Shown here: positions 1 through 64,000 of the stretch, piece by piece
Numbering within the stretch: position 1 is the first letter of the stretch
Layout of the letters: every line of letters begins with the position of its first letter
DNA from: an uncultured bacterium
GTDB lineage: Bacteria > Patescibacteriota > Patescibacteriia > UBA9570 > XYC2-FULL-38-9
Direction: 5' to 3'
DNA: 64,000 bases
NCBI GenBank assembly: GCA_937996685.1
Contig: CALKUP010000002.1
Coordinates: forward strand, 113,066 to 177,065
Program-made: the position numbers and the translations under genes
Notes under the pieces: generated by a model
The model's database searches: none
Told to the model about the DNA's origin: nothing
Seen by the model: only the letters and a program-made list of their open reading frames with translations

Positions 1-1050
1 AATGATTCAAAGCCTGCGCTCAACCCGCCAGTGATTACAGAAGGTGGACCGAATGACAAGTGGTTCTTGCAGTACCTGTTTATGAATCCAGTGAATCTAA
101 AAGAAGCTTTTGCTGTTCGTGTCTTTTCAAATGCAGAAAATTTATCACCAGAAGAATGGTATCGAAAAAATGCACCAAGCCCAGGCTCTGCAAACACGCT
201 GACAATTGATGGATATCAAGCGATTCAAGACGGAAATTCATATTACGTGTCAGCAAGTAATGTGATTCCAGGGGCAAATGGTGGTGAGAAGCAGCTTTAT
301 AATAATATTTACCTCATTACTTTTAATGACGGTGTTGAAAAAGCCGAAGCTGTTGGCGCGTTGCGTTCTGAGATTTTGCAATATCTCCATTTTAATACAA
401 ATGTTGATATGGCACAGTGTACTGGTTCTGATAAAGCAAAGCTCACGCGTGACACAAAGCGGGTGAGTGATCTTGGTACTATTGCGTCTTTGGCAAACGA
501 CTACTACCAATCAAATCGTGCGTACCCGGCGCCAAAGAGCCAATCATTTGGTTCGTATATTGCAAACTTTACAACCAGTATGTGGAATTCATGGCAAGGA
601 GCGCTTGGAAATACACTTGGCAGCACGTTACCGACAGATCCCTTGAATCTCTTTTATGCGCGGTCAACGCCAGATCCGTATAATGCGACGGAAAATTCAT
701 GGGTATCAACAGCGGAAGACCCGGTGCGTGATTGTAAATATGATCCAAATACAGGAAAATATTTTGATGAGTCAGGTACGTGTTGGGATCCAGTGAATAG
801 CAAGTTCTTTTGTCCAGAGTATTCATCTGTCTATGCGTATAAAAAAACAGATGACCAAACGGTTTCTTTATACGCCCACTTAGAATACGGGCAGTTCTTT
901 GCTGGTGGTCAATCAGAAACATATATTGATCAGGCGAATGTGCAGCGGTCTGATAATGTATGTAGTGATTTAACCAATGCTGAATGTGCGTGTTTCAATT
1001 ATGGGATCACGTCCAGAAATCCGGGCAATCAATTTACGCCAATACAATAA
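1..1050 (+). CDS. Partial CDS (3' portion; reading frame is open to position 1). Hypothetical secreted Cys-rich protein
   Basis: Open frame continues off the left edge. The C-terminal region has multiple Cys (CKYDP, CWDP, CPEY, CSDLTNAECACFNYG), suggesting an extracellular disulfide-rich domain. No recognisable family. Confidence 0.45.
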   Translation, partial: NDSKPALNPPVITEGGPNDKWFLQYLFMNPVNLKEAFAVRVFSNAENLSPEEWYRKNAPSPGSANTLTIDGYQAIQDGNSYYVSASNVIPGANGGEKQLYNNIYLITFNDGVEKAEAVGALRSEILQYLHFNTNVDMAQCTGSDKAKLTRDTKRVSDLGTIASLANDYYQSNRAYPAPKSQSFGSYIANFTTSMWNSWQGALGNTLGSTLPTDPLNLFYARSTPDPYNATENSWVSTAEDPVRDCKYDPNTGKYFDESGTCWDPVNSKFFCPEYSSVYAYKKTDDQTVSLYAHLEYGQFFAGGQSETYIDQANVQRSDNVCSDLTNAECACFNYGITSRNPGNQFTPIQ

Positions 1051-1056
1051 TATTTT

Positions 1057-1878
1057 ATGAGCGACACAGACACAAAACAATCAACAGCCGATGAGGCAGA
1101 TAAAAAATCAGGACTCGAAAAAATCCTCCCTGATAGCATGCCAAGCGTTTCATCATTGCTTGGGGGAACGGAAATTCAACCAGAGTCTTCAATTCCGTCT
1201 GAGGTTGTTGTTCCTGTTGCCCCGCAAGCTTCCGCGATTCCAAAGCCGCCTGCAGATGCTCCTGTTGTTGGTGTGCTGCAACATCCAAAGCCACAGCCTG
1301 CGGTTCCTGTAGCGCTGCCAAGTCAGCCACAGCCAATGAAAAATCGTGAACAACCACCAATTTTTGGATCACGTATTGGAAAAATGGTGTCCATTATTTT
1401 GGGGCTTGGACTATTTATTGCAATGATTGGCTTGATTATATTTTTCTTGGTGTCTCCGAACAGTGCGTTGTTTAGTGCGTTTAAAAAAGAGGATACAGTT
1501 GTGACAACGAATACAAATACCGCGCCAACAAATAGTGCTGTTGTGAATACGAGCAATACAAATTCTGCGTCAACGAACACTGAGTCAGTTGTGCCAAATG
1601 ATGCGGATGGAGACGGGTTGCTTGATAATCAAGAAGCCGGCTACCAAACAAACCCGAAAAAAATTGATACTGATGGAGACGAATTGACTGATCGACAAGA
1701 AATTGAAATTTACAAAACATCACCGACAAAAAAAGATACTGACGGAGATGGTTTTTCAGATGGTTCAGAGGTGCGTAATTTTTATAATCCAAATGGTCCA
1801 GGAAATTTAATTAATGTACCAGAGGCGATTGATTCACTTTCGAATAGTGCTGTAAATGGTACGAACGTTGTAAAATAA
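1057..1878 (+). CDS. Membrane-anchored protein with Pro/Gln-rich N-terminal region, one TM helix, Thr/Asn-rich linker and C-terminal thrombospondin-type-3-like calcium-binding repeats
   Basis: TM segment MVSIILGLGLFIAMIGLIIFFLV. Repeats DADGDGLLD, DTDGDELTD, DTDGDGFSDGSEV (D-x-D-G-D-G-x-x-D). Confidence 0.6.
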   Translation: MSDTDTKQSTADEADKKSGLEKILPDSMPSVSSLLGGTEIQPESSIPSEVVVPVAPQASAIPKPPADAPVVGVLQHPKPQPAVPVALPSQPQPMKNREQPPIFGSRIGKMVSIILGLGLFIAMIGLIIFFLVSPNSALFSAFKKEDTVVTTNTNTAPTNSAVVNTSNTNSASTNTESVVPNDADGDGLLDNQEAGYQTNPKKIDTDGDELTDRQEIEIYKTSPTKKDTDGDGFSDGSEVRNFYNPNGPGNLINVPEAIDSLSNSAVNGTNVVK

Positions 1879-1881
1879 ATT

Positions 1882-3171
1882 ATGTTTGATTCCATTCGGT
1901 CTGAAAAATCGTCACCCACACAAACAGAAAGCCTAGCTGCTGTGCGTCCAGAAATTGGTGATCCTGACGCAAAAAAATCAGTCTATACATTACCAAAAGA
2001 ATTTTTGCCAACAAAGCGTTTGTTGCCGGCAAGTGGAGGTTCCTTTTTTGCTTCGTGGAAAGTCGTTGCGTTAATTGCTTCTATCGGGGTTATATTTATC
2101 GCGATTATCGGTATTTTGGTGTACTGGCTCACTCAGCAAAATAACACAACAACTCAAACACAGGCCTTTCCGTTGACGACAAATCAAGCGGCAACAACAA
2201 ATACCGTTTCTAATAGTAGTACGCAATTGAATTTGAATGTGAATCAAGGATTAAATAGCAATGTGAATGCTGGTTTGTTTCCCAATGATAACACAAATAC
2301 AAATACAACAACGAATACAAATAGCGTGGCAACAGGGGTGAAAGCATTTTCGGTGAAAACAACTGTGCCGCTGGCTGCTGACAAAGACAAGGATCAATTA
2401 ACCGATGCCGAGGAAGCGTTGTATGGAACAAAGGTTGGATTACCTGATTCAGATAGCGATGGATTTATTGATGGAACTGAAGTGTTAAAAGCATATTCGC
2501 CAATTGCTGCAAAAAAAACGTTGCGTGACAGCGGCTTGGTGTTGCCATATAACAATACTTCATTTGGTTGGTCTATGGACTATCCGTCGAAATGGGTTGC
2601 CGGTGCATCAGATGATGCAGGAAAATCTGTGTTATTTACATCGGATTCTGTACAAGGGGAGTACGTGCAAGTTGTGATGGTTGATAACCCGCAAGGTGCC
2701 ACAGCAAAAGACTGGTACATGAGTGTATTCACGGATACAAATCCAGCTTCATTGCAAGATGCGACCGTTGCGGGACTTTCTGGAATTGTCAGTGCTGATG
2801 GCTATACATACTATTTGGCGGATGCAAAAAATATTATTGGAATTTCATATAATTTCGGAACAAAGGACGCTGTCTCATTTAAGACAACATTTCAAATGAT
2901 GTTGAGTTCTTTTGCGTATAATCCGGCAGCAGCAACAGCAAGTACCGCGACAAATACATCGTCGACGTTTTTGCAGCCGACTGTACCAACGACAAATACG
3001 AATACGACGAATACCAATACAGCGTCAACAACAACGAACACTAATACGACAAAAACAAATACAAACACGAATACCACAAACAAAAATACGAACACCAACA
3101 CAACAACAAGTCGCACGGTCCCAACAAACACCAATACAACGAATGCCAATACCGTAAGAACAATCCAATAA
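1882..3171 (+). CDS. Membrane-anchored TSP3-repeat protein with a C-terminal Thr/Asn low-complexity tail (paralog of 1057..1878)
   Basis: TM helix VVALIASIGVIFIAIIGILVYWL. DKDKDQLTD and DSDSDGFIDGTEV motifs. C-terminal about 80 aa is almost pure T/N repeats. Confidence 0.6.
   Translation: MFDSIRSEKSSPTQTESLAAVRPEIGDPDAKKSVYTLPKEFLPTKRLLPASGGSFFASWKVVALIASIGVIFIAIIGILVYWLTQQNNTTTQTQAFPLTTNQAATTNTVSNSSTQLNLNVNQGLNSNVNAGLFPNDNTNTNTTTNTNSVATGVKAFSVKTTVPLAADKDKDQLTDAEEALYGTKVGLPDSDSDGFIDGTEVLKAYSPIAAKKTLRDSGLVLPYNNTSFGWSMDYPSKWVAGASDDAGKSVLFTSDSVQGEYVQVVMVDNPQGATAKDWYMSVFTDTNPASLQDATVAGLSGIVSADGYTYYLADAKNIIGISYNFGTKDAVSFKTTFQMMLSSFAYNPAAATASTATNTSSTFLQPTVPTTNTNTTNTNTASTTTNTNTTKTNTNTNTTNKNTNTNTTTSRTVPTNTNTTNANTVRTIQ
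2930..3170 (+). repeat. Imperfect short tandem repeat (acgaat / acaaat units) encoding the TNTNTT low-complexity tail
   Basis: Visible degenerate 6-nt periodicity 'aatac(g/a)a(a/c)' across about 240 bp. Spurious antisense and +1 ORFs arise here. Confidence 0.6.
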
Positions 3172-3172
3172 C

Positions 3173-3607
3173 ATGTTTTCTATGTCCGTTGATATTTCCC
3201 GTGAGCAGGATATTCCTGAATTAACCGATGAGCTCGTTTTGCAGTTGTTTGCGGCGGCCCGTAAAACCGTTGAGGTGCCAGATGACTTTGAGTGGTCGAT
3301 TGCGCTGGTAGATGATGGAAGTATTGCGGCGCTCAATGAGCAGTATCGTGAGAAGGTTGGACCAACGGATGTGTTGTCATTTCGATACGACGATCTGCAT
3401 GGAGAAATTGTGATTTCAAAAGACCGGGTTTTTGAGCAAGCGACTGAGTACGGAAATACAGTCCTTGAGGAAAGTGCTTGGATGGTGGTTCATGGTATAC
3501 TTCATGTACTCGGCTGGGATCATGAACGATCACAAGAAGAACACGATGAGCAGCGACATTTAGAACAAACCATTTTATCACTATGCAACATTCAGTGCGC
3601 ACGTTAA
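3173..3607 (+). CDS. ybeY: Endoribonuclease YbeY (rRNA maturation factor)
   Basis: H-x-x-x-H-x-x-G-x-x-H zinc motif VVHGILHVLGWDHE. Size about 144 aa. Position upstream of dgkA as in Firmicute operons. Confidence 0.85.
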   Translation: MFSMSVDISREQDIPELTDELVLQLFAAARKTVEVPDDFEWSIALVDDGSIAALNEQYREKVGPTDVLSFRYDDLHGEIVISKDRVFEQATEYGNTVLEESAWMVVHGILHVLGWDHERSQEEHDEQRHLEQTILSLCNIQCAR

Positions 3608-3963
3608 TCAATAGTTTTCGATTTGCCATTAAAGGCTTTCGATATGCTTTTGTTCATGAGCAAAATTTCCGTATTCAAACGCTTGCGGCTATTGTGGTTT
3701 TTGCGCTTGCGTTTTTCTTTCATGTCAAACCGTGGGAAGTAGTCGCGTTGACTGGTATGGTCGTTGCGGTTCTTGTGCTGGAAATTGCGAATACAGTGAT
3801 TGAAAAATTTGTTGATTTATTAAAACCGCGAATGGAGCATTATTCTGGGGTGGTGAAGGATTTAATGGCAACAGCTGTCTTGTTGACCTCACTAGGTGCG
3901 ATCATTGTGGGCTCAACGATCTTCATTCCGTATATTGTTCACATGATTTCAGAAATGTGGTAA
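3583..3963 (+). CDS. dgkA: Diacylglycerol kinase / undecaprenol kinase family membrane protein
   Basis: About 126 aa, 3 TM helices, conserved E..ANTVIE..VD motif (LEIANTVIEKFVD). Overlaps the ybeY 3' end by 25 nt. Confidence 0.7.
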   Translation: MQHSVRTLINSFRFAIKGFRYAFVHEQNFRIQTLAAIVVFALAFFFHVKPWEVVALTGMVVAVLVLEIANTVIEKFVDLLKPRMEHYSGVVKDLMATAVLLTSLGAIIVGSTIFIPYIVHMISEMW

Positions 3964-3966
3964 AAT
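3938..3966 (+). promoter_or_regulatory. Sigma70-like promoter for ftsA: TTCACA-17-TAAAAT with TGG extension. ATG 8 nt downstream (near-leaderless)
   Basis: TTCACA 3938-3943, spacer 17 nt, TGGTAAAAT 3958-3966. ftsA ATG at 3975. Confidence 0.5.
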
Positions 3967-3974
3967 AATTGCAT

Positions 3975-5231
3975 ATGGCTCGAGAAGATATTATTACAGG
4001 ACTGGACATTGGATCAACCGCGATTCGTGTTGTTTGCAGTCAATTAAAAGAACAAACAGACGGGAGTGTTGCGCTGAGTATTATTGGCGCTGGTGAGGCT
4101 CCGGCTGAAGGGATCTCCAAAGGTGTGATTACGAGCATTGAAGATGCGGTTTCAAGCATTTCGGCTGCATTGGAAAAGTGTGAACGCATGACCGGTATCC
4201 CAATTGAAGAAGCGGTTGTGAGTATTAACGGGGCGCATGTTGTGGCTCAAGAAAGTCATGGCGTTGTCGCGGTCAGTAAACCAACTGGGGAAATTGAAGA
4301 AGATGATGTTGAGCGTGCAATGAATGCTGCACAAAGTGTTGCAACTCCACCAAACTACGAAATTTTACATGTGATTCCACGCGCTTTTTCTGTGGATGAT
4401 CAAGCAGGAATCAAAGATCCAATCGGTATGACCGGGATCAAGCTTGAGGTGGACACACAAATTATTTTAGGAATGACATCTCAAATTAAGAATGTCACGA
4501 AATCAGTCTATCGTACAGGCGTTGATATTTCTGACATGGTTGTTGAGGTGCTTGCTGCGAGTGAATCTGTGTTAACAAAACGACAAAAAGAACTTGGAGT
4601 TGTGTTGGTCAATATGGGTGGAGCAACGACAAGTATTATGGTATTTGAAGAAGGGGATGTCATCCATAGTAAAATTTTGCCAGTAGGATCTGGTCATATT
4701 ACAAACGATATCGCCATTGGATTGCGAACAACAGTTGATATTGCAGAAGAAGTGAAAAAACGATTCGGCACAGCGTTGCCAGAAACAGTGAATAAAAATG
4801 AAGAAATTGACCTCGCTGATATCGATCCACAAGAAGATGTAAAAGTATCAAAGAAAGAAGTGGCTGAAATTATTTCCGCTCGTTTAGAGGAGGTGTTTCA
4901 AATGATTCAAAAAGAACTTCGCACTATTGACCGTGATGCAAAATTGCCAGCAGGCATCGTCTTTACTGGTGGAGGAGCGTTGCTTCCTGGGCTCATTGAA
5001 ATGGCCAAAAATGACTTCCGAACCAGTGCGAGTATTGGTCTTCCAAAGCATGTTGTCTCTCCAATCGAAAAAGTGAATGACCCAACCTTTGCCACAGCTG
5101 TTGGTTTGGTTCTCTGGGCGCAGCATTTACAAGCGGTTCCTCAAGGAAAGCGTGGTGCTGTTGCGAATTTCAGCTCAGTTGCTGATGTAACTGGAAAAAT
5201 GGGGAAATGGTTTAAGTCGTTGATCCCATAG
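3975..5231 (+). CDS. ftsA: Cell division protein FtsA
   Basis: Actin-like ATPase. N-terminus ITGLDIGSTAIRVV, upstream of ftsZ. The ORF track begins at a TTG at 3969; the ATG at 3975 (MAREDII) is more likely. Confidence 0.9.
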   Translation: MAREDIITGLDIGSTAIRVVCSQLKEQTDGSVALSIIGAGEAPAEGISKGVITSIEDAVSSISAALEKCERMTGIPIEEAVVSINGAHVVAQESHGVVAVSKPTGEIEEDDVERAMNAAQSVATPPNYEILHVIPRAFSVDDQAGIKDPIGMTGIKLEVDTQIILGMTSQIKNVTKSVYRTGVDISDMVVEVLAASESVLTKRQKELGVVLVNMGGATTSIMVFEEGDVIHSKILPVGSGHITNDIAIGLRTTVDIAEEVKKRFGTALPETVNKNEEIDLADIDPQEDVKVSKKEVAEIISARLEEVFQMIQKELRTIDRDAKLPAGIVFTGGGALLPGLIEMAKNDFRTSASIGLPKHVVSPIEKVNDPTFATAVGLVLWAQHLQAVPQGKRGAVANFSSVADVTGKMGKWFKSLIP

Positions 5232-5333
5232 TGAACACATTATTTGTTCAGCATAGTCTTGCTTTTTGTTCAGAGTTCCTGTAGACTCTGAATTGTTTTA
5301 ACCTCTTGTATAAAGTATAAAAAATTCAAACCT

Positions 5334-6524
5334 ATGGAAGTCAAACCCGAAGTAGAAACCTTTGCAAAAATTAAAGTCGTTGGTGTTGGCGGTTCTGGTG
5401 GCGCGGCGATTAACCGAATGATTGAAGCTGGCTTGAAAGGTGTTGAGTTTATCGCTGTGAATACAGACGCTCAAGCGTTGCAACATTCTCCTGCACAAAA
5501 GAAAATCCATATCGGAAAAACAACAACTCGTGGACTTGGTGCTGGAATGGATCCAGAGGTTGGTTATAAGGCAGCAGAAGAAAATCAAGAAGAATTAAAA
5601 GAAGCACTGAAAGGTGCTGACATGGTATTTATTACCTGTGGTCTCGGTGGTGGAACAGGTTCTGGCGCTGGACCATTTGTTGCGCAATGCGCAAAAGAAG
5701 CTGGTGCGTTAACTGTCGCTGTTGTGACGCGTCCGTTTGCATTTGAAGGTGCGCAGCGTTCACATGTTGCAGACAGTGCGTTGTCTGATCTTGCGGAAAG
5801 TGTAGATACAATCATCACAATTCCAAATGATCGTTTATTGCAAATTATTGATAAGAAAACATCTCTATTAGATGCGTTCGGTATTGTTGATGAAGTCTTG
5901 CGTCAAGGTGTTGCTGGTATTTCTGATTTAATCACTGTTCCTGGATTGATCAACGTCGACTTTGCCGATGTGAAATCAGTCATGTCTGAAGCGGGTAGTG
6001 CATTGATGGGTATCGGAAAAGCAGCTGGTGAGCACCGCGCAGTTGAAGCGGCGAAAGCGGCAATTGATAGCCCACTTCTTGAAATGTCTATTGAAGGTGC
6101 GCAAGGTATCTTGTTCACTATTATGGGTGGCAGCAACCTTGGTATGTTTGAGGTTAATGAAGCGGCGCGTATCATTACAGAAAATGCAGATCCAAATGCA
6201 CGAATTATTTTTGGTGCTGTGATCGACGAATCATTGAAAGATGAAATTCAAATCACTGTTGTTGCAACGGGTTTTGGCGGCAAAGCGCGTTCAGTGAAAC
6301 GCCGTGAAGCAAGTAATCCATTCCGCGATGTTGATTCATTAACCCCTGGAACATCACGCTACAGTGATGATAACGAAACTGCAGCAGCGCCAGCTGGAAT
6401 GTCAATGATGGATGATGTCACAACCGCGCCTCCAGCTCGCAGTATCATGGATGAAGTGAAAGTTGATAATTCACAAGATGACGATTTGGATATCCCTGCG
6501 TTCATTCGAAAAAAGATGATGTAG
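5334..6524 (+). CDS. ftsZ: Cell division GTPase FtsZ
   Basis: Tubulin signature GGGTGSG (CGLGGGTGSGAGP), KVVGVGGSGGAAINRM, C-terminal DDLDIPAFIRKK tail. Confidence 0.95.
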   Translation: MEVKPEVETFAKIKVVGVGGSGGAAINRMIEAGLKGVEFIAVNTDAQALQHSPAQKKIHIGKTTTRGLGAGMDPEVGYKAAEENQEELKEALKGADMVFITCGLGGGTGSGAGPFVAQCAKEAGALTVAVVTRPFAFEGAQRSHVADSALSDLAESVDTIITIPNDRLLQIIDKKTSLLDAFGIVDEVLRQGVAGISDLITVPGLINVDFADVKSVMSEAGSALMGIGKAAGEHRAVEAAKAAIDSPLLEMSIEGAQGILFTIMGGSNLGMFEVNEAARIITENADPNARIIFGAVIDESLKDEIQITVVATGFGGKARSVKRREASNPFRDVDSLTPGTSRYSDDNETAAAPAGMSMMDDVTTAPPARSIMDEVKVDNSQDDDLDIPAFIRKKMM

Positions 6525-6542
6525 TAATAGAAATGAAAACAA

Positions 6543-6567
6543 GCCGCTGTAACCAGCGGTTTTTTTC
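6543..6567 (+). terminator. Rho-independent terminator after ftsZ
   Basis: Hairpin ccgctg-taac-cagcgg followed by a T7 run. Confidence 0.6.
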
Positions 6568-6586
6568 TGTACGATATTTTGCTTTG

Positions 6587-6595
6587 TGGTATACT
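6587..6595 (+). promoter_or_regulatory. Extended -10 element TGGTATACT upstream of the sensor kinase gene
   Basis: TGnTATACT at 6587-6595. In-frame ATG at 6605, 9 nt downstream. Confidence 0.5.
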
Positions 6596-6604
6596 ATTGT
6601 TTGT

Positions 6605-8683
6605 ATGTCTCGGAGGAAAAAAAATAAAAACATATTTCACTATTTACAGATGCAGCCAACGATTGGAGAGTTGCTCTTTTTTTGTTTCCTGGTTGCATTG
6701 ACGAGTGCCTTTACATTATTCGAATTGCTTGAGCACATTCATTTTTTTACATCCATTGATTTATATCGTTTATCGATCGCTGTCGATGTCATGATTACTA
6801 TTGGGGTGTCGTCTATTTCGTTTGCACGATTTTTCGCGAAAAAGAATGATACGGTGTTGTTTATTGGTTTTGCATTTGTGAGTCACGGCATTATTGATGC
6901 GTTGCGTTTGCTTGCGATTAGTGATTATGGAATTCATCATTTCCGTGTCTCGCAGTACGCTTTGGTCCATTGGTCATGGCTCGCGTCAGAAACTGTCTGG
7001 GTCTCGTTGCTTGCGATGAGTGCAGTTGTCTGGTTTTTGCAAAAAAAATATGGAGAGCAAGCGCATGTACGGTGGGGAGTGTTGTCATTGGTGGTTGCGT
7101 TGTTGACGTTGTCCGCGACAATTTTCTTTTTTACAACGCCGGTGACGATTGATTTCTATCAACCGCTCGGTCCATTTTTGCGTCCATGGGAACTGATTCC
7201 TGGGCTCATTTCTCTGATTGCGCTCGTTTTATTTTTTATAAAAGGTGATTGGGAACACGATGCGTTTGATTTTGGTTTACTTATTGCGTTGTTATGTACA
7301 TCGTTGGGACATTTCTTTTTTGGTTCGCAATCGACCGCGATATTTGATCAACATTTTTATGCGGCGCAATTATTGACGCAAACCGGAATGCTGATCGTAG
7401 CTGTTGGGTTGTTTTATAGTATGACAACACTCTTTCAAGATGTTGAGTCAAAAGAGCTTCAGTTGGTTTCCCGGGTACATGATTTGAAGCGTGAAAAAGC
7501 AATGGATGATACATTTATTGAAAGTATTGGAGATGCGATTATTGTAACGGATAGTGATACCCGAATTACACGGGTAAACAAAGCATTTGAAGAAACAATG
7601 GGTTGGACTAAAAAAGAGGCGATTGGTCAGCCGGTGACAAAGGTATTGCCGATGTTTGATTTGCATAATGCTGCGATTCCGTATGAAAAGCGCCCACAAG
7701 CAAAAGCGTTATTTGCTGGTGAGCGAATTGAAACATCAATGGAATATACGTACCAAAGAAAGGACGGTTCCTTATTTTCGGTTGCGTCTACGGTGACTCC
7801 GGTGATTGTTGACGGAGATATTATCGGTGCAATTGAAGTGTTTCGAGATGTGTCAAAAGAAAAGATGATCGATGAGCAAAAGAGCACATTCGTGTCTGTT
7901 GCGTCACATCAACTGCGAACCCCGCTCACGACACTGAATTGGTACACGGAAATGTTGCTGTCTGGAGATGCCGGAAAAATTAATAAAAAACAGAAAGAAT
8001 TTTTATTAGAAATTTACCAAGGGAGTAAGCGCCTTGTTGTGTTGGTGAATGATTTATTGAATATTTCGCGCATTGAATCGGGCAGGCTGAAAATTCAACC
8101 GGTTGAAACGAGTATTCATTCGTTGATTAAAGAAACAGTCGCAGAAATCCGCCCGTTATTACGCGGTCGCTCAACAAGCGTGACTGTCGATATTCCAGCG
8201 CTTCAATTTACTGATGTTTTGATCGACCCGCTGATTTTACGTCAGGTGATTCATAATTTACTAACGAATGCTATTCGATATTCTTCGAAAGATACAAAAA
8301 GCGTGATTACTATTTCGGTGCAAAAAAAGCGTTTTGCGCTCACACGCAATAAAGCAGCGGAACTCAGACCAGGGAGTTATATTGTTATTGCTGTGAAAGA
8401 TCAGGGTATTGGTATTCCAAAGAACCAGCAAGATCGTATTTTTGAAAAGTTTTTTCGAGCAGACAATGCGCTGCATGCCGCCGCAGATGGGAGTGGTTTA
8501 GGTTTGTATTTTATTAAAATGATTATGCAAGAATCAGGCGGAGCGTTATGGTTTACCTCAAAAGAAAATCAAGGAAGTACCTTTTTTGTCGCTATCCCTG
8601 TTACTGGCATGAAAGCAAAGGTTGGAGATAAAGAAATATCAACAGTGGCTTCAACAGAATTGCTTTCAAAGGAGAAAAAATAG
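6605..8683 (+). CDS. Sensor histidine kinase with a polytopic N-terminal membrane sensor, PAS, HisKA and HATPase_c domains
   Basis: H-box FVSVASHQLRTPLTTL, G-box GSGLGLYFIK, about 8 predicted TM helices at the N-terminus. The ORF track start at 6533 lies inside the ftsZ terminator, so the ATG at 6605 (or 6649) is preferred. Confidence 0.8.
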   Translation: MSRRKKNKNIFHYLQMQPTIGELLFFCFLVALTSAFTLFELLEHIHFFTSIDLYRLSIAVDVMITIGVSSISFARFFAKKNDTVLFIGFAFVSHGIIDALRLLAISDYGIHHFRVSQYALVHWSWLASETVWVSLLAMSAVVWFLQKKYGEQAHVRWGVLSLVVALLTLSATIFFFTTPVTIDFYQPLGPFLRPWELIPGLISLIALVLFFIKGDWEHDAFDFGLLIALLCTSLGHFFFGSQSTAIFDQHFYAAQLLTQTGMLIVAVGLFYSMTTLFQDVESKELQLVSRVHDLKREKAMDDTFIESIGDAIIVTDSDTRITRVNKAFEETMGWTKKEAIGQPVTKVLPMFDLHNAAIPYEKRPQAKALFAGERIETSMEYTYQRKDGSLFSVASTVTPVIVDGDIIGAIEVFRDVSKEKMIDEQKSTFVSVASHQLRTPLTTLNWYTEMLLSGDAGKINKKQKEFLLEIYQGSKRLVVLVNDLLNISRIESGRLKIQPVETSIHSLIKETVAEIRPLLRGRSTSVTVDIPALQFTDVLIDPLILRQVIHNLLTNAIRYSSKDTKSVITISVQKKRFALTRNKAAELRPGSYIVIAVKDQGIGIPKNQQDRIFEKFFRADNALHAAADGSGLGLYFIKMIMQESGGALWFTSKENQGSTFFVAIPVTGMKAKVGDKEISTVASTELLSKEKK

Positions 8684-8739
8684 CCGCTGTGCCTATGCGC
8701 AAAGATATGGTACTCTATACGTAATTACAGATACATTTT

Positions 8740-9117
8740 ATGCCAGCATCCAAGCCCCACATTTTAATCGCAGAAGATGAAAAGCCAGTCGCAAAAGCTT
8801 TGTCTCTTAAATTAGAGCACGAAGGCTTTGCTGTGACCATTGTTGAAAACGGGGTTGATGCTCTCGCTGCCATTGAAAAAGATGATTTTTCATGCCTCGT
8901 CCTTGATTTGATGATGCCGGAAATGGATGGTTTTGAGGTATTGTCAGCCTTGCAGGAAAAACAGATCACAGGCGTGCCTATTTTGGTTGCGTCTAATCTC
9001 GCACAAGCTGAAGATATCGCTCGAGCAAAAGACCTTGGAGCTGATGATTATTATGTGAAATCCGATACGCCACTCACTGTTGTTGTTGAGCGTGTGCAAA
9101 AATTAGCTCGTACATAA
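8740..9117 (+). CDS. Single-domain response regulator (CheY-like receiver only)
   Basis: ILIAEDE...D-LMMPEMDGFEVL receiver motifs. 125 aa, no output domain. Immediately upstream of the pilus ATPase gene. Confidence 0.8.
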   Translation: MPASKPHILIAEDEKPVAKALSLKLEHEGFAVTIVENGVDALAAIEKDDFSCLVLDLMMPEMDGFEVLSALQEKQITGVPILVASNLAQAEDIARAKDLGADDYYVKSDTPLTVVVERVQKLART

Positions 9118-9122
9118 TATAT

Positions 9123-10823
9123 ATGAATCGTTTTGGCCTCTATTCTGAACCTGAAGTTATCGCTCTATTGGAAAAAGGGAATTATATTTCTGAATCCGAT
9201 CGTCTTGCGGCAACAAAAAAAGAAGAAGCGCAACCAGGCGGTGGTATTGATTTTTTAATTAACACAGAGTCGATTACATTTGATTTGATCGGTCAGGCAA
9301 TTGCTGAGAGTCTTGGTGTTGCATATGCGGATATCAATTCACGCAAACCGGCGCGTGACACAATGTTGCTGCTTCCAGAGGCAATGTCTCTTGAGTCACG
9401 TCTTGTGGTATACCGTGTGCAAGACAATGCGGTTGTGATCGCGACAGATGATGTGGTGGCGACAAAAAAAGCAGCAAAAAATATTGAGGCTGCGCTCGGC
9501 GGAAAAGCAGCAGTGTTTGCCTATGCCTTGCCGCAAGATATTTCCGAAGCACTGACTGTATTTCGGAAAGCGCTAGAAACACGTTTTTCTGCAATCATTG
9601 AAAAAACAAAACGTGTAGCACCAGAAATTATTACAGAGATTATCAATGACGCATTGATTTATCGCTCGTCTGATATTCACTTCGAGCCTCAAATGGATGA
9701 AGTAATTATTCGTTTCCGTATTGATGGTGTTTTGGAAGAAGCAGGCCGCGTGCCGATGGGGTATTACAGTACGATTGTGAATCGTGTGAAAGTGCAAGCG
9801 CGATTGCGGATTGACGAACATTTTGCAGCGCAAGACGGTGCAATTCGGTATGAACAAAACGGAGTCGTGACAGACATGCGTGTGTCGATTGTTCCGACGG
9901 TGAATGGAGAAAAAATTGTATTACGTTTATTGTCAGAAACAGCGCGTAATTTTACATTGGAAGATATTGGACTTGATTCTGCACATGAAGCGCAATTAAA
10001 AGAATCGTTTGCAAAACCGTTTGGGATGATTCTGGTCACTGGCCCAACAGGAAGTGGTAAAACAACAACGCTCTACACAGTGATTAAGGCGTTGAATACT
10101 CCGGATATTAATATTACAACCATCGAAGATCCGGTTGAATATAAAATTGCTGGCATCAATCAAATCCAAGTCAACGCAGAAACAAATATGACATTTGCAA
10201 AAGGCTTGCGTTCGATTGTGCGTCAAGATCCTGATGTGATTCTCGTTGGGGAAATTCGAGATACAGAAACAGCTGAAATTGCTGTGAACGCAGCATTGAC
10301 TGGTCATTTATTGTTGTCGACATTTCATGCAAACGATGCCGCGACAGCAATGCCGCGCTTGATTGATATGGGCATTGAGCCGTTTTTGCTCGCTTCAACA
10401 TTGGAAACGGTATTAGCGCAACGTTTAGTCCGTCGTATCTGTACAGAATGTCGGGTGAGTGTTGTTGTGACAAGCACAGAATTAAAAAAGGCCTACCCGG
10501 ATAGTTATGGTTTTTTTCCTGGAGCAAAAACGACGCTTTATAAAGGGAAGGGGTGCGCGGCGTGTCATGACAGTGGATACCGAGGACGTGTTGCGATTAT
10601 GGAGATGATTCAGATAACGCCAGAAATGGAAGCGTTGTTATTACAGCGACCATCGAGTCAAGAGATTTGGACGCTCGCTAGCAAGCAGGGAAGTGTGTCG
10701 TTATTTGAAGATGGTATTGCAAAAGTAAAATCTGGAATGACAACTCTTGGTGAAGTATATCGTGTTGCAAATCCGCCGGCGACAACAACAGCAGCGGTAA
10801 TGACGCGTAAAAAATCACGATAA
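9123..10823 (+). CDS. pilB: Type IV pilus / type II secretion assembly ATPase (PilB/GspE family) with an N-terminal T2SSE_N domain
   Basis: Walker A GPTGSGKTT, Asp box, tetracysteine CTEC...CAAC motif typical of GspE/PilB, N-terminal GSPII_E_N-like region. Confidence 0.9.
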   Translation: MNRFGLYSEPEVIALLEKGNYISESDRLAATKKEEAQPGGGIDFLINTESITFDLIGQAIAESLGVAYADINSRKPARDTMLLLPEAMSLESRLVVYRVQDNAVVIATDDVVATKKAAKNIEAALGGKAAVFAYALPQDISEALTVFRKALETRFSAIIEKTKRVAPEIITEIINDALIYRSSDIHFEPQMDEVIIRFRIDGVLEEAGRVPMGYYSTIVNRVKVQARLRIDEHFAAQDGAIRYEQNGVVTDMRVSIVPTVNGEKIVLRLLSETARNFTLEDIGLDSAHEAQLKESFAKPFGMILVTGPTGSGKTTTLYTVIKALNTPDINITTIEDPVEYKIAGINQIQVNAETNMTFAKGLRSIVRQDPDVILVGEIRDTETAEIAVNAALTGHLLLSTFHANDAATAMPRLIDMGIEPFLLASTLETVLAQRLVRRICTECRVSVVVTSTELKKAYPDSYGFFPGAKTTLYKGKGCAACHDSGYRGRVAIMEMIQITPEMEALLLQRPSSQEIWTLASKQGSVSLFEDGIAKVKSGMTTLGEVYRVANPPATTTAAVMTRKKSR

Positions 10824-11959
10824 TGACACAGCATTTTTCTCGAGAACGAACGGCCTTGCAGCGCTTCATGCGCTCGCTTGGTTTGAGTTTTTTGCGGTTG
10901 AATGTTTCTCGTGAACGCAAGCAATATATCATGGACAATATTGGCATTCAGTTATCATCTGGTCTTGATGTGTTGCAGGCAATTGAGGCGGTTGAAAAAG
11001 ATGCACAGTCTTGGGCGCTCGCTCGAATATTACGCATGATTGCGGAGGATGTGTTGTCTGGTGTGCCGTTTTGGCAAGCTCTTGGTGATACGCATTTATT
11101 TTCAATGCATATCGTTTCGCTGATTCGGATCGGTGAAGAGTCCGGAAAGCTCGCAGAAAATATTGCAGTGATCGCAAGCGAGCAAGATAAAGAACGTGTG
11201 TTTCAATCACGGATTCGCAGCGCATTGTTATACCCGGTATTTGTATTGAGTTTAACCGTGGTGATTGCAGTTGGTATCGCGTGGTTTATTTTGCCAAATA
11301 TTATTACGGTGTTTAAACAGATGGATATTGCCTTGCCGTTGCCGACACGAATCTTAATGGTTGTGGGGCGATTTTTCCGTGATTACGGCCACATTGCGGC
11401 GCCGTCTATTGTATTCGGCACAGTTGCTTTTGTGTATGGTGTGTTTTTTCACCCGCAAACAAAATTTATTGGACAGTGGTTATTGTTCCGAGTCCCAGGG
11501 ATTCGCCGGATCATGCAACAGCTCGAACTCGCACGCATGGGGTATGTTTTAGGCAATTTATTAGAAGCGGGACTCCCAATCGTTGAAGCCATTGAGTCAC
11601 TGGCCGATGCAACAGCCCTTCGAAGTTATAAAAAGTTTTATCAAGGATTGGCTCGTCGGATTGAAGACGGTGATTCATTTGCCGTTATTTTTGATTCGCA
11701 AAAACGCATTCGCCATCTTGTTCCGGTATCTATCCAGCAAATTATTACAACCGGTGAACAAACAGGTCATTTGCCAAAAAGTCTGAAAAAAATTGGAGAA
11801 ATCTATGAAGGCAAAACAGAAACATCGACAAAAAATATTGCAGTGATTCTCGAACCAATTTTATTAGTCATTGTCTGGGTTGGTGTTGTAACGGTTGCGT
11901 TGTCAGTTGTGCTTCCGATTTATAGTTTAATTGGTGGTTTAAATTCAGGTTCGTTGTAG
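10823..11959 (+). CDS. pilC: Type IV pilus platform protein (PilC/GspF family)
   Basis: Two T2SSF repeats, 378 aa, polytopic. Start overlaps the pilB stop (translational coupling). Confidence 0.85.
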   Translation: MTQHFSRERTALQRFMRSLGLSFLRLNVSRERKQYIMDNIGIQLSSGLDVLQAIEAVEKDAQSWALARILRMIAEDVLSGVPFWQALGDTHLFSMHIVSLIRIGEESGKLAENIAVIASEQDKERVFQSRIRSALLYPVFVLSLTVVIAVGIAWFILPNIITVFKQMDIALPLPTRILMVVGRFFRDYGHIAAPSIVFGTVAFVYGVFFHPQTKFIGQWLLFRVPGIRRIMQQLELARMGYVLGNLLEAGLPIVEAIESLADATALRSYKKFYQGLARRIEDGDSFAVIFDSQKRIRHLVPVSIQQIITTGEQTGHLPKSLKKIGEIYEGKTETSTKNIAVILEPILLVIVWVGVVTVALSVVLPIYSLIGGLNSGSL

Positions 11960-11962
11960 TGT

Positions 11963-12406
11963 ATGAAAGGGTTTGCAGAAGACGGATTTTCTCTTTTGGA
12001 GCTGTTGTTGTCCATTGCGTTAATTGGTATTTTGCTCGCGGCATCATTTCCGGTGTATCAGCAAGTGCAAAATAAAAATGCTGCAATGCTTGCCGCAAAC
12101 ACCATTGAACAAACAGTGCATCGGGCGACGTTGCTTGCGCGTTCAGGTGCGCAAGACAGCGCGTGGGGCGTGAAGGTTGCGTCCGGAAGTGTCACGTTAT
12201 TTTCAGGTGATTCTTATGCGGCTCGTGATACTGCATTTGATGAGGTGTTTACATTTTCGACAACAGTGCAATTCAGCACCACGCCTGAAATGGTATTTGC
12301 AAAACAGACTGGTGTGCAACCCGCTGATCAAACAATCGGGGTGTCGAGTCACGGTGAATCCGTAGTGACGCTCACTATTTTGACTAGTGGCGTTGTGAAT
12401 CGATAA
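11963..12406 (+). CDS. Prepilin-type N-terminal cleavage/methylation domain protein (minor pilin or pseudopilin)
   Basis: Class III signal: GFSLLELLLSIALIGILLA (G|F..E at +5). 147 aa. Confidence 0.75.
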   Translation: MKGFAEDGFSLLELLLSIALIGILLAASFPVYQQVQNKNAAMLAANTIEQTVHRATLLARSGAQDSAWGVKVASGSVTLFSGDSYAARDTAFDEVFTFSTTVQFSTTPEMVFAKQTGVQPADQTIGVSSHGESVVTLTILTSGVVNR

Positions 12407-12410
12407 TCCT

Positions 12411-15400
12411 ATGAAGCAATTACAGATTTTTCAGTTATGGCATAGACGCAACATTCGTGGCTTTTCAATTGTTGAAGCAATGCTGGCAGTGGCGGTGTTT
12501 GGGATTATTGTATCTGGAACCGTCGGCGCTTTGGTATACGCAAGTCAGGGCGGCGGTGATTCTGGTGTCCGTGTGCGCGCGAATTTTTTTGCAGCAGAAG
12601 GTATCACAGCAGTGCGCTCTATTGCTGGACATCAGTGGTATGACATTCAAAGTGCGGCAACTGGGCCGCATGGATTAGTGGTGACGGGAAATGTGTGGAC
12701 TCTCTCTGGATCGTCGGATACACGTGATCAATTTACCCGCACAGTCACATTTACAGATATCTGTCGGAATGCAACGAATGATTTTGAAACGTGCAACGGG
12801 ACAAATCGTGATACCCGAACACGAGAAGTTGCAGTCACTGTTCAATGGACTGGGCAATTTGGGAATGCGCGAACTGTCACACAAACAGCACGCTTAACAA
12901 ACTGGGGAACGGACATGTGGAAGCAGACTGATTGGTCAGGTGGAGATGGTCAAGCGACGTGGTCTGCGGAAGATCAATATGATAGTCACACTGATGATAT
13001 TGATGTTACAACAGCGGGAGAGGTGACAGCGACCGGCGCTCAGCAAGGCTGTGGAATAAAAACATATCCGCTCACAACTCCAGCGGATTACACTGCGTCA
13101 GGGGCTGAACTCACGCTGAATTCTGGAACCGCCTTTTTAACATCATCAGGCACCGACGTTGATGCAAACACAAAAGGTTTGTGGCATTTGAATGATGCTT
13201 CGGGCACAGCGAAAGATGTTTCTGGAAATAATAATAATCTGACAGCAGCGGGTAATGCGGCGTATGGTGCAGCGGCAAAGTTTGCGACGGGTGTGACATC
13301 TGACGGTTCAGGTGATCTTTTGGCTGTGACTGATGCTGCGCAGTCTGGTCTTGATATTACGGGTGCTATCACGTTGGAAGCATGGATTAAACAGGGTGCA
13401 ACGGGAACTGGAACAGATGTCATTATGGAAAAAAATGGTGGAACGGCGGCAACGGGTTCATATCAGTTGTATATGGTCAGCTCTGGCGCCTTGAACACAA
13501 CGCTGAATTTCCGCGTGAGTAACGGAACGAGTTTCACGACTGTGACTTCAGCTGCGTTTGCGATCAACACAAGTACATGGCGACATGTTGCGGCGGTGTA
13601 TAATGGTACATCAACGCTGACGATTTATCTCGATGGCGTATCTGTCGGAACAGCGGCATTTAGTTCGACGATTTTGAATAGCGCGGCAGATTTTCGTATT
13701 AGCTCTACAGGCACAAGCTCGTTTAATGGGATGATTGATGAGGTGCGTGTTTCAAACAGTGCGCGATATGCAGGAAATTTTGCAGTTCCAACAACGCCAT
13801 TTGGATTGAATTATTCGACTACAAAACCAACAGTTGCTCCAGCAGTGGAATACGATCCGGCAACGATTGGGCGGTGGCAGGCATTTTCTGAAACAGCCAC
13901 AAAAACGCGTGATGCAGAAATTTATTATCAGTTGTCTGACGATAGCGGAGCGACCTGGAAATGGTGGAACGGATCTGCGTGGGCAACAGCAAGTAGTGGC
14001 ACAGACTACAATACTGCAACGACAATCAATACAAATATCACGACATTTTCAACAACTGCCGGGAAATTGAATTGGCGAGCCTTTTTTGTGAGCAATGGTT
14101 CAGATCCAGCGGTGCTTGATTCTGTGTCGTTGACCTGCGTGATGTTGCAACAATGGAATTACGACACAAGCGGGGATTACGCCGCAGACAGCGGCGTGGC
14201 AGTGAGTAGCGGCGCGGCGGCGCTGACGTCAACAGGAACGGACGCTGATGCAAATACGGTTGCGTTGTGGCACATGAATGAAGCGACGAGTGGAGCGGTC
14301 CTACAAGATTACACCGCAAACAACAATGATTTGACGCCTGTAGGAACAACGAATATTACCTGGAATACGACTGGTAATTTTAATGGCGCAGTGCAATTTG
14401 GCGCAACGGGTGATTACTTTCAATTAGCCGGCGCCGCACAAACCGGAATGGCTCCGTCTGGTTCGTTTACCATTGATGGTTGGATTAAAAAGTCCACCAA
14501 TAGTGCGGACGATCTATTTCAACGTTGGGGAACAGGTCTTTCAACGCGGTCATATAAACTGTCGATTAACACGACTGGAAATCTGGTATTTCAAACAGGG
14601 GACGGTGTGACGAATACATCGCTCACATCAGCGACAACTGTGACGACTGGTAGTTGGGTGCATGTCGCAGGGCAGTTTACGCAAAACAGCGCAACGACTG
14701 GAACAATGACAATCTGGATTAATGGCGTACAGCGTGGAAGTATATCAACAACCTATGGTTCAGTGGTGAGTGCGTCGCAGGCAGTGCTTTTGAGTAATAC
14801 AAGTGCATCGGCGTTTGGTGGTGTGGTTGATGAGTTCCGTTTTTCAAATATAGCGCGTTACTCAACGACCTTTACTCCGCAGATTGTGCCATTTGGAAAA
14901 GTGTATCCAACAAACTCTCCGACCATTCGCAATGTGGCTGCATTCTCAGCGACCGATCCTGTTGCGTGGTATGGTATGACGAGTACACAAACAACATTCA
15001 ATGAAAGCGCGGTGAATTATCAGGTCAGCAACGATGGTGTTACTTGGAAGTATTGGAATGGCTCAGCATGGGCAACGGCGAGTAGTGCCACGCACTATAA
15101 TCCTATCGCGACAATCAATACGAATATTGCAACATTTCCACTCACAGGCAACTCCCTCTATTTCAAGGCTTTTTTGGTAAGCTCTGGCTCTGACGTTGTT
15201 TCGATTGATCGGACAGAAGCGATGTATGTACAAAACCCTGATGCGAGTGGAAGTGGTGGCGGTGGCGGATCTGGAACGTTGACCTCATCGGCGTTTAACC
15301 TCGGACGCGCGACAACAATTACACGTGTTGAATGGGATGAAGACGACACGCCATGTGCTGCTGACTGTGTGATTCGAGCCCAAGTGCGGACAGCGCCAGA

Positions 15401-15596
15401 CAATGGTGGGTCGCCGGGAACCTGGACCGCGTGGTATGGTGCATCTGGAGCGGGAACCTATTTTACAGACGGTGATTATTCAACACCTCCAGATCAAGTG
15501 CAGAATAATCGTTGGGTGCAATACAAATTAGACCTCAATGGAACAGGTGGCGGAACGCCAGTCGTGCGAGAATTCAGAATATATTATGATAAATAA
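12411..15596 (+). CDS. Giant prepilin-type protein (1061 aa) with two tandem LamG / concanavalin-A-like lectin modules; candidate pilus-tip adhesin
   Basis: N-terminus RGFSIVEAMLAVAVFGIIVSG prepilin motif. Two internally duplicated modules of about 440 aa each begin LTSSGTDVDANTKGLWHLNDASG.. and LTSTGTDADANTVALWHMNEATSG.. (Laminin_G_3-like), each followed by a WKWWNGSAWATASSGT.. beta-sandwich. Confidence 0.7.
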   Translation: MKQLQIFQLWHRRNIRGFSIVEAMLAVAVFGIIVSGTVGALVYASQGGGDSGVRVRANFFAAEGITAVRSIAGHQWYDIQSAATGPHGLVVTGNVWTLSGSSDTRDQFTRTVTFTDICRNATNDFETCNGTNRDTRTREVAVTVQWTGQFGNARTVTQTARLTNWGTDMWKQTDWSGGDGQATWSAEDQYDSHTDDIDVTTAGEVTATGAQQGCGIKTYPLTTPADYTASGAELTLNSGTAFLTSSGTDVDANTKGLWHLNDASGTAKDVSGNNNNLTAAGNAAYGAAAKFATGVTSDGSGDLLAVTDAAQSGLDITGAITLEAWIKQGATGTGTDVIMEKNGGTAATGSYQLYMVSSGALNTTLNFRVSNGTSFTTVTSAAFAINTSTWRHVAAVYNGTSTLTIYLDGVSVGTAAFSSTILNSAADFRISSTGTSSFNGMIDEVRVSNSARYAGNFAVPTTPFGLNYSTTKPTVAPAVEYDPATIGRWQAFSETATKTRDAEIYYQLSDDSGATWKWWNGSAWATASSGTDYNTATTINTNITTFSTTAGKLNWRAFFVSNGSDPAVLDSVSLTCVMLQQWNYDTSGDYAADSGVAVSSGAAALTSTGTDADANTVALWHMNEATSGAVLQDYTANNNDLTPVGTTNITWNTTGNFNGAVQFGATGDYFQLAGAAQTGMAPSGSFTIDGWIKKSTNSADDLFQRWGTGLSTRSYKLSINTTGNLVFQTGDGVTNTSLTSATTVTTGSWVHVAGQFTQNSATTGTMTIWINGVQRGSISTTYGSVVSASQAVLLSNTSASAFGGVVDEFRFSNIARYSTTFTPQIVPFGKVYPTNSPTIRNVAAFSATDPVAWYGMTSTQTTFNESAVNYQVSNDGVTWKYWNGSAWATASSATHYNPIATINTNIATFPLTGNSLYFKAFLVSSGSDVVSIDRTEAMYVQNPDASGSGGGGGSGTLTSSAFNLGRATTITRVEWDEDDTPCAADCVIRAQVRTAPDNGGSPGTWTAWYGASGAGTYFTDGDYSTPPDQVQNNRWVQYKLDLNGTGGGTPVVREFRIYYDK

Positions 15597-15597
15597 G

Positions 15598-16110
15598 ATG
15601 AAGCACTCACAAGCCGGATTTACATTGATTGAATTACTGCTGTACGCTGGTATTGTTGCAATTATGACAACCGCGATTTCGGGCTTGCTTGCGCTGTCTC
15701 TTCAGGCGCGCGTCAAAAATCAAGTGGTGGAGTCAGTTGAAAGTGGCTCGACGATCGCAATGGACAGCATGCTTGCGGCAATTCGTAATAGCGACGGCGT
15801 GACACTGACAACAGATGGTAATGGTGATGCGATTGTGACGCTTGCAGAAACAGTTGCTGGAGTACATCCAACCGTCTTTCAATTGAGTGCTGGAGTCTTA
15901 ACAAAAAAAGAAGGAAGTAGCGCAGCAGTGCCGGTGACGTCTTCGAATATTGTCATTGATCATTTCACGGCAACAGACACAACGCCGAGCGGTGAAACAA
16001 TGCAAGTCATTTCTCTTGGATTTGATGTGCGTTATAATAATCAAAGTCCGCGTCAGGAATATCAGTATGCTGCAACGTATAATGGCACAGCGCAACTCAA
16101 CACACCGTAG
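15598..16110 (+). CDS. Prepilin-type minor pilin
   Basis: MKHSQAG|FTLIELLLYAGIVAIM classic short leader plus G-F-T-L-I-E. The ATG at 15598 sits 1 nt after the stop of the giant pilin gene. Confidence 0.75.
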   Translation: MKHSQAGFTLIELLLYAGIVAIMTTAISGLLALSLQARVKNQVVESVESGSTIAMDSMLAAIRNSDGVTLTTDGNGDAIVTLAETVAGVHPTVFQLSAGVLTKKEGSSAAVPVTSSNIVIDHFTATDTTPSGETMQVISLGFDVRYNNQSPRQEYQYAATYNGTAQLNTP

Positions 16111-16114
16111 TAGT

Positions 16115-16540
16115 ATGAACTATTTTCTTACACAATTAAGATATAGAGAATCCCAATCCGGTTACGTCTTGTTGCTCTCCGTTGTGATTATTGGAGTTGT
16201 TGCAAGTAGTATTGCCGCAACTATTTTGTTACTTGGGATTGGCACACAGCGGACGTCGCTCGCAGTGCAAGAAGGTCAGGCGGCGCGACATTTAGCTGAT
16301 AGTTGTGCTCAAGAAGTAATTGAGCGGCTTATTCAAAATACCGCCTATACTGGGAGTGAAACACTGACATTTAACGGTGAGAGTTGTGCGGTCGGGCCTG
16401 TGACAGGTTCAGGAGACGCAAATCGCGTTATCCATGTCACTGGGGTGTCAGGAGATGCAACCGCGCGCGTGGCTGTTACGGTGACAACAGTCGGTCCACC
16501 GGTGGTTATTGGTTCATGGCAAGAAGTTGCAGGCTTTTAG
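16115..16540 (+). CDS. Putative PilX-like minor pilin (hydrophobic N-terminal pilin-like helix, non-canonical cleavage site)
   Basis: N-terminus QSGYVLLLSVVIIGVVASSIAATILLLG resembles the PilX_N / GspK N-terminal segment. Overlaps the previous stop (tagtATG). Confidence 0.45.
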   Translation: MNYFLTQLRYRESQSGYVLLLSVVIIGVVASSIAATILLLGIGTQRTSLAVQEGQAARHLADSCAQEVIERLIQNTAYTGSETLTFNGESCAVGPVTGSGDANRVIHVTGVSGDATARVAVTVTTVGPPVVIGSWQEVAGF

Positions 16541-16569
16541 TTGCGCCTTTGCTTGGATTTTGGTATATT
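16541..16569 (+). promoter_or_regulatory. Strong sigma70-like promoter for the major pilin gene: TTGCGC-17-TATATT with TGG extension
   Basis: TTGCGC 16541-16546, 17-nt spacer, TGGTATATT 16561-16569. ATG at 16603. Confidence 0.5.
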
Positions 16570-16602
16570 GCCAATAATGTGTATTAATAAAATGATTTTT
16601 GT

Positions 16603-17046
16603 ATGAGGAAACAGAACCAAGGTTTTACATTATTAGAAATTTTGCTTGTTATCGCAGCGATCGGCATTTTGGCTGGTATTGTGATTGTTGCGATTAACCC
16701 AACAAAGCAACTCGCTGATGCGCGGAATGCGGCTCGTAAGTCAGCAGTCAATACTGTGCTGAACGCTGTATATCAATATGCAGTTGATAATGACGGTGCT
16801 CTGCCAGGAAGTATTCCAGAAACAGCGACAGAAATTTGTGCAACCGGCGCTGGAAGTTGTACAGGATTGGTGAATTTGTCTGCATTGACGACAAATGAAC
16901 GATATTTAACAGCAATCCCAGAAGATCCAAGTGGAACATGTGCGGCAAACGGTGCGTGTTATGAAATTCTGCAATCTGCAAACGGCCGTGTAACAGTCTC
17001 TGCTCCGGATGCTGAAAACGGTGCTGATATTTCAGTGACTCGTTAA
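16603..17046 (+). CDS. Type IV major pilin (PilA / ComGC / GspG-like)
   Basis: MRKQNQG|FTLLEILLVIAAIGILAGI canonical class III signal. 147 aa with two Cys pairs (C..C ; C..C) for C-terminal disulfide loops. Confidence 0.8.
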   Translation: MRKQNQGFTLLEILLVIAAIGILAGIVIVAINPTKQLADARNAARKSAVNTVLNAVYQYAVDNDGALPGSIPETATEICATGAGSCTGLVNLSALTTNERYLTAIPEDPSGTCAANGACYEILQSANGRVTVSAPDAENGADISVTR

Positions 17047-17072
17047 GAAGCGGGTCTTAAGGCTTAAAGCTT

Positions 17073-17107
17073 GAAAAAAAATGCTACTTCGTGTAGCGTT
17101 TTTTTAT
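17073..17107 (+). terminator. Bidirectional rho-independent terminator after the pilin gene
   Basis: A8-gctac-ttcgt-gtagc-T7 (A-run, hairpin, T-run). Confidence 0.55.
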
Positions 17108-17144
17108 TGCGCAATTCCGCGCCTGCTCATTAATGGAGGCTATC

Positions 17145-17573
17145 ATGGCTCGTATTCTTCAGGAAACGCCGTTCCGCCCTCGCATTGAGAATCCTGCCGC
17201 ACAACTGAACCGAGAGTTGATTGATTTTCAACTCAGTCTGATTGAGGTCGCGCAGGCCGCGGTTCAAAGGAATGCGGCCACTTCCTTTGAAATATTTACA
17301 ACTGGCTTGTGGACGAGCGCTCTCGAGCGCTTTGACATGTTGTTGTTTCGGATCAACGGGCTCCCGAGCAATGACAGTACCTTGCGGGGCGTAGAGGGTC
17401 AGATTGATGCAATTGCTGCGCTGCAACGTCGGATTGAACCGTACAAGAAAAGACACCGCGGTCAAGGGTACGGATTCTTGTGGCATCGACTTGAAGAAGC
17501 CCGGTTGGCTGCTCAGGCGATTGTCGCGGAATATCAGCGCTGGGAAAAAGCCAAGCCCCCGTGGCTCAAATAA
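17145..17573 (+). CDS. Hypothetical protein (no recognisable family)
   Basis: GGAGG Shine-Dalgarno 7 nt upstream of the ATG at 17145. The ORF track begins at 17133 inside the SD. Locally GC-richer than flanks. Confidence 0.4.
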   Translation: MARILQETPFRPRIENPAAQLNRELIDFQLSLIEVAQAAVQRNAATSFEIFTTGLWTSALERFDMLLFRINGLPSNDSTLRGVEGQIDAIAALQRRIEPYKKRHRGQGYGFLWHRLEEARLAAQAIVAEYQRWEKAKPPWLK

Positions 17574-17628
17574 ATTCTTACTGCTACAGACGGTGGCAGC
17601 AAGAGAGGGGGAACTTTTTTTATTTTAG

Positions 17629-17637
17629 TGGTATACT
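17629..17637 (+). promoter_or_regulatory. Extended -10 TGGTATACT; nrdR ATG 6 nt downstream (leaderless)
   Basis: TGGTATACT 17629-17637. ATG 17644. Confidence 0.5.
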
Positions 17638-17643
17638 GTTCAT

Positions 17644-18117
17644 ATGAAGTGTCCAAGTTGCCAAAAACCTGATACTCGTGTGATTGACACACGAATGATT
17701 GAAGACGGAAGTTCCATTCGCCGCCGCCGCCAATGTGAGTTTTGTCATTTTCGTTTTACAACAGCTGAAGAGATTGAAATTTTAACACTCCACGTGATGA
17801 AGTCTGATGGGAGACGAGAAGCGTATGATCGCGAAAAGTTGCTCTATAGCATGAAGCTCCCATTGAGTAAACGACCGATTACAGCCGCGCAAATTAAAAA
17901 AACATTTCATCAGATTGAACAAGAAGTGCAATCACAAGCCAAACACGACAGCATCACAACGGCAAAGATTGGAGACATTGTTACAAAGTATTTGAAAAAA
18001 TTGGATAAAGTTGCATATATCCGGTATGCTTCTGTGTATCATGCCTTTGATGATTTACACGCCTTTGTCGAAGAGGTGGAAAAAATTTCTCGTAAGAAAA
18101 AAGCTAAGAAAAAATAA
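17644..18117 (+). CDS. nrdR: Transcriptional repressor NrdR (zinc ribbon plus ATP-cone)
   Basis: MKCPSCQ...CEFCHFRFTT zinc ribbon followed by an ATP-cone. Located upstream of the RNR gene. Confidence 0.9.
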   Translation: MKCPSCQKPDTRVIDTRMIEDGSSIRRRRQCEFCHFRFTTAEEIEILTLHVMKSDGRREAYDREKLLYSMKLPLSKRPITAAQIKKTFHQIEQEVQSQAKHDSITTAKIGDIVTKYLKKLDKVAYIRYASVYHAFDDLHAFVEEVEKISRKKKAKKK

Positions 18118-18119
18118 CT

Positions 18120-18692
18120 ATGCAATGGCATAAGCGTCCCAAAAAAGAATTTAACCCAAAAAAGCGTTTAGGAAAAATTCATGTCTACACAGGTGACGGA
18201 AAGGGCAAGACCTCTGCTGCGCTTGGTGTATTGCTGCGTGCAAGTGGACACAATATGAAGGTGTCGATGGTGCAATTATTTAAAGGCCATAAAGATGCTG
18301 GGGATTTACTCGCACACCAACTCCTTGGTTCAAATATTGAAATTTTGCAATTTGGAACAACAGAGCGCGTTGATCTAGAAAACCCAACAGCAATGGATCA
18401 ATATATTGCCACCCGCGCACTTGATCACGCGCGCGATATCATGCAATCAAATCGACCAGATATTTTGATTTTAGATGAATTTAATCCAGCACTCTTTCAT
18501 GGGATTGTTGATATATCTGAATTTTTAGATTTCCTTGATCATAAGCATCAAAATACAGAAATTATTATTACTGGCCATAATGCGCCGCCAGAGATTCTCA
18601 ATGCAGCTGATATTGTGACAGTGATGCGACAAACAAAAGGCGCGGTTGATGATTGGGATCTGTTTGAGCCTCGTTCGGGCGTTGAATTTTAG
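18120..18692 (+). CDS. cobA: Cob(I)alamin adenosyltransferase (CobA/CobO/BtuR family)
   Basis: P-loop IHVYTGDGKGKTSAALG, about 190 aa. Sits between nrdR and class II RNR. Confidence 0.75.
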   Translation: MQWHKRPKKEFNPKKRLGKIHVYTGDGKGKTSAALGVLLRASGHNMKVSMVQLFKGHKDAGDLLAHQLLGSNIEILQFGTTERVDLENPTAMDQYIATRALDHARDIMQSNRPDILILDEFNPALFHGIVDISEFLDFLDHKHQNTEIIITGHNAPPEILNAADIVTVMRQTKGAVDDWDLFEPRSGVEF

Positions 18693-18790
18693 CGAACGGG
18701 ACTGCAAAAAATTGCTGTTTCGACGTTTTTTGACGGAACGTTTTTTTTGCTTTATTCTGAATCAAGTATTCACTATTGTAACGATATTCT

Positions 18791-21202
18791 ATGTCACATG
18801 AACTCACTGGTTTGCGTCAAAAAGTCTTCTTAGATCGATATGCGCGGAAAGATGAAAAGGGGAATCCGATTGAAAAAAGCCCCAAAGAAATGTGGAAACG
18901 GGTAGCAAAAGCCATTGCCGAAAATGAAGCAGAAGACGTTCGTCCACAGTGGGAACAAAAATTTTATTCAGCACTCGAAGAATTTAAATTCGTGCCAGGT
19001 GGTCGTATTTTGACCGGTGCGGGTGTTGATCATGAATTGACATTTTATAATTGCTATGTGATTCCGTCTCCAGAAGATAGTCGGGGCGGTATTTTTGATT
19101 CCGTACGTACGATGGTGGAAATCATGTCTCGCGGTGGTGGCGTTGGTGTGAATTTATCATCAATTCGGCCGCGTGGTGCGCATGTCAAAGGCGTGAGCGG
19201 AACAGCCTCTGGTTCAGTGTCATTTGGTGGTCTCTATTCATTTGCAACCGGTCTTGTGATTCAAGGCGGGAGTCGTCGTGGAGCGTTGATGCTGATGTTG
19301 AATGATGATCATCCAGATATCGAGGAGTTTATCACCGTGAAGCGCACAATGGGCCTGATTACAAATGCGAATTTATCTGTGGCAGTTTCGGATCGTTTTA
19401 TGGAAGCAGTCGAGGCTGATGCAGATTGGGATTTGCAATGGCATGGCAAGGTCTACAAAACAGTGAAGGCTTCCTATTTGTGGAATTTGATTTGCGAAAG
19501 TGCGTGGGCATCTGGCGAGCCGGGTGTTGTGTTCATGGAGCGATATAACAAAGAATCCAATAGTTGGTATTTTGAAAAAATTATTTCTGTGAACCCGTGT
19601 GGTGAGCAAGGTTTGGGTGCGTGGAATGTGTGCAATCTCGGAGCGATTAATCTCTCTGCGTTTGTGGATGATTACGGCGTGATTGACCGTGAAGGGTTGC
19701 AAGAGACGATTCGGACAGCAGTGCGGTTTTTGGATAATGTAATTGATACAACTCCATATTTTTTCCCAGAAAATAAAGAAGCGCAATCGAATATTCGACG
19801 CACAGGTCTTGGAACAATGGGCTTGGCTGACGCGTTGATTAAAGCGAAAATTCCATACGGCTCTGCAGAAGCGGTTGCGTGGTGTGATGATATCTACAGC
19901 ATGATTCGAGATGAGGCGTATCGAATGAGTGCGGAAATTGCAGAAGAGAAAGGCGCGTTTCCAAAGTTTGATCGCGAGAAGTTTTTGCAAGGTCGTTTCA
20001 TCCAGCGGTTGCCGGAAGATATTCGAGAGTTGATTTCAGAGCATGGAATCCGTAATGGCATGTTGCTCACACAAGCACCAACTGGAACAACCAGTATTTT
20101 AGCCGGTGTGTCATCAGGCATCGAACCAGTCTATGATTTTGCATTTAAACGCAAAGATCGGTTAGGTGAACACATTGTCTATCATCCATTATACGAACAA
20201 TGGAAAAAGCATAATCCTGAAGCAACCGATGACAAACGTCCACCGCATTTTGTGTCCGCCAAAGAATTGTCTCCATTGGAGCATGTGCAAATGCAGGCAG
20301 TCGCGCAAACGTACACTGATTCATCTATTAGTAAAACAGTGAACGCGCCAAATGATCACACAGTTGAGCAAGTGAAAGAGTTGTATATGCAAGCCTATAA
20401 AATGGGTTGCAAAGGCATTGCATATTATCGAGACGGATCACGTGATGTCTCTGTGCTTGAGTCACTTGATGCGAAGCCAAAAGTAGCCGAGGCAGTTACA
20501 GTACCTGAAGAAAAGGCGCAAACAGTGAAAGTTCCAGTTGAGGCAGCAAGTGCTGTGCAGCAGAGCGCGCCACAGTTGCCGTCAATGCCGACTCCAGCAC
20601 CGCGTCCGGACGTCGTGGCTGGCGCGACCTATAAAGTGAAAACAGGCTACGGCACAATGTATGTCACGATTAATCACGATGAAGCCGGTAAGCCATTTGA
20701 GGTGTTTGCAACGATTGGAAAAGCCGGCGGCGTGTTTCAAGAAGAGTCAGAAGCGATTTGTCGTTTGATTTCATTGTCATTGCGATCAGGAATTTCTGTT
20801 GAAGCAGTAATTGATCAAATCAAAGGCATTCGTGGTCCAATGCCGACATGGACGAAAAACGGGCAAGTCCTCAGCGTTCCAGATGGCATTGCGCAAATTT
20901 TGCAACAACATCAAGCCAGTGCGAATCCACAATTACAGCTGCAGTTTGCCAGTAGTGCAAAACAGTTGTCAGGGAACGGAAAAGACCGTAGTGCAACAAC
21001 AGTTGCTGCTGCTGATACTGACGCTCCGACATCGTCTGCGGTTGCAGAGCAAGCACATGAGGCCGCTCCAGTGATGCCAACAAAACAACCGTCGATTGCG
21101 GATTCTGGGTTTGCGCCAGAGTGTCCAGAATGTAGTGCGACGTTGACATTGCAAGAAGGGTGCATGACCTGTTTTTCATGCGGATATAGTAAGTGCGCGT
21201 AA
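18791..21202 (+). CDS. nrdJ: Class II (adenosylcobalamin-dependent) ribonucleoside-triphosphate/diphosphate reductase with a C-terminal zinc-ribbon tail
   Basis: Active-site NPCGE, monomeric about 800 aa, C-terminal CPECS...CFSCGYSKCA. Confidence 0.9.
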   Translation: MSHELTGLRQKVFLDRYARKDEKGNPIEKSPKEMWKRVAKAIAENEAEDVRPQWEQKFYSALEEFKFVPGGRILTGAGVDHELTFYNCYVIPSPEDSRGGIFDSVRTMVEIMSRGGGVGVNLSSIRPRGAHVKGVSGTASGSVSFGGLYSFATGLVIQGGSRRGALMLMLNDDHPDIEEFITVKRTMGLITNANLSVAVSDRFMEAVEADADWDLQWHGKVYKTVKASYLWNLICESAWASGEPGVVFMERYNKESNSWYFEKIISVNPCGEQGLGAWNVCNLGAINLSAFVDDYGVIDREGLQETIRTAVRFLDNVIDTTPYFFPENKEAQSNIRRTGLGTMGLADALIKAKIPYGSAEAVAWCDDIYSMIRDEAYRMSAEIAEEKGAFPKFDREKFLQGRFIQRLPEDIRELISEHGIRNGMLLTQAPTGTTSILAGVSSGIEPVYDFAFKRKDRLGEHIVYHPLYEQWKKHNPEATDDKRPPHFVSAKELSPLEHVQMQAVAQTYTDSSISKTVNAPNDHTVEQVKELYMQAYKMGCKGIAYYRDGSRDVSVLESLDAKPKVAEAVTVPEEKAQTVKVPVEAASAVQQSAPQLPSMPTPAPRPDVVAGATYKVKTGYGTMYVTINHDEAGKPFEVFATIGKAGGVFQEESEAICRLISLSLRSGISVEAVIDQIKGIRGPMPTWTKNGQVLSVPDGIAQILQQHQASANPQLQLQFASSAKQLSGNGKDRSATTVAAADTDAPTSSAVAEQAHEAAPVMPTKQPSIADSGFAPECPECSATLTLQEGCMTCFSCGYSKCA

Positions 21203-21211
21203 TACACGAAT

Positions 21212-22213
21212 ATGGATATAGATACAGTACTGAGCGATGTGCGCGCCATCATCGGCGATCAGCGCGCGTTGCTTTATGAAAAAGAGTTAGCGACATTACC
21301 GACACATCGAGAGGTGTTGCATGCGGCGATCGCACGATTACCAAAAGAGCATACGATTCTGTTTGTTGATAATTCAATTCCGTTAACGGACGCAGAGCAA
21401 GCAGCGCGCAGTGTGGTGAGTAAAGCGCAACACGCAGCGCATGCGATTTCGGAATGTACAACGCCCGGAAACACGAACACCGCGCAACGCTTAAAAAGCA
21501 TGTTTGGATATGAAGACGAGTCAGATCCGCGCGCAGTCGTGTGGCACGCGCCATTTGAAACACCGGTGATTTCCTTGGATAACGTGGATGCAATTATTTT
21601 GTCAGGCTCGGGTGCGATGGTGACAAGCTGGGAGTCGACAGATTGGATGCAGCGTGAAATGGCTGTGATTCGTGAAGCGGTTGAACGCAAGATTCCAATT
21701 CTCGGGATCTGTTTTGGTCATCAAATTATGGCGCAAGCGCTCGGTGGTCGAGTTGATTGGCTCACTGATGTGACAGGGCAACGATTTATGGAAATCGGCC
21801 CAACCACAGCACAGCTGACAGAGGCTGGAATGAGCGATCCGTTATTTGCTGGATTTGATGCGTCGTTCACGGTTCAGGCGACACATTCGCAAGAGGTCGT
21901 TGAGATTGCTCCTGAGGCAATTCTTCTCGCGACAAACGAGGCAAGTCCAATGCAGGCATTGCGTTATGGCACCAATCCTGCCTGGTCATTGCAAAATCAT
22001 CCAGAAAACTCACAAATTTTAATGGATATTCGGATTCATGAAATGGAACAACTGTTGACTGAGCGATTCGAGAAGCTGCCGAAAGAAACCGCTGCTCTGT
22101 TGGGATATGGCTCATTTTCGGAGTTGGTGCGTCGCTTGGAAGAAATGGACACGACCGCCGCAAAAACCCAGATATTTGCCAATTTCATCAATTTTGTGGC
22201 AGACTACAGATAA
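21212..22213 (+). CDS. Class I glutamine amidotransferase-like protein
   Basis: ILGICFGHQIMAQALGG nucleophile-elbow motif. About 150 aa N-terminal extension of unknown function. Confidence 0.65.
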   Translation: MDIDTVLSDVRAIIGDQRALLYEKELATLPTHREVLHAAIARLPKEHTILFVDNSIPLTDAEQAARSVVSKAQHAAHAISECTTPGNTNTAQRLKSMFGYEDESDPRAVVWHAPFETPVISLDNVDAIILSGSGAMVTSWESTDWMQREMAVIREAVERKIPILGICFGHQIMAQALGGRVDWLTDVTGQRFMEIGPTTAQLTEAGMSDPLFAGFDASFTVQATHSQEVVEIAPEAILLATNEASPMQALRYGTNPAWSLQNHPENSQILMDIRIHEMEQLLTERFEKLPKETAALLGYGSFSELVRRLEEMDTTAAKTQIFANFINFVADYR

Positions 22214-22233
22214 TTGATTTATTAGTATCATAT

Positions 22234-22803
22234 ATGAAAGAGATGTATTCCCAGAAAAAACTGTTTTTTGCTATCGGATTGATTGCCGTCGGCATTGTGA
22301 CCCGTTATCTATTGCGTGATATCCCAAATGTGGAAACAATCACCGCAGTGACAATTGTTGCTGGAAGTCTTCTCGGTGGTGTCTGGGGAATGATTGTTGG
22401 TGTCGCGACAGTGGCTGGTTCGGATATGTTTATCGGCAACACATCAATTTTGTATTACACATGGTCTGCGTGGGCAATGGTTGGTGCTGTGTCGTTGATG
22501 ACGCGTCTGTTTTCGACAACACGCACATCGCGTCGTGTATTGGCAATGACTGGTGTTGGACTTGTTTCAAACCTCGTATTTTTCGCATGGACAAACTTCG
22601 GTGTTTGGCATATTGGCGGTCTCTATCCGCATACTGGTGCAGGTCTGTTGGAATCATATATCATGGCGCTGCCATTTTTGCGTAATCAATTACTCAGTAC
22701 GGTTGTGTTTGTTCCAGCGTTCGGCGCCGCAGCAATTGCGTTGTGGAATGCACAATCAGTTCGCAGAGAGCGCGTTGCCGCTGTCGTAGCAACTCGCCAA
22801 TAA
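22234..22803 (+). CDS. Small polytopic membrane protein (possible ECF-type transporter S component)
   Basis: 189 aa, 5-6 TM helices, Gly/Trp-rich helices. Family assignment is uncertain. Confidence 0.35.
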   Translation: MKEMYSQKKLFFAIGLIAVGIVTRYLLRDIPNVETITAVTIVAGSLLGGVWGMIVGVATVAGSDMFIGNTSILYYTWSAWAMVGAVSLMTRLFSTTRTSRRVLAMTGVGLVSNLVFFAWTNFGVWHIGGLYPHTGAGLLESYIMALPFLRNQLLSTVVFVPAFGAAAIALWNAQSVRRERVAAVVATRQ

Positions 22804-22810
22804 TAGCGTT

Positions 22811-23260
22811 ATGGAAGTAACACTTGATACGATTTTTGGTGAGGTATTGGAAGAATATCCAGAAACAGAAGAAGTGTTAAAAAATTACATGGGTGAGGCA
22901 TATTGTTTAACCTGCCCTGGAAAAATGTTTGATACCATCGGCAATGGTGTATTGTTGCATGGACTGTCAGATCAAATGACGCAATGGTTAATGGAAGATT
23001 TGCAACAAGTGGTTGATGCCTATGAAAACGGAACACCATTTCCGCCGCTGCGAAAGATTGATGCTGCTGGAATTGCTGAGTGGGATGGAAATTTTCAACC
23101 AGCCATTGGAACAACTCCTGCTACAGAAGTAGTGGAATCGGATGAAGCGGAAATTGATACCTCAGGAGTTGATATTGATCATATGTTTGCAGCAGCGATT
23201 AAGGAATTGGAAGCGCAGGAGAAAGAAGATGCTGCTCGTTCGACTCAAGAGCAGGCATAG
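22811..23260 (+). CDS. DUF1858-like (hybrid-cluster-protein-associated redox disulfide) domain protein with an acidic C-terminus
   Basis: N-terminus TIFGEVLEEYPETEEVLKNYMGEAYCLTCPG...LHGL matches the DUF1858 pattern (yPe..evf...G..C..Cp). Confidence 0.45.
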   Translation: MEVTLDTIFGEVLEEYPETEEVLKNYMGEAYCLTCPGKMFDTIGNGVLLHGLSDQMTQWLMEDLQQVVDAYENGTPFPPLRKIDAAGIAEWDGNFQPAIGTTPATEVVESDEAEIDTSGVDIDHMFAAAIKELEAQEKEDAARSTQEQA

Positions 23261-23262
23261 GA

Positions 23263-23268
23263 TATACT
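23263..23268 (+). promoter_or_regulatory. -10 TATACT 7 nt upstream of the prfB ATG (leaderless architecture)
   Basis: TATACT 23263-23268. ATG 23276. Confidence 0.4.
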
Positions 23269-23275
23269 CCATTTC

Positions 23276-24364
23276 ATGATCGAATTACAGGAATTACAGA
23301 ACAAAGTCGCCTCAGCATGGGAGCTTTTGAAGCTTGATGCAGTGGCTTGGCAGATTGCGGAATTAGAAGCGCAGACAACTGCGGCTGGTTTTTGGGATAA
23401 TCCGCAGACAGCGCAAAAAATCACAAAACAACTTGCAGATCTGCAGCGGGATTATGAGCAATGGCGAGCGCTGAGAGATGATATCGCCTCGACAATTGAA
23501 ATGATGGCGGATGCAAAAGAGTTAGCCGACGAAGAGTTGCTTTTGGATATTAAAAAAACAGCTGCCGGGCTTGAAGCGCAATTCGCGAGCATGGAAGAAT
23601 TTGTTTTACTGGCAGGAGAGCATGACGCGCGTGATGCCTATGTGTCGTTTCATGCTGGCGCTGGCGGTGTGGATGCCCAAGATTGGGCAGAGATGTTGTA
23701 TCGGATGATTGTGAAATATTGCGAGCTCAATGATTGGAGCGTGGAGCTTATTGACGAATCAAAAGGTGGGGAAGCGGGGTTGAAGTCCGCGACATTACAT
23801 GTCACTGGGCGATATGCCTATGGCTTGCTCAAGTCTGAACACGGCACGCATCGGCTGGTGCGTATTTCACCGTTTGACGCCGAAGCCATGCGCCACACCA
23901 GTTTTGCGAATATTGAAATTGTCCCGGATTTTGGTGATGTGGAAGAGTTTGAAATTTCAGAAGCCGAGCTGCGGATTGATGTGTTTCGCTCAGGCGGCAA
24001 AGGTGGGCAAGGGGTGAACACAACCGATTCAGCGGTTCGAGTGGTGCATATTCCAACTGGAACAACAGTGGTGTGTCAAAATGAACGCTCACAACATCAA
24101 AATAAAGCAACAGCGCTCGGGATTTTGAAATCGAAACTCTATGCACTGAAAGTCGCAGAGCAAGAAGCGCAGACAGCGCGTGAGCGAGGTGAAGTGAAAT
24201 CAGCAGCCTGGGGAAATCAGATCCGGTCGTATGTGTTGCATCCATATAAAATGGTGAAAGATCATCGCACGAATTTTGAGTCCGCGCATCCGGACAAGGT
24301 CCTGGGAGGTGAGTTGAAGGAGTTTGTGAAAGCCTATTTGGAATGGATGCAGGGGATGAAATAA
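23276..24364 (+). CDS. prfB: Peptide chain release factor 2, encoded in a single uninterrupted frame
   Basis: GGQ motif SGGKGGQGVNTTDS, HVTGRYAYGLLKSEHGTHRLVRISPFD. No in-frame UGA or +1 frameshift site. Confidence 0.9.
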   Translation: MIELQELQNKVASAWELLKLDAVAWQIAELEAQTTAAGFWDNPQTAQKITKQLADLQRDYEQWRALRDDIASTIEMMADAKELADEELLLDIKKTAAGLEAQFASMEEFVLLAGEHDARDAYVSFHAGAGGVDAQDWAEMLYRMIVKYCELNDWSVELIDESKGGEAGLKSATLHVTGRYAYGLLKSEHGTHRLVRISPFDAEAMRHTSFANIEIVPDFGDVEEFEISEAELRIDVFRSGGKGGQGVNTTDSAVRVVHIPTGTTVVCQNERSQHQNKATALGILKSKLYALKVAEQEAQTARERGEVKSAAWGNQIRSYVLHPYKMVKDHRTNFESAHPDKVLGGELKEFVKAYLEWMQGMK

Positions 24365-24387
24365 CGATTATTTTATATAGATATAGT

Positions 24388-24834
24388 ATGACAAAAAAAA
24401 GACACCAAAACGTTCCTGCTGCGTATTTAGCACTATTCAAAGATAATAAAATTTTGCTTCTCAGACGATACAATACTGGATATGAAGATGGCAATTATTC
24501 AATGGTTGCTGGATATGTTGAACCGAATGAAACGTTTACTCAGTGTGTAATTAGAGAAGCGGAAGAAGAGGCCGGAATAGTATTAAAACCGCAAGATTTA
24601 AAAGTCGTCCATGTAATGCACAGAAATTCTAAAGCCGCTGAAGATAATGAAAGAGTTGACCTCTTTTTTACTGCTGAAAAATGGGATGGGGAGATAGTAA
24701 ATAAAGAGCCCGACAAGTGTGATGATTTATCTTGGTTTGAGGTAGATGCTATTCCTGATAATGTCATACCCTATATTAGGCAAGCAATTGAGGAAATAAA
24801 AAATAAAGTTTATTATAGCGAACATGGATGGTAA
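24388..24834 (+). CDS. NUDIX hydrolase
   Basis: Nudix box REAEEEAGIVL (GX5EX7REUXEEXGU). Strongly AT-rich gene, about 30% GC. The ORF track start at 24343 overlaps prfB, so the ATG at 24388 is preferred. Confidence 0.75.
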   Translation: MTKKRHQNVPAAYLALFKDNKILLLRRYNTGYEDGNYSMVAGYVEPNETFTQCVIREAEEEAGIVLKPQDLKVVHVMHRNSKAAEDNERVDLFFTAEKWDGEIVNKEPDKCDDLSWFEVDAIPDNVIPYIRQAIEEIKNKVYYSEHGW

Positions 24835-24850
24835 TTGAAAACTAAAAAAT

Positions 24851-25558
24851 ATGAAAAAACCAATTACAACTTTATTCATGCTTGTTTCGGTTGATGGCAA
24901 AATTTCAACAGGAAGTAATGATACATTAGATGTTGATAAAGATTTTTCTAAAATAAAAGGACTGAAAGAAGGTCTTCAGCAATATTATGATATTGAACAG
25001 ACAACAGATTTATATTCATTAAATTCTGGAAAAGTTCAAGCGAAAGTTGGCGCAAATAAACCCCAAAAAAATATTGTAAAATTGCCGGTTAGTTTTCTAA
25101 TTATAGATAATAAACCCCACCTCAATACAATAGGAGTAGATAATTTTCTTCAGAAAAGTAAGAAGTTGTATATTATTACGACAAACAAAAATCACCCAGC
25201 TTTTCAAAGAAGGAACGCTGACAATCTGGAAATTATTTATTACGAGAAAGAAATTGATTTTGTTGATTTATTTAGGAAATTAAAAGTGGATCATGGAATT
25301 AAAAAAATGACCATTCAAACAGGTGGGACGCTTAATGCAATTTTTTTGAGAAACAAATTGATTGATAAAATTGCTATTGTAGTTGCCCCAACTGTAATTG
25401 GAGGCAAGGAAACTCCCTCTTTAATTGATGGAAAATCTTTATCTTCTGTTACGGAATTAAGTTTAATTAAAGCGCTGGAATTAACAAAGGTAAAAAAATT
25501 AAAGAATTCTTACCTGTATTTGCAATACAATGTTATTAACGACACAAAAATAAAATAA
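24851..25558 (+). CDS. RibD C-terminal domain / dihydrofolate-reductase-like reductase
   Basis: LVSVDGKISTG N-terminal motif and overall DHFR-like RibD_C architecture. AT-rich. Confidence 0.65.
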   Translation: MKKPITTLFMLVSVDGKISTGSNDTLDVDKDFSKIKGLKEGLQQYYDIEQTTDLYSLNSGKVQAKVGANKPQKNIVKLPVSFLIIDNKPHLNTIGVDNFLQKSKKLYIITTNKNHPAFQRRNADNLEIIYYEKEIDFVDLFRKLKVDHGIKKMTIQTGGTLNAIFLRNKLIDKIAIVVAPTVIGGKETPSLIDGKSLSSVTELSLIKALELTKVKKLKNSYLYLQYNVINDTKIK

Positions 25559-25562
25559 TCCT

Positions 25563-26027
25563 ATGAAATATAAACATACTCAAATCGGATATCTCACGAT
25601 TGTCGTAACTCTCGCTGTTGCGGCGCTTTTTGTGTGGGTGTATGTCGCAGCTGCCAATGAACCGCCGTCAGTTGATTCTGGTTCAAATGCTCTGGTGAGC
25701 GCTGTGATGCTTTTGATTTTCGGCGTCCTCGTTTCCTTTTGCTCTTTGCAAGTAAGGGTTGATGAAACACATCTTCGAATCAAGTTTGGATACGGCCTCT
25801 ATCAAAAAAAGTTTTTATTGCAAGACATCGCGTCTGCCAAGGCGGTGAAAAATCATTGGTATTATGGATGGGGGATAAAAGTGTGGTTCTCACCAAAGAT
25901 GTGGATTTATAGCGTGTCTGGCTTTGATGCAGTTGAAATACTATTGAACAACGGAAAGCGATATAGAATCGGGACAGATGAGCCGAAGGTATTAGAAAAA
26001 ATCATCTCTAATATTAATTTTCTATAA
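25563..26027 (+). CDS. Membrane protein with two N-terminal TM helices and a bacterial PH-like domain
   Basis: Two TM helices, then a segment rich in beta-strand character (LRIKFGYGLYQKKFLLQDI..). Uncertain. Confidence 0.4.
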   Translation: MKYKHTQIGYLTIVVTLAVAALFVWVYVAAANEPPSVDSGSNALVSAVMLLIFGVLVSFCSLQVRVDETHLRIKFGYGLYQKKFLLQDIASAKAVKNHWYYGWGIKVWFSPKMWIYSVSGFDAVEILLNNGKRYRIGTDEPKVLEKIISNINFL

Positions 26028-26103
26028 AAAAGTACTCGCCGTTCGATTTCTCTACTAGGCGAGTATGTGTGGACTGACAGGCTTTTATGCCTTGTGCCTG
26101 AAA

Positions 26104-26310
26104 TCAGCCTACTCTGACGAAACCGAATCTCGTGTCATACCCATATCCAACAAGCATGTTTGATGAGGTGTGGTGGACTTGAGGAGCGAGAGGGGGTTCT
26201 TCTTTGCTGTTGAGTTGCCTGAGCGCCTCCTCGATGCGCTCAGGTGATACTCCAGCCGCTTCAACCTCTTTGATGAGGGTGATCAATCTTCCCAGCTGTG
26301 CCTTCTTCAT
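26104..26310 (-). CDS. Small hypothetical protein (68 aa) with GC3-rich codon usage
   Basis: GGAG 9 nt upstream of the ATG. Helical N-terminus. Codon usage is unlike neighbouring genes. Could be spurious. Confidence 0.3.
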   Translation of the reverse strand: MKKAQLGRLITLIKEVEAAGVSPERIEEALRQLNSKEEPPLAPQVHHTSSNMLVGYGYDTRFGFVRVG

Positions 26311-26435
26311 CCCGTTTTCTCCTGCTGCTGAATAGCAACAATAAATAGTATTCTATTTTATGGATAAGTCAAGAGTGGTAAAAAGAGTCATTTAACAGCC
26401 TCTCTAACTCTGTCTTTATGTGCTGTGTCCGATAG

Positions 26436-26464
26436 TTGATTTTTTGGTTCTATCGCCCTATACT
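26436..26464 (+). promoter_or_regulatory. Sigma70-like promoter TTGATT-17-TATACT upstream of glmS
   Basis: TTGATT 26436-26441, 17-nt spacer, TATACT 26459-26464. glmS ATG 26491. Confidence 0.5.
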
Positions 26465-26490
26465 ACCGCAATACTATTGATTGAAATCCT

Positions 26491-28329
26491 ATGTGCGGAA
26501 TTATTGGATATGTTGGAAAAAAGCAAGCCCAGCCGATAATCATGGACGGCTTGAAGCGGCTGGAATATCGCGGATATGACAGCGCTGGGGTTGCGATTGT
26601 GCAACCAGATGGCGCTATTGGCGTTGCGAAAAAAGCTGGCAAATTATCTGTCCTTGGCGCAGAACTTGTGGCGCACCCGATCACTGGAACAGTTGGCATT
26701 GGTCACACGCGCTGGGCAACGCATGGTGGACCAACAGATGTGAATGCGCATCCGCATGGCGATTGCAAAAATGAAGTCTTTGTGATTCACAATGGCATCA
26801 TTGAAAATTTCCGTGAATTAAAAGCGAGCCTCGAACAAGATGGTCATACGTTTGTGTCTCAGACAGACACCGAAGTTGTCGCGCATTTAATTGAACGCGC
26901 ATACACTGCAGACGTGTCACTGGAAGCGGCTGTGCAAACAGTGCTTGGGGAAATTGTCGGAGCATACGGCTTATGTGTTGTTTCGAGTCGAGAGCCGGAA
27001 AAAATTGTTGCCGCGCGTCTTGGAAGTCCCTTGATTCTTGGTTTGTTGCCGGACAATGAATATATGGTTGCGTCTGGAATGACGGCGCTGTTGCCGTACA
27101 CTCGAGAAGTGATTTATATGGAAGAGCATGAAATGGCAGTGATTACACCAGCTGGATATACACTCACAACAACTGACAACCAAGCAGTGCAACGCGAAAG
27201 TGAGCATGTTGAATGGGATCTCGCGGCTGCAGAAAAAGGTGGCTTCGATCATTACATGCTCAAAGAAATGATGGAACAACCGCAAGTCGTTGTTGACGGG
27301 ATGCGAGGACGCTTGATTCCAGAAGAAGGCATTGCACATCTTGGTGGATTTTTGGAATACGAAGATCGATGGCGTGATATTGAACGTATTATTATTGTGG
27401 CATGTGGCAGTGCGGCGATTGCGGGGCAAATTGGTGAATACATGATTGAAGAATATGCCGGTATTCCTGTTGAAGTAGAGATTGGCTCAGAGTTTCGCTA
27501 TCGCAAGCCAGTACTCAACGACAAAACAGCGGTGATTTTTGTGTCACAATCTGGGGAAACAGCCGACACGATTGCGTGCTTGCGAGAAGTGAAGCGACAA
27601 GGTGTGTTGACGTTCGGTATTGTGAATGTGGTTGGCTCGACGCTTGCGCGCGAAGTCGATGGCGGTGCGTTTATTCATGCAGGACCTGAAGTGTCTGTTG
27701 CATCGACAAAAGCGCTCATGGGAATGATGAATTTGTTCGCGCAACTGACTGTCGCGCTTGGACGCAGTCGAGGAATGAGCCTTGTGACAGGCAAGCGCAT
27801 TTTAGAAGAAATGGAAGCGTTGCCGAAGCTGATGACTGACCTGCTGAATAATCGTGATGTGATTATGGCGCTCGGGAAAAAATACGCACACTATGATCAC
27901 GCGTTTTACTTGGGTCGGAAGTACAACTTTCCAATTGCGAGCGAAGGTGCGCTCAAATTAAAGGAGCTGGCGTATGTGCACGCAGAAGCCTATCCAAGTG
28001 GTGAGCTCAAACATGGTCCACTCGCATTAGTTGATGATCGGTTTTTCACTGTTGTGATTGCGCCAAAAGATTCAGTCTACGAAAAGTCAGTCAGCAATAT
28101 TCAAGAAGTCCGCGCGCGCGGCGGAAAAATGATTGTGATTGCGACAGAAGGGGACGATTCATTACGTGACATGGCAGATGACGTGATTTTTATTCCGAAG
28201 ACATTGGAGATGCTCACACCAATGCTGGCAGTGATTCCGTTGCAATTACTTGCGTATGCAATCGCCGTTGAGCGAGGGTGTGATATTGATCAGCCGCGCA
28301 ACCTTGCAAAATCAGTCACAGTTGAATAA
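26491..28329 (+). CDS. glmS: Glutamine--fructose-6-phosphate aminotransferase
   Basis: N-terminal MCGIIGY (Cys1 nucleophile), two SIS domains, C-terminal ...KSVTVE. Confidence 0.95.
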   Translation: MCGIIGYVGKKQAQPIIMDGLKRLEYRGYDSAGVAIVQPDGAIGVAKKAGKLSVLGAELVAHPITGTVGIGHTRWATHGGPTDVNAHPHGDCKNEVFVIHNGIIENFRELKASLEQDGHTFVSQTDTEVVAHLIERAYTADVSLEAAVQTVLGEIVGAYGLCVVSSREPEKIVAARLGSPLILGLLPDNEYMVASGMTALLPYTREVIYMEEHEMAVITPAGYTLTTTDNQAVQRESEHVEWDLAAAEKGGFDHYMLKEMMEQPQVVVDGMRGRLIPEEGIAHLGGFLEYEDRWRDIERIIIVACGSAAIAGQIGEYMIEEYAGIPVEVEIGSEFRYRKPVLNDKTAVIFVSQSGETADTIACLREVKRQGVLTFGIVNVVGSTLAREVDGGAFIHAGPEVSVASTKALMGMMNLFAQLTVALGRSRGMSLVTGKRILEEMEALPKLMTDLLNNRDVIMALGKKYAHYDHAFYLGRKYNFPIASEGALKLKELAYVHAEAYPSGELKHGPLALVDDRFFTVVIAPKDSVYEKSVSNIQEVRARGGKMIVIATEGDDSLRDMADDVIFIPKTLEMLTPMLAVIPLQLLAYAIAVERGCDIDQPRNLAKSVTVE

Positions 28330-28395
28330 ACTAGTAGTGACACATCATTGACAAGACAAAACACCTCGGCCGCATGAATGCTTTCGGGGTGTTTT

Positions 28396-29721
28396 ATGTT
28401 TCATCGATCAACCGTCGTGTTATTTCTTTTGCTGCTCGTGTGCGCTGTTTCAGTGTGGCGTCATCCAACTCCACGAGAGGTGAGCGCGGTGTATTTTCAT
28501 GATGCCGACAGAGTGCAGTTCGATGACGTGCGCGCTGTGGTTGTGCGCGAGCCAGATGTCTCTGAACACGACCAGCGGATCACAATTGCCGTTGATGGGC
28601 TTGGGGCGCAAGAAGAGTATTACGTGCGGATTACAACTGACGTCTATCCGTTTGTTCGCATTGGCGATGTGTTTGAGTTGTCGTGTGTTTTCAAGCGGCC
28701 GGAACCATTTGATGGTTTTGCATATGATGCCTATTTATTACGGTATCGAATTATCGCGGAATGCCGTCAACCGCAGATTCGTATTATCGGTAGAGAAGAA
28801 ACGATCCTCACGCACATCATTGATCAAAAGTTGTGGCTCATTGAACGATTGCAGCGCGATCTTCCATTGCCGGAAGCCGGTTTGTTGCTGGGGATTGTAT
28901 TCGGGGAAATGCGCGCGTTGCCTGATGAAATATTACAAGCCTTTCAAGTCACGGGCACATCCCATTTGTTGGTGATTTCTGGTTCAAATATTGTGCTCAT
29001 CACCGGCTGGATTCAAGCGTTCCTCCGGTGCTGTACAGCTGAACGCGGACGCATTCTGATTATTTTGGTTGCACTGACTGGATATACGGTAATGACCGGT
29101 GTGCAGCCATCTGCGACGCGCGCGGCAATTTTTGGCGGGATTATTTTGTGCAGCAATGCATTTGGTCGGCCGAATCAAGCGCTGCGTGGACTTGTGTACA
29201 CAGGGATTGTGATGGTCATTCTCAATCCGTTGATCTTGCTCTATGACGCCGGCTTTCAATTATCGTGGCTTGCAAGTTGCGGCATGATTGTTTGGAGTGA
29301 CCGGCTAACGAAAGCGCTGTCGTTTGTCCCCGAGCGTTTTGAATTACGCGCGGCTGCAAGCGCGACCCTCAGCGCGACGCTGATCACAACGCCGCTGTTG
29401 GTGGCGCAATTTCAAGTATTTTCTGTGATTGGATTTATTGCGAACCTCTTTTTGGTTCCACTTCTGTCTTCGTTTTTATTACTTGGCATTCTCTACACGG
29501 CGTGCGCTGTGGTGTTGCCGTGGCTCGCTGCGCTGGTGAGCGTGCCATTTCTTGTGGTGTTGCGTTACAGCGTGACCTTCGTGCTCTTTTTTTCGCACGT
29601 GCCGTATGCGCAAGTTCCGACGACTGTACCAGTCTCCAGCATGGTGATGTGCTATGCTGTACTCGGAATCTATATCTTGTACGTCATGCTCAAAAAACCT
29701 CAGTATCACTTTTATGAATAA
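28396..29721 (+). CDS. comEC: DNA internalisation competence protein ComEC/Rec2, membrane-channel part (DUF4131 plus competence domain)
   Basis: Conserved HLLVISGSNI and polytopic C-terminal region. The ORF track start at 28378 lies in a hairpin loop, so the ATG at 28396 is preferred. Confidence 0.75.
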   Translation: MFHRSTVVLFLLLLVCAVSVWRHPTPREVSAVYFHDADRVQFDDVRAVVVREPDVSEHDQRITIAVDGLGAQEEYYVRITTDVYPFVRIGDVFELSCVFKRPEPFDGFAYDAYLLRYRIIAECRQPQIRIIGREETILTHIIDQKLWLIERLQRDLPLPEAGLLLGIVFGEMRALPDEILQAFQVTGTSHLLVISGSNIVLITGWIQAFLRCCTAERGRILIILVALTGYTVMTGVQPSATRAAIFGGIILCSNAFGRPNQALRGLVYTGIVMVILNPLILLYDAGFQLSWLASCGMIVWSDRLTKALSFVPERFELRAAASATLSATLITTPLLVAQFQVFSVIGFIANLFLVPLLSSFLLLGILYTACAVVLPWLAALVSVPFLVVLRYSVTFVLFFSHVPYAQVPTTVPVSSMVMCYAVLGIYILYVMLKKPQYHFYE

Positions 29722-30631
29722 TACGAACGCAGAGCAGATTCGTGAAAAACGCAGCCGCCTCTTTTCATGGGTGATATTTTTCATATTACTCAGTGTGTCT
29801 GGTTTTGTTGCCTGGCAAGCAATGTCGACAATGCAGCAGCAATGGACACAAGACGGTGGGGTTCTGCGAGTGACGCAGCTCAATGTTGGTCAAGGCGATG
29901 GATTGCTTGTGCAAACCCCGCAAGGCAACGACATTCTTATTGACGCTGGTCGTGATCGTCGGATTCTGTCTGAAATCGGCACAGTGCTGCAGCCGTGGAA
30001 TACAACAATTGAATATGTGATCGCAACCCATGAAGACGCTGATCATATTGGTGGATTTCCGTTTATCGCACAGCAGTATCAGATCAATGAATGGATTGTG
30101 AGTGGTCGAACAAAAGAGACTACTGTCACAAAAGAATTGCATGCAGCGCAAGAGCGTGAAGGAGTGATGCATGTTGCGACAGCTGGAGAATCTATTGCGA
30201 TAGAAGATGGTGTTAGTCTTGAAATTCTCAGTCCAGATCAAGATGTGCCAGCCCATGAAGATATTAATGATGATTCAGTTGTGGCGATTTTGCACTACCA
30301 CGACTTTGCTCTTGCGCTCACCGGGGATGCTGGAATCACGTCTGAAAATGAGATCATGAAGCGTCACGAGCCAATTGATGTTGATATTCTGAAGGCCGGG
30401 CATCATGGTAGCAAGACCTCAACAAGTCCAGAGTTTTTGCAGTGGCTCGATCCGGAAATTGTGCTGATTTCCGCTGGGCAAGACAATGATTACGGGCATC
30501 CGCATTATCGAGTGCTGCACGATATTGAGCAATATGGCGCCTGGATATTCCGTACAGACAAAGATGGTCGAATTACATGTGAAACAGAGGGACTGCCAGG
30601 AGATGTTCAGTGTTCCAGGCAGTATGAATAA
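29714..30631 (+). CDS. ComEC C-terminal metallo-beta-lactamase domain encoded as a separate TM-anchored ORF
   Basis: HxHxDH-type motif ATHEDADHIGG, GHHGSKTS. N-terminal TM SWVIFFILLSVSGFVAW. Start ATGAATAA overlaps the comEC stop by 8 nt. Confidence 0.75.
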   Translation: MNNTNAEQIREKRSRLFSWVIFFILLSVSGFVAWQAMSTMQQQWTQDGGVLRVTQLNVGQGDGLLVQTPQGNDILIDAGRDRRILSEIGTVLQPWNTTIEYVIATHEDADHIGGFPFIAQQYQINEWIVSGRTKETTVTKELHAAQEREGVMHVATAGESIAIEDGVSLEILSPDQDVPAHEDINDDSVVAILHYHDFALALTGDAGITSENEIMKRHEPIDVDILKAGHHGSKTSTSPEFLQWLDPEIVLISAGQDNDYGHPHYRVLHDIEQYGAWIFRTDKDGRITCETEGLPGDVQCSRQYE

Positions 30632-30642
30632 TCAAATTTTTG

Positions 30643-30651
30643 TGGTATACT
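30643..30651 (+). promoter_or_regulatory. Extended -10 TGGTATACT; ndh ATG 6 nt downstream (leaderless)
   Basis: TGGTATACT 30643-30651. ATG 30658. The ORF track start at 30640 lies inside the -10. Confidence 0.5.
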
Positions 30652-30657
30652 GCTGAC

Positions 30658-31883
30658 ATGCAAGCAAAAAGACACCTTGTAATTGTTGGTGCTGGATTTG
30701 GAGGATTGTCCGCTGCTTTAACGTTCGCTGAGGCAATTGAAAAGGGGAAGCAGCCACAGTTTGATATTACGGTGATTGATAAAAACGATTACCAGCTCTA
30801 TACACCTGATTTATATGAAATTGCGGCAGGGAGTGCCACTATTCAAGATAGTGTAGAGTTGAAAAAAACTGTCTGCATTGACGTGAAGCTTGCCTTGGCG
30901 CAATATCACATTCGATTTTTGTCTGCGACGGTCAATGGGGTGAATCGAGCGCATAAGACGGTCGAAACCTCAAAAGGAGTAATTGGATACGATTATCTAT
31001 TGTTGTCGCCTGGGAGCATCGCATTTGATTACGGAATACCAGGAATTGCCGAGCATGCAGTGAATTTAAAAACAGCGCATGATGCATTGCAGATTCGTGA
31101 GTCAATTATGGAACGCGTGCAACACGGGCTACCAACACGGATTGCAGTGTGTGGAGCGGGTCCAGCTGGTTCGGAGCTTGCAGCCGAGCTGGCGTTTGTC
31201 TACGGTCGTGAAAGCGCTGGCTTGGTGTCAGTCGCATTAGTTGATGGCGGTGAGCGTGTTCTGGGTGCGATGTCACCGGCAGTGAGTCGTCGTGCTGAAA
31301 AGCGATTGCAAAAACTGAACGTCGAATTACACCATCGTTTTCGCATTGCCTCTGTTACCGCTGACTCTTTGACAAGTACAACGGGAGACACGCTAGCGGC
31401 AGATATTATTATTTGGACCGGCGGAGTGACGGCGAATCCGTTGATGCAGGCCCTTGGCCTTGAATTAAATACGCACGGACAATTGCCCGTGGCAGCGACA
31501 TTCCAATCAGCGGAAGATTCTGCGATTTTTGCAATTGGTGACAGCGCGCAAATTCCACTGCCGGGCACAGATGGTGTGTTTGCACCGCAGACAGCGTACG
31601 AGGCGGTGACACAAGGAGAAAAGGTGGCGTGGAATATCCTGTTGCATGATGCAGGCGGGCATTTACAAGCCTATCATTCCCGTTTTCCGGGATATGTTGT
31701 CGCGTTAGGAGGAAAATATGGTGTTGTTGCGTTGCCAAAAAATATCGTTTTATCGGGAAGAATTGGCTATCTTGCTCGAAAAATCATTGATTTTAACCAT
31801 TTCCGTAGCGTTCTGCCCTTTATGCAAGCCTGCGCTTTTTGGTATACTGGTATGCAGTTAATGAATAAGAATGATTCATCCGT

Positions 31884-31887
<4 letters not shown>
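30658..31887 (+). CDS. ndh: Type II NADH dehydrogenase / FAD-dependent pyridine nucleotide-disulfide oxidoreductase
   Basis: Two Rossmann GxGxxG motifs (VIVGAGFGG ; VCGAGPAGSE). Confidence 0.75.
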
Positions 31888-34396
<2,509 letters not shown>

Positions 34397-34420
34397 TGCA
34401 TTCATTGCTACACTCACTTC

Positions 34421-36046
34421 ATGGAATCTTCTACACCAACAACTGACTCCGCTATCCGTCGACCACTGGTATTACTCGTGCTTGATGGTTGGGGTATTGC
34501 GCCTCCGGGTCCCGGGAACGCGATTGTTACAGCGAAGACGCCGAATATGGATATGCTGGCAGAGCGGTACCCAACGGTTGCGCTGCATGCCTCTGGTGAG
34601 ATGGTTGGTTTGCCCCCGAACGAAATGGGGAATTCAGAGGTGGGTCATTTGAATATTGGCGCTGGCCGTATTCTATATCAAAGTTTGCCGCGGATTGATC
34701 GAGATGTGAGTTCCGGTCAATTTTTTCAGAACGAAACAATTCTCAAAGCTGTGCAAACAGCGAAAGAGCGCGGGAGTAAGATTCATTTACTCGGTCTTGC
34801 GAGTCACGGTGGTATCCATTCGTCGATTGCACATTTGTATGCGCTGCTTGAGTTGTGTAAACAGCAAGAGATGGGCGACAAGGTCTTTATTCACGCTGTT
34901 CTTGATGGTCGCGATACAGCGAAAAATGCTGGACTTGAAACCATTGCAGAACTCGAAACCAAATGCAATACCATCGGCGCAGGAAAAATCGCATCCCTTG
35001 CTGGGCGGTTTTGGGCAATGGATCGGGATAATCATTGGGAGCGCATTGAAGCAGCGTACAATGCAATGCGGCATGGTGTTGCAGACCAAAAAAATCACAG
35101 TCCGCTTGCGGCGATTGAGGAGTCGTACGGCAAGCAAGTGTTTGATGAAGAGTTTGTACCGACGGTCATTGTCAATGAACAAGGTGAGCCGACGACAACT
35201 GTTGATGATGGAGATGTGGTGATTTTTTTCAATTTTCGATCCGACAGAGCGCGGCAAATGACCAAAGCATTTGTGTTGCCAGGCTTTACAAAATTTGAAC
35301 GGGGATCAGCTTTTAATTCGTTGATTTTTGTGACAATGACTGAGTATGAAAAAAATATTCCAGTCCGTGTTGCGTATCAACAAGAGCAAGTAGAATATCC
35401 AATTGCGCGTGTGATTTCTGAGGCAGGCCTCACTCAGCTGCATGTTGCGGAAACAGAAAAATATGCGCACGTGACATTTTTTTTGAATGGTGGAGCCGAG
35501 GATCCGTTTTCTGGTGAAGAGCGGTCATTAGTCGCATCGCCGCGTGTTCAGTCATATGATCAATCTCCGGCAATGAGCGCAAAAGCGGTCAGTGATGCAG
35601 TTGTTGGTGGAGTTTCTGGAAAGAAGTTTGATTTTATTGTTGCGAATTTTGCAAACGCAGATATGATTGGGCACACTGGAAATCTTGCAGCGACCATTGC
35701 GGGCGTTGAAGTTGTTGATGCCTGTATTGGGGATATTGCAGCGGCTGTGGCAGCGGCCGATGGAACGCTAGTGATTACTGCAGATCACGGCAATGCAGAA
35801 GTGATGATTAATGCAAAAACAGGCGAGCCAGAAAAAGAGCACACAAAAAATGCTGTCCCGTGTATTATGGCATCTTCTGTCTTAGCAGCGCAGCGATCGT
35901 TGTGGCAACCGGTGACAAACGGTGATTTATCTCGCTTGCAACCAGTCGGGGTATTGTCTGATGTTGGGCCAACTGTGCTGACGTTACTTGGTGTTGCAAT
36001 TCCACAAGAAATGACTGGTCGGCCATTAATTCGCATGACGCAGTAA
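34421..36046 (+). CDS. gpmI: 2,3-bisphosphoglycerate-independent phosphoglycerate mutase
   Basis: About 541 aa. LLVLDGWG, SEVGHLNIGAGR, ITADHGN motifs. Confidence 0.9.
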   Translation: MESSTPTTDSAIRRPLVLLVLDGWGIAPPGPGNAIVTAKTPNMDMLAERYPTVALHASGEMVGLPPNEMGNSEVGHLNIGAGRILYQSLPRIDRDVSSGQFFQNETILKAVQTAKERGSKIHLLGLASHGGIHSSIAHLYALLELCKQQEMGDKVFIHAVLDGRDTAKNAGLETIAELETKCNTIGAGKIASLAGRFWAMDRDNHWERIEAAYNAMRHGVADQKNHSPLAAIEESYGKQVFDEEFVPTVIVNEQGEPTTTVDDGDVVIFFNFRSDRARQMTKAFVLPGFTKFERGSAFNSLIFVTMTEYEKNIPVRVAYQQEQVEYPIARVISEAGLTQLHVAETEKYAHVTFFLNGGAEDPFSGEERSLVASPRVQSYDQSPAMSAKAVSDAVVGGVSGKKFDFIVANFANADMIGHTGNLAATIAGVEVVDACIGDIAAAVAAADGTLVITADHGNAEVMINAKTGEPEKEHTKNAVPCIMASSVLAAQRSLWQPVTNGDLSRLQPVGVLSDVGPTVLTLLGVAIPQEMTGRPLIRMTQ

Positions 36047-36057
36047 TAAAATGATAT

Positions 36058-37068
36058 ATGATTAAAGCACTTCGTCGCTCAAAAAAACAACGATTTGATA
36101 TCGTGACTATTGGAAGTAGTTTGCGTGATACGTCTTTTTTTTCAAACGAGTTACAAGTCATTGATAATCCTATCAATGACGCAACGTGCAAACGACTCAT
36201 GGCAGTGGAGCACGGCGCAAAGATTCACAGTGACCATGTGCAAGTTGGATTTGGTGGTGGCGCCGGGAACACGGCAATGAATTTCGCGATACTTGATTTC
36301 AATGTTGGAATCATGAGTAGTATTGGAGCAGACGTTGATGGTCAAGCAATTATTGACCACTATCGAACCCAAGGTATTGATACGCGTTTTATTGAAGAGG
36401 TTGCTGGTGTGCGCACAGGTTTTTCCTTTATCACTGTTCATCCAAATAGTCATGATCGAACAATGTATGTCTATTACGGCGCGGCTCGAAAATTACAGGC
36501 ACCAAAAACAATATTTGAAAATTTTGAAACAGAGTGGTTTTATATCTCATCGTTAAATCATTCCACTTGGAAAAAAACTATCGAACATGCGATTGAAACG
36601 GGAGCGAGCGTTGCATGGAATCCAGGTTCTATGCAATTACAAGGATCTACAACCGCTTTAAAGCAGTTGATGAAACAGGTGCAAGTGCTTATTTTGAATA
36701 GTGATGAAGCAGCTGAGTTACTTGTGAAATGCGGATATGAAAATCGTGAATATTCATTAGAGGAACTGGTGAATGCTGTGTACGCATTCGGCTCAGGAAT
36801 TGTACTGATTACAGATGGGGCAAACGGATCTATTGTGCGTCGTGATGACGAAGTTATTTTTCAGCCCGCAACAGACAAGCTGCCGCTCGATACAAGTGGT
36901 GCCGGTGATTGCTTTGGCTCATCGTTTGTCACTGGTGTTATTCGATATGATGGCAATCTTGCAAAAAGCTTAGAGCTCGGGCAATATATCGCTGATCGTT
37001 TAATCGCAAAACCGGGCGCGCAAAATGGATTTGTTCCATGGGAAAAGTTGCCAAAAAAATTCCGATAA
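36058..37068 (+). CDS. PfkB-family carbohydrate or nucleoside kinase
   Basis: C-terminal DTSGAGDCF anion-hole motif, GG dipeptide near the N-terminus. Confidence 0.8.
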   Translation: MIKALRRSKKQRFDIVTIGSSLRDTSFFSNELQVIDNPINDATCKRLMAVEHGAKIHSDHVQVGFGGGAGNTAMNFAILDFNVGIMSSIGADVDGQAIIDHYRTQGIDTRFIEEVAGVRTGFSFITVHPNSHDRTMYVYYGAARKLQAPKTIFENFETEWFYISSLNHSTWKKTIEHAIETGASVAWNPGSMQLQGSTTALKQLMKQVQVLILNSDEAAELLVKCGYENREYSLEELVNAVYAFGSGIVLITDGANGSIVRRDDEVIFQPATDKLPLDTSGAGDCFGSSFVTGVIRYDGNLAKSLELGQYIADRLIAKPGAQNGFVPWEKLPKKFR

Positions 37069-37077
37069 CAAAAGATT

Positions 37078-37389
37078 ATGAAGATTCAATGGACAAAGCC
37101 ACTTGCAAAAAATGTTGGAGAAGTCTTGCGTGAAGCAGGGTATCATTATTTTGTTGACCCAAATACGCATAAAGGTAGTTTTGTGTTGCGTTTAAGCAAA
37201 CAATATTATCCGCGGTATCATGTCTATGTGAAAGAAGCGGACGGCGCAACAATTGTTGATTTACATATTGATCAAAAACACGCGTCATACGAAGGACAAA
37301 AAATGCATTCTGGTGAGTCAGATGGCCGGGTTGTTGAAGAAGAAATTGCGCGAATTGAACGCTGGCTTGAGCATTTTACGGTTATATAA
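37078..37389 (+). CDS. Small hypothetical protein (103 aa)
   Basis: Open frame with coding-like composition. No recognisable family. Confidence 0.35.
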   Translation: MKIQWTKPLAKNVGEVLREAGYHYFVDPNTHKGSFVLRLSKQYYPRYHVYVKEADGATIVDLHIDQKHASYEGQKMHSGESDGRVVEEEIARIERWLEHFTVI

Positions 37390-37435
37390 GGGTATTTTAT
37401 AGGGGTTTGCGAGAGTTGCGTTGCGATGGTTGTTT

Positions 37436-37444
37436 TGGTATACT
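37436..37444 (+). promoter_or_regulatory. Extended -10 TGGTATACT upstream of a NUDIX gene, with an approximately 60-nt leader
   Basis: TGGTATACT 37436-37444. Leader contains the ccaggatacctgg hairpin. Confidence 0.4.
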
Positions 37445-37509
37445 ATCTGTAGTCTTGAGTGCAAAAAGTCACTCATTAAATTCCATAACCAGGATACCTG
37501 GTCAGCTAC

Positions 37510-38046
37510 ATGACATTTTTTTGTATGCATACAAAAAGCCATCCACAACAAAAAGTCCATAAACGGTTTCAAAAACACGTGTTTGGCGCTGTTCGTGATG
37601 CAAAAAATGATACTCCTCAACCAGATGAACCGCGCCGCACTTCGCGTACTTCAAAATCCGTTGGTGCAATTGTCTTGAATCAAAAATTGCAAGTGTTGCT
37701 TATTTTTCAACAACAAAATAAATATTGGGAATTTCCAAAAGGGAAAATGGAAGCCGGAGAAGATGAAGTTGCGACATTGAAACGCGAAATCAACGAAGAG
37801 ACAGGAATTCGGAAATTTCGTTTGGTGCATAATTTTCGGAAATTAATGTATTACACATTTCGATTTGAAGGCTCAACGATTCGTCGGAGTGTTGTGTATT
37901 ACTTGATTCAAACTGGTGATCCAATTCAGTTGTCAGATGAGCATTCTCAATATATGTGGCTCTCATTTGATGCAGCAAAGAAAAAGCTCAAACATAAAAA
38001 TCAAATTAAATTGCTCGATCAGGTAACAGAATTGATTTATGGGTAA
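37510..38046 (+). CDS. NUDIX hydrolase with a basic N-terminal extension
   Basis: Nudix box GKMEAGEDEVATLKREINEETGI. Start is ambiguous between 37510 and 37525. Confidence 0.7.
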   Translation: MTFFCMHTKSHPQQKVHKRFQKHVFGAVRDAKNDTPQPDEPRRTSRTSKSVGAIVLNQKLQVLLIFQQQNKYWEFPKGKMEAGEDEVATLKREINEETGIRKFRLVHNFRKLMYYTFRFEGSTIRRSVVYYLIQTGDPIQLSDEHSQYMWLSFDAAKKKLKHKNQIKLLDQVTELIYG

Positions 38047-39742
38047 ATTGTTTCAATGGCAGGTTGCGGAAAAGATTAGTGAAGCGGAATTGTTGCGTTT
38101 CCCAGAATTTTCTGAGCTTGTGATTCAACTGCTTGCGAATCGTGGAATCACAGAAACAGCGGACATCGAATCATTTTTGCAACCAGATTATTTTCAAGAT
38201 CAACACGATCCTTTTTTGTTTCGTGATATGCGCGTTGCCGTTGATCGCATTAATCAGGCACTGAAGAATAAAGAAAAAATTACTATTCATGGTGATTATG
38301 ATGCGGATGGTGTGTGTGCATCTGCGGTGCTCTACAAAACCTTAATCGCGCTTCATGCTGATGTTGATTATTACTTACCGCATCGTGACACTGAGGGCTA
38401 TGGCTTGAACATGAACACAGTGGCAAAATTGAAAGCCGCTGGAACGCAATTAATCATTACGGTTGATTGTGGGATTTCCAATAAGCCAGAAGTTCAAGCA
38501 GCGGTTGATGCTGGAATGGAAGTGATTGTAACGGATCATCACAGTGAACCGCCGGAATTGCCAGATGCAGCGCTCGCTGTCTTGAATCCAAAAATTGCTG
38601 CAGAGCCATATCCATTTAAATATCTTGCGGGTGTTGGAGTGTCCTTTAAGCTCTGTCAGGCATTGATTCGTGAGCATGGTTTAGGCGAAGCATTTGAAAA
38701 ATGGCTCCTTGACTTAGTCGCGATTAGTACAGTGACAGATTTTGTGGAACTGGTTGGTGAAAACCGCGTCTTTTTGAAATACGGTTTAGTGGTGCTACAA
38801 AAAAATCAACGCCCTGGTTTGCGCGAACTGTTTGCGGTGATGGGCAAGGAAGCGAAAGATGCGACAGCTGAGACTATTGGGTTTCATATCGGTCCGCACA
38901 TTAATGCAGCAGGTCGCGTTAATCATGCCAATCAAGCACTGGAGCTTGTATTAGAAGAAAACCGAGACAATGCACAAGTGATGGCAAAGCAACTTGCAGC
39001 AACAAATAAAGAGCGGCAAGTGCAAAGTGGTAAAATGAGCAAAGAGGCGCTCGAGCAAGCCTTGTTGCAAACCAATGAAACCGTTATTATCGTTGAAGGG
39101 GATGAATGGCCGGTTGGATTAGTCGGACTTGTAGCAGGAAAAGTTGCATCTGAATATAACCGACCGACGTTTGTGATTACGACTATGGGCGACGAAATTG
39201 TTGGGAGTGGTCGTTCAATCCCGCAGTTCCATCTTGTTGAAGCGTTGCAATCCATGGATGAAGTGTTTACAAAATACGGCGGACATCCAGGAGCGTGTGG
39301 TTTTTCATTGAAAGACCGCGAAGCCTTGGAAGAGTTCAAGGTGCGCATGCGTGCTCGTGGAAACGAGTTGCTTGCTGGCAAGGATTTACGAAAGATTGTG
39401 AAAGCTGAAAAAGAAATCACACTTGGTGAAGCAGATTGGAATCTGGTTTCAACCGTTGAACAATTTGCTCCGTATGGTCAAAGCAATCCCGAGCCAATTT
39501 TTGTCTCTCGCGGTGTGCGTATTGAAAAAATTGATTGCGTTGGGAAAACCCAAGCGCATTTACGGATGCGTGTTTCGCAAGACGGTGTTGTGCGTCCATG
39601 CATTGGATTTTCTCTCGGTGAGTTGTGTGAAGAATTTCCAGCTGGAAGCATGGTGAATATTGCCTACACCATTTCAGTGAATGAATGGAACGGTAACAAA
39701 GATATTCAATTTCAGTTAATTGATATTGAAGCAGTAGAATAA
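38039..39742 (+). CDS. recJ: Single-stranded-DNA-specific exonuclease RecJ
   Basis: DHH motifs (HGDYDADG, DHH at VTDHH), DHHA1 and C-terminal OB region. 567 aa. Confidence 0.9.
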   Translation: MGKLFQWQVAEKISEAELLRFPEFSELVIQLLANRGITETADIESFLQPDYFQDQHDPFLFRDMRVAVDRINQALKNKEKITIHGDYDADGVCASAVLYKTLIALHADVDYYLPHRDTEGYGLNMNTVAKLKAAGTQLIITVDCGISNKPEVQAAVDAGMEVIVTDHHSEPPELPDAALAVLNPKIAAEPYPFKYLAGVGVSFKLCQALIREHGLGEAFEKWLLDLVAISTVTDFVELVGENRVFLKYGLVVLQKNQRPGLRELFAVMGKEAKDATAETIGFHIGPHINAAGRVNHANQALELVLEENRDNAQVMAKQLAATNKERQVQSGKMSKEALEQALLQTNETVIIVEGDEWPVGLVGLVAGKVASEYNRPTFVITTMGDEIVGSGRSIPQFHLVEALQSMDEVFTKYGGHPGACGFSLKDREALEEFKVRMRARGNELLAGKDLRKIVKAEKEITLGEADWNLVSTVEQFAPYGQSNPEPIFVSRGVRIEKIDCVGKTQAHLRMRVSQDGVVRPCIGFSLGELCEEFPAGSMVNIAYTISVNEWNGNKDIQFQLIDIEAVE

Positions 39743-39748
39743 CGATAT

Positions 39749-40168
39749 ATGAATGAAACACTGACATTATTTACCGATGGTGGATCACGCGGAAATCCAG
39801 GGCCTTCAGCGCTCGGGGCCGTGTTGTTTGATCAACATGGTAACGTTGTAAAAGAAATCAGCGAATACCTCGGAGTCACCACAAACAATCAAGCAGAGTA
39901 TCGCGCGGTTGTTGCTGGACTCAAGGCTGCGAAAGAGCTTGGCGCAACGCGGGTTGATTGCAAAATGGACAGCTTGCTGGTTGTCAAACAAATGAATCGT
40001 GAATGGAAGGTGAAAGATGTAAATATCGCGCCACTGGTTGTTGAATTGCATAATCTTGGAGTTGCAATTGGAACAGTGACATACACACACGTACGCCGAG
40101 AATATAATAAACACGCCGATGCACTCGTTAATAAAGCCCTGGATGCGCAGGCAGGTGTGACACGATAA
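39749..40168 (+). CDS. rnhA: Ribonuclease HI
   Basis: LFTDGGSRGNPG, NQAEYRA, DS..VV.Q, HADALVN catalytic DEDD/H pattern. Confidence 0.85.
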   Translation: MNETLTLFTDGGSRGNPGPSALGAVLFDQHGNVVKEISEYLGVTTNNQAEYRAVVAGLKAAKELGATRVDCKMDSLLVVKQMNREWKVKDVNIAPLVVELHNLGVAIGTVTYTHVRREYNKHADALVNKALDAQAGVTR

Positions 40169-40181
40169 AAACGCTCTGTTA

Positions 40182-41197
40182 TTATCGTTGTAAAAAGGTG
40201 TCGGCTTCGTAGAGGTCGATGCTGTTTTTTGTTGCCGTTGCGGTTGGGTCTTGCGTGTTGGTTGTGACAATTGTACGACCGTTGTTTCGAATGTGATCAA
40301 TAAAGATATTTTGTGCGCTCAGGAGTGTCCAGGTTTGTCTGCGGTCTCGTGAGTCGTATTCAACAGCATAGAGACCCGCGTTTGTTGTGTAGTAAAAATA
40401 TTGTCCAGAGCTATGTGCTCCAACACTTGTAATTGGCGTGCCAACTCGCGCGATAAGGTCCATGTTTTTTGGATCTAATTGGTAGAGCCAGAGATCTGTG
40501 CCGCTGGCGTAGAGCAAGGTGTTTTTATCAATCCAGGTTGCGTCTGTAATTGCGCCATCAATAATTGTTGTGTAATCAGTGTCGTTGATGTCTTTCAAAA
40601 CATATGTGCGAGCAGCTTTTGGATCAACAAGTAACAACTTCGGACCGCCGGTGATTACTTGTAGTTGTTCGATGTTCGAAAATCCCTGTTCGGATAAAAT
40701 GCGCTCCGCATTCGCAAGCTTGCTCGCGGCTTCTGTGACAGTATCAATTTTTGTAATTTCTAAAGAGTTTTCCAAAAGAGATCGTGTTTCAACAAACGGT
40801 TTTTGTGTGAGCTCAGAATAAAACAATACAATGTCAGGAAAGACAATGGATTTTCCAGGAGTAATAGTGGTTTGTTTTTCCCAGGTGTGATATCCCGGTT
40901 TTGATACAGTAATGCGATATGCTCCCGCGCTTGCAGTTTTAATATATGGCGTTGTTTCGGCTTGAACTTCACTATTGAGTGACACTGTCGCATTTTTTGG
41001 TGTAGAGATCAAAGAAATTGCAGCAGTGCGAGTCAGTGAGCGTGTTTCTTTGTTGTATCGATAGCCAGCAGAATAGACACCAACAAATAAGAGTGCTGGA
41101 ATTGCAATGACAATAAAGACCCAGAAAATAATCGGTTGCTTGCGTTGCACGGTGTATCCGCGTTGCTCTGGTTTGTCGCTTGATTGACTGGTCATAG
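40182..41197 (-). CDS. PEGA-domain membrane-anchored protein with a beta-rich C-terminal domain
   Basis: TM helix then a PEGA-like segment (ATVSLNSE...PGYHTWE). The ORF track start at 41249 overlaps murA, so the ATG at 41197 is preferred. Confidence 0.55.
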
Positions 41198-41219
41198 GCT
41201 TTCGAATATAGTTAGAGTC

Positions 41220-42485
41220 ATGGAACGATTTATTATTCAAGGAGGACATCAGCTATCTGGAGAGATTCCAGTATTTGGTGCAAAAAATCATGCATTAAAG
41301 GCGCTTGCGGCTACGTTATTGTTTGAACGTGCTGTGCATGTTGAGAATGTCCCAATGGGAGAGGATGTACTACGAATGCTCGATATTATACGAACAATTG
41401 GCGGTTCAGTCAACGTTTCTGAAGACGTTGTTGATATTCTTCCGCCGACGACATTTGATGGTGTATTGCCAGAAGATTTAGTGCCGCAATTACGTGCATC
41501 ACTTGTGTTGCTTGGTCCGTTATTAACCCGTTTTGGTCGCGTATTATTACCGCACCCCGGCGGGGATAATATCGGAAAACGACCAATTGATTTTTTTCTT
41601 GAATTTACAAAAGCGATGGGAGCTGAGGTTGTTGAACATGATGCGGCATACGAATTCATCGCTCCGAACGGATTACAAGGAACGCGCTATTTTTTTCCAG
41701 TCCAAAGTCACACTGGAACGGAAACGATGATACTGGCAGCGGCGGGCGCGCACGGCACAACAGTGATTGAAAATGCATCATGCGAACCAGAAGTGGTTGC
41801 TCTTGCACAATGGCTGCGTGAATCAGGTGTTGCTATTTCAGGAGAAGGCACACAAACGATCGTGATTGAGGGTGGAGATGTTTCTGCGTTGGAACCTGCT
41901 CCGGCAATCATTATTCCTGATCGATTAGAAGCTGGATCGTTTTTAATTCTTGGTGCAGCGACAAATAGTGAACTCACAGTAACCGGTTGCGTTCCTGGAC
42001 ACCTCACAAGTCTTTTGCACGCCTTTGAAACAATGGGTATTCCGTATTCGATTGCTGGTGATGCAATTACTGTGCACACACATGAATCTCTCGCTCCTTT
42101 GCAGCTGGTGACACATGAGTATCCAGGATTTCCAACTGACCTACAGGCGCCGATGACGGTGTTATTAACGCAGGCAACAGGCCAAAGTGCGGTGCGAGAA
42201 ACAATTTACGAAGGTCGACTTTTTTATACCGACATGCTGAACAATATGGGTGCACAGATTCAAATGCTTGATCCATATCGTGTGACCGTTCAAGGAAAAA
42301 CAGCGTTATATGGTAAGTCAGTTGTCAGTCCGGATATTCGCGCAGGTATTGCGATGGTTATTGCTGGGTTGATTGCAACTGGCGAAACAACAATTGAGCA
42401 AATTTATCAAGTTGATCGAGGCTACTTACAAATAGAGCAGCGCTTGCAGCAGATAGGTGCGCAGATTCGTCGAGAGAAGCGTTAA
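41220..42485 (+). CDS. murA: UDP-N-acetylglucosamine 1-carboxyvinyltransferase
   Basis: N-terminus MERFIIQGGHQLSGEIPVFGAKN. Active-site region around ...GAKNH... About 420 aa. Confidence 0.9.
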   Translation: MERFIIQGGHQLSGEIPVFGAKNHALKALAATLLFERAVHVENVPMGEDVLRMLDIIRTIGGSVNVSEDVVDILPPTTFDGVLPEDLVPQLRASLVLLGPLLTRFGRVLLPHPGGDNIGKRPIDFFLEFTKAMGAEVVEHDAAYEFIAPNGLQGTRYFFPVQSHTGTETMILAAAGAHGTTVIENASCEPEVVALAQWLRESGVAISGEGTQTIVIEGGDVSALEPAPAIIIPDRLEAGSFLILGAATNSELTVTGCVPGHLTSLLHAFETMGIPYSIAGDAITVHTHESLAPLQLVTHEYPGFPTDLQAPMTVLLTQATGQSAVRETIYEGRLFYTDMLNNMGAQIQMLDPYRVTVQGKTALYGKSVVSPDIRAGIAMVIAGLIATGETTIEQIYQVDRGYLQIEQRLQQIGAQIRREKR

Positions 42486-42494
42486 TATAACTTT

Positions 42495-43814
42495 ATGGAA
42501 TTTGATATCAATACACAATTACAAAATAAAGCGATGCAAAAAAAACAACAAGCACACAAAGCCTTTCTTGGTTTCGTTTTTGTGCTCGTCTTTGTTGTCG
42601 GTTTAGGAGCTGGTTTTTTAACAGCAACCCTTTCGTCAGATGGGGCTGGAAATATCCAAGAGGCAAAAAATGCCTTACTCAATAAAAATGCAGATGACCT
42701 CTCATTATTTTGGGATGTTTGGAATGACGTGAAAGGCGATTACGTGCACCAACCAGTTGACGAAAAGCAATTAATGTACGGTGCAGTATCAGGGATCGTT
42801 CAGGGCTTAAATGATCCGTATTCAGTGTTTTTCACTCCTGATCAATCCAAAGAGTTCATGGATGAGATTAATGGTGAGTTTGAGGGCATTGGTGCTGAGG
42901 TGGCGATTAAAAATAATCAACTTGTTGTTGTGAGTCCAATCACGGGAAGTCCTGCGATGGCCGCTGGTGTGCAGCCAGGAGATGCAATTTTGCGTATCGA
43001 TGATGTTGATACAGCTGGTATGGATTTGAATACCGCGGTTGGTAAAATTCGTGGAAAAAAAGATACCGTGGTCACCTTGCAATTACAGCGTAATGGTGAA
43101 ACGCCGTTTGATGTAAAAATTACCCGAGATCGTATTCATATTGATAGTGTGACTTCAAAAAATATTGAAAAAGACGGCAAACGGATTGCGCATATTACAA
43201 TTTCACAATTCAATGGTGAGACTGCTGATTTATTTTCAAAAGCGGTCACAGAAGTAAAAGTCAATAAACCAGATGGGATTATCTTGGATTTACGGAATAA
43301 CCCAGGTGGGTATTTAGACGCGGCAGTTGAAGTAATTGGTCAGTTTGTTGAAAATGGGACACCAGTTGTCTATGAGCAAAAAAGTGATGGTCAAGATATT
43401 CCATATAAAACAAAAGGTGCGCCAACAATTGACGGTGTTCCGACAGTTGTATTAATGAATGCTGGATCTGCTTCAGCGTCAGAAATTGTCGCAGGTGCGT
43501 TACGTGATTATAAAAAAGCAACCTTGCTTGGCACTACGTCGTTTGGTAAGGGGACTGTGCAGGATGTGCGCTCATATGCTGATGGTTCAACGCTCAAGCT
43601 CACAATCGCGCAATGGCTCACTCCAAATAAAACAGCGATCAATAAAACAGGGGTTGTGCCAGATTTTTACAGCACGAATACAAAAGAAGATGTTGCAGCG
43701 GATAAAGATCCACAACTTGATGCCGCGACATTGTACTTTACAAATAACGCAGAATTTGTAAAAACAATACTACCTCCAACTGAGGAGCAGAAAAAACCAC
43801 TTGTAAAAGAATAA
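42495..43814 (+). CDS. ctpA: Carboxyl-terminal processing protease (S41 family) with a PDZ domain
   Basis: N-terminal TM. PDZ (GDAILRIDDV). Catalytic Ser in GSASASEIVAGAL. Lys in TTSFGKGTVQ. Confidence 0.85.
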   Translation: MEFDINTQLQNKAMQKKQQAHKAFLGFVFVLVFVVGLGAGFLTATLSSDGAGNIQEAKNALLNKNADDLSLFWDVWNDVKGDYVHQPVDEKQLMYGAVSGIVQGLNDPYSVFFTPDQSKEFMDEINGEFEGIGAEVAIKNNQLVVVSPITGSPAMAAGVQPGDAILRIDDVDTAGMDLNTAVGKIRGKKDTVVTLQLQRNGETPFDVKITRDRIHIDSVTSKNIEKDGKRIAHITISQFNGETADLFSKAVTEVKVNKPDGIILDLRNNPGGYLDAAVEVIGQFVENGTPVVYEQKSDGQDIPYKTKGAPTIDGVPTVVLMNAGSASASEIVAGALRDYKKATLLGTTSFGKGTVQDVRSYADGSTLKLTIAQWLTPNKTAINKTGVVPDFYSTNTKEDVAADKDPQLDAATLYFTNNAEFVKTILPPTEEQKKPLVKE

Positions 43815-43822
43815 GAAGAATT

Positions 43823-44245
43823 ATGAAAGTTGTTATTAAAAAAACCGGACAAGTTAAAAATGTACCAGATGGATACGCGCGCAATTTCCTAATCCCAAAA
43901 GGTTTGGCAGTGCCAGCAACTGATGACGCTGTTGCGCAGGCTGCAAAAGGGCAGGCGGCAGCAAAAGCGCAACGCGAACAAGAAGAGCGTGAATGGGAAG
44001 AAATGAAGCGAACGCTCGGAGGCGTGACGATTCAATTGCAATTACCAGCAAATGACGCAGGGTTGTTGTTTGGCGCGGTGACTGCAAAAGAATTGGTCGC
44101 GGCTCTCAAAGAGCAGTGCTTTACAGTGCAACCGCAATGGTTTGTTGACGGTGTGCATATTAAACAGGTTGGAGAGCATGCAGTCTCGATTCATTTGCCA
44201 AATAAAGCAGTTGTTTCAATTCAATGCATTGTGCAAAAACAGTAG
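43823..44245 (+). CDS. rplI: 50S ribosomal protein L9
   Basis: MKVVIKKTGQVKNVPDGYARNFLIPKGLA N-terminal domain. 140 aa. Confidence 0.8.
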   Translation: MKVVIKKTGQVKNVPDGYARNFLIPKGLAVPATDDAVAQAAKGQAAAKAQREQEEREWEEMKRTLGGVTIQLQLPANDAGLLFGAVTAKELVAALKEQCFTVQPQWFVDGVHIKQVGEHAVSIHLPNKAVVSIQCIVQKQ

Positions 44246-44265
44246 TTGTTGTTTGTTTTGCTTCG

Positions 44266-44274
44266 TGATATACT
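44266..44274 (+). promoter_or_regulatory. Extended -10 TGATATACT upstream of pyrG
   Basis: TGaTATACT 44266-44274. pyrG ATG 44309. Confidence 0.4.
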
Positions 44275-44308
44275 CATTTTTTGAATTAATTTCCTCTTAT
44301 TTTTTTGT

Positions 44309-45988
44309 ATGGCAAAAGTAACCAAAAAAGGTAGTCGCAAAAAAGCGTATGCCCCGAAATATGTTTTTGTTGTTGGTGGTGTGATGTCGTCTGTTGGAAA
44401 AGGTGTTGCAGCGTCATCGATTGCATTAATTTTGCAATCACGTGGCTATCGAATCACTGCGATGAAAGCTGATCCATACATTAACGTTGATGCCGGAACA
44501 ATGAACCCAACAGAACACGGAGAAGTGTTTGTCACTGCTGACGGTGATGAAACAGATCAAGATATTGGGAACTATGAACGGTTTTTACATCAAGATATTC
44601 ATAAAGTAAATTACATGACAACAGGTCGTGTCTATTTGGATGTTATTCAACAAGAGCGTAATTTACAGTACCAAGGGAAGTGCGTTGAGGTTGTGCCGCA
44701 TATTCCATTGAATATTATTTCTCGGATTAAAAAAGCGCAAAAAACAGATGATGCTGAAATTACTGTTATTGAAATCGGCGGAACAGTTGGGGAATATCAA
44801 AGTGCGTTGTTTTTAGAAGCGGCTCGCATGATGAAAAATGAGCGTCCAGAAGATGTGGCGATTGTGCTTGTGAGTTACTTGCCTGTGCCATCAGCAGTTG
44901 GTGAGATGAAAACAAAGCCGACACAAACAGCAGTTCGTCAATTAAATGAAGCTGGTTTGCAAGCGGACTTTATTATTGCGCGTAGTGAAAAACCGATTGA
45001 TGCTGTTCGTAAAGAAAAGTTATCTGTATTCTGTGCGGTGAAACCAGAGAATATTATCGCAGCGCCAAATATTGATAGTATTTATGCGGTGCCACAAGCC
45101 TTTGAAGATGAAGGTCTTGGGGTTGCGATGTTGAAGACATTGAAATTAAAAACAAAGCGCGTGACAGCAAAAACAGCACTTGAGCAATTAAATGCTGTTG
45201 TGAACGTTTCGCGTACAGCAAAAGATACGGTAAAAATTGCGGTTGTTGGAAAGTATTTCGCAACTGGTGAATTTGTATTGTCAGATGTGTATATTTCTGT
45301 CATCGAGGCATTGAAACACGCGGCATGGAGTCAAAAACGTCAAATTGAATTGACATGGGTTGATGCAGAGGATTATGAAACGCATCCAAATAAGGTAAAA
45401 GAGTTGGGTGATTTTGATGGCGTGCTTGTGCCTGGAGGTTTTGGATCACGAGCGATCGAAGGAAAAATTCGAGCGATTCAATATGTCCGTGAAAACAAGA
45501 TTCCATACTTTGGCTTGTGTTACGGTATGCAATTGGCATGTGTTGAAGTGGCGCGAAATGTTGCTGGTCTTACTGGTGCGCACACTGTTGAAATTGATCA
45601 ACAAACAGATCATCCGATTATTATTGTGAATCCGAATCAAAAAAATAACATCGAAGCAAAACAATACGGCGGAACACTTCGCCTTGGAAGTTACCGTTGT
45701 GATCTCGCTCCTGGAAGCAAGACACAAAAAGCGTATGGCGTGAATACTGTTTCAGAGCGTCATCGTCATCGATATGAATTTAACAATGATTACGTTGATC
45801 AATTAGAAAATGCTGGGCTGGTTATTTCTGGAATTAACCCAGAACAAGGCTTGGTTGAAATTGTTGAATTAAAAGATCATCCGTGGTTTGTTGGTACGCA
45901 ATTTCATCCGGAGTTCTTGTCTCGTCCGTTGACACCGCATCCGTTATTTGTTGGTTTTGTTAAAGCAGCTATTGTCCGCAGCAAGTAA
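44309..45988 (+). CDS. pyrG: CTP synthase
   Basis: KYVFVVGGVMSSVGKG, GATase domain GLCYGMQLA, HRHRYEFN. Confidence 0.95.
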   Translation: MAKVTKKGSRKKAYAPKYVFVVGGVMSSVGKGVAASSIALILQSRGYRITAMKADPYINVDAGTMNPTEHGEVFVTADGDETDQDIGNYERFLHQDIHKVNYMTTGRVYLDVIQQERNLQYQGKCVEVVPHIPLNIISRIKKAQKTDDAEITVIEIGGTVGEYQSALFLEAARMMKNERPEDVAIVLVSYLPVPSAVGEMKTKPTQTAVRQLNEAGLQADFIIARSEKPIDAVRKEKLSVFCAVKPENIIAAPNIDSIYAVPQAFEDEGLGVAMLKTLKLKTKRVTAKTALEQLNAVVNVSRTAKDTVKIAVVGKYFATGEFVLSDVYISVIEALKHAAWSQKRQIELTWVDAEDYETHPNKVKELGDFDGVLVPGGFGSRAIEGKIRAIQYVRENKIPYFGLCYGMQLACVEVARNVAGLTGAHTVEIDQQTDHPIIIVNPNQKNNIEAKQYGGTLRLGSYRCDLAPGSKTQKAYGVNTVSERHRHRYEFNNDYVDQLENAGLVISGINPEQGLVEIVELKDHPWFVGTQFHPEFLSRPLTPHPLFVGFVKAAIVRSK

Positions 45989-46002
45989 TCAATGAAAATA
46001 AA

Positions 46003-46033
46003 AAAGACGCTCGATCGGTGAGCGTCTTTTTTA
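46003..46033. terminator. Bidirectional rho-independent terminator between pyrG (+) and rpmA (-)
   Basis: A-run, agacgctc-gatcggt-gagcgtct, T-run. Confidence 0.6.
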
Positions 46034-46043
46034 TTGTGTGTAT

Positions 46044-46325
46044 TTATTGTTTTTCAACAACGGATACAGTTTGGATGGTTTTGAGAAGTCCTGTGAAACG
46101 TTTTACTTTTTTCTTGGTGAATTTTACAACGCCAGGAACGATTGCGTAAATTGTGTCATCTTCGCCAATGCGTGTGCCAACTCCTGGACGGAATTTGCTT
46201 CCACGTTGTCGAATGAGGATGTTTCCGGATTCAACGGTCTGACCACCGTATTTTTTAACACCGAGACGCTTTGCTTTCGAATCGCGTCCCAGATTGGTCG
46301 AGCCACCGGCCTTGGTATGTGCCAT
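46044..46325 (-). CDS. rpmA: 50S ribosomal protein L27
   Basis: [29 protein letters not shown] canonical L27 N-terminus. Confidence 0.9.
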
Positions 46326-46399
46326 AGGTTACAGATTAGGATAAATATCAATGACTTTTTTCAATAATTTGAAGTCCGCAATAGCATACCATAGAGTGA

Positions 46400-46429
46400 T
46401 TGACGTGTCAATTTCTTTCACGCTATACT
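46400..46429 (+). promoter_or_regulatory. Sigma70-like promoter TTGACG-18-TATACT; ATG at 46436 is 6 nt downstream (leaderless)
   Basis: TTGACG 46400-46405, TATACT 46424-46429. A divergent TGGTATGCT for rpmA lies on the minus strand at 46383-46391. Confidence 0.45.
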
Positions 46430-46435
46430 ATATGC

Positions 46436-46822
46436 ATGTCTATTGAAGCCCGAAAAGGGATTGAGCCCACTCGATTTTTTGAACGCGTCCGTTTTTTGCC
46501 CGCACCATTTTGGATTGGTTTTCTGTTGGTATTCATTATTAATGCCGCGCAGTGGGGGTACATTTTGTGGAAGTTTCCGCCAATTGAAGGGGTGGTTTTT
46601 TTACATTACACAATCTACTTTGGCGTTGATATCACCGGACAATGGTGGAATATACTCCTGATTCCAGGAGCTGGACTGTTATTTTTTGTTCTGAATACTT
46701 TAGTTGTATTCTGGTCGTATTTTCGGTATCCGTTGATTGCCTGGGTGTCCGTGGTCTTTTCAGGGATTATGAATGCGCTTATATTACTTGGCCTCTATTT
46801 TATTATTCACGTAAACGCATAA
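46436..46822 (+). CDS. Hypothetical polytopic membrane protein
   Basis: 4 TM helices. The ORF track start at 46400 is a TTG inside the -35, so the ATG at 46436 is preferred. Confidence 0.45.
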   Translation: MSIEARKGIEPTRFFERVRFLPAPFWIGFLLVFIINAAQWGYILWKFPPIEGVVFLHYTIYFGVDITGQWWNILLIPGAGLLFFVLNTLVVFWSYFRYPLIAWVSVVFSGIMNALILLGLYFIIHVNA

Positions 46823-46826
46823 TTGT

Positions 46827-47897
46827 ATGTCTTTGACTGTCTGGGTTGCTGTAAAAATTTTATTACTCGCGTCAATTTCTTTTATTACAGCAATGCTGTG
46901 GACCCCGCTCCTGACACGTTTTTTGTATGCCTATAAAATGGGGAAGAATATTCGTAATGACAATAACGCAACTCCGTTGTTCTCGAAAATGCATCAACAT
47001 AAAAAAGGAACGCCAACAATGGGTGGCGTGCTGATTTGGGGGACAACGCTTGTATTGTCTTTGATTTGTGCGCTTGGTGTGCAATTTCCTGGTTCAATTT
47101 TCCCCCCAGAGATGAATTTTTTGACACGTCGTGAAACATTACTCCCACTTGGTGCGTTGATTATGTCCGCTCTTGTTGGTTTAATTGATGACATTATTGA
47201 TATTCGTCGCGCTGGAAAAGGCGGCGGGGGAATGGCAATGCGCTATCGATTATTGATTTATTCTGGTATCGCTGTGCTCGCTGCGTATTGGTTTGTTTCA
47301 AAGCTTGATTGGACAATTTTGCATATCCCATTTTGGGGGAACATTGAACTCGGTGTATTTGCGTTGCCGGCATTCTTTTTTGTTATTGTTGCAACTGCGT
47401 TTTCTGTAAACGAAACAGACGGACTCGATGGACTTGCAGGCGGTGTGCTTCTTGGTGCATTCACGGCATTTTCTGGTATTGCATTTATGCAAAGCCGCTT
47501 TGACCTTGCGGTATTTTGCGCGGTGATTGGTGGTTCATTGCTGGCATTTTTGTGGTTCAATATTCACCCGGCCCGTTTTTTCATGGGGGATACTGGCTCA
47601 ATGCCGCTTGGGATTACGCTGGCAATTGTCGCGATTTACACAAACACCGTTTGGTTGCTGCCGGTGATTGGATTTATTCTTGTCATGGAATCTGTTTCAG
47701 TTCTGGTGCAGTGGACATCAAAATTGCTTCGCAATGGAAAAAAGATTTTTCACTCAACGCCAATTCACCATCACTTTGAGGCAATTGGTTGGGAAGAGCC
47801 AAAAATCGTGATGCGGTTTTGGATCATTTCAGCGGTCTTTTCAATTCTAGGAATTGTCCTGTATCTTCTTGATCGCAGTATTTTAGGCCACCTCTAA
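46827..47897 (+). CDS. mraY: Phospho-N-acetylmuramoyl-pentapeptide transferase
   Basis: HQHKKGTPTMGG, NETDGLDGLAGG and DD..D motifs. 10 TM helices. Confidence 0.8.
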   Translation: MSLTVWVAVKILLLASISFITAMLWTPLLTRFLYAYKMGKNIRNDNNATPLFSKMHQHKKGTPTMGGVLIWGTTLVLSLICALGVQFPGSIFPPEMNFLTRRETLLPLGALIMSALVGLIDDIIDIRRAGKGGGGMAMRYRLLIYSGIAVLAAYWFVSKLDWTILHIPFWGNIELGVFALPAFFFVIVATAFSVNETDGLDGLAGGVLLGAFTAFSGIAFMQSRFDLAVFCAVIGGSLLAFLWFNIHPARFFMGDTGSMPLGITLAIVAIYTNTVWLLPVIGFILVMESVSVLVQWTSKLLRNGKKIFHSTPIHHHFEAIGWEEPKIVMRFWIISAVFSILGIVLYLLDRSILGHL

Positions 47898-47915
47898 AGA
47901 GTGTCAAATAGACTA

Positions 47916-48023
47916 TTGCGCAAGAAACGGCAGGATACTAAAGAGTACCATTGATACAATTGCAATCAGCGCGAGAACAAGGTATACTTTTTCCTGCCAG
48001 GATTTTTTTCGTTTACTCATATA
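47916..48023 (-). CDS. Unannotated small membrane peptide (35 aa: MSKRKKSWQEKVYLVLALIAIVSMVLFSILPFLAQ)
   Basis: Below the 60-aa ORF cutoff. -10 TATACT (minus strand, + coordinates 48031-48036) sits 7 nt before the ATG, the same leaderless architecture as other genes here. Basic N-terminus plus one TM helix. Confidence 0.3.
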
Positions 48024-48058
48024 GGAGAGTATACAAAAACCCAGTGTCTTTCGCAAGC

Positions 48059-48592
48059 ATGACAAGAAAACCAAAAAAACAACAAAAAACCCTCAAAAAA
48101 CGATTTCGTTTGTTTTCTCGAGCGCAAAAATTACCAAATAGAACACCTGCAGCGTTAGGAGGCACTGGGTCATCTATTGAAGTGAAGCGATTTTTTGATA
48201 CGCGTTTATTTGTTATGGTGTTGCTGCTGATCACCGGTTTTTTGTTTGTTTCGGTGACGCGTGAAGCAGTGCGTCGTGTGCAGATTGGTCGTGAAATCCG
48301 AACGGTCAAGCAAGAAATCGCAAAGCAAGAAGCGAGGAATGCACAGATGGCTGTACTTACAAAAGTGCTCAATACAAGTACCGCACAAGAAAAGCAAAGT
48401 CGTTTAACGCTCAATTCAATTATCCCTGGTGAAACAGTCGTGATTATTGAGTCAGACAACACGGCTTCTGCACAAGATTCTGAAAGTGAAGTTCTTTTGC
48501 CAAATGGTGAAACAGTTGATACTATATCAGGCAGGACTACGCAAACCAGTAATCCAAAGAAGTGGTTTGATTATTTTTTTAGTAATATTTAA
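48059..48592 (+). CDS. FtsL/DivIC-like septum-formation membrane protein
   Basis: Basic cytoplasmic N-terminus. Single TM LFVMVLLLITGFLFVSV. Coiled-coil VQIGREIRTVKQEIAKQEARNAQ. Start at the ATG at 48059 preferred over the ORF track start at 47951. Confidence 0.45.
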   Translation: MTRKPKKQQKTLKKRFRLFSRAQKLPNRTPAALGGTGSSIEVKRFFDTRLFVMVLLLITGFLFVSVTREAVRRVQIGREIRTVKQEIAKQEARNAQMAVLTKVLNTSTAQEKQSRLTLNSIIPGETVVIIESDNTASAQDSESEVLLPNGETVDTISGRTTQTSNPKKWFDYFFSNI

Positions 48593-48601
48593 TTATCACG
48601 T

Positions 48602-49660
48602 ATGAATGAAATGAATACAGGTCTTCCAAAAACTGAACCGGTTGCCGAGGCAGCTTCTTCAGTTGTAAAAGAAGATGCAACAGGATCAGTGGCGCCTTCT
48701 GCCGGCTCAACAGCTGTGACAGACGCTGAAAAAGCATTAAAGAAAACCAAGCGAATGATGTTTGCTGCAATTGCGGTCATTGCTGTCTTGGTATTGTTAA
48801 TGGTCTTTGGTGGTGGGTATTGGTTGGTCTATGTTGCGCAATCACAAAACGGTGCAGTGACAACAGTCAAGAATGCATTGCCATTGCCAATTGGAATGGT
48901 TGATTCACATATCTTGCCATTAAAAACATTTGAAAAGCGAGTAGCTGCTACAGAGCATTTTTATAAAAAACAAGAAGAGTTGAATTTAGGATTGGCTCAA
49001 AATCCCGGATCTGCAGAAATTCGTAAACAAGAATTTACTCGTCTCGTTGAAGGTGTTGCTCTTGCAGATTACGCGAAAGAACAAGGTGTGAGTGTATCTG
49101 ATCAAGAAGTAAACGACTATTTTGATAAAACAATTTTGCCACAAGCAAAGGGTGGTATTGATGAAGTGACATCAACATTGAAAGATTTGTATGATTGGTC
49201 AGTGGATGATTTCAAAAAAGAAATCTTAACAGAAGCAGTATTGCGCAATAAATTGCAAGACAAATTGTCAAAAGACGATTCTCAAAATGCTGACGCGAAA
49301 GCCAAGATTGATCAATTATATGCTGATGTTAAAGACGGTAAGAAATCTTTTGAAGATGCAGCAAAAGAATCAAGTGATGATACAGTTTCAGCAGAACAAG
49401 GTGGTTCATTGGGAACAATTTCAAAAGGTCAAACCGTTGCTGAGTTTGAAGATAAGGCGTTTTCAACACCAATTGGTGAGCTGAGTGCGCCGTTTACAAG
49501 TCAATATGGTTGGCATATCTTGAAGGTGACAAAGCGTGACGATGCTGTCGGAACTGCAGAAGTGAGTCATATTCTTGTCATGACAAAGCAATTGGATGAT
49601 GTGATTCAAGCGCGTGTCAAAGCAGCGACAGTGCGTCCGTTTATGGCAGATTTGCAATAA
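48602..49660 (+). CDS. PpiC-type peptidyl-prolyl cis-trans isomerase (PrsA/SurA-like), membrane-anchored
   Basis: Parvulin motif FSTPIGELSAPFTSQYGWHILKV. N-terminal TM helix. Confidence 0.75.
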   Translation: MNEMNTGLPKTEPVAEAASSVVKEDATGSVAPSAGSTAVTDAEKALKKTKRMMFAAIAVIAVLVLLMVFGGGYWLVYVAQSQNGAVTTVKNALPLPIGMVDSHILPLKTFEKRVAATEHFYKKQEELNLGLAQNPGSAEIRKQEFTRLVEGVALADYAKEQGVSVSDQEVNDYFDKTILPQAKGGIDEVTSTLKDLYDWSVDDFKKEILTEAVLRNKLQDKLSKDDSQNADAKAKIDQLYADVKDGKKSFEDAAKESSDDTVSAEQGGSLGTISKGQTVAEFEDKAFSTPIGELSAPFTSQYGWHILKVTKRDDAVGTAEVSHILVMTKQLDDVIQARVKAATVRPFMADLQ

Positions 49661-49683
49661 TGTTTCTCTGATATAAAAATAAA

Positions 49684-49711
49684 AAATCCGCTACTAAAAG
49701 CGGATTTTTTA
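49684..49711. terminator. Bidirectional rho-independent terminator between the ppiC-like gene (+) and tRNA-Thr (-)
   Basis: A6-tccgc-tactaaaa-gcgga-T6. Confidence 0.6.
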
Positions 49712-49713
49712 TT

Positions 49714-49789
49714 TGGAGCCGAGGCCGAGGATCGAACTCGGGACCTACACGTTACGAATGTGTCGCTCTGCCAACTGAGCTACATCGGC
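49714..49789 (-). tRNA. tRNA-Thr (anticodon CGU), CCA encoded
   Basis: Manual cloverleaf: acceptor GCCGATG/CCTCGGC (one mismatch), D-arm GCTC-AGTTGGCA-GAGC, anticodon loop TTCGTAA, T-arm CCGAG-TTCGATC-CTCGG, TCCA 3' end. Confidence 0.8.
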
Positions 49790-49907
49790 ATGGATGAAAT
49801 GAACGTCCTGTCATTTTCATATACTTGTTTCCAGAACAGTTCGGTAAATGAGCTCGTGCCCGGAACGGGTACTATCTTCATGGGTGCAAGTCAAAGTATA
49901 AAGAGGA

Positions 49908-49936
49908 TTGTCGCAAAGGTCAATTTCCTGTATACT
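49908..49936 (+). promoter_or_regulatory. Sigma70-like promoter TTGTCG-17-TATACT upstream of ftsE
   Basis: TTGTCG 49908-49913, TATACT 49931-49936. ftsE ATG 49960. Confidence 0.4.
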
Positions 49937-49959
49937 GCCTCGTATAGAAAACTTCTCTT

Positions 49960-50640
49960 ATGATTGAATTTCACAATGTTACAAAGTCATATCCAGACGG
50001 AACGCACGCATTACAAAATGCCTCTTTTTCCATTGAGCCAGGTGAATTTGTTTCAATTGTTGGTCAAAGTGGAGCAGGAAAAACAACAGTTGCTCGGTTA
50101 ATTATTGCAGAGGAGTTTGCAAGCAAAGGAAAAGTAGTGATCGGTGGTTGGGATATTACGAATATCAAACACCGTCAAATCCCAGTCTTGCGTCGTCAGA
50201 TTGGTGTAGTGTTCCAAGATTTTAAATTATTGCAACGCAAGACAGTCTATGAAAATGTTGCCTTTGGTTTAGAGGTGTGTGGAACGACTCCGGAAAAAAT
50301 TGCGAAAATTGTTCCTCAAGTATTAAAAATCGTTGGTTTGCAAGGCAAGGCGGAAAAATTTCCTGAGCAGTTGTCAGGAGGTGAACAACAACGGGTTGTG
50401 ATTGCAAGGTCTTTGGTCCATCGTCCAAAAATTTTATTAGCGGATGAGCCGACAGGAAATCTTGATACCATTACCGCTAACGAAATTATTGATTTGTTGC
50501 TCAAAATTAACCAGCTTGGCACCACGGTTGTGATGGTGACGCATAATCCTGATATTGTGAATCGCTTGCAGAAGCGGGTCATTACCATTGAAAAAGGAAA
50601 GATTATCGCAGATAAACAAAAGGGAAGTTATCATTTATAA
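49960..50640 (+). CDS. ftsE: Cell division ATP-binding protein FtsE (ABC ATPase)
   Basis: Walker A GQSGAGKTT, ABC signature LSGGEQQRV, Walker B LLADEPTGNLD. Confidence 0.9.
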   Translation: MIEFHNVTKSYPDGTHALQNASFSIEPGEFVSIVGQSGAGKTTVARLIIAEEFASKGKVVIGGWDITNIKHRQIPVLRRQIGVVFQDFKLLQRKTVYENVAFGLEVCGTTPEKIAKIVPQVLKIVGLQGKAEKFPEQLSGGEQQRVVIARSLVHRPKILLADEPTGNLDTITANEIIDLLLKINQLGTTVVMVTHNPDIVNRLQKRVITIEKGKIIADKQKGSYHL

Positions 50641-50642
50641 GT

Positions 50643-51554
50643 ATGTCTTCAATTATCCGTACAATTCGATTCGCGGCGCAGCATGTTTGGCGTAATTTAT
50701 GGCTTTCTGTTGTCACTTTGTTTTTGCTCGTATTAACAACTATCAGTATGACGCTGGTTGTTGGTTTGAATATCGTCGGCGGCCAGATTATTACAGCAAT
50801 TGAACAAAAGGTGGAAATTGATTTATATTTTTATCAATACGTTCCAGAGCAAGATGTGCTTGATGCGCAAGAATTTGTGCGTGGACTTCCGGAGACACAA
50901 AGTGTTCAGTACACATCCCCACAAGATGCATTGAAAGAATTTAAAGAGAGTCATGCTGACGACACAGCTTTATTGGCATCTCTCTCTGAATTAGATGACT
51001 CTGTATTACCTGCGAGCATCACGATTAAGGCAACGGAAATTTCTTCATATCCTGCAATTTTGGAATCAATCAAAAACTCACCGTACCAAGAATTTGTCGA
51101 CCGAACAGATTATTCAGATAATTCAGAGATGATTTCCCGTATCGAAGAGTTGACGCGTATTGCCAATCAAAGCGCCTTGGTGATTAGTACGATCTTCTTG
51201 ATTATTTCAATCATTGTTATTTTTAATACATTGCGTATTACGATTTATAATTATCGTGAAGAAATCGGGATCATGAAACTTGTCGGAGCAACGAACTCGT
51301 TCATTCGCTTGCCGTTTGTGCTCGAGGGCGCGTTGCTCGGCGCATTGGCTGCGGGTATTACGCTGATTTTAGGATATGGCTTGTTATTCTTGACTGATGA
51401 TTCAGTCCGCGCATTTTTTGAAGGGTACAACTTTTCGTTGTTTGCCTATGCGAAAACGTATTGGTATTACTTTTTCTTCGGAGAAATGATTGGTGCGATT
51501 GTATTGTCAGTGGTTTCCAGTATGATTGCAATCACTCGATATTTGAAAGTGTAA
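50643..51554 (+). CDS. ftsX: Cell division permease FtsX
   Basis: Adjacent to ftsE. 4 TM with a large extracytoplasmic loop. C-terminal FtsX domain (IMKLVGATNSFIRLPF). Confidence 0.85.
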   Translation: MSSIIRTIRFAAQHVWRNLWLSVVTLFLLVLTTISMTLVVGLNIVGGQIITAIEQKVEIDLYFYQYVPEQDVLDAQEFVRGLPETQSVQYTSPQDALKEFKESHADDTALLASLSELDDSVLPASITIKATEISSYPAILESIKNSPYQEFVDRTDYSDNSEMISRIEELTRIANQSALVISTIFLIISIIVIFNTLRITIYNYREEIGIMKLVGATNSFIRLPFVLEGALLGALAAGITLILGYGLLFLTDDSVRAFFEGYNFSLFAYAKTYWYYFFFGEMIGAIVLSVVSSMIAITRYLKV

Positions 51555-51580
51555 ATCCAATCCTGTTTTGTACATAAAAA

Positions 51581-51606
51581 GACCGTCACAGAATGACGGT
51601 CTTTTT
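51581..51606 (+). terminator. Rho-independent terminator after ftsX
   Basis: gaccgtca-cagaa-tgacggtc followed by TTTTT. Confidence 0.6.
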
Positions 51607-51613
51607 ATTTTCA

Positions 51614-51631
51614 TGCTGGGGAGGAGGGGAT
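51614..51631. repeat. 18-nt exact direct repeat of the tRNA-Gln 3' end (tgctggggaggaggggat); second copy at 51814..51831
   Basis: Identical 18-mer exactly 200 bp apart. Copy 2 is the T-stem/acceptor 3' half of tRNA-Gln. Confidence 0.7.
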
Positions 51632-51815
51632 TTCGCCTTGCTGGCTCACGCCAGCTTCGTTGTCCTGGGCAGCGCCAATTTGCCACTGGCAAATCGTCGA
51701 CATTCACTGCGTCGCGATCCTTCCTTTGGTCGTTTCGCTCCTGGTTCATTCCTGCCCGTTCGATCCCTCTCAATAAAAAAAAGAATCCGCCCAAAAGGAC
51801 GAATTCATTTTTTTG

Positions 51816-51887
51816 CTGGGGAGGAGGGGATCGAACCCCCGAATGCATGGACCAAAACCATGTGCCTTACCGCTTGGCGACTCCCCA
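51816..51887 (-). tRNA. tRNA-Gln (anticodon UUG), CCA not encoded
   Basis: Manual cloverleaf: U1-A72 acceptor TGGGGAG/CTCCCCA, D-arm GCC-AAGCGGTAA-GGC, anticodon arm CATGG-TTTTGGT-CCATG, T-arm GGGGG-TTCGATC-CCCTC, discriminator G. The ORF track entries 51568..51891 and 51593..51895 across it are spurious. Confidence 0.8.
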
Positions 51888-51981
51888 ATAGATGAGTGCG
51901 CTTGAAGTAGGATATCAAATTCTCAAATTCTCGTCAATAAAATCCTTGTATTTTTACAAGACGGCTGTATTATAGAGATAT

Positions 51982-53289
51982 ATGAATGATTTATCAGCGG
52001 CCCGCGCATTTATTGGTGATTCCCTTGGCTTTCACATTATCTTTGCTTTATTCGGTGTTGGTTTGCCGCTTGCCATTTTTTGTATTGAATGGTGGAGTAT
52101 TCGCCGAAAAAGCGCTGAACTGCTGTCTCTTGCTCATTTTTTGACTCGTATCATGTCATTGTTTGTGATTGTGGGAGTTGTTTCAGGAACGCTGATTGCA
52201 ATTCAAATGAGTGTTATTTGGTCAGGACTTGTTGATTTTGGGGCGCCGATTATCGGAATTCCATTTGCGCTTGAAGGGTATGCGTTTTTGATTGAAGCTG
52301 TGTTTTTGGGTTTTTATGTTTCAACATGGAAGCGGTATGCCGGGTATCATCATCTACTGCTGCTTGTTCCAGTGATTCTTGGTGCTGGCATGTCAGCGGT
52401 ATTTATTACGCTAGCAAATGCTTGGATGAATAATCCGCAAGGCTTTGAAATGGTAAATGGAGTCATGACAAATATCCATCCATGGAAAGGACTTCTTACC
52501 GCAACGGCATTTTTTGAAATTGCACACTCTCTAATTTCATATTACATGACAACATTTTTTGCAATTGCTGGTGTGTGTACATTCCTTATTACCAAAGGTG
52601 GCTCACAGCAGCGGGCACGTGCTCTACGGCTTGTTGTGAATCGTTTCATGTTATTTGGTTTTGTGTGTATTATTTTGCTTGCAGGTCTCGGACATGCGTC
52701 AATGCAACATCTTGCACAAGCAGAGCCGCGTAAATTCGCCGCAATTCAAATGCAGCCAGAAACATTGGATCATGCGCCGTATGTGATTGGAGGTCACCTT
52801 GATTCAAATGAGGAGCATTTGGAAGGAGGACTTCGTATTCCAAATGGATTAAGTATCCTTGCGGATAACGATGCGGATACTGTTGTTCGTGGACTTCGAG
52901 AATATCCGCGCGCTGATTGGCCGCTGTTGATTGTCAATCGTCTCTTTGAAGTAAAGATGGTGCTTGTTGGTTTTTTGACGCTGATCCCATTGCTGTATCT
53001 TGCGTTGTATCGTCGTGCACAAAAAATGTCGCTTGATAGTCGTATCGCGGGTTGGCTTGTACTTTGTTCGGGTCCGCTGTCCGTTCTTCTTGTAGAGCTC
53101 GGCTGGATGATTACAGAGCTTGGTAGGCAGCCATATGCGGTTGCAGGATATTTGCGCGTTGAACAAGCGTTTACTGCAAGCGTCTCGGTGATGGAGTGGG
53201 GATTTATTTTCCCTGTAGCTTTTGTCTTGCTGTTTGTTGTGTCGTTTGGCGTTGCTTTTCAAATGATTCGTAAAGAAGGACCACTATGA
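51982..53289 (+). CDS. cydA: Cytochrome bd-type quinol oxidase subunit I
   Basis: Polytopic. C-terminal Q-loop/GRQPY motif (ELGRQPYAVAGYLRVEQAF). N-terminal HIIFALFGVGLP region typical of CydA. Confidence 0.75.
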   Translation: MNDLSAARAFIGDSLGFHIIFALFGVGLPLAIFCIEWWSIRRKSAELLSLAHFLTRIMSLFVIVGVVSGTLIAIQMSVIWSGLVDFGAPIIGIPFALEGYAFLIEAVFLGFYVSTWKRYAGYHHLLLLVPVILGAGMSAVFITLANAWMNNPQGFEMVNGVMTNIHPWKGLLTATAFFEIAHSLISYYMTTFFAIAGVCTFLITKGGSQQRARALRLVVNRFMLFGFVCIILLAGLGHASMQHLAQAEPRKFAAIQMQPETLDHAPYVIGGHLDSNEEHLEGGLRIPNGLSILADNDADTVVRGLREYPRADWPLLIVNRLFEVKMVLVGFLTLIPLLYLALYRRAQKMSLDSRIAGWLVLCSGPLSVLLVELGWMITELGRQPYAVAGYLRVEQAFTASVSVMEWGFIFPVAFVLLFVVSFGVAFQMIRKEGPL

Positions 53290-53810
53290 ACATCGCATTA
53301 TTTTTTGTTATTTTTCCGTTAGTGCTCTATGTCCCGCTATTGCTCATTGAAATGAATCTGTCATTTTTGAGTATCGCCCGAGGTCGCTCGTTTAATGATT
53401 ACATGCATGTGACGTGGGAAACAACACATACCTTATTGATCCTTTCAGTGATCGCGTTTGTGTGGTTGTTCAATGACGCAGTGCCAATGGTGGCTCCTGT
53501 TGTTGCGCTTCCGTTGCTTCTCGCGGCTCTTTGCTTTTTATTACGGGCTGCTGCATATATTATTGTGTACTATGAATGGGGGACGCATCCACTGCAGCGA
53601 TTTGCGAGTCAATGTTTTGCAGTATCACACCTTGTGCTGGTTGCTGGCCTGTTATGGGTAGTGTATGGAGTTGCAACAACAGTGCCGTGGAATACGGTTG
53701 TGATTCAATCAAGTTTGATTATCTATCTCTGGCCAGGTGCAATCGCAACGCTTGTTATCGTGGCGTTTCCGGTTGCTCAAATGTATAAAACACTCGCTTC
53801 AATCGATTAA
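53286..53810 (+). CDS. Small polytopic membrane protein translationally coupled to cydA (possible reduced subunit II-like partner)
   Basis: ATGA overlap with cydA. 174 aa, 5 TM helices. Too short for canonical CydB. Confidence 0.35.
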   Translation: MNIALFFVIFPLVLYVPLLLIEMNLSFLSIARGRSFNDYMHVTWETTHTLLILSVIAFVWLFNDAVPMVAPVVALPLLLAALCFLLRAAAYIIVYYEWGTHPLQRFASQCFAVSHLVLVAGLLWVVYGVATTVPWNTVVIQSSLIIYLWPGAIATLVIVAFPVAQMYKTLASID

Positions 53811-55183
53811 AGAATTTGCGTTTCTTCAATGTCTGTTGTGCGGCCTTCGAAGATGACTTCAAGTGCGCGATTCGTCCCTTGATGTGGCGCGTTTGCAAAG
53901 CCGCTGTAGGCAGCTTCTGCGAGCCAACCAGAATGCACCCAATCGAGTAGCCAGTCTCCAGCGTTGCTTGGGGCTAATTGATCAATGCCAGCACCGGTTG
54001 AAAGGAGCCATTGTCGATTAAAGTCTTCTTGTGATCCAACGGGTTCTGTCATAATGATAGGAAGACCGAGTCCGGCGTAAAACGACAACTCGCTTGGTTT
54101 TGTCCATAGTACATCAGTTTCGTTGAGGACATGGTTGAATTTTTCAAAGTAATGATATTTGTTTGCGTCGTACACAATATTCACAAGATGGCCGTGGTCA
54201 GCGAGGCCTAGTTCGCGGCAGAGGTTTTCAAAATAGCGAAACACATCATCTCGTGATCCGGCAATCAGATTGAGCTTAATGCGACCTTCAAGAATGTGCG
54301 GCTGCAAACTGCGCAGAATGGTGCTCGCAACTTCACGCTGTGCTCCAGCACCACCAACAGCAAACGTGACAGTCAGTGGATGGTGATCTTCGATCACGCA
54401 ATATTGAGTGCCAAGATATTGCTCCAATGTTTTCATGTACTTTTCACGCCATTTGTTTTCTGGATCAAGAGCACAAAGCCTCCGGCCAACAGACGTCTTG
54501 AGAACCTCAAAGTCATCCCCAATGTTTTCAGCAGGAAGCGGGAAGCCAGTGGTGATAATGTTTTTTTCTGGAACACCGTAGCGAATCAAACGCTCTTTCA
54601 CACGAAAGGTCGGAGCGAGGTATTGAATACGTGTTGTTTCAGCATTCAGCGGTGCCCATGCGCGACTGACATCGGTGTCTGTGCAGATACAGTAAATATC
54701 GCCTTGATATCCGTGCTCTTCAGCAAAAAAGGCAATCGTGAAAAATGATGTAATCAGTGGTAGTGGTTTTTCGTTCAGCGTGTCGATCAAGTGTTTACCC
54801 CAACCGCGTTTAATCAATCCGTAGATTTGCTTGAGCTGAAAGGACGGATCATGCTCAGTGCGTTTTGGGTAGAACGGTTGAATCCGTTGCATGTAGTCCA
54901 TGATGCCAAACGCAGCCGTCCCAAGCAGTGGGATGCGTTTCATCCGAGAAATTTTTTCGTAAAATGATTGGCCGGATGTCCAGAGTTTTTGATCGCGCTT
55001 CGGAATGCCTTGGTAGTGATTCGCAACAATAATAGTACTGCCGGTTTCGTTCCAGCTATCTGGAGCCACAGCAACATGCGCGAGTGGATAGACAGCGCGT
55101 TGATGGCCATAGCCCATGTCGACGGTAACGACGTAGGCTTCTTGTGTGGTGGGTGTTTTGGGATTTTGGGGTGTGGTTTCCAT
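53807..55183 (-). CDS. Putative GT-B fold glycosyltransferase (MGDG-synthase / UgtP-like)
   Basis: 458 aa. N-terminal MGYGHQRA motif and overall two-Rossmann-domain length. Assignment uncertain. Confidence 0.35.
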   Translation of the reverse strand: METTPQNPKTPTTQEAYVVTVDMGYGHQRAVYPLAHVAVAPDSWNETGSTIIVANHYQGIPKRDQKLWTSGQSFYEKISRMKRIPLLGTAAFGIMDYMQRIQPFYPKRTEHDPSFQLKQIYGLIKRGWGKHLIDTLNEKPLPLITSFFTIAFFAEEHGYQGDIYCICTDTDVSRAWAPLNAETTRIQYLAPTFRVKERLIRYGVPEKNIITTGFPLPAENIGDDFEVLKTSVGRRLCALDPENKWREKYMKTLEQYLGTQYCVIEDHHPLTVTFAVGGAGAQREVASTILRSLQPHILEGRIKLNLIAGSRDDVFRYFENLCRELGLADHGHLVNIVYDANKYHYFEKFNHVLNETDVLWTKPSELSFYAGLGLPIIMTEPVGSQEDFNRQWLLSTGAGIDQLAPSNAGDWLLDWVHSGWLAEAAYSGFANAPHQGTNRALEVIFEGRTTDIEETQIL

Positions 55184-55199
55184 ATCCCAATAGTATACC

Positions 55200-56339
55200 T
55201 TATTTTCGAGTCAAATGCGTTACCAGCTCAACATGGGGTGTGTGTGGAAACATGTCGATCGCTCGCATGAATGAAACGGTGTAGTGTTTTTTCAATTGAA
55301 CCATTTCACGGGCAAAGTTTTTTGCATTGCACGAAACGTAGATAATCTCAGGTGGAAGGATGCGCAGAACATCAGCAAGAGCTGAATCGTGCATGCCGCT
55401 GCGTGGTGGGTCAAGGATCACGCAATCCGCGTTATATCCGCCCCAGTCAAAGTCTTCTGTTTTTTGGGCGGTGAGTTCAATACGGTCAGTTCCAATGCCG
55501 TTGAGTGTCGCATTTCGCCGCGCATCTTCAATGGCTTCTGGAACAATTTCAACCCCGATCACTGTTGTGTCTGGAAGTTTCATTGCGGCGCTTATTCCAA
55601 AAAATCCAGAACCACAATACAGGTCAAGGAGGGTTTTTGGTGCTACTGCTGCGATGCGTTCCAAAACTGTTTGCTGCAAGACACTCGCGCCATGCGGATT
55701 CGTTTGAAAAAAGGCATTTGGAGAAATTGCAAATTGTACGCCATTGATTTCTTCGTGAATGACGCCATCGCCAGAAATCACACGGAGTTCATCGCCGACG
55801 CTCACATCTGAAATGGTGTGGTTAATGCTCCAGATAACAGTTGTGGCGCCGCTGCTGCTCGCGAGTGTTTCCAGTGCCGTTTGTGTCGCAGCTTCTTCTG
55901 CAGGGTCTGCGGGCGCGCTTGTGACAATCGTAATCATGGTTTCGCCTTTGAGCGTGGAGCGAATCACAGCATAGCGGAGCAGTCCGGTGTGTGCCTTGCG
56001 ATCAAAAAATGTTAACTCGGAGGTCTTCGTCCAATCTCGGACACTGTGAAACAAGCGTTCAATATCTTCACTCGCTAAAAAGCAGGTGTGGTCGTCGATC
56101 ACGCGCCACCACTTTCCTTTTTGCCGCAAACCAACACGACCTTCAAAATCGATGACAAAATCCATTCGGTTGCGGAAGTGTTCTGTTACGGGTGAGGGGA
56201 GGATTTCCTCGCATTTCAAATCCAGCTCTTTCAAGGCGAATGATCCGTTAATGTCTGCAAGTTTTTGGGTGAGTTGTTTGTCATACGGGATATGTGACCA
56301 ACCACATGATCCGCAGAGCTCTTTGTTTGGGCAATTCAT
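55200..56339 (-). CDS. 23S rRNA (uracil-C5)-methyltransferase RlmD/RumA family (TRAM plus SAM-dependent methyltransferase)
   Basis: N-terminal Cys cluster CPNKELCGSCGW. SAM motif LLDLYCGSGFFG. C-terminal catalytic Cys in DPPRSG...VSCN. Confidence 0.85.
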   Translation of the reverse strand: MNCPNKELCGSCGWSHIPYDKQLTQKLADINGSFALKELDLKCEEILPSPVTEHFRNRMDFVIDFEGRVGLRQKGKWWRVIDDHTCFLASEDIERLFHSVRDWTKTSELTFFDRKAHTGLLRYAVIRSTLKGETMITIVTSAPADPAEEAATQTALETLASSSGATTVIWSINHTISDVSVGDELRVISGDGVIHEEINGVQFAISPNAFFQTNPHGASVLQQTVLERIAAVAPKTLLDLYCGSGFFGISAAMKLPDTTVIGVEIVPEAIEDARRNATLNGIGTDRIELTAQKTEDFDWGGYNADCVILDPPRSGMHDSALADVLRILPPEIIYVSCNAKNFAREMVQLKKHYTVSFMRAIDMFPHTPHVELVTHLTRK

Positions 56340-56411
56340 GCCTATACTGTAGCAAATGAGTTATAAAAACGCTATTTTTTGCGTATGTTACACATTGCTG
56401 GGGATAAATAA

Positions 56412-56440
56412 TTGACAAAATCACAAAAAAGTTGCATTAT
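56412..56440 (+). promoter_or_regulatory. Near-consensus sigma70 promoter TTGACA-17-CATTAT; ATG 6 nt downstream (leaderless)
   Basis: TTGACA 56412-56417, 17-nt spacer, CATTAT 56435-56440. ATG 56447. Confidence 0.5.
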
Positions 56441-56446
56441 GTGCCC

Positions 56447-56524
56447 ATGTTTAAAGGAATGATTGCAGTCAGTATTGCTCTCTTCTTGTTCATCATGGTG
56501 AGCAGCACAATGTCCATTGCATAG
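56447..56524 (+). CDS. Unannotated 25-aa hydrophobic peptide (MFKGMIAVSIALFLFIMVSSTMSIA) immediately upstream of ppnK
   Basis: Leaderless start right after a consensus promoter. Stop TAG 2 nt before the ppnK ATG (TAGGCATG). Single TM helix. Confidence 0.3.
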   Translation: MFKGMIAVSIALFLFIMVSSTMSIA

Positions 56525-56526
56525 GC

Positions 56527-57318
56527 ATGAAACGTGTCTATGTGGTCGGAATGGTGCGCGACGCATTGATTGACCGTATTAAGAAGGGATATCCAGGTCT
56601 TCAGGTAGTGAATGACCGTTTTTTGGTTGACGGAGATGTTGGGAAGGCGGATTGCGATGTGGTGATTTGTTACGGAGGCGATGGAACATTGTTGTATGGA
56701 GAAGAACATATCCCGGAGGTTCCAAAAATGATGCTGCGGAATACGATGCTGTGTGATTCCTGTGTTGCGCGGACAGAGCGCGACATGCTTGCAGCGCTGG
56801 CTGATGATCAGTATACGATTCAAGAGTACGATAAATTAGAAGCACGTGGTGCGCGGACACATACAGCGTTATATGATGTGATGATTGGTCACGCGCGTGT
56901 GAACATGAGCGTGCGTCTGCGTTTTGCTGTGAATGGAAAACCGCATGTAGAAGAGGTTGTTGGTGATGGCATTGTGATCAGTACAGCACTTGGTTCAACA
57001 GGGTATTATCAAAGTATTACGCGGAGTAATTTTAGTGGCGGGATTGGTATTGCATTTAATAACTCCGTCAATACAATGAGTAATGTTGTTGTTGATGCAG
57101 ATTCTGTTATTGATGTTGACATTACACGCGGGCCAGCAGTGCTCGCAACAGACAATACAGAAGATACAGAAATCGTGGAGACGGGAAATGCAATTCAGAT
57201 TCGACGATCGCAGCACACTGGAAAATTACTGTCATTTGCAGGAGAGCTTGAGCAATACAATTTTGCGACACACCGTTTTCCAGCGGGAATTTGTCAGCTC
57301 TGTCAATCACACATATGA
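56527..57318 (+). CDS. ppnK: NAD(+) kinase
   Basis: GGDGT motif (ICYGGDGTLL). DGIVISTALGSTGYYQS NAD-kinase C-terminal motif. Confidence 0.85.
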   Translation: MKRVYVVGMVRDALIDRIKKGYPGLQVVNDRFLVDGDVGKADCDVVICYGGDGTLLYGEEHIPEVPKMMLRNTMLCDSCVARTERDMLAALADDQYTIQEYDKLEARGARTHTALYDVMIGHARVNMSVRLRFAVNGKPHVEEVVGDGIVISTALGSTGYYQSITRSNFSGGIGIAFNNSVNTMSNVVVDADSVIDVDITRGPAVLATDNTEDTEIVETGNAIQIRRSQHTGKLLSFAGELEQYNFATHRFPAGICQLCQSHI

Positions 57319-57893
57319 TTTCCATTGTTACTGGTAACACAAAAAAATTCACAGAAATGCAACATGCGCTTTCTGCATTTGATATCGCGGTTGAGCAAGT
57401 GCAGGTTGATGTTCCGGAATTACAAACACGTGATCACGAGGCAGTGATTCGCGCAAAAACAGCGGCGGCCTATGCGGCGACACAGCGTCCGGTGCTTGTT
57501 GATGATTCGGGTTTTTATATTGAGCGGCACCAGCAATTCCCAGGTGTGTACACAAAAGATGTGTACAAGATGATTGGGTATGACGGTTTGCGGGCGTTGA
57601 CCTCTGAAGGAGACGCAGCGGAGTTTCGGTGCTTTGTTGGATATATGGACGAGACGCTCAACGAGCCAATGATTTTTCGTGGTGTGTACTCTGGCAGCGT
57701 GACGCATGACTTTGACAGCGAGGCTGCCGCGAAGACCCATGCTGAAATGCCGTATGTTGTCTTGTTTGTGCCGGACATCCAGCCGAATACAAATGCTTCA
57801 AAATCCCTTGCATATTTTTCTGAAGACGAGCGCTCGAGTGATCACAGACATCAAGCCTTGCAGGCATTTGCACAGTGGTATCGCTCGCGGTAA
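57315..57893 (+). CDS. rdgB: Non-canonical purine NTP pyrophosphatase (RdgB/HAM1 family)
   Basis: N-terminus ISIVTGNTKKFTE. Substrate-binding segments VDDSGFYIE and FPGVYTK. ATGA overlap with ppnK. Confidence 0.8.
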   Translation: MISIVTGNTKKFTEMQHALSAFDIAVEQVQVDVPELQTRDHEAVIRAKTAAAYAATQRPVLVDDSGFYIERHQQFPGVYTKDVYKMIGYDGLRALTSEGDAAEFRCFVGYMDETLNEPMIFRGVYSGSVTHDFDSEAAAKTHAEMPYVVLFVPDIQPNTNASKSLAYFSEDERSSDHRHQALQAFAQWYRSR

Positions 57894-57902
57894 ACTGTCT
57901 AC

Positions 57903-59249
57903 ATGAATATCACATTTTATGGTGCAAGTGAGCAAGTGACAGGTTCGCAATATCTTGTGCAATCAACTCAAACAACGTTATTGGTCGATTCTGGTTTATT
58001 TCAAGGAAGCGGTGATAATTGGAAAGAGAATTTCGCTGATTTTTCGTTTGACCCACAAACGGTTGATGCGTTGGTGTTGACGCACGCGCATTTAGATCAT
58101 TGCGGTCGGATTCCAAAATTGGTGCGCGAAGGATTTTCTGGAAAAATTATCGGAACAGCTCCAACGCTTGAGCTCGCGCGGTTAATCTTGGAAGACTCGG
58201 TTCGGATTATTGAAGAGCATGCGATTGAGCAAGGAATGCCGCAGTTGTACTCAGTGGAAGATGTGTCAGCAGCGACGGAGTTGTTTCATCCAATTTCTTA
58301 TCACGAAAAAACATTGGTGGGCGATATTGCAATCGAGTTGTATGACGCGGGTCATATTCTTGGGTCATCAATTGTAGTGCTTGAGTCAGAGAGTAAGCGT
58401 GTGGTGTTTTCTGGTGATCTTGGAAATGCGCCAGTGCCGTTGTTGTATCCAACAGAATATATTGAGAGCGCGGATTTGGTCGTTATGGAATCAACATATG
58501 GCGGACGCATTCACGAAGATGTTGCGACTCGAACAGCAGAGCTCAAGGCGATTATTGCAGAGACGGTGAATGCCGGCGGAGTGTTAATGATTCCGGCCTT
58601 TGCATTAGAGCGCACGCAAGAATTGTTGTTTGAGATGAATAAAATGGTTGAGCGAAAAGAAATTCCAGATGTACCAATCTATTTAGATAGCCCGCTGGCC
58701 ATTAATGCGACAAATGTCTTTTTGCGGTATCCAGAATATTTAAATGATGAAACGCAGCTCAAAATGAAAGGGGATAATATTTTTGATTTCCCCGGACTCT
58801 TGATGACAGAATCAGTGGCGAAGTCAAAAATGATTAACCACGCGCCGGCACCAAAAATTATTATTGCGGGAAGTGGAATGGCAGAAGGTGGTCGAATTGT
58901 TAAGCACATTGAACGTTATATCGGCAGCCCACAAAATCACTATTTGATTATCGGATATCAAGTAGAAGGAACACTTGGCCGGGCCCTGCGTGACGGAGAA
59001 AAAATAGTGAAGATTAATGGGCAAGAATTTGAGGTGAATGCAAAGGTGTCTGCAATCGGCGGGTATTCAGCGCACGCAGATCAAGACAAGTTGACTGACT
59101 GGCTCCTTCATATGAATCAAAGTCGATTGAAGCAAGTGTGTATTACACACGGGGAGCTTGAGCAAGCAACAGCGTTTAAACAGCACATTGAAGAACATGT
59201 GTCTGCAAGCGTCACTATTCCACATGTTGGCCAGGTGATCACTGTCTAA
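57903..59249 (+). CDS. MBL-fold beta-CASP family RNA-metabolising hydrolase (RNase J-like, short form)
   Basis: HxHxDH motif LTHAHLDHCG. Beta-CASP region. 448 aa. Confidence 0.75.
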   Translation: MNITFYGASEQVTGSQYLVQSTQTTLLVDSGLFQGSGDNWKENFADFSFDPQTVDALVLTHAHLDHCGRIPKLVREGFSGKIIGTAPTLELARLILEDSVRIIEEHAIEQGMPQLYSVEDVSAATELFHPISYHEKTLVGDIAIELYDAGHILGSSIVVLESESKRVVFSGDLGNAPVPLLYPTEYIESADLVVMESTYGGRIHEDVATRTAELKAIIAETVNAGGVLMIPAFALERTQELLFEMNKMVERKEIPDVPIYLDSPLAINATNVFLRYPEYLNDETQLKMKGDNIFDFPGLLMTESVAKSKMINHAPAPKIIIAGSGMAEGGRIVKHIERYIGSPQNHYLIIGYQVEGTLGRALRDGEKIVKINGQEFEVNAKVSAIGGYSAHADQDKLTDWLLHMNQSRLKQVCITHGELEQATAFKQHIEEHVSASVTIPHVGQVITV

Positions 59250-59303
59250 TGCCGTTGAGTTGTGCTATGCTGTATCTATAATTAGTCATTTTATTTAGAT
59301 AGT

Positions 59304-59636
59304 ATGGCAACAAAGAAAAAAACTACTTCAAAATTTTTAATCGGCGCTGGTGTTGCAGCTGCAACAGCGGCTGGCATGGTTGCGTTTTTAACACAAACCA
59401 AACACGGTAAAGCAATGATTAAAGAAGGTCGCGAACATGCGGAAGATTTGTCACGTGAAATCAGTAAGCGTGTTGAAAAGAGTACAAAGATGACCAAGAA
59501 AATGTACGAAGACATGATCGATGATTTACTGGTTGAGTACACAAAGCGTAAAAAGATGACTGAAGCCGCGGCAAAAGAGTTGTCTGCTTCTCTCAAAAAA
59601 GAGTGGACAAAAGTACAAAAGGAATTGAAGAAATAA
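59304..59636 (+). CDS. Small Lys-rich protein with an N-terminal TM helix (YtxH-like)
   Basis: TM FLIGAGVAAATAAGMVAFL followed by a charged helical region. Confidence 0.45.
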   Translation: MATKKKTTSKFLIGAGVAAATAAGMVAFLTQTKHGKAMIKEGREHAEDLSREISKRVEKSTKMTKKMYEDMIDDLLVEYTKRKKMTEAAAKELSASLKKEWTKVQKELKK

Positions 59637-59657
59637 CAACTGCCGACAACGCAGGGG

Positions 59658-59686
59658 AAACCGTGGACAAGATCCGCGGTTTTTTG
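59658..59686 (+). terminator. Rho-independent terminator after the small gene
   Basis: aaaccgtgg-acaagat-ccgcggttt then TTTTT. Confidence 0.55.
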
Positions 59687-59699
59687 TACACTGCCGGGA

Positions 59700-60134
59700 A
59701 TGAAAGAATTACATCGTGTTCGCGGGATTGTGCGCCGTGGGAATCAACTTGGGAGAACGCTCGGATATCCGACGGCAAATATGATATTGCATCAAGATAT
59801 TCGTGATGGTGTGTATGTTAGTCTCACGTCTATTGATCGTTGTCCTGCCGCGCTGCAAAAAAAATATCGCTCGCAGATGGTTGAGTGGAATGGAAAGATG
59901 TGGCTTCGAAGCCTGACGTTTATTGGAGCAGCGGAAACATTTGGTGGAACAAAGCGTAAAATTGAAACTTTTATTTTAGACTTTAATGGAAATCTCTATA
60001 CACATTGGCTGACTGTTTCGTTGTTGTCATATGTGCGCGGTTCAAAAAAATTTAAGACTGTGGATGATTTGCTTGTTGCGATGAACAATGATACAACCAC
60101 GGCTCGGGCATACTTTGAAAAATTTGATTTATAA
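59700..60134 (+). CDS. Monofunctional riboflavin kinase (RibF C-terminal domain homolog)
   Basis: GRTLGYPTANM flavokinase motif. 144 aa. No FAD-synthetase domain. Confidence 0.8.
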   Translation: MKELHRVRGIVRRGNQLGRTLGYPTANMILHQDIRDGVYVSLTSIDRCPAALQKKYRSQMVEWNGKMWLRSLTFIGAAETFGGTKRKIETFILDFNGNLYTHWLTVSLLSYVRGSKKFKTVDDLLVAMNNDTTTARAYFEKFDL

Positions 60135-60139
60135 GACAT

Positions 60140-60730
60140 ATGTTTACTGGCATTATTACAGCAACACAAACAATTACAGCAATTCAAAAAAATGGTTCAA
60201 ATAGTATTTTTCGGATCCATAAACCACGTGAATGGAATTTAGAAATTGGAGAGAGTATTTCGATTGACGGAGTGTGCTCAACAGTGATCGCAGAAGATGT
60301 TGATACATTTGCTGTGGAGTATATGCCGGAGACATTGCGTATCACAACACTCGGCGATAAGCAGGCAGGACAATTTGTGAACACAGAGCGGAGCATGCAG
60401 CTTGGTGATTTGGTGTCTGGGTATCTTGTTTCCGGGCACGTCGAAGGTCAGGGTGTTATTCAATCAATTGCGCCTGATGGTGATTCATACCGCATTCAAA
60501 TTGCGTATCCTGCAACAGCAAAGCAATACTTTATTCACAAAGGCGGAGTGACAGTCGATGGGATTGCATTAACGGTTGTTGAGCCGACAGATGAGCATTT
60601 TACCGTTGCGATTATTCCGCACACCTGGGAAAACACGACAATCCAATATTGGAAAGTTGGCGATGCGGTGAATCTGGAATTTGATATGATCGCAAAATAC
60701 GTTGAGCGTATTATTGCGCTGCGTGATTAA
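60140..60730 (+). CDS. ribE: Riboflavin synthase alpha subunit
   Basis: MFTGIITATQTI N-terminus. Two lumazine-binding repeats (SIDGVCSTV ; TVDGIALTVV). Confidence 0.85.
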   Translation: MFTGIITATQTITAIQKNGSNSIFRIHKPREWNLEIGESISIDGVCSTVIAEDVDTFAVEYMPETLRITTLGDKQAGQFVNTERSMQLGDLVSGYLVSGHVEGQGVIQSIAPDGDSYRIQIAYPATAKQYFIHKGGVTVDGIALTVVEPTDEHFTVAIIPHTWENTTIQYWKVGDAVNLEFDMIAKYVERIIALRD

Positions 60731-60742
60731 GCAGCCAAATGC

Positions 60743-62278
60743 TTACACGTTTTTTGGTCCGTGAATTGGAAGCGTAACAAAGAATGTTGTGCCTTTATTT
60801 TCTTCGCTTTCAAATCGAATGGTTCCGCCGTGGCGTTTCACAATTTGAGAAACCATAAATAACCCAAGTCCAGATCCGTCTGCTTGAACAGTTTGAATAT
60901 TCGACGCTCGGAAAAATTTTGAAAAAATCCGTTCTTGCTCTTCTTTTGGAATTCCGTATCCAGTATCAGAAACAGTCATCGTGACAGTGTCTGCATCATG
61001 AGAAAAGTGCACGCTTACTGTCCCGTCTTTTGGTGTATATTTAATTGCATTGTCGATTAAATTATGGACGACCAGTGAAATTTTTTCTGTATCCATATTT
61101 AATTGCGGCAATGGCTCTTTCGGTGTTTCGATATTCACCGTGACGCTATTTTTTTCTGCTGCTTGAAATAAGTCTTTTACCGCATCAGTAAACAATGGAA
61201 GGAGGTCGCTATTTTGAAAGTTGAATGCAAAGCCTTCGGTTTCAAGGCGAGTGACATCAAGCAGTCCGTTGATTAAGGTGATCATACGATCAACGTTTTC
61301 CATACTGAGTTGCAGTTGCTTGCGTGCTTCGTCGTCGATTTTCCCAAAGTCACCGTCAAGAGTCATTTGCACAACCCATTTAATGCCGCTCATTGGTGTG
61401 CGGAGTTGATGCGCTGCGATACTTAAGAATTCCGTTTTTTGTTTATCGAGTAATTTGGTTTTTTCTAATTCTTGTTGCAATGCTGCCTGCGCTTCTTGGA
61501 TGTGCGTTGTCATAGCATTGAAACTTTCTGACAACACGCCGATTTCGTCATTGCCTTCAACAGGAACGGTTTGTGAAAAATCACCTGAGCCAATCCGTTC
61601 TGCTGCGGTTGTGAGGCGTTCAATTGGTTTGGCGACAGACCGGCGAATAAATGAAAACAATAACAACATTGTGACGATTGCAAGCAAGATCGCCAAGATC
61701 ACCATAATGATCGTGCGTTGGAATTGGTCGATGGTTTGTTGTTGGACTGCTTTGCTATCGGCTTGAATTTTGGTTGAGATTTTTGTGTCTAAAAAGTCGA
61801 TGAAGATATCTCGATTATTGGAAACGGCTGTTAATTTTTCTTGCAACGTTTTTGTATCTGCGCCAGATTCGTATGCTGCAACGAGGTCGTTCAAGCTTTC
61901 TGTGGTGTTGTTGATGTACTCTTGAAATGAGCTGGTGAATTCAAAATCGTCAGATGTTTTTGAGAGTAAAAATAAATCAACTTGAGCGCGCAGCGCATCT
62001 TGGAGTTTTTCTTGATAGAGGAGCTTGCTGTCTTGGTTGCCAGTTTGGATGTAATCGTACGCAGCGGCAATGGAAATATTTAAACTATCTTTTAAGGTCC
62101 CGGTGCTGACAATCTTTGGAACAAATTGATTTGCAATCACGTCGGTCTTTGAACGAATGTCGTCCGTGGCGGTAATAGTGAGTACGCCGAGGTTGATCAT
62201 TAAGATAAGAATAACAATAAAGATCAATGAGATCTTGTATTGAATCTTGAGGTTTCGAATCAATGTAAGGATATTCAT
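60743..62278 (-). CDS. Sensor histidine kinase (TM, HAMP, HisKA, HATPase_c)
   Basis: H-box FLSIAAHQLRTPMSGI, HAMP, G2 box GSGLGLFMV. The ORF track start at 62629 runs into the neighbouring gene, so the ATG at 62278 (MNILTLIRNLKIQYK, TM) is preferred. Confidence 0.8.
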   Translation of the reverse strand: MNILTLIRNLKIQYKISLIFIVILILMINLGVLTITATDDIRSKTDVIANQFVPKIVSTGTLKDSLNISIAAAYDYIQTGNQDSKLLYQEKLQDALRAQVDLFLLSKTSDDFEFTSSFQEYINNTTESLNDLVAAYESGADTKTLQEKLTAVSNNRDIFIDFLDTKISTKIQADSKAVQQQTIDQFQRTIIMVILAILLAIVTMLLLFSFIRRSVAKPIERLTTAAERIGSGDFSQTVPVEGNDEIGVLSESFNAMTTHIQEAQAALQQELEKTKLLDKQKTEFLSIAAHQLRTPMSGIKWVVQMTLDGDFGKIDDEARKQLQLSMENVDRMITLINGLLDVTRLETEGFAFNFQNSDLLPLFTDAVKDLFQAAEKNSVTVNIETPKEPLPQLNMDTEKISLVVHNLIDNAIKYTPKDGTVSVHFSHDADTVTMTVSDTGYGIPKEEQERIFSKFFRASNIQTVQADGSGLGLFMVSQIVKRHGGTIRFESEENKGTTFFVTLPIHGPKNV

Positions 62279-62298
62279 TGAATGAATTGTATCATATA

Positions 62299-62307
62299 TG
62301 ATATAAT
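62299..62307 (+). promoter_or_regulatory. Consensus extended -10 TGATATAAT; ATG 6 nt downstream (leaderless)
   Basis: TGaTATAAT 62299-62307. ATG 62314. Confidence 0.5.
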
Positions 62308-62313
62308 TGTTCC

Positions 62314-63054
62314 ATGAATCAAGGAGACCAAAATCAAACCCCAGCCGATTCTTTGGCGCAGCCGTTGCCAGGAATGGAATTTCCCGCATCAATGCCAGAA
62401 AATCAGGCAACTGCTCTGCAGCAACCGGTTCAACCGACGGCGATGCCAGTGCAACCACAAATGGCGATGCAAGAACCAGTGATGCAATCCGCAGCGCATG
62501 TTCCAGGAGAAGTTGCTCCGGCAAATGTGCCAGGACAAGAGCCTGCTGGTTTTGGCGCGTTCGGCTCTCTCCCAGAACAGCCTGTTGCGACGGGTCCGTT
62601 GCCGGGGGCGATACCAACTCAAGCAGCAAGCCCAGAGCTTATGCAATCTGCGGCATATCAAGGTTCTGCAACTCCGATGCTGATGACACCAGAGGATGAA
62701 GCTGATTTATTTGGACGTGAAAAATTAAGCGTTGGTTCAAAAATGCTGATTGTTGCAGCAATTGTTGCGGCGCTCGGGAGTGTTGTGGCAGTTGGTTTAT
62801 GGCTCTACTCGACATATTTTAAAGTGCCGAACACTGGCTCGACTCCGAACGGTGTTCCGGTGGTCAATAGCGTGAACAAAGGAGCGGCGTCGACTGCGAA
62901 TACAGATGTGGATGGAGATGGATTGACAGAGGCAGATGAAAAGAAGTACGGTAGTGATCCTAAAAAAGCAGACACAGACGGAGATGGATTTGCCGATGGT
63001 GTTGAAGTCAAAAATGGCTACAGCCCAACTGGTTCCGGCCGACTGGTTCAATAA
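62314..63054 (+). CDS. Membrane-anchored Pro/Gln-rich protein with C-terminal TSP3-like calcium-binding repeats (third paralog)
   Basis: TM MLIVAAIVAALGSVVAVGLWLY. DVDGDGLTEADE and DTDGDGFADGVEV repeats. C-terminus ...GYSPTGSG as in 1057..1878. Confidence 0.6.
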   Translation: MNQGDQNQTPADSLAQPLPGMEFPASMPENQATALQQPVQPTAMPVQPQMAMQEPVMQSAAHVPGEVAPANVPGQEPAGFGAFGSLPEQPVATGPLPGAIPTQAASPELMQSAAYQGSATPMLMTPEDEADLFGREKLSVGSKMLIVAAIVAALGSVVAVGLWLYSTYFKVPNTGSTPNGVPVVNSVNKGAASTANTDVDGDGLTEADEKKYGSDPKKADTDGDGFADGVEVKNGYSPTGSGRLVQ

Positions 63055-63066
63055 GCAGAGAAGTGA

Positions 63067-64000
63067 TGAAACAAACGGTGATTGTTGGAATGAGTGGAGG
63101 AGTGGACTCCACTGTTGCGGCATATCTGTTGCAACAGCAAGGATATGATGTTCGCGGTGTCTTCATGAAGAATTGGGAGGATCCGACAGAGTGGAGCGGG
63201 GAGACGGCGGCGTATCGAAAAAATCGGATCAACGATTGTCCGTGGGAAGTTGACTTGGCAGATGCTCGCGCCGCTGCAGAAAAACTGGGAATTCCATTTC
63301 AAGTGATGGTGTTTGTGAATGAGTATCGTGACTTGGTGTTCACGGAGTTTGTGAGTGAGCTGAAGGCTGGGCGCACACCGAATCCGGATATTTTGTGTAA
63401 CCAAGAAATTAAGTTTCGATTGTTTTTTGAACGCGCACTTGCACAAGAAGGAGTTGACTTTGTTGCGACCGGGCATTATGCGAAAATTGGCGCTTCCGCG
63501 GATGGGGAGTATCAGCTACAAAAGCCAGTTGATCGCGAAAAAGATCAGACCTATTTTTTGCATCGAATTGACTCTAGTGTTTTGCCGCGCGTGTTATTTC
63601 CATTGCAAGATTTAACAAAGAGTGAAGTGCGTAAAATTGCAGCAGAGCAAGGCTTTATTAACGCTGCGAAAAAAGATTCGACAGGGATTTGTTTTATTGG
63701 AGATATTGATTACAAAACATTTATTGATCAATATATTGAAAAGAAGCTGGGGAATATTGTGTTAGTGGAGGCGGATGGTGCACGTCATGTAATCGGCGAG
63801 CATCAAGGGTTGCATTTTTTCACGATCGGACAACGGCGTGGAATTGATATTGGCGGAACGGGCCCGTTTTATGTGTTTGAAAAAGATCTTGCGACTGGAG
63901 ATTTGTTGGTGACCAATGATGTTGATGATGTTCGGTTATTTGCGAAGGAGTGCGGTGTTGAAAAAATGCATTGGCTTGTGAGTGCTGAAGATCCACGTGT
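63067..64000 (+). CDS. mnmA: tRNA-specific 2-thiouridylase MnmA (partial; runs off the right edge)
   Basis: PP-loop VIVGMSGGVDSTVAA, CPWEVD..., catalytic Cys in GICFIG. The frame is open to the window end. Confidence 0.9.

What the first reader, a model, noticed from the sequence alone, without database searches (positions are those of the whole stretch)
12411..15596. Giant prepilin with two tandem LamG (concanavalin-like) modules: candidate pilus-tip adhesin
The N-terminus RGFSIVEAMLAVAVFGI is a class III (prepilin) signal. The remaining roughly 1000 aa form two internally duplicated units of about 440 aa. Each starts with a Laminin_G_3-type motif (L-T-S-x-G-T-D-x-D-A-N-T-x-x-L-W-H-(L/M)-N-(D/E)-A-(S/T)-G) and ends with a W-K-(W/Y)-W-N-G-S-A-W-A-T-A-S-S beta-sandwich. 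Pilins are normally under 200 aa. A pilin fused to lectin-like modules suggests a tip-located adhesin for host-cell or substrate binding, relevant to an episymbiotic lifestyle. The duplication itself suggests modular expansion.
Basis: seen in the sequence. Interest (0 to 1): 0.8.

Follow-up and report, generated by a model that had tools for sequence, protein, structure and literature searches.

The report
Giant lectin-carrying type IV minor pilin
This gene encodes a 110-kDa type IV pilin from an ultrasmall (CPR/Patescibacteria) bacterium that carries two sugar-binding-type LamG modules, so it is probably a pilus-tip adhesin; this kind of "modular pilin" is already described, which makes it a good but ordinary example.

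Summary
ORF 12411-15596 (+, 1061 aa) has a class III prepilin signal (…RG|FSIVE, Glu5), two Pfam Laminin_G_3 domains (E 6.7e-34) and a real internal duplication (36 % identity, E 4e-66).

- The repeat unit is about 363 aa, not 440.
- Each unit is a LamG module plus a separate ~110-aa CBM-like beta-sandwich ("s", holding the WKWWNGSAW motif).
- The units are flanked by a ~200-aa pilin module and a third ~107-aa beta-sandwich ("C").

The gene is the second of four minor-pilin genes in a conserved pilB-pilC-(minor pilins)-major pilin operon, in a Patescibacteria genome near Kerfeldbacteria and Uhrbacteria.

An exhaustive search places it in a family of at least 93 clusters of giant pilins (318-2414 aa). 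They share the N-terminal pilin module and the C-terminal s-C modules. The middle cargo varies: LamG, H-type lectin, CBM2, pentraxin. LamG units have duplicated repeatedly.

The best reading is a tip-displayed, glycan-binding modular minor pilin. It is functionally analogous to S. sanguinis PilC and Saccharibacteria PilX1. N_methyl+PF13385 pilins are already catalogued (PMC8179133), so this is a new member of a known kind. Tip location and ligand are inferred, not shown.

The parts
12411..12461 (+). Leader peptide (aa 1-17) of the class III signal, ending in Gly17. Predicted prepilin-peptidase cleavage site G17|F18.
   Evidence: Sequence. Pfam N_methyl covers aa 12-36. Relatives have leaders of 5-29 aa ending in G before (F/Q/I/A)xxxE.
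12462..13055 (+). Pilin module (aa 18-215). It holds the alpha1 helix (aa 20-78, Glu5 = E22), a beta-sheet (aa 87-163) with a Cys118-Cys128 loop, and a conserved W-x-QTDWSGG-x-GQ segment (aa 165-215).
   Evidence: AF2 mini-construct: H20-78, then strands 87-163, pLDDT mostly 77-95. The profile matches the alpha1N of solved pilins: Geopilin 9egp E 0.0018, PilA 9laa E 0.014. Invariant G17, E22, C118, C128, W165, Q172, W175 across the family.
13056..13805 (+). LamG module 1 (aa 216-465), a Laminin_G_3 / ConA-like jelly roll.
   Evidence: Pfam PF13385 best stretch aa 300-452. pLDDT 66-82 in the core. Foldseek hits to laminin LG4-5, neurexin LNS and BoNT/TeNT Hc, E 1e-9 to 1e-6. The PDB profile hits LamG-type domains: 4qvs 3.6e-10, arabinanase 5hon 1.2e-7.
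13806..14144 (+). Small module s1 (aa 466-578). A CBM-like beta-sandwich holding the Asp-box-like SDDSGATW-KWWNGSAWATASS motif.
   Evidence: No Pfam hit. 46 % identical to s2. Homologous modules occur in nearly all family members. Its paralogue s2 was modelled at pLDDT 84-96.
14145..14897 (+). LamG module 2 (aa 579-829), the faster-evolving copy.
   Evidence: Second PF13385 stretch. pLDDT 69-87. 34 % identical to LamG-1. 65 % identity between the window protein and P0002, against 89 % for LamG-1.
14898..15233 (+). Small module s2 (aa 830-941), a CBM-like beta-sandwich.
15234..15272 (+). Gly/Ser-rich linker (aa 942-954, NPDASGSGGGGGS).
   Evidence: Sequence. pLDDT below 50 in the model.
15273..15596 (+). 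C-terminal module 'C' (aa 955-1061, plus stop). A beta-sandwich with Cys982/Cys986, conserved at the C-terminus of 90 of 93 family members.
   Evidence: Module HMM hits. No Pfam hit. AF2 pLDDT 87-97. Not significantly similar in sequence to s (hhalign E 0.12).
9123..10823 (+). PilB/GspE-type assembly ATPase.
   Evidence: Pfam T2SSE E 1.2e-121, plus MshEN.
10823..11959 (+). PilC/GspF-type platform protein.
   Evidence: Pfam T2SSF x2, E 2.9e-43.
11963..12406 (+). Minor pilin 1 (147 aa, G|FSLLE). Weakly GspH/ComGD-like.
   Evidence: N_methyl 24 bits. Sub-threshold gspH hit 4.4e-5 over aa 7-121 and ComGD hit 3.5e-4.
15598..16110 (+). Minor pilin 3 (170 aa, AG|FTLIE).
   Evidence: N_methyl 25 bits. 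Conserved position in L001, L002, L003 and L005.
16115..16540 (+). Pilin-like protein lacking Glu5 (…SQSG|YVLLLSVVIIG). Candidate cap (K-type) subunit. The start codon is uncertain: the mechanical ORF starts upstream, at 15950 or 16082.
   Evidence: Sequence. The same Glu5-less protein is at the same position in L001, L002, L003, L005 and L006. No Pfam or NCBIfam hit.
16603..17046 (+). Major-pilin-like protein (147 aa, G|FTLLEILLVIAAIGILAG).
   Evidence: N_methyl 28.6 bits. IV_pilin_GFxxxE 28 bits against a cut-off of 16.3. Sub-threshold GspG and ComGC hits.
6533..9117 (+). Histidine kinase (6533-8683) and a single-domain response regulator (8740-9117) directly upstream of pilB. Possibly regulatory.
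   Evidence: ORFs. The same PAS-HisKA-HATPase and REC pair is upstream of pilB in L002. REC and HK genes are downstream in L001.

Best explanation
The gene encodes a modular type IV minor pilin of a Patescibacteria (CPR) bacterium.

Shown by computation: it has a class III signal with G-1/F+1/E+5. It has a predicted pilin alpha1-plus-beta-sheet module. That module is followed by two tandem [LamG jelly roll + CBM-like 's' sandwich] units and a conserved terminal sandwich 'C'. The gene is second of four minor-pilin genes between pilB/pilC and the major pilin gene.

Inferred mechanism:
1. A prepilin peptidase encoded elsewhere in the genome removes the 17-residue leader.
2. The hydrophobic alpha1 holds the protein in the membrane.
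3. Together with the three small minor pilins, one of which lacks Glu5 and would sit on top, it forms the priming complex. That complex ends up at the pilus tip when PilB/PilC polymerise the major pilin beneath it.
4. The ~95-kDa C-terminal extension cannot fit in the filament body, so it projects from the tip.
5. Its LamG modules, and possibly the s and C modules, bind glycans on a host cell or on a substrate surface.

Across the family the N and s-C modules are a constant scaffold. The middle cargo is exchanged or duplicated, which would retune binding specificity or avidity.
For: Pilin identity:
- Signal motif and N_methyl.
- The profile matches the alpha1N of solved pilins.
- AF2 mini-construct, mean pLDDT 82, with H20-78 followed by strands 87-163.
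- The pilB-pilC-pilin operon is conserved in relatives at 80 %, 87 %, 45 % and 41 % identity.
- Sub-threshold similarity of the family N-modules to the I-type minor pilins ComGE (18/28), GspI (11/28) and PilV (6/28). JGI names P0002 'PilV'.

Lectin-type cargo:
- PF13385 x2, with jelly-roll fold matches.
- Other family members carry H_lectin, CBM_2 x2 or pentraxin/LamG instead.
- No GH16-type catalytic motif.
- Extracellular-type composition: GAST 46.5 %, against 26-31 % for PilB, PilC and CTP synthase.

Scaffold and cargo:
- 93 of the top 150 cluster representatives share N, and 90 of those also share C.
- Natural N-C (318 and 342 aa) and N-s-C (493 aa) minimal members exist.

Precedent:
- S. 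sanguinis PilC is a pilin with a ConA-like lectin module. It binds glycans and is modelled in a tip complex with a Glu5-less PilA (PMC9934059).
- TM7x PilX1/PilX2 are lectin-like minor pilins, and the pilX2 deletion mutant is defective in host binding (PMC11623550).
- N_methyl+PF13385 is a frequent architecture (PMC8179133).

CPR origin: CTP synthase best named hits are Kerfeldbacteria, Uhrbacteria and Patescibacteria.
Against: - No experiment exists. Cleavage, incorporation into pili, tip location and ligand are all inferred.
- No prepilin peptidase, PilT or PilM/N/O gene lies in the 64-kb window.
- The C-terminal s-C modules are conserved rather than variable. That is unexpected if they were the ligand-binding end, and their role is unknown.
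- LamG/PF13385 domains are not always lectins.
- All domains are under purifying selection (dN/dS below 0.1, though dS is saturated), with no sign of diversifying selection.
Confidence: 0.62

Rival explanations
1. Surface-display anchor, not a pilus subunit. The class III signal and alpha1 helix only tether the protein in the membrane, or in a short pseudopilus. It would then act as a cell-surface glycan or polysaccharide-capture protein, like the class III-signal sugar-binding proteins of the Sulfolobus 'bindosome' (from my own knowledge).
For: Cargo in relatives includes CBM_2 (cellulose/chitin-type) and H_lectin, which would also fit substrate capture. The same LamG+s cassette occurs in non-pilin giant surface proteins of Patescibacteria, L008 and L029. 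No retraction ATPase is in the window.
Against: Glu5 is strictly conserved. The gene has a fixed position among four minor pilins next to the major pilin in every locus. Both point to co-assembly into a filament. The modular pilins characterised so far are pilus-borne (PMC8179133, PMC9934059).
Confidence: 0.15
2. Priming-only role. The protein is needed to nucleate pilus assembly, as I-type minor pilins are. Its large extension would be a spacer, shield or structural cap with no specific ligand.
For: Weak I-type (GspI/PilV/ComGE) similarity and second position in an H-I-J-K-like gene order. N and s-C are conserved under purifying selection.
Against: Cargo is repeatedly swapped among lectin and CBM-type modules and is duplicated. 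That is hard to explain without a binding function. Minimal N-C members show the extension is dispensable for the scaffold.
Confidence: 0.1
3. DNA-receptor pilin of a competence pilus, like Thermus ComZ, serving DNA uptake through ComEC.
For: ComEC (Competence and Lactamase_B domains) lies 13 kb downstream. CPR type IV pili are often proposed to take up DNA (discussed in PMC11623550). ComGE and ComGD are among the weak NCBIfam matches.
Against: The mature protein is strongly acidic, pI 4.6. Its modules are lectin and CBM-type, not DNA-binding folds. ComEC is not in the operon and appears split.
Confidence: 0.06
4. Pilus-borne enzyme. The ConA-like modules would be glucanases that cut host or substrate polysaccharide, not lectins.
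For: The ConA-like superfamily includes glycoside hydrolases. Peptidase-bearing modular pilins exist (PMC8179133).
Against: The hits are to PF13385/LamG, pentraxin and laminin types, not to GH families. There is no ExDxxE or ExDxE motif.
Confidence: 0.03

Closest known systems
Streptococcus sanguinis PilC, a modular minor pilin with a concanavalin A-like lectin module (PMC9934059)
   Same: Class III signal and pilin module followed by a ConA-like/LamG-superfamily module. Encoded among the pilin genes of a monoderm-type T4P locus. Accompanied by a small Glu5-less minor pilin (PilA there, 16115-16540 here). The proposed role is tip-displayed glycan adhesin.
   Different: There is no detectable sequence homology. 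Neither the protein nor the LamG profile hits PilC among PDB sequences. The window protein is twice as large, about 110 kDa against 52.8 kDa. It has two LamG modules plus three CBM-like sandwiches, and a full-size rather than unusually short pilin module. Binding is untested.
Catalogued N_methyl (IPR012902) + PF13385 modular pilins (Raynaud et al. 2021, PMC8179133)
   Same: Exactly this Pfam architecture class. Many examples come from CPR phyla.
   Different: That survey is a domain-architecture census. It does not describe the conserved N…s-C scaffold or the undescribed s and C modules, and it does not cover the repeated LamG+s duplication. Family members here reach 2414 aa.
Saccharibacteria (TM7x) PilX1 and PilX2, lectin-like minor pilins (PMC11623550)
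   Different: PilX1 and PilX2 were reported to lack a predicted PilD signal, whereas the window protein has a canonical one. No LamG domain is reported in them.
GspK / PilX-type large tip minor (pseudo)pilin, and the GspI/PilV/ComGE I-type subunit of the HIJK tip complex
   Same: A minor pilin of a four-member set encoded together. The bulky subunit is expected at the tip. Weak profile similarity to the I-type, and second position in the gene order.
   Different: GspK lacks Glu5 and carries an alpha-helical insertion. The giant has Glu5 and beta-sandwich cargo. All NCBIfam matches are far below their cut-offs (17.9 against 49 bits).
PilY1/PilC non-pilin tip adhesins of diderm T4aP
   Same: Very large, modular, tip-associated adhesins with swappable N-terminal modules (PMC8179133).
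   Different: PilY1 is not a pilin and is defined by a C-terminal beta-propeller (IPR008707). No such domain is found here.

Membership tests
Type IV pilin (class III signal peptide protein) | Short polar leader ending in Gly(-1), a methylatable +1 residue, Glu at +5, and a hydrophobic tract of about 20 aa | tested here: met
   …NIRG|FSIVEAMLAVAVFGIIVSGTVGALVYA. Pfam N_methyl 21.3 bits against 21.2 on the whole protein and 23.6 on the N-module. 22 of 28 family members match.
Type IV pilin (class III signal peptide protein) | Alpha1 helix of about 50 residues packed on an antiparallel beta-sheet (lollipop fold) | tested here: inconclusive
   [not shown]
Type IV pilin (class III signal peptide protein) | Encoded with the T4P/T4F assembly genes (PilB/GspE ATPase, PilC/GspF platform, other pilins) | tested here: met
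   T2SSE at 9123-10823, T2SSF at 10823-11959, and four further pilin-like genes. The synteny is conserved in L001, L002, L003, L005 and L006.
Type IV pilin (class III signal peptide protein) | Processing by a prepilin peptidase (PilD, Peptidase_A24) | not testable with these tools
   No Peptidase_A24 gene is among the window ORFs scanned. The rest of the 241-kb contig is not available. Cleavage needs an experiment.
Modular pilin sensu Raynaud et al. 2021 (PMC8179133) | [quoted passage not shown] | tested here: met
   N_methyl plus two PF13385 domains.
Laminin_G_3 / concanavalin A-like lectin-glucanase superfamily | Pfam PF13385 above the gathering score | tested here: met
   117.6 bits against 27.6, in two stretches.
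Laminin_G_3 / concanavalin A-like lectin-glucanase superfamily | Jelly-roll beta-sandwich fold | tested here: met
   LamG cores at pLDDT 66-87. Foldseek hits to laminin LG4-5 (2jd4, 1.3e-9), neurexin LNS, BoNT/TeNT Hc and pentraxin.
Laminin_G_3 / concanavalin A-like lectin-glucanase superfamily | Carbohydrate (or other ligand) binding | not testable with these tools
   Needs glycan arrays or binding assays.
Orthologue of S. sanguinis PilC | Detectable sequence homology to PilC | tested here: not met
   phmmer of the protein against PDB sequences gives no hit at E <= 1. The LamG profile hits other LamG-type proteins but not PilC. PMC9934059 reports crystal structures of PilC; I assumed, without checking, that they are in this PDB copy. 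The relationship is one of analogy or superfamily only.
GspK/PilX-type cap pseudopilin | Absence of Glu5 | tested here: not met
   The giant has E22, which is Glu5. The Glu5-less protein is the neighbour at 16115-16540.
GspI / PilV / ComGE (I-type core minor pilin) | Match to the family model at its curated cut-off | tested here: inconclusive
   Only sub-threshold hits, largely to alpha1N. ComGE scores 17.9 against 49 bits for the window protein and matches 18 of 28 family members. GspI matches 11 of 28 and PilV 6 of 28. The gene-order position is consistent.
PilY1/PilC non-pilin adhesin | C-terminal PilY1-type beta-propeller and no class III signal | tested here: not met
   No such Pfam domain, and a class III signal is present.
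TM7x PilX1 family | Sequence or structure homology to PilX1 (pilin plus C-terminal jelly roll) | not tested
   The PilX1 sequence was not retrievable with the tools. The natural N-C minimal members (P0112, P0176) have the same outline.

The most novel reading that the evidence does not exclude
Probability: 0.25. Interest if true: 0.6.

Novelty: new member of a known kind. Interest (0 to 1): 0.35.

Why it matters
How ultrasmall CPR/Patescibacteria recognise and attach to hosts or surfaces is largely unknown outside a few cultivated Saccharibacteria. This protein and its family give concrete candidate recognition molecules for Kerfeldbacteria- and Uhrbacteria-like lineages, where at least 93 clusters share a scaffold and carry exchangeable lectin-type cargo. 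They also lead to testable predictions. Cargo type should correlate with host or habitat. The isolated LamG, s and C modules should bind defined glycans. The Glu5-less neighbour should cap a tip complex containing the giant pilin. Public records name these proteins only 'hypothetical' or 'LamG-like jellyroll fold domain-containing protein', so annotating them as modular minor pilins would be useful. As biology it extends an established concept rather than opening a new one.

Tried and rejected
- The full-length AF2 run with the 4-sequence family MSA was poor (mean pLDDT 43). Only the LamG cores were usable.
I replaced it with exact full-length compact members, and that job was accepted.
- The word-indexed search with the N-module profile returned only 3 proteins. 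The word-indexed search with the whole protein found only 3 full-length relatives. The exhaustive search showed the family is much larger.
- I tested whether module C is a third copy of s. hhalign gave E 0.12, which is not significant. Both modules are beta-sandwiches in the model.
- dN/dS per domain against the 80 % relative is below 0.1 everywhere, but dS is saturated (above 1, and undefined for LamG-2). The test for diversifying selection is therefore uninformative.
- The look-up of encoding contigs had no record for the window protein itself.
- No GH16-type catalytic motif is present.
- PDB sequence searches found no solved homologue of the whole protein. They matched only the alpha1N of the pilin module to solved pilins. 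A weak hit to repeats of the grappling-hook protein GhpA (E 7e-4) was judged spurious.
- The Foldseek PDB search with the mini-model gave only weak jelly-roll hits.
- The NCBI organism labels of the nearest MAGs ('Gammaproteobacteria', 'Bdellovibrionales') were rejected as taxonomy, in favour of the CPR placement from CTP synthase.
Full report
OBSERVATION. The N-terminus MKQLQIFQLWHRRNIRG|FSIVEAMLAVAVFGIIVSG… has the three hallmarks of a class III (prepilin) signal. These are Gly at -1, Phe at +1 and Glu at +5, and a hydrophobic tract of about 25 residues follows. Pfam N_methyl is just above its gathering score on the whole protein (21.3 against 21.2 bits). It scores 23.6 bits on the N-terminal 250 aa, and 22 of 28 homologous N-modules also match it. 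Pfam Laminin_G_3 (PF13385) is unambiguous: 117.6 bits against a cut-off of 27.6, E 6.7e-34, in two stretches. Aligning aa 201-578 against 579-945 gives 36 % identity over 372 columns, E 4e-66. Both quoted motifs are present, at aa 243-265 and 605-628 and at aa 516-529 and 879-892.

CORRECTIONS. The repeat unit is about 363 aa (216-578 and 579-941), not about 440. Each unit has two parts: a LamG module of about 250 aa and a separate ~110-aa module, which I call 's'. The 's' module carries an Asp-box-like SxDxGxTW hairpin followed by WNGSAW, and no Pfam family covers it. Aa 18-215 form the pilin module. Aa 942-954 are a Gly/Ser linker. Aa 955-1061 are a third small module, 'C', also without a Pfam match. 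By sequence, C is not significantly related to s (hhalign E 0.12).

CONTEXT AND ORGANISM. The gene lies in a one-directional operon. The order is a histidine kinase (6533-8683), a response regulator (8740-9117), the PilB/GspE ATPase (9123-10823, T2SSE E 1e-121) and the PilC/GspF platform (10823-11959). Then come a 147-aa pilin (11963-12406), the giant, a 170-aa pilin (15598-16110), a ~141-aa pilin-like protein (16115-16540) and a 147-aa major-pilin-like protein (16603-17046). The rest of the window is chromosomal housekeeping: FtsA, FtsZ, a release factor (PCRF/RF-1 domains), ComEC, PGK, enolase, iPGM, RecJ, an EPSP_synthase-family enzyme and CTP synthase. It holds no prepilin peptidase, PilT or PilM/N/O gene. 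The CTP synthase's best named relatives are Candidatus Kerfeldbacteria (67-69 %), Candidatus Uhrbacteria (63-64 %) and 'Patescibacteria group'. The window is therefore from a CPR/Patescibacteria genome. The NCBI labels of the two nearest MAGs ('Gammaproteobacteria', 'Bdellovibrionales') are most likely wrong.

The same gene order surrounds the relatives at 87 %, 80 %, 45 % and 41 % identity (L003, L002, L006, and L001 and L005). In every locus the fourth small protein has a class III-like signal but no Glu5 (G|YVLLL…, G|FSALL…, G|VAALL…). The giant and the other pilins all have Glu5.

STRUCTURE. A full-length AF2 run with only four sequences was poor (mean pLDDT 43). The two LamG cores still reached pLDDT 66-87. 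Foldseek matched them to laminin LG4-5, neurexin LNS, the lectin-like subdomain of clostridial neurotoxin Hc, and pentraxin (E 1e-9 to 1e-6). By sequence profile, the LamG modules hit an S-layer-domain protein (4qvs, 3.6e-10), the LamG-like module of an arabinanase (5hon), pappalysin, laminin and pentraxins. They do not hit S. sanguinis PilC.

To model the uncharacterised parts I built a window-derived mini-construct, aa 1-243 plus 830-1061. It mimics natural N-s-C members such as P0081. I aligned it with 34 exact natural compact members. The model has mean pLDDT 82. It shows a 59-residue helix (aa 20-78), then strands at 87-163, which is the pilin lollipop order. Two confident beta-sandwiches follow (s2 at pLDDT 84-96, C at 87-97).

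FAMILY. The word-indexed search suggested a tiny family: P0002 at 80 %, a fragment, and P0004 at 41 %. All other hits shared only LamG and lacked a pilin N-terminus. The exhaustive HMMER search changed this. It found 14,504 hits at E <= 1e-3, mostly through LamG, and 703 at E <= 1e-30. I scored the best 150 cluster representatives with module HMMs built from the family.
- 93 have the N-terminal pilin module at their N-terminus, and 90 of these also end in module C.
- Nearly all of the 93 have at least one s module, and 71 pass a strict G|xxxxE pattern.
- The architectures are N-s-C (33), N-s-s-C (23), N-s-s-s-C (7), N-L-s-L-s-C (6, including the window protein), N-L-s-C (4), N-C (3) and others.
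- Lengths run from 318 to 2414 aa.
- Natural minimal members are N-C (P0112 at 318 aa, P0176 at 342 aa) and N-s-C (P0081 at 493 aa).
- Only about 20 of the 93 carry LamG. Others carry H-type lectin, two CBM_2 modules, pentraxin/LamG or DUF2341 in the variable middle.

Named members come from Candidatus Uhrbacteria, Candidatus Magasanikbacteria and the Parcubacteria group. Public annotation calls them 'hypothetical' or 'LamG-like jellyroll fold domain-containing protein'. The LamG+s cassette also occurs in non-pilin giant surface proteins of Patescibacteria (L008, L029).

DUPLICATION HISTORY. The Uhrbacteria relative (L005/P0040, 702 aa) has a single LamG+s unit. In P0004 the two units are 62 % identical to each other, and both are closer to the window protein's unit 1. 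In an unbootstrapped NJ tree, the within-protein LamG copies of P0004, P0029 and P0031 cluster together. In the window lineage, the L1 and L2 copies separated before the window protein and P0002 diverged. Duplication is therefore recurrent, or the copies are homogenised by gene conversion. Between the window protein and P0002, LamG-2 is 65 % identical against 89 % for LamG-1. All domains show dN/dS below 0.1, but dS is saturated.

MECHANISM. What is shown computationally: the signal, the predicted pilin topology, the operon, the lectin and CBM-type modules, and the scaffold-plus-cargo family design. What is inferred:
1. A prepilin peptidase encoded elsewhere removes the leader.
2. The protein joins the three small minor pilins in a priming complex.
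3. The Glu5-less neighbour takes the top position, because a subunit without Glu5 cannot neutralise the N-terminus of a subunit above it. This argument is made for GspK and for S. sanguinis PilA in PMC9934059.
4. [quoted passage not shown]

Gene order, together with weak sub-threshold profile matches, suggests the giant occupies the I-type position of an H-I-J-K-like set. The first pilin gives GspH and ComGD hits. The giant's N-module gives ComGE (18/28), GspI (11/28) and PilV (6/28) hits. JGI calls P0002 'PilV'. This assignment is tentative.

The mature protein is acidic (pI 4.6). It is rich in Gly, Ala, Ser and Thr (46.5 %, against 26-31 % for PilB, PilC and CTP synthase) and lacks GH16-type motifs. 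This argues against DNA-binding and glucanase roles.

COMPARISON WITH WHAT IS KNOWN. Modular pilins are an established concept. Raynaud et al. (PMC8179133) counted more than 1,200 of them in 264 architectures. They list PF13385 among the functions found in the 15 commonest architectures, and their examples come from several CPR phyla. S. sanguinis PilC is a pilin carrying a ConA-like lectin module. It binds human glycans and is modelled with PilA and PilB as a tip complex (PMC9934059). In Saccharibacteria TM7x, PilX1 (jelly-roll) and PilX2 (propeller) are lectin-like minor pilins, and the pilX2 deletion mutant is defective in host binding (PMC11623550).

The window protein meets every testable criterion for a modular type IV pilin. 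It is not an orthologue of PilC, since no sequence similarity was found. It is not a GspK-type cap, since it has Glu5. It is not a PilY1-type adhesin. Its relationship to TM7x PilX1 could not be tested. A literature search found no description of the N…s-C family.

VERDICT. The kind is already known, so this is a new member, with some undescribed features: two CBM-like module types without Pfam families, a conserved N…s-C scaffold, and recurrent cargo duplication and exchange. Interest is moderate to low for a specialist (0.35). The most novel reading still open is a CPR-wide cassette-swapping host-recognition adhesin family, possibly related to phage tail modules. I put its probability at about 0.25 and its interest, if true, at about 0.6.

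Noticed in passing
window 16115-16540 (+); mechanical ORF from 15950 or 16082: A pilin-like protein with a class III-like signal but no Glu5 (…SQSG|YVLLLSVVIIG). It has no Pfam or NCBIfam match. It is conserved at the same operon position in L001, L002, L003, L005 and L006. It is a candidate cap (K-type) subunit of the tip complex.
   Followed up: partly
window 28378-29721 and 29654-30631 (+): ComEC appears split into two ORFs in different frames that overlap by 68 nt (DUF4131+Competence, then Lactamase_B). This could be a frameshift, a sequencing error or a genuine split.
   Followed up: no
window 51982-53289 (+) and 53286-53810 (+): Cytochrome bd oxidase subunit I (E 3.6e-93) in a Patescibacteria genome, followed by a 174-aa ORF with no Pfam hit where subunit II would be expected.
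   Followed up: no
window 1057-1878 (+) and 62314-63054 (+): Two proteins with bacterial thrombospondin type-3 (TSP3_bac) repeats. The second overlaps the histidine kinase gene on the opposite strand (60743-62629), so it may not be a real gene.
   Followed up: no
L003 (CAZBLE010000007.1) and L004 (JBIIKE010000016.1): The nearest MAGs, whose giant pilins are 87 % and 79 % identical and share the synteny, are labelled 'uncultured Gammaproteobacteria' and 'Bdellovibrionales' in NCBI. The window's CTP synthase places the lineage in Patescibacteria, so these are probably mislabelled bins.
   Followed up: partly
[not shown]
   Followed up: no
window 14145-14897 compared with 13056-13805: LamG-2 evolves about four times faster than LamG-1 at the protein level between the window protein and its 80 % relative (dN 0.264 against 0.065; 65 % against 89 % identity).
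   Followed up: partly
L008 (JAUPVU010000057.1) and L029 (JBHPIO010000016.1): Giant proteins (over 1880 and over 2080 aa) in Patescibacteria carry the same s module. L029 has repeated LamG-s cassettes. Neither matches the pilin N-module HMM. L008 has a hydrophobic stretch in its N-terminal region. L029 runs off the contig end, so its true N-terminus is unknown. The cassette is shared between pilins and other surface proteins.
   Followed up: partly
window 6533-9117 (+); L002 916-3410; L001 14678-21767: A PAS-HisKA-HATPase kinase and a stand-alone REC protein sit next to the pilus operon in three loci, which suggests two-component control of this pilus.
   Followed up: no
window aa 165-215 of the giant (nt 12903-13055) and family members: A nearly invariant motif, TNW-x3-W-x-QTDWSGG-x-GQ-x2-WS-x5-Y-x-SDDGN, follows the pilin beta-sheet in all family members. 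It is modelled as a small structured segment (pLDDT 79-95). Its function is unknown.
   Followed up: no

Follow-up and report, generated by a model that had tools for sequence, protein, structure and literature searches.

The ComEC locus of this window (the whole stretch of 64,000 nucleotides that was analysed) raises the question of whether a gene that canonically encodes one polypeptide has been broken, by error or by mutation, or whether two genes encode two parts of a single DNA-uptake machine. Its membrane channel and its metallo-beta-lactamase (MBL) nuclease lie on two overlapping open reading frames, ORF1 and ORF2. Comparison with related sequences indicates that this is very probably a genuine two-gene ComEC, standard for the Patescibacteria (CPR), whose channel and nuclease, we infer, reassemble for DNA uptake.

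ORF1 starts at 28378 or 28396 and runs on the forward strand to 29721, with the C-terminus ...KKPQYHFYE and a TAA stop codon at 29719-29721. ORF2 (29714..30631, + strand, 305 aa) begins in the +1 frame relative to ORF1 with an ATG at 29714-29716 (MNNTNAEQIREKRSRLFSWVIFF...); the ORF1 TAA sits 5 nt downstream of this ATG, and the 8 nt shared by the two ORFs, ATGAATAA (29714..29721, + strand), are the overlap that the earlier note had reported together with the ...QYHFYE end. The ORF2 frame is open for a further 60 nt 5' of its ATG, from another ATG at 29654, and the two frames share 68 nt; the alignment with 30 homologues and the upstream context favour 29714 over 29654 as the start. The two candidate starts of ORF1 are those of the database protein P0121 (28378, 447 aa) and of the earlier note (28396, 441 aa). 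A strong hairpin (28354-28394, -23.3 kcal/mol, z=-3.1) encloses the 28378 ATG and stops just 5' of the 28396 ATG, which is preceded by a T-rich context typical of starts in this genome. A search of the genes in the window found Shine-Dalgarno motifs to be essentially absent from them, so that their absence before ORF2 is uninformative. Scanning of positions 26300-31000 for promoters and terminators gave no convincing internal promoter for ORF2 (6 promoter-like sites, 7.0 being expected by chance).

ORF1 is assigned as the ComEC channel subunit by its matches to PF03772, DUF4131 and TIGR00361, by a PDB match and by its AF2 model. It has a single N-terminal TM helix, followed by an OB fold and then by the Competence transmembrane channel domain (PF03772; 28894..29688, + strand, residues 173-437), whose match is strong (E=5e-51, 174 bits with a Pfam cut-off of 23). 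The DUF4131 match is weak (E=6e-7, 29.7 bits, just below the Pfam cut-off of 31.6) and the OB fold was counted as present; an annotation as PF13567 is precomputed for P0121. The OB-fold (DUF4131-type) region (28510..28794, + strand, residues ~45-139) is predicted to be extracytoplasmic, and residues 45-139 form the beta-rich domain of the AF2 model (pLDDT 90.4). Foldseek searches of the PDB with this model gave only weak matches to OB-fold DNA binders (such as SSB and HIN domains; probability 0.84-0.99, all E>0.1), because the library used (to April 2026) contains no full-length ComEC. The newer PDB copy used for sequence searches does contain it, and there ORF1 matches residues 216-484 of the full-length ComEC 30bt_A (E=4e-22). 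The order of helices and strands in the model is that of the TM4-TM10/NS5-NS7 topology of N. carbonis ComEC (PMC13539106), and the C-terminus is predicted to be cytoplasmic.

ORF2 is assigned as the nuclease subunit by PF00753/PF12706, TIGR00361, PDB, AF2 and Foldseek matches, and it is predicted to consist of a basic cytoplasmic N-tail, one TM helix and an extracytoplasmic MBL-fold nuclease domain; the division into a channel and a TM-anchored nuclease that the earlier note had drawn is correct. The anchor FSWVIFFILLSVSGFVAWQAMS (29762..29827, + strand, residues ~17-38), recognized by hydropathy and in the AF2 model (pLDDT 93.6; helix 4-46), corresponds in alignments to the final TM helix of fused ComECs and is predicted to be N-in/C-out, because four Arg/Lys residues lie N-terminal of the helix and none after it. 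Sequence searches of the PDB match ORF2 to residues 535-791 of 30bt_A (E=1.6e-30) and to residues 511-792 of 9vc6_A (which is probably from B. halodurans), and the best Foldseek match of its model is 9ic4, a ComEC beta-lactamase-like domain (E=1e-23, TM 0.85), the phosphorylcholine esterase Pce ranking second. The motifs ATHEDADHIGG (from ~30023) and GHHGSKTS (from ~30398), already noticed earlier, contain the putative active site. The metal-binding motif H106-E-D108-A-D110-H111 (HxDxDH; 30029..30046, + strand) aligns with H598-x-D600-x-D602-H603 of M. glycerini ComEC, H230 and S233 of the H230-H231-G232-S233 motif (30401..30412, + strand) align with H725 and S728, and D205 (30326-30328, + strand), an additional metal ligand, aligns with D700. 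Mutating H725/S728 or D700 in the M. glycerini nuclease domain lowers or abolishes its nuclease activity. Among 31 homologues (alignment A1) the HxDxDH motif is invariant or nearly so, and HHGS and D205 are invariant. By alignment, the predicted MBL domain of ORF2 holds all the catalytic residues (H106, D108, D110, H111, D205, H230, S233) for Mn-dependent nuclease activity, their counterparts in the M. glycerini domain being residues that have been mutated there.

The two proteins cover complementary parts of full-length ComEC, both in the PDB matches and in TIGR00361 (ComEC_Rec2, 663 positions), where ORF1 spans positions 80-383 and ORF2 positions 440-663 (E=9e-42 for ORF2); the split is real. 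Their TIGR00361 scores, 102 and 143 bits, are both under the full-length cut-off of 190, and the single polypeptide that this equivalog describes for ComEC/Rec2 is replaced here by modules on two ORFs in different frames. Alignment with full-length ComECs, which had been proposed as a check of the domain boundary, locates the break after the penultimate TM helix and before the final one, in the loop that joins TM10 to TM11 on the cytoplasmic side in the solved ComEC structures, as judged from the aligned sequences; this comparison places the fission point on newly solved structures. Cryo-EM of ComEC showed a cytoplasmic helix between TM10 and TM11, an MBL domain on a flexible linker and one protomer without TM11 (PMC13539106). 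With the break in this loop, TM11 would become the anchor of the nuclease and, the loop being cytoplasmic, both products would retain their native topology.

The earlier note, by contrasting the split with the canonical single polypeptide, had implied that it is unusual, but two genes are standard in Patescibacteria, and the absence of ComEC fusion in CPR had already been published (Méheust et al. 2019, PMC6744442). None of the 26 closest channel homologues carries an MBL domain; the MBL homologues, among at least 120 matches listed, are all 250-403 aa long and all but one <=320 aa, and 133 of the 150 nearest MBL cluster representatives (50% identity) are stand-alone proteins (~290 aa, <=345 aa). 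Across 80 GTDB-species loci, none of the ~50 labelled as Patescibacteria is fused, and fused genes were seen only outside this group, for example in Chloroflexota and Firmicutes. In 17 other loci, from divergent CPR lineages, the channel and MBL genes are adjacent or overlapping (spacing of -44 to +36 nt), with a 4-nt ATGA overlap in L002, L003, L030 and L045 and with the 8-nt ATGnnTAA overlap of the window in L015, L050 and L059. In other relatives an opposite-strand gene for SOD (superoxide dismutase) or DedA intervenes, or the genes are >4 kb apart; junctions range from a 44-nt overlap to a gap of >2 kb, gaps of 12-201 nt included. L002 and L003 keep the order prfA-glmS-channel-MBL, and their proteins share 41-47% identity with those of the window. 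The window pair fits this two-gene pattern: its channel has no MBL domain, its MBL protein is separate (such proteins being ~270-320 aa, with one N-terminal TM helix), and its MBL gene follows downstream on the strand of the channel gene, which it overlaps. In an NJ tree of 82 MBL modules, built to count fissions, fused Chloroflexota sat among the split CPR sequences; the tree had a star-like shape and too little resolution for use. On these sequence comparisons, the ComEC of the window is one more case of a known, lineage-wide two-gene arrangement and not a rarity. The literature searches turned up no paper explicitly describing a ComEC nuclease with a gene of its own in CPR, Méheust et al. 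(2019) coming closest; NCBI names these unfused genes 'ComEC/Rec2 family competence protein' or 'MBL fold metallo-hydrolase'. The separate nuclease gene persists in many Patescibacteria lineages and would be missed by surveys of ComEC domain counts.

In the proposed working of the pair, the product of the first gene would be a membrane channel made of one TM helix, an outward-facing, DNA-binding OB fold and a Competence domain reaching through TM10, and that of the second gene a type-II membrane protein whose single helix would correspond to TM11 of fused ComEC and whose MBL domain would face outward. Both genes would be co-transcribed, and ribosomes that stop at the ORF1 TAA would go on to translate ORF2. 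The products would then reassemble in the membrane through packing of TM11 and the weak OB-MBL contact known from fused ComEC, and the nuclease at the channel mouth would degrade one strand of the pilus-delivered dsDNA while the other enters the cell. Translational coupling, as claimed earlier, agrees with the overlap, which is of a kind associated with coupling, although tight coupling is not required, because many relatives have the two genes separated or >4 kb apart. Separate expression is possible, since relatives carry an opposite-strand gene between the two; for the window itself, the 8-nt stop/start overlap makes co-expression more likely than the independent regulation or stoichiometry that had been suggested. 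A stronger reading, which we put forward tentatively and rate slightly below even chances, is that the two-gene ComEC of CPR is an obligate two-subunit translocon, its nuclease docked in trans via TM11 and the OB-MBL contact, and that many inferred 'losses' of Lactamase_B are then gene fissions. The ComEC evolution studies that inferred such losses counted domains only inside the Competence-containing protein, and no explicit statement of an obligate two-subunit CPR ComEC was found in the literature searched. According to structural work, a flexible linker and a weak contact with the OB fold are probably all that holds the MBL domain. A lineage with separate subunits offers a natural test of covalent tethering; if the obligate reading were true, it would be a natural system in which to test whether the nuclease needs to be tethered to the channel.

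Of the other explanations, the one that survives best, although it is unlikely, is that the MBL protein acts on its own, as an extracellular nuclease or phosphodiesterase with a membrane anchor, and no longer works with the channel, its adjacency being a relic of ancestral fusion or fission; it might then serve in nucleotide or phosphate scavenging or in cell-surface processing. The many CPR loci in which opposite-strand genes lie between the pair, or in which the pair is not found within 4 kb, would fit such a protein, as would the presence of Pce among the next-best fold matches. Selenomonas, Clostridium and a methanogen (an archaeon) also have related MBLs that stand alone and carry a signal peptide or a lipobox, and no channel gene was found near them in flanks of up to 4 kb on each side. 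Furthermore, the Saccharibacterium Southlakia epibionticum, whose ComEC is the only one of CPR tested genetically, transforms with a channel-only ComEC; its comEC is needed for natural transformation but, by Tn-seq, not for fitness (Wang et al. 2023, PMC10633639), and the MBL partner may therefore be dispensable for DNA uptake. Against this, there is an 8-nt overlap between the MBL and channel genes of the window, and tight linkage recurs in the 17 loci from divergent CPR lineages; the anchor helix is homologous to TM11 of ComEC and is not a cleavable signal peptide; and the top sequence and fold matches are bona fide ComEC nuclease domains, ahead of the others by many orders of magnitude.

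It is very improbable that an originally fused comEC was split by an indel from sequencing or assembly, or by a frameshift that recently made it a pseudogene. One +1/-2 indel within 29654-29721 would indeed join the frames, given that the ORF2 frame is open 60 nt upstream, and there is an A6 run at 29693-29698 (within CTC AAA AAA CCT). The junction recurs on just one further contig, L001, whose sequence is identical (100% over 3259 bp) at ~2.6x coverage; it is therefore not an independent population and lends the junction no independent support. However, in all close and distant Patescibacteria relatives the split falls between TM10 and TM11 as well, with junction sequences that differ, which argues against the indel that the earlier note had considered; ORF2 has an ATG, a short basic tail and a TM helix as in 30 homologues, and neither half is damaged, catalytic and structural residues being conserved. 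The artefact was thus rejected on comparative grounds, the relatives having no intact single ORF and ORF2 having its own start and N-terminus. Programmed +1 ribosomal frameshifting to make full-length ComEC, besides or instead of the two proteins, is hardly credible and was rejected as well: the 68-nt frame overlap would allow the +1 shift needed, but the A6 run favours a -1 slip into the wrong frame, neither a slippery nor a stall motif was seen to be conserved, the homologues all carry start codons of their own, and the 4-nt overlaps, 12-201 nt gaps and intervening genes of relatives allow no such shift. In annotation, the two genes should be kept separate, as ComEC channel subunit and ComEC-type nuclease subunit, neither merged nor flagged as a frameshift.

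Type IV pilus genes are present in the window (9123-17046), in agreement with the pilus locus cited earlier, and comEA, dprA and comFC, proposed as further checks, were not found among its ORFs of at least 130 aa. The argument from a lack of nucleotide biosynthesis is weakened by the finding that comEC is not needed for fitness in the one tractable CPR bacterium mentioned above (PMC10633639). Competence and nucleotide scavenging are not established by the finding of a two-gene ComEC.

Compared with known systems, the window pair shares with fused ComEC/Rec2 (B. subtilis; N. carbonis, 30bt; 9vc6) the module order (OB fold, Competence channel, MBL nuclease) and the HxDxDH/D/HHGS active site, with the OB fold and the MBL domain both predicted outside the membrane; it differs in being two polypeptides and in having one TM helix ahead of the OB fold, where fused ComEC has three. 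H. pylori ComEC is a precedent for a protein without the MBL domain and with a single N-terminal TM helix. EndA of S. pneumoniae, which is unrelated to the MBL fold, is a precedent for a membrane-bound nuclease that degrades the strand as a separate protein, whereas the separate nuclease in the window is the ComEC MBL module itself. The ComEC of S. epibionticum (SEML1_0777, 482 aa) is, like ORF1, a channel-only CPR protein with DUF4131 and Competence domains; its gene neighbours are YebC and tRNA-Lys, whereas in the window the nuclease gene lies directly downstream, and no ComEC-type MBL is listed for S. epibionticum in the supplementary tables of that study (Wang et al. 2023, PMC10633639). 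The closest likeness is to the unfused ComEC of Patescibacteria/CPR (PMC6744442), with its channel-only gene and separate gene for a TM-anchored MBL protein of ~290 aa, and within it to the Kerfeldbacteria-like relatives, which share the prfA-glmS-channel-MBL synteny and the overlap types. The window departs from these in its proteins (nearest identity of 41-47%), in its overlap of 8 nt, as compared with 4 nt in the closest relatives, and in an N-terminus shortened to one TM helix.

The earlier note had described ComEC as split into two translationally coupled genes, and the observation itself, two overlapping ORFs in different frames, is confirmed by their coordinates. The channel gene (ORF1, plus strand) starts at ATG 28378 (or 28396) and stops at TAA 29719-29721, its protein ending in ...KKPQYHFYE, and the nuclease gene (ORF2, plus strand, +1 frame relative to ORF1) runs from an ATG at 29714 to 30631; they overlap by the octamer ATGAATAA. 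The assignment of the competence and metallo-beta-lactamase (MBL) domains to the first and second ORF is borne out by a Competence domain in ORF1 (PF03772, E=5e-51; a DUF4131 match is sub-threshold) and a Lactamase_B/Lactamase_B_2 domain in ORF2. All of the 31 MBL homologues compared begin with Met and a short basic tail ahead of a TM helix, and for this reason the ORF2 start at 29714 is favoured over an upstream ATG at 29654.

Against TIGR00361, the ComEC_Rec2 equivalog of NCBIfam (663 positions), ORF1 covers positions 80-383 and ORF2 positions 440-663, both scoring under the full-length cut-off. In a MAFFT alignment of the concatenated ORF1 and ORF2 with eight fused ComECs drawn from the GTDB species loci described below and one Peribacillus ComEC, the break lies in the loop joining the last two TM helices. 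The two halves are complementary. According to cryo-EM of ComEC, this TM10-TM11 loop is cytoplasmic and contains a short helix (CH1), and a flexible linker joins TM11 (unresolved in one protomer) to the periplasmic MBL domain (PMC13539106). The break falls at a topologically neutral cytoplasmic loop. KK follows the last helix of ORF1; in ORF2, four Arg/Lys precede the helix and the twelve residues following it contain none. Since this distribution agrees with a cytoplasmic break, both products can be predicted to insert in the native topology, with the OB fold and the nuclease outside.

The nuclease module itself is well preserved. In a search of PDB sequences, which now include solved full-length ComEC structures, residues 51-296 of ORF2 match residues 535-791 of 30bt_A (E=1.6e-30), and residues 14-288 match residues 511-792 of 9vc6_A, a match that includes the anchor helix. 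An AlphaFold model built from the homologue alignment (pLDDT 93.6) contains a long helix (4-46) followed by the MBL fold, and its top structural match is 9ic4, the crystal structure of a ComEC beta-lactamase-like domain (E=1e-23, TM 0.85), which leads the next one (esterase Pce) by eleven orders of magnitude. Mutagenesis of the M. glycerini nuclease domain showed that H598, D600, D602, H603, D700, H725 and S728 matter; they correspond to H106, D108, D110, H111, D205, H230 and S233 of ORF2, which are invariant or nearly so among the 31 homologues. The nuclease active site is intact, and the two genes, both intact, jointly encode a complete ComEC.

The 48-nt gap between glmS (stop at 28329) and ORF1 contains a strong hairpin (28354-28394, -23.3 kcal/mol, z=-3.1) with UUUUAUGUUU next to it on the 3' side, and the two look like an intrinsic terminator of glmS; the hairpin loop includes the annotated ORF1 ATG (28378), and the alternative ATG (28396) comes directly after the hairpin. 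Of about 44 gene starts in the window (e.g., 1057, 9123, 26491, 29714 and 33155), almost none is preceded within 20 nt by a Shine-Dalgarno-like motif, and the upstream regions are A/T-rich, often with TTTT or ATAT just before the ATG (window GC is 44%), which suggests SD-independent initiation in the source organism. Translational coupling is plausible, because Shine-Dalgarno motifs are missing from genes in the window and the sequence ahead of 29714 is T-rich, as at other starts. ORF1 and ORF2 would be co-transcribed, with ORF2 coupled to ORF1 via the 8-nt overlap, and their products would reassemble in the membrane, where the nuclease would break down, at the mouth of the channel, the strand that is not transported.

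In the main rival reading, the nuclease would work alone, apart from the channel, which we consider improbable, although uncoupled loci do exist. Eighty loci were fetched from GTDB species genomes and their stop-to-stop ORFs scored with HMMs of both halves. In about 22, a stretch of 0.5-2.5 kb separates the MBL gene from the channel gene upstream of it, and this gap is usually filled by an opposite-strand gene, in a dozen loci (L005, L006, L008, L011, L013, L025, L027, L029, L031, L032, L048 and L057, of Paceibacteria type) an Fe/Mn superoxide dismutase (about 197 aa, DMWEHAY motif, Sod_Fe_C E=4e-24); a DedA/VTT membrane protein lies between the two genes in L018-L020. In further loci the flanking sequence at hand (up to 4 kb on either side of the MBL gene) contains no channel gene, so the MBL gene can be an independent transcription unit. 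Distant stand-alone relatives (L061, L083, L066, L071, L078 and L069, from Selenomonas, Megamonas, Clostridium psychrophilum and the archaeon Methanoculleus formosensis) have a signal peptide or lipobox (e.g., LLAGC) instead of the TM11-like anchor, and their flanks, covered for at most 4 kb per side, showed no Competence-domain gene. The same alternative is favoured by the tractable Saccharibacterium S. epibionticum, which transforms with a channel-only ComEC (482 aa, DUF4131 and Competence domains only, encoded beside YebC and tRNA-Lys); this comEC is needed for transformation and not for fitness (Wang et al. 2023, PMC10633639), and in the supplementary tables available the sole PF00753 protein is RNase J.

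A sequencing or assembly artefact is rejected as the cause of the split, the Patescibacteria relatives being split likewise with a conserved ORF2-type N-terminus. In a collection of 5.8 billion proteins, the best 120 MBL homologues are all 250-403 aa long (all but one at most 320 aa), the named ones coming from Patescibacteria, and the best 26 channel homologues (413-552 aa) lack the MBL domain, fused ones (700-780 aa) ranking only below them. Exhaustive HMMER searching of 1.84 billion cluster representatives gave 133 of the 150 best matches at 345 aa or less and 12 at 580 aa or more. No fused gene is present in any of the roughly 50 Patescibacteria-labelled loci among the 80 scored; the single ORFs (700-914 aa) come from Chloroflexota, Firmicutes, Longimicrobium, Acidobacteriota and UBP8. 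The two genes are adjacent in 17 loci, through ATGA (L002, L003, L030 and L045), ATGnnTAA as in the window (L015, L050 and L059), longer overlaps (7-44 nt) or gaps (0-36 nt), and the order prfA-glmS-channel-MBL is common to the window and its nearest relatives at only 41-47% protein identity. A second contig with the junction (L001) is not independent evidence, because it is 100% identical over 3259 bp. These comparisons show that the two-gene arrangement is conserved across the Patescibacteria lineage. The genes are also split in MAGs labelled Chthonomonadales (L030, 4-nt overlap) and Gammaproteobacteria (L055); either the split exists outside this lineage or the contigs are mis-binned. The label 'uncultured Candidatus Saccharibacteria', carried by many TPA assemblies, may be unreliable too.

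The pilus locus of the earlier note is present as a type IV pilus cluster (9123-17046: PilB-type ATPase, PilC and four proteins bearing prepilin N-methylation motifs). One of these four, a 1061-aa protein (12411-15596), also has Laminin_G_3 (concanavalin-like lectin) domains and resembles a giant minor pilin or adhesin. The search for comEA, dprA and comFC found none among window ORFs of at least 130 aa; RecJ is encoded at 38039-39742. Upstream of comEC lie NrdR, a corrinoid (cob(I)alamin) adenosyltransferase and a class II-like ribonucleotide reductase of 803 aa that contains a TSCPD domain (17644-21202), then RF-1 and GlmS, and downstream an NADH-dehydrogenase-like flavoprotein, PGK, enolase and iPGM. 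With CTP synthase (44309-45988), the reductase cluster indicates some capacity for nucleotide interconversion. Elsewhere (51982-53810), the gene for cytochrome bd oxidase subunit I (435 aa) overlaps by 4 nt a downstream 174-aa ORF that lacks a Pfam match, in the place where a normal-sized subunit II would be expected, and two proteins near opposite window ends (1057-1878 and 62314-63054) carry bacterial thrombospondin type 3 (TSP3) calcium-binding repeats.

According to Méheust et al. 2019 (PMC6744442), 86% of CPR genomes contain a ComEC family, and that study had already published that the fusion is absent in CPR. Pimentel & Zhang (2018) catalogued DUF4131+Competence ('DC') proteins and described Lactamase_B 'losses', because domains were counted solely inside the Competence-containing protein; some stand-alone MBL proteins are already named 'ComEC/Rec2 family competence protein' in databases. 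In the library searched, no paper described the nuclease as kept in the form of a separate TM11-anchored subunit beside the channel gene; to say so is a modest synthesis and no new kind of system. The pair is one further example of a lineage-typical two-gene ComEC, and the earlier interpretation accordingly stands in part.

In its architecture, ORF1 resembles known channels. In the PDB sequence search its residues 158-434 align with 216-484 of chain 30bt_A, which is 801 aa long (E=4e-22), and its AlphaFold model from the homologue alignment (pLDDT 90.4) has a TM helix (10-28), a beta-rich domain (45-139), a long helix (143-161) and a helical bundle, in which two helices lie between a pair of short strands (347-349 and 412-414), ahead of the last TM helix (419-439). 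N. carbonis ComEC has the same order: OB fold, amphipathic NS1, TM4-TM9, strand-NS6-NS7-strand and TM10 (PMC13539106). The segment before the OB fold (28378-28510) differs, with only about 44 residues and a single TM helix in ORF1, whereas N. carbonis has three and most channel homologues have 75-103 residues with 2-3 hydrophobic segments. This short N-terminus is common to ORF1 and its closest relatives (proteins P0122, P0123 and P0136), and recalls the ComEC of H. pylori.
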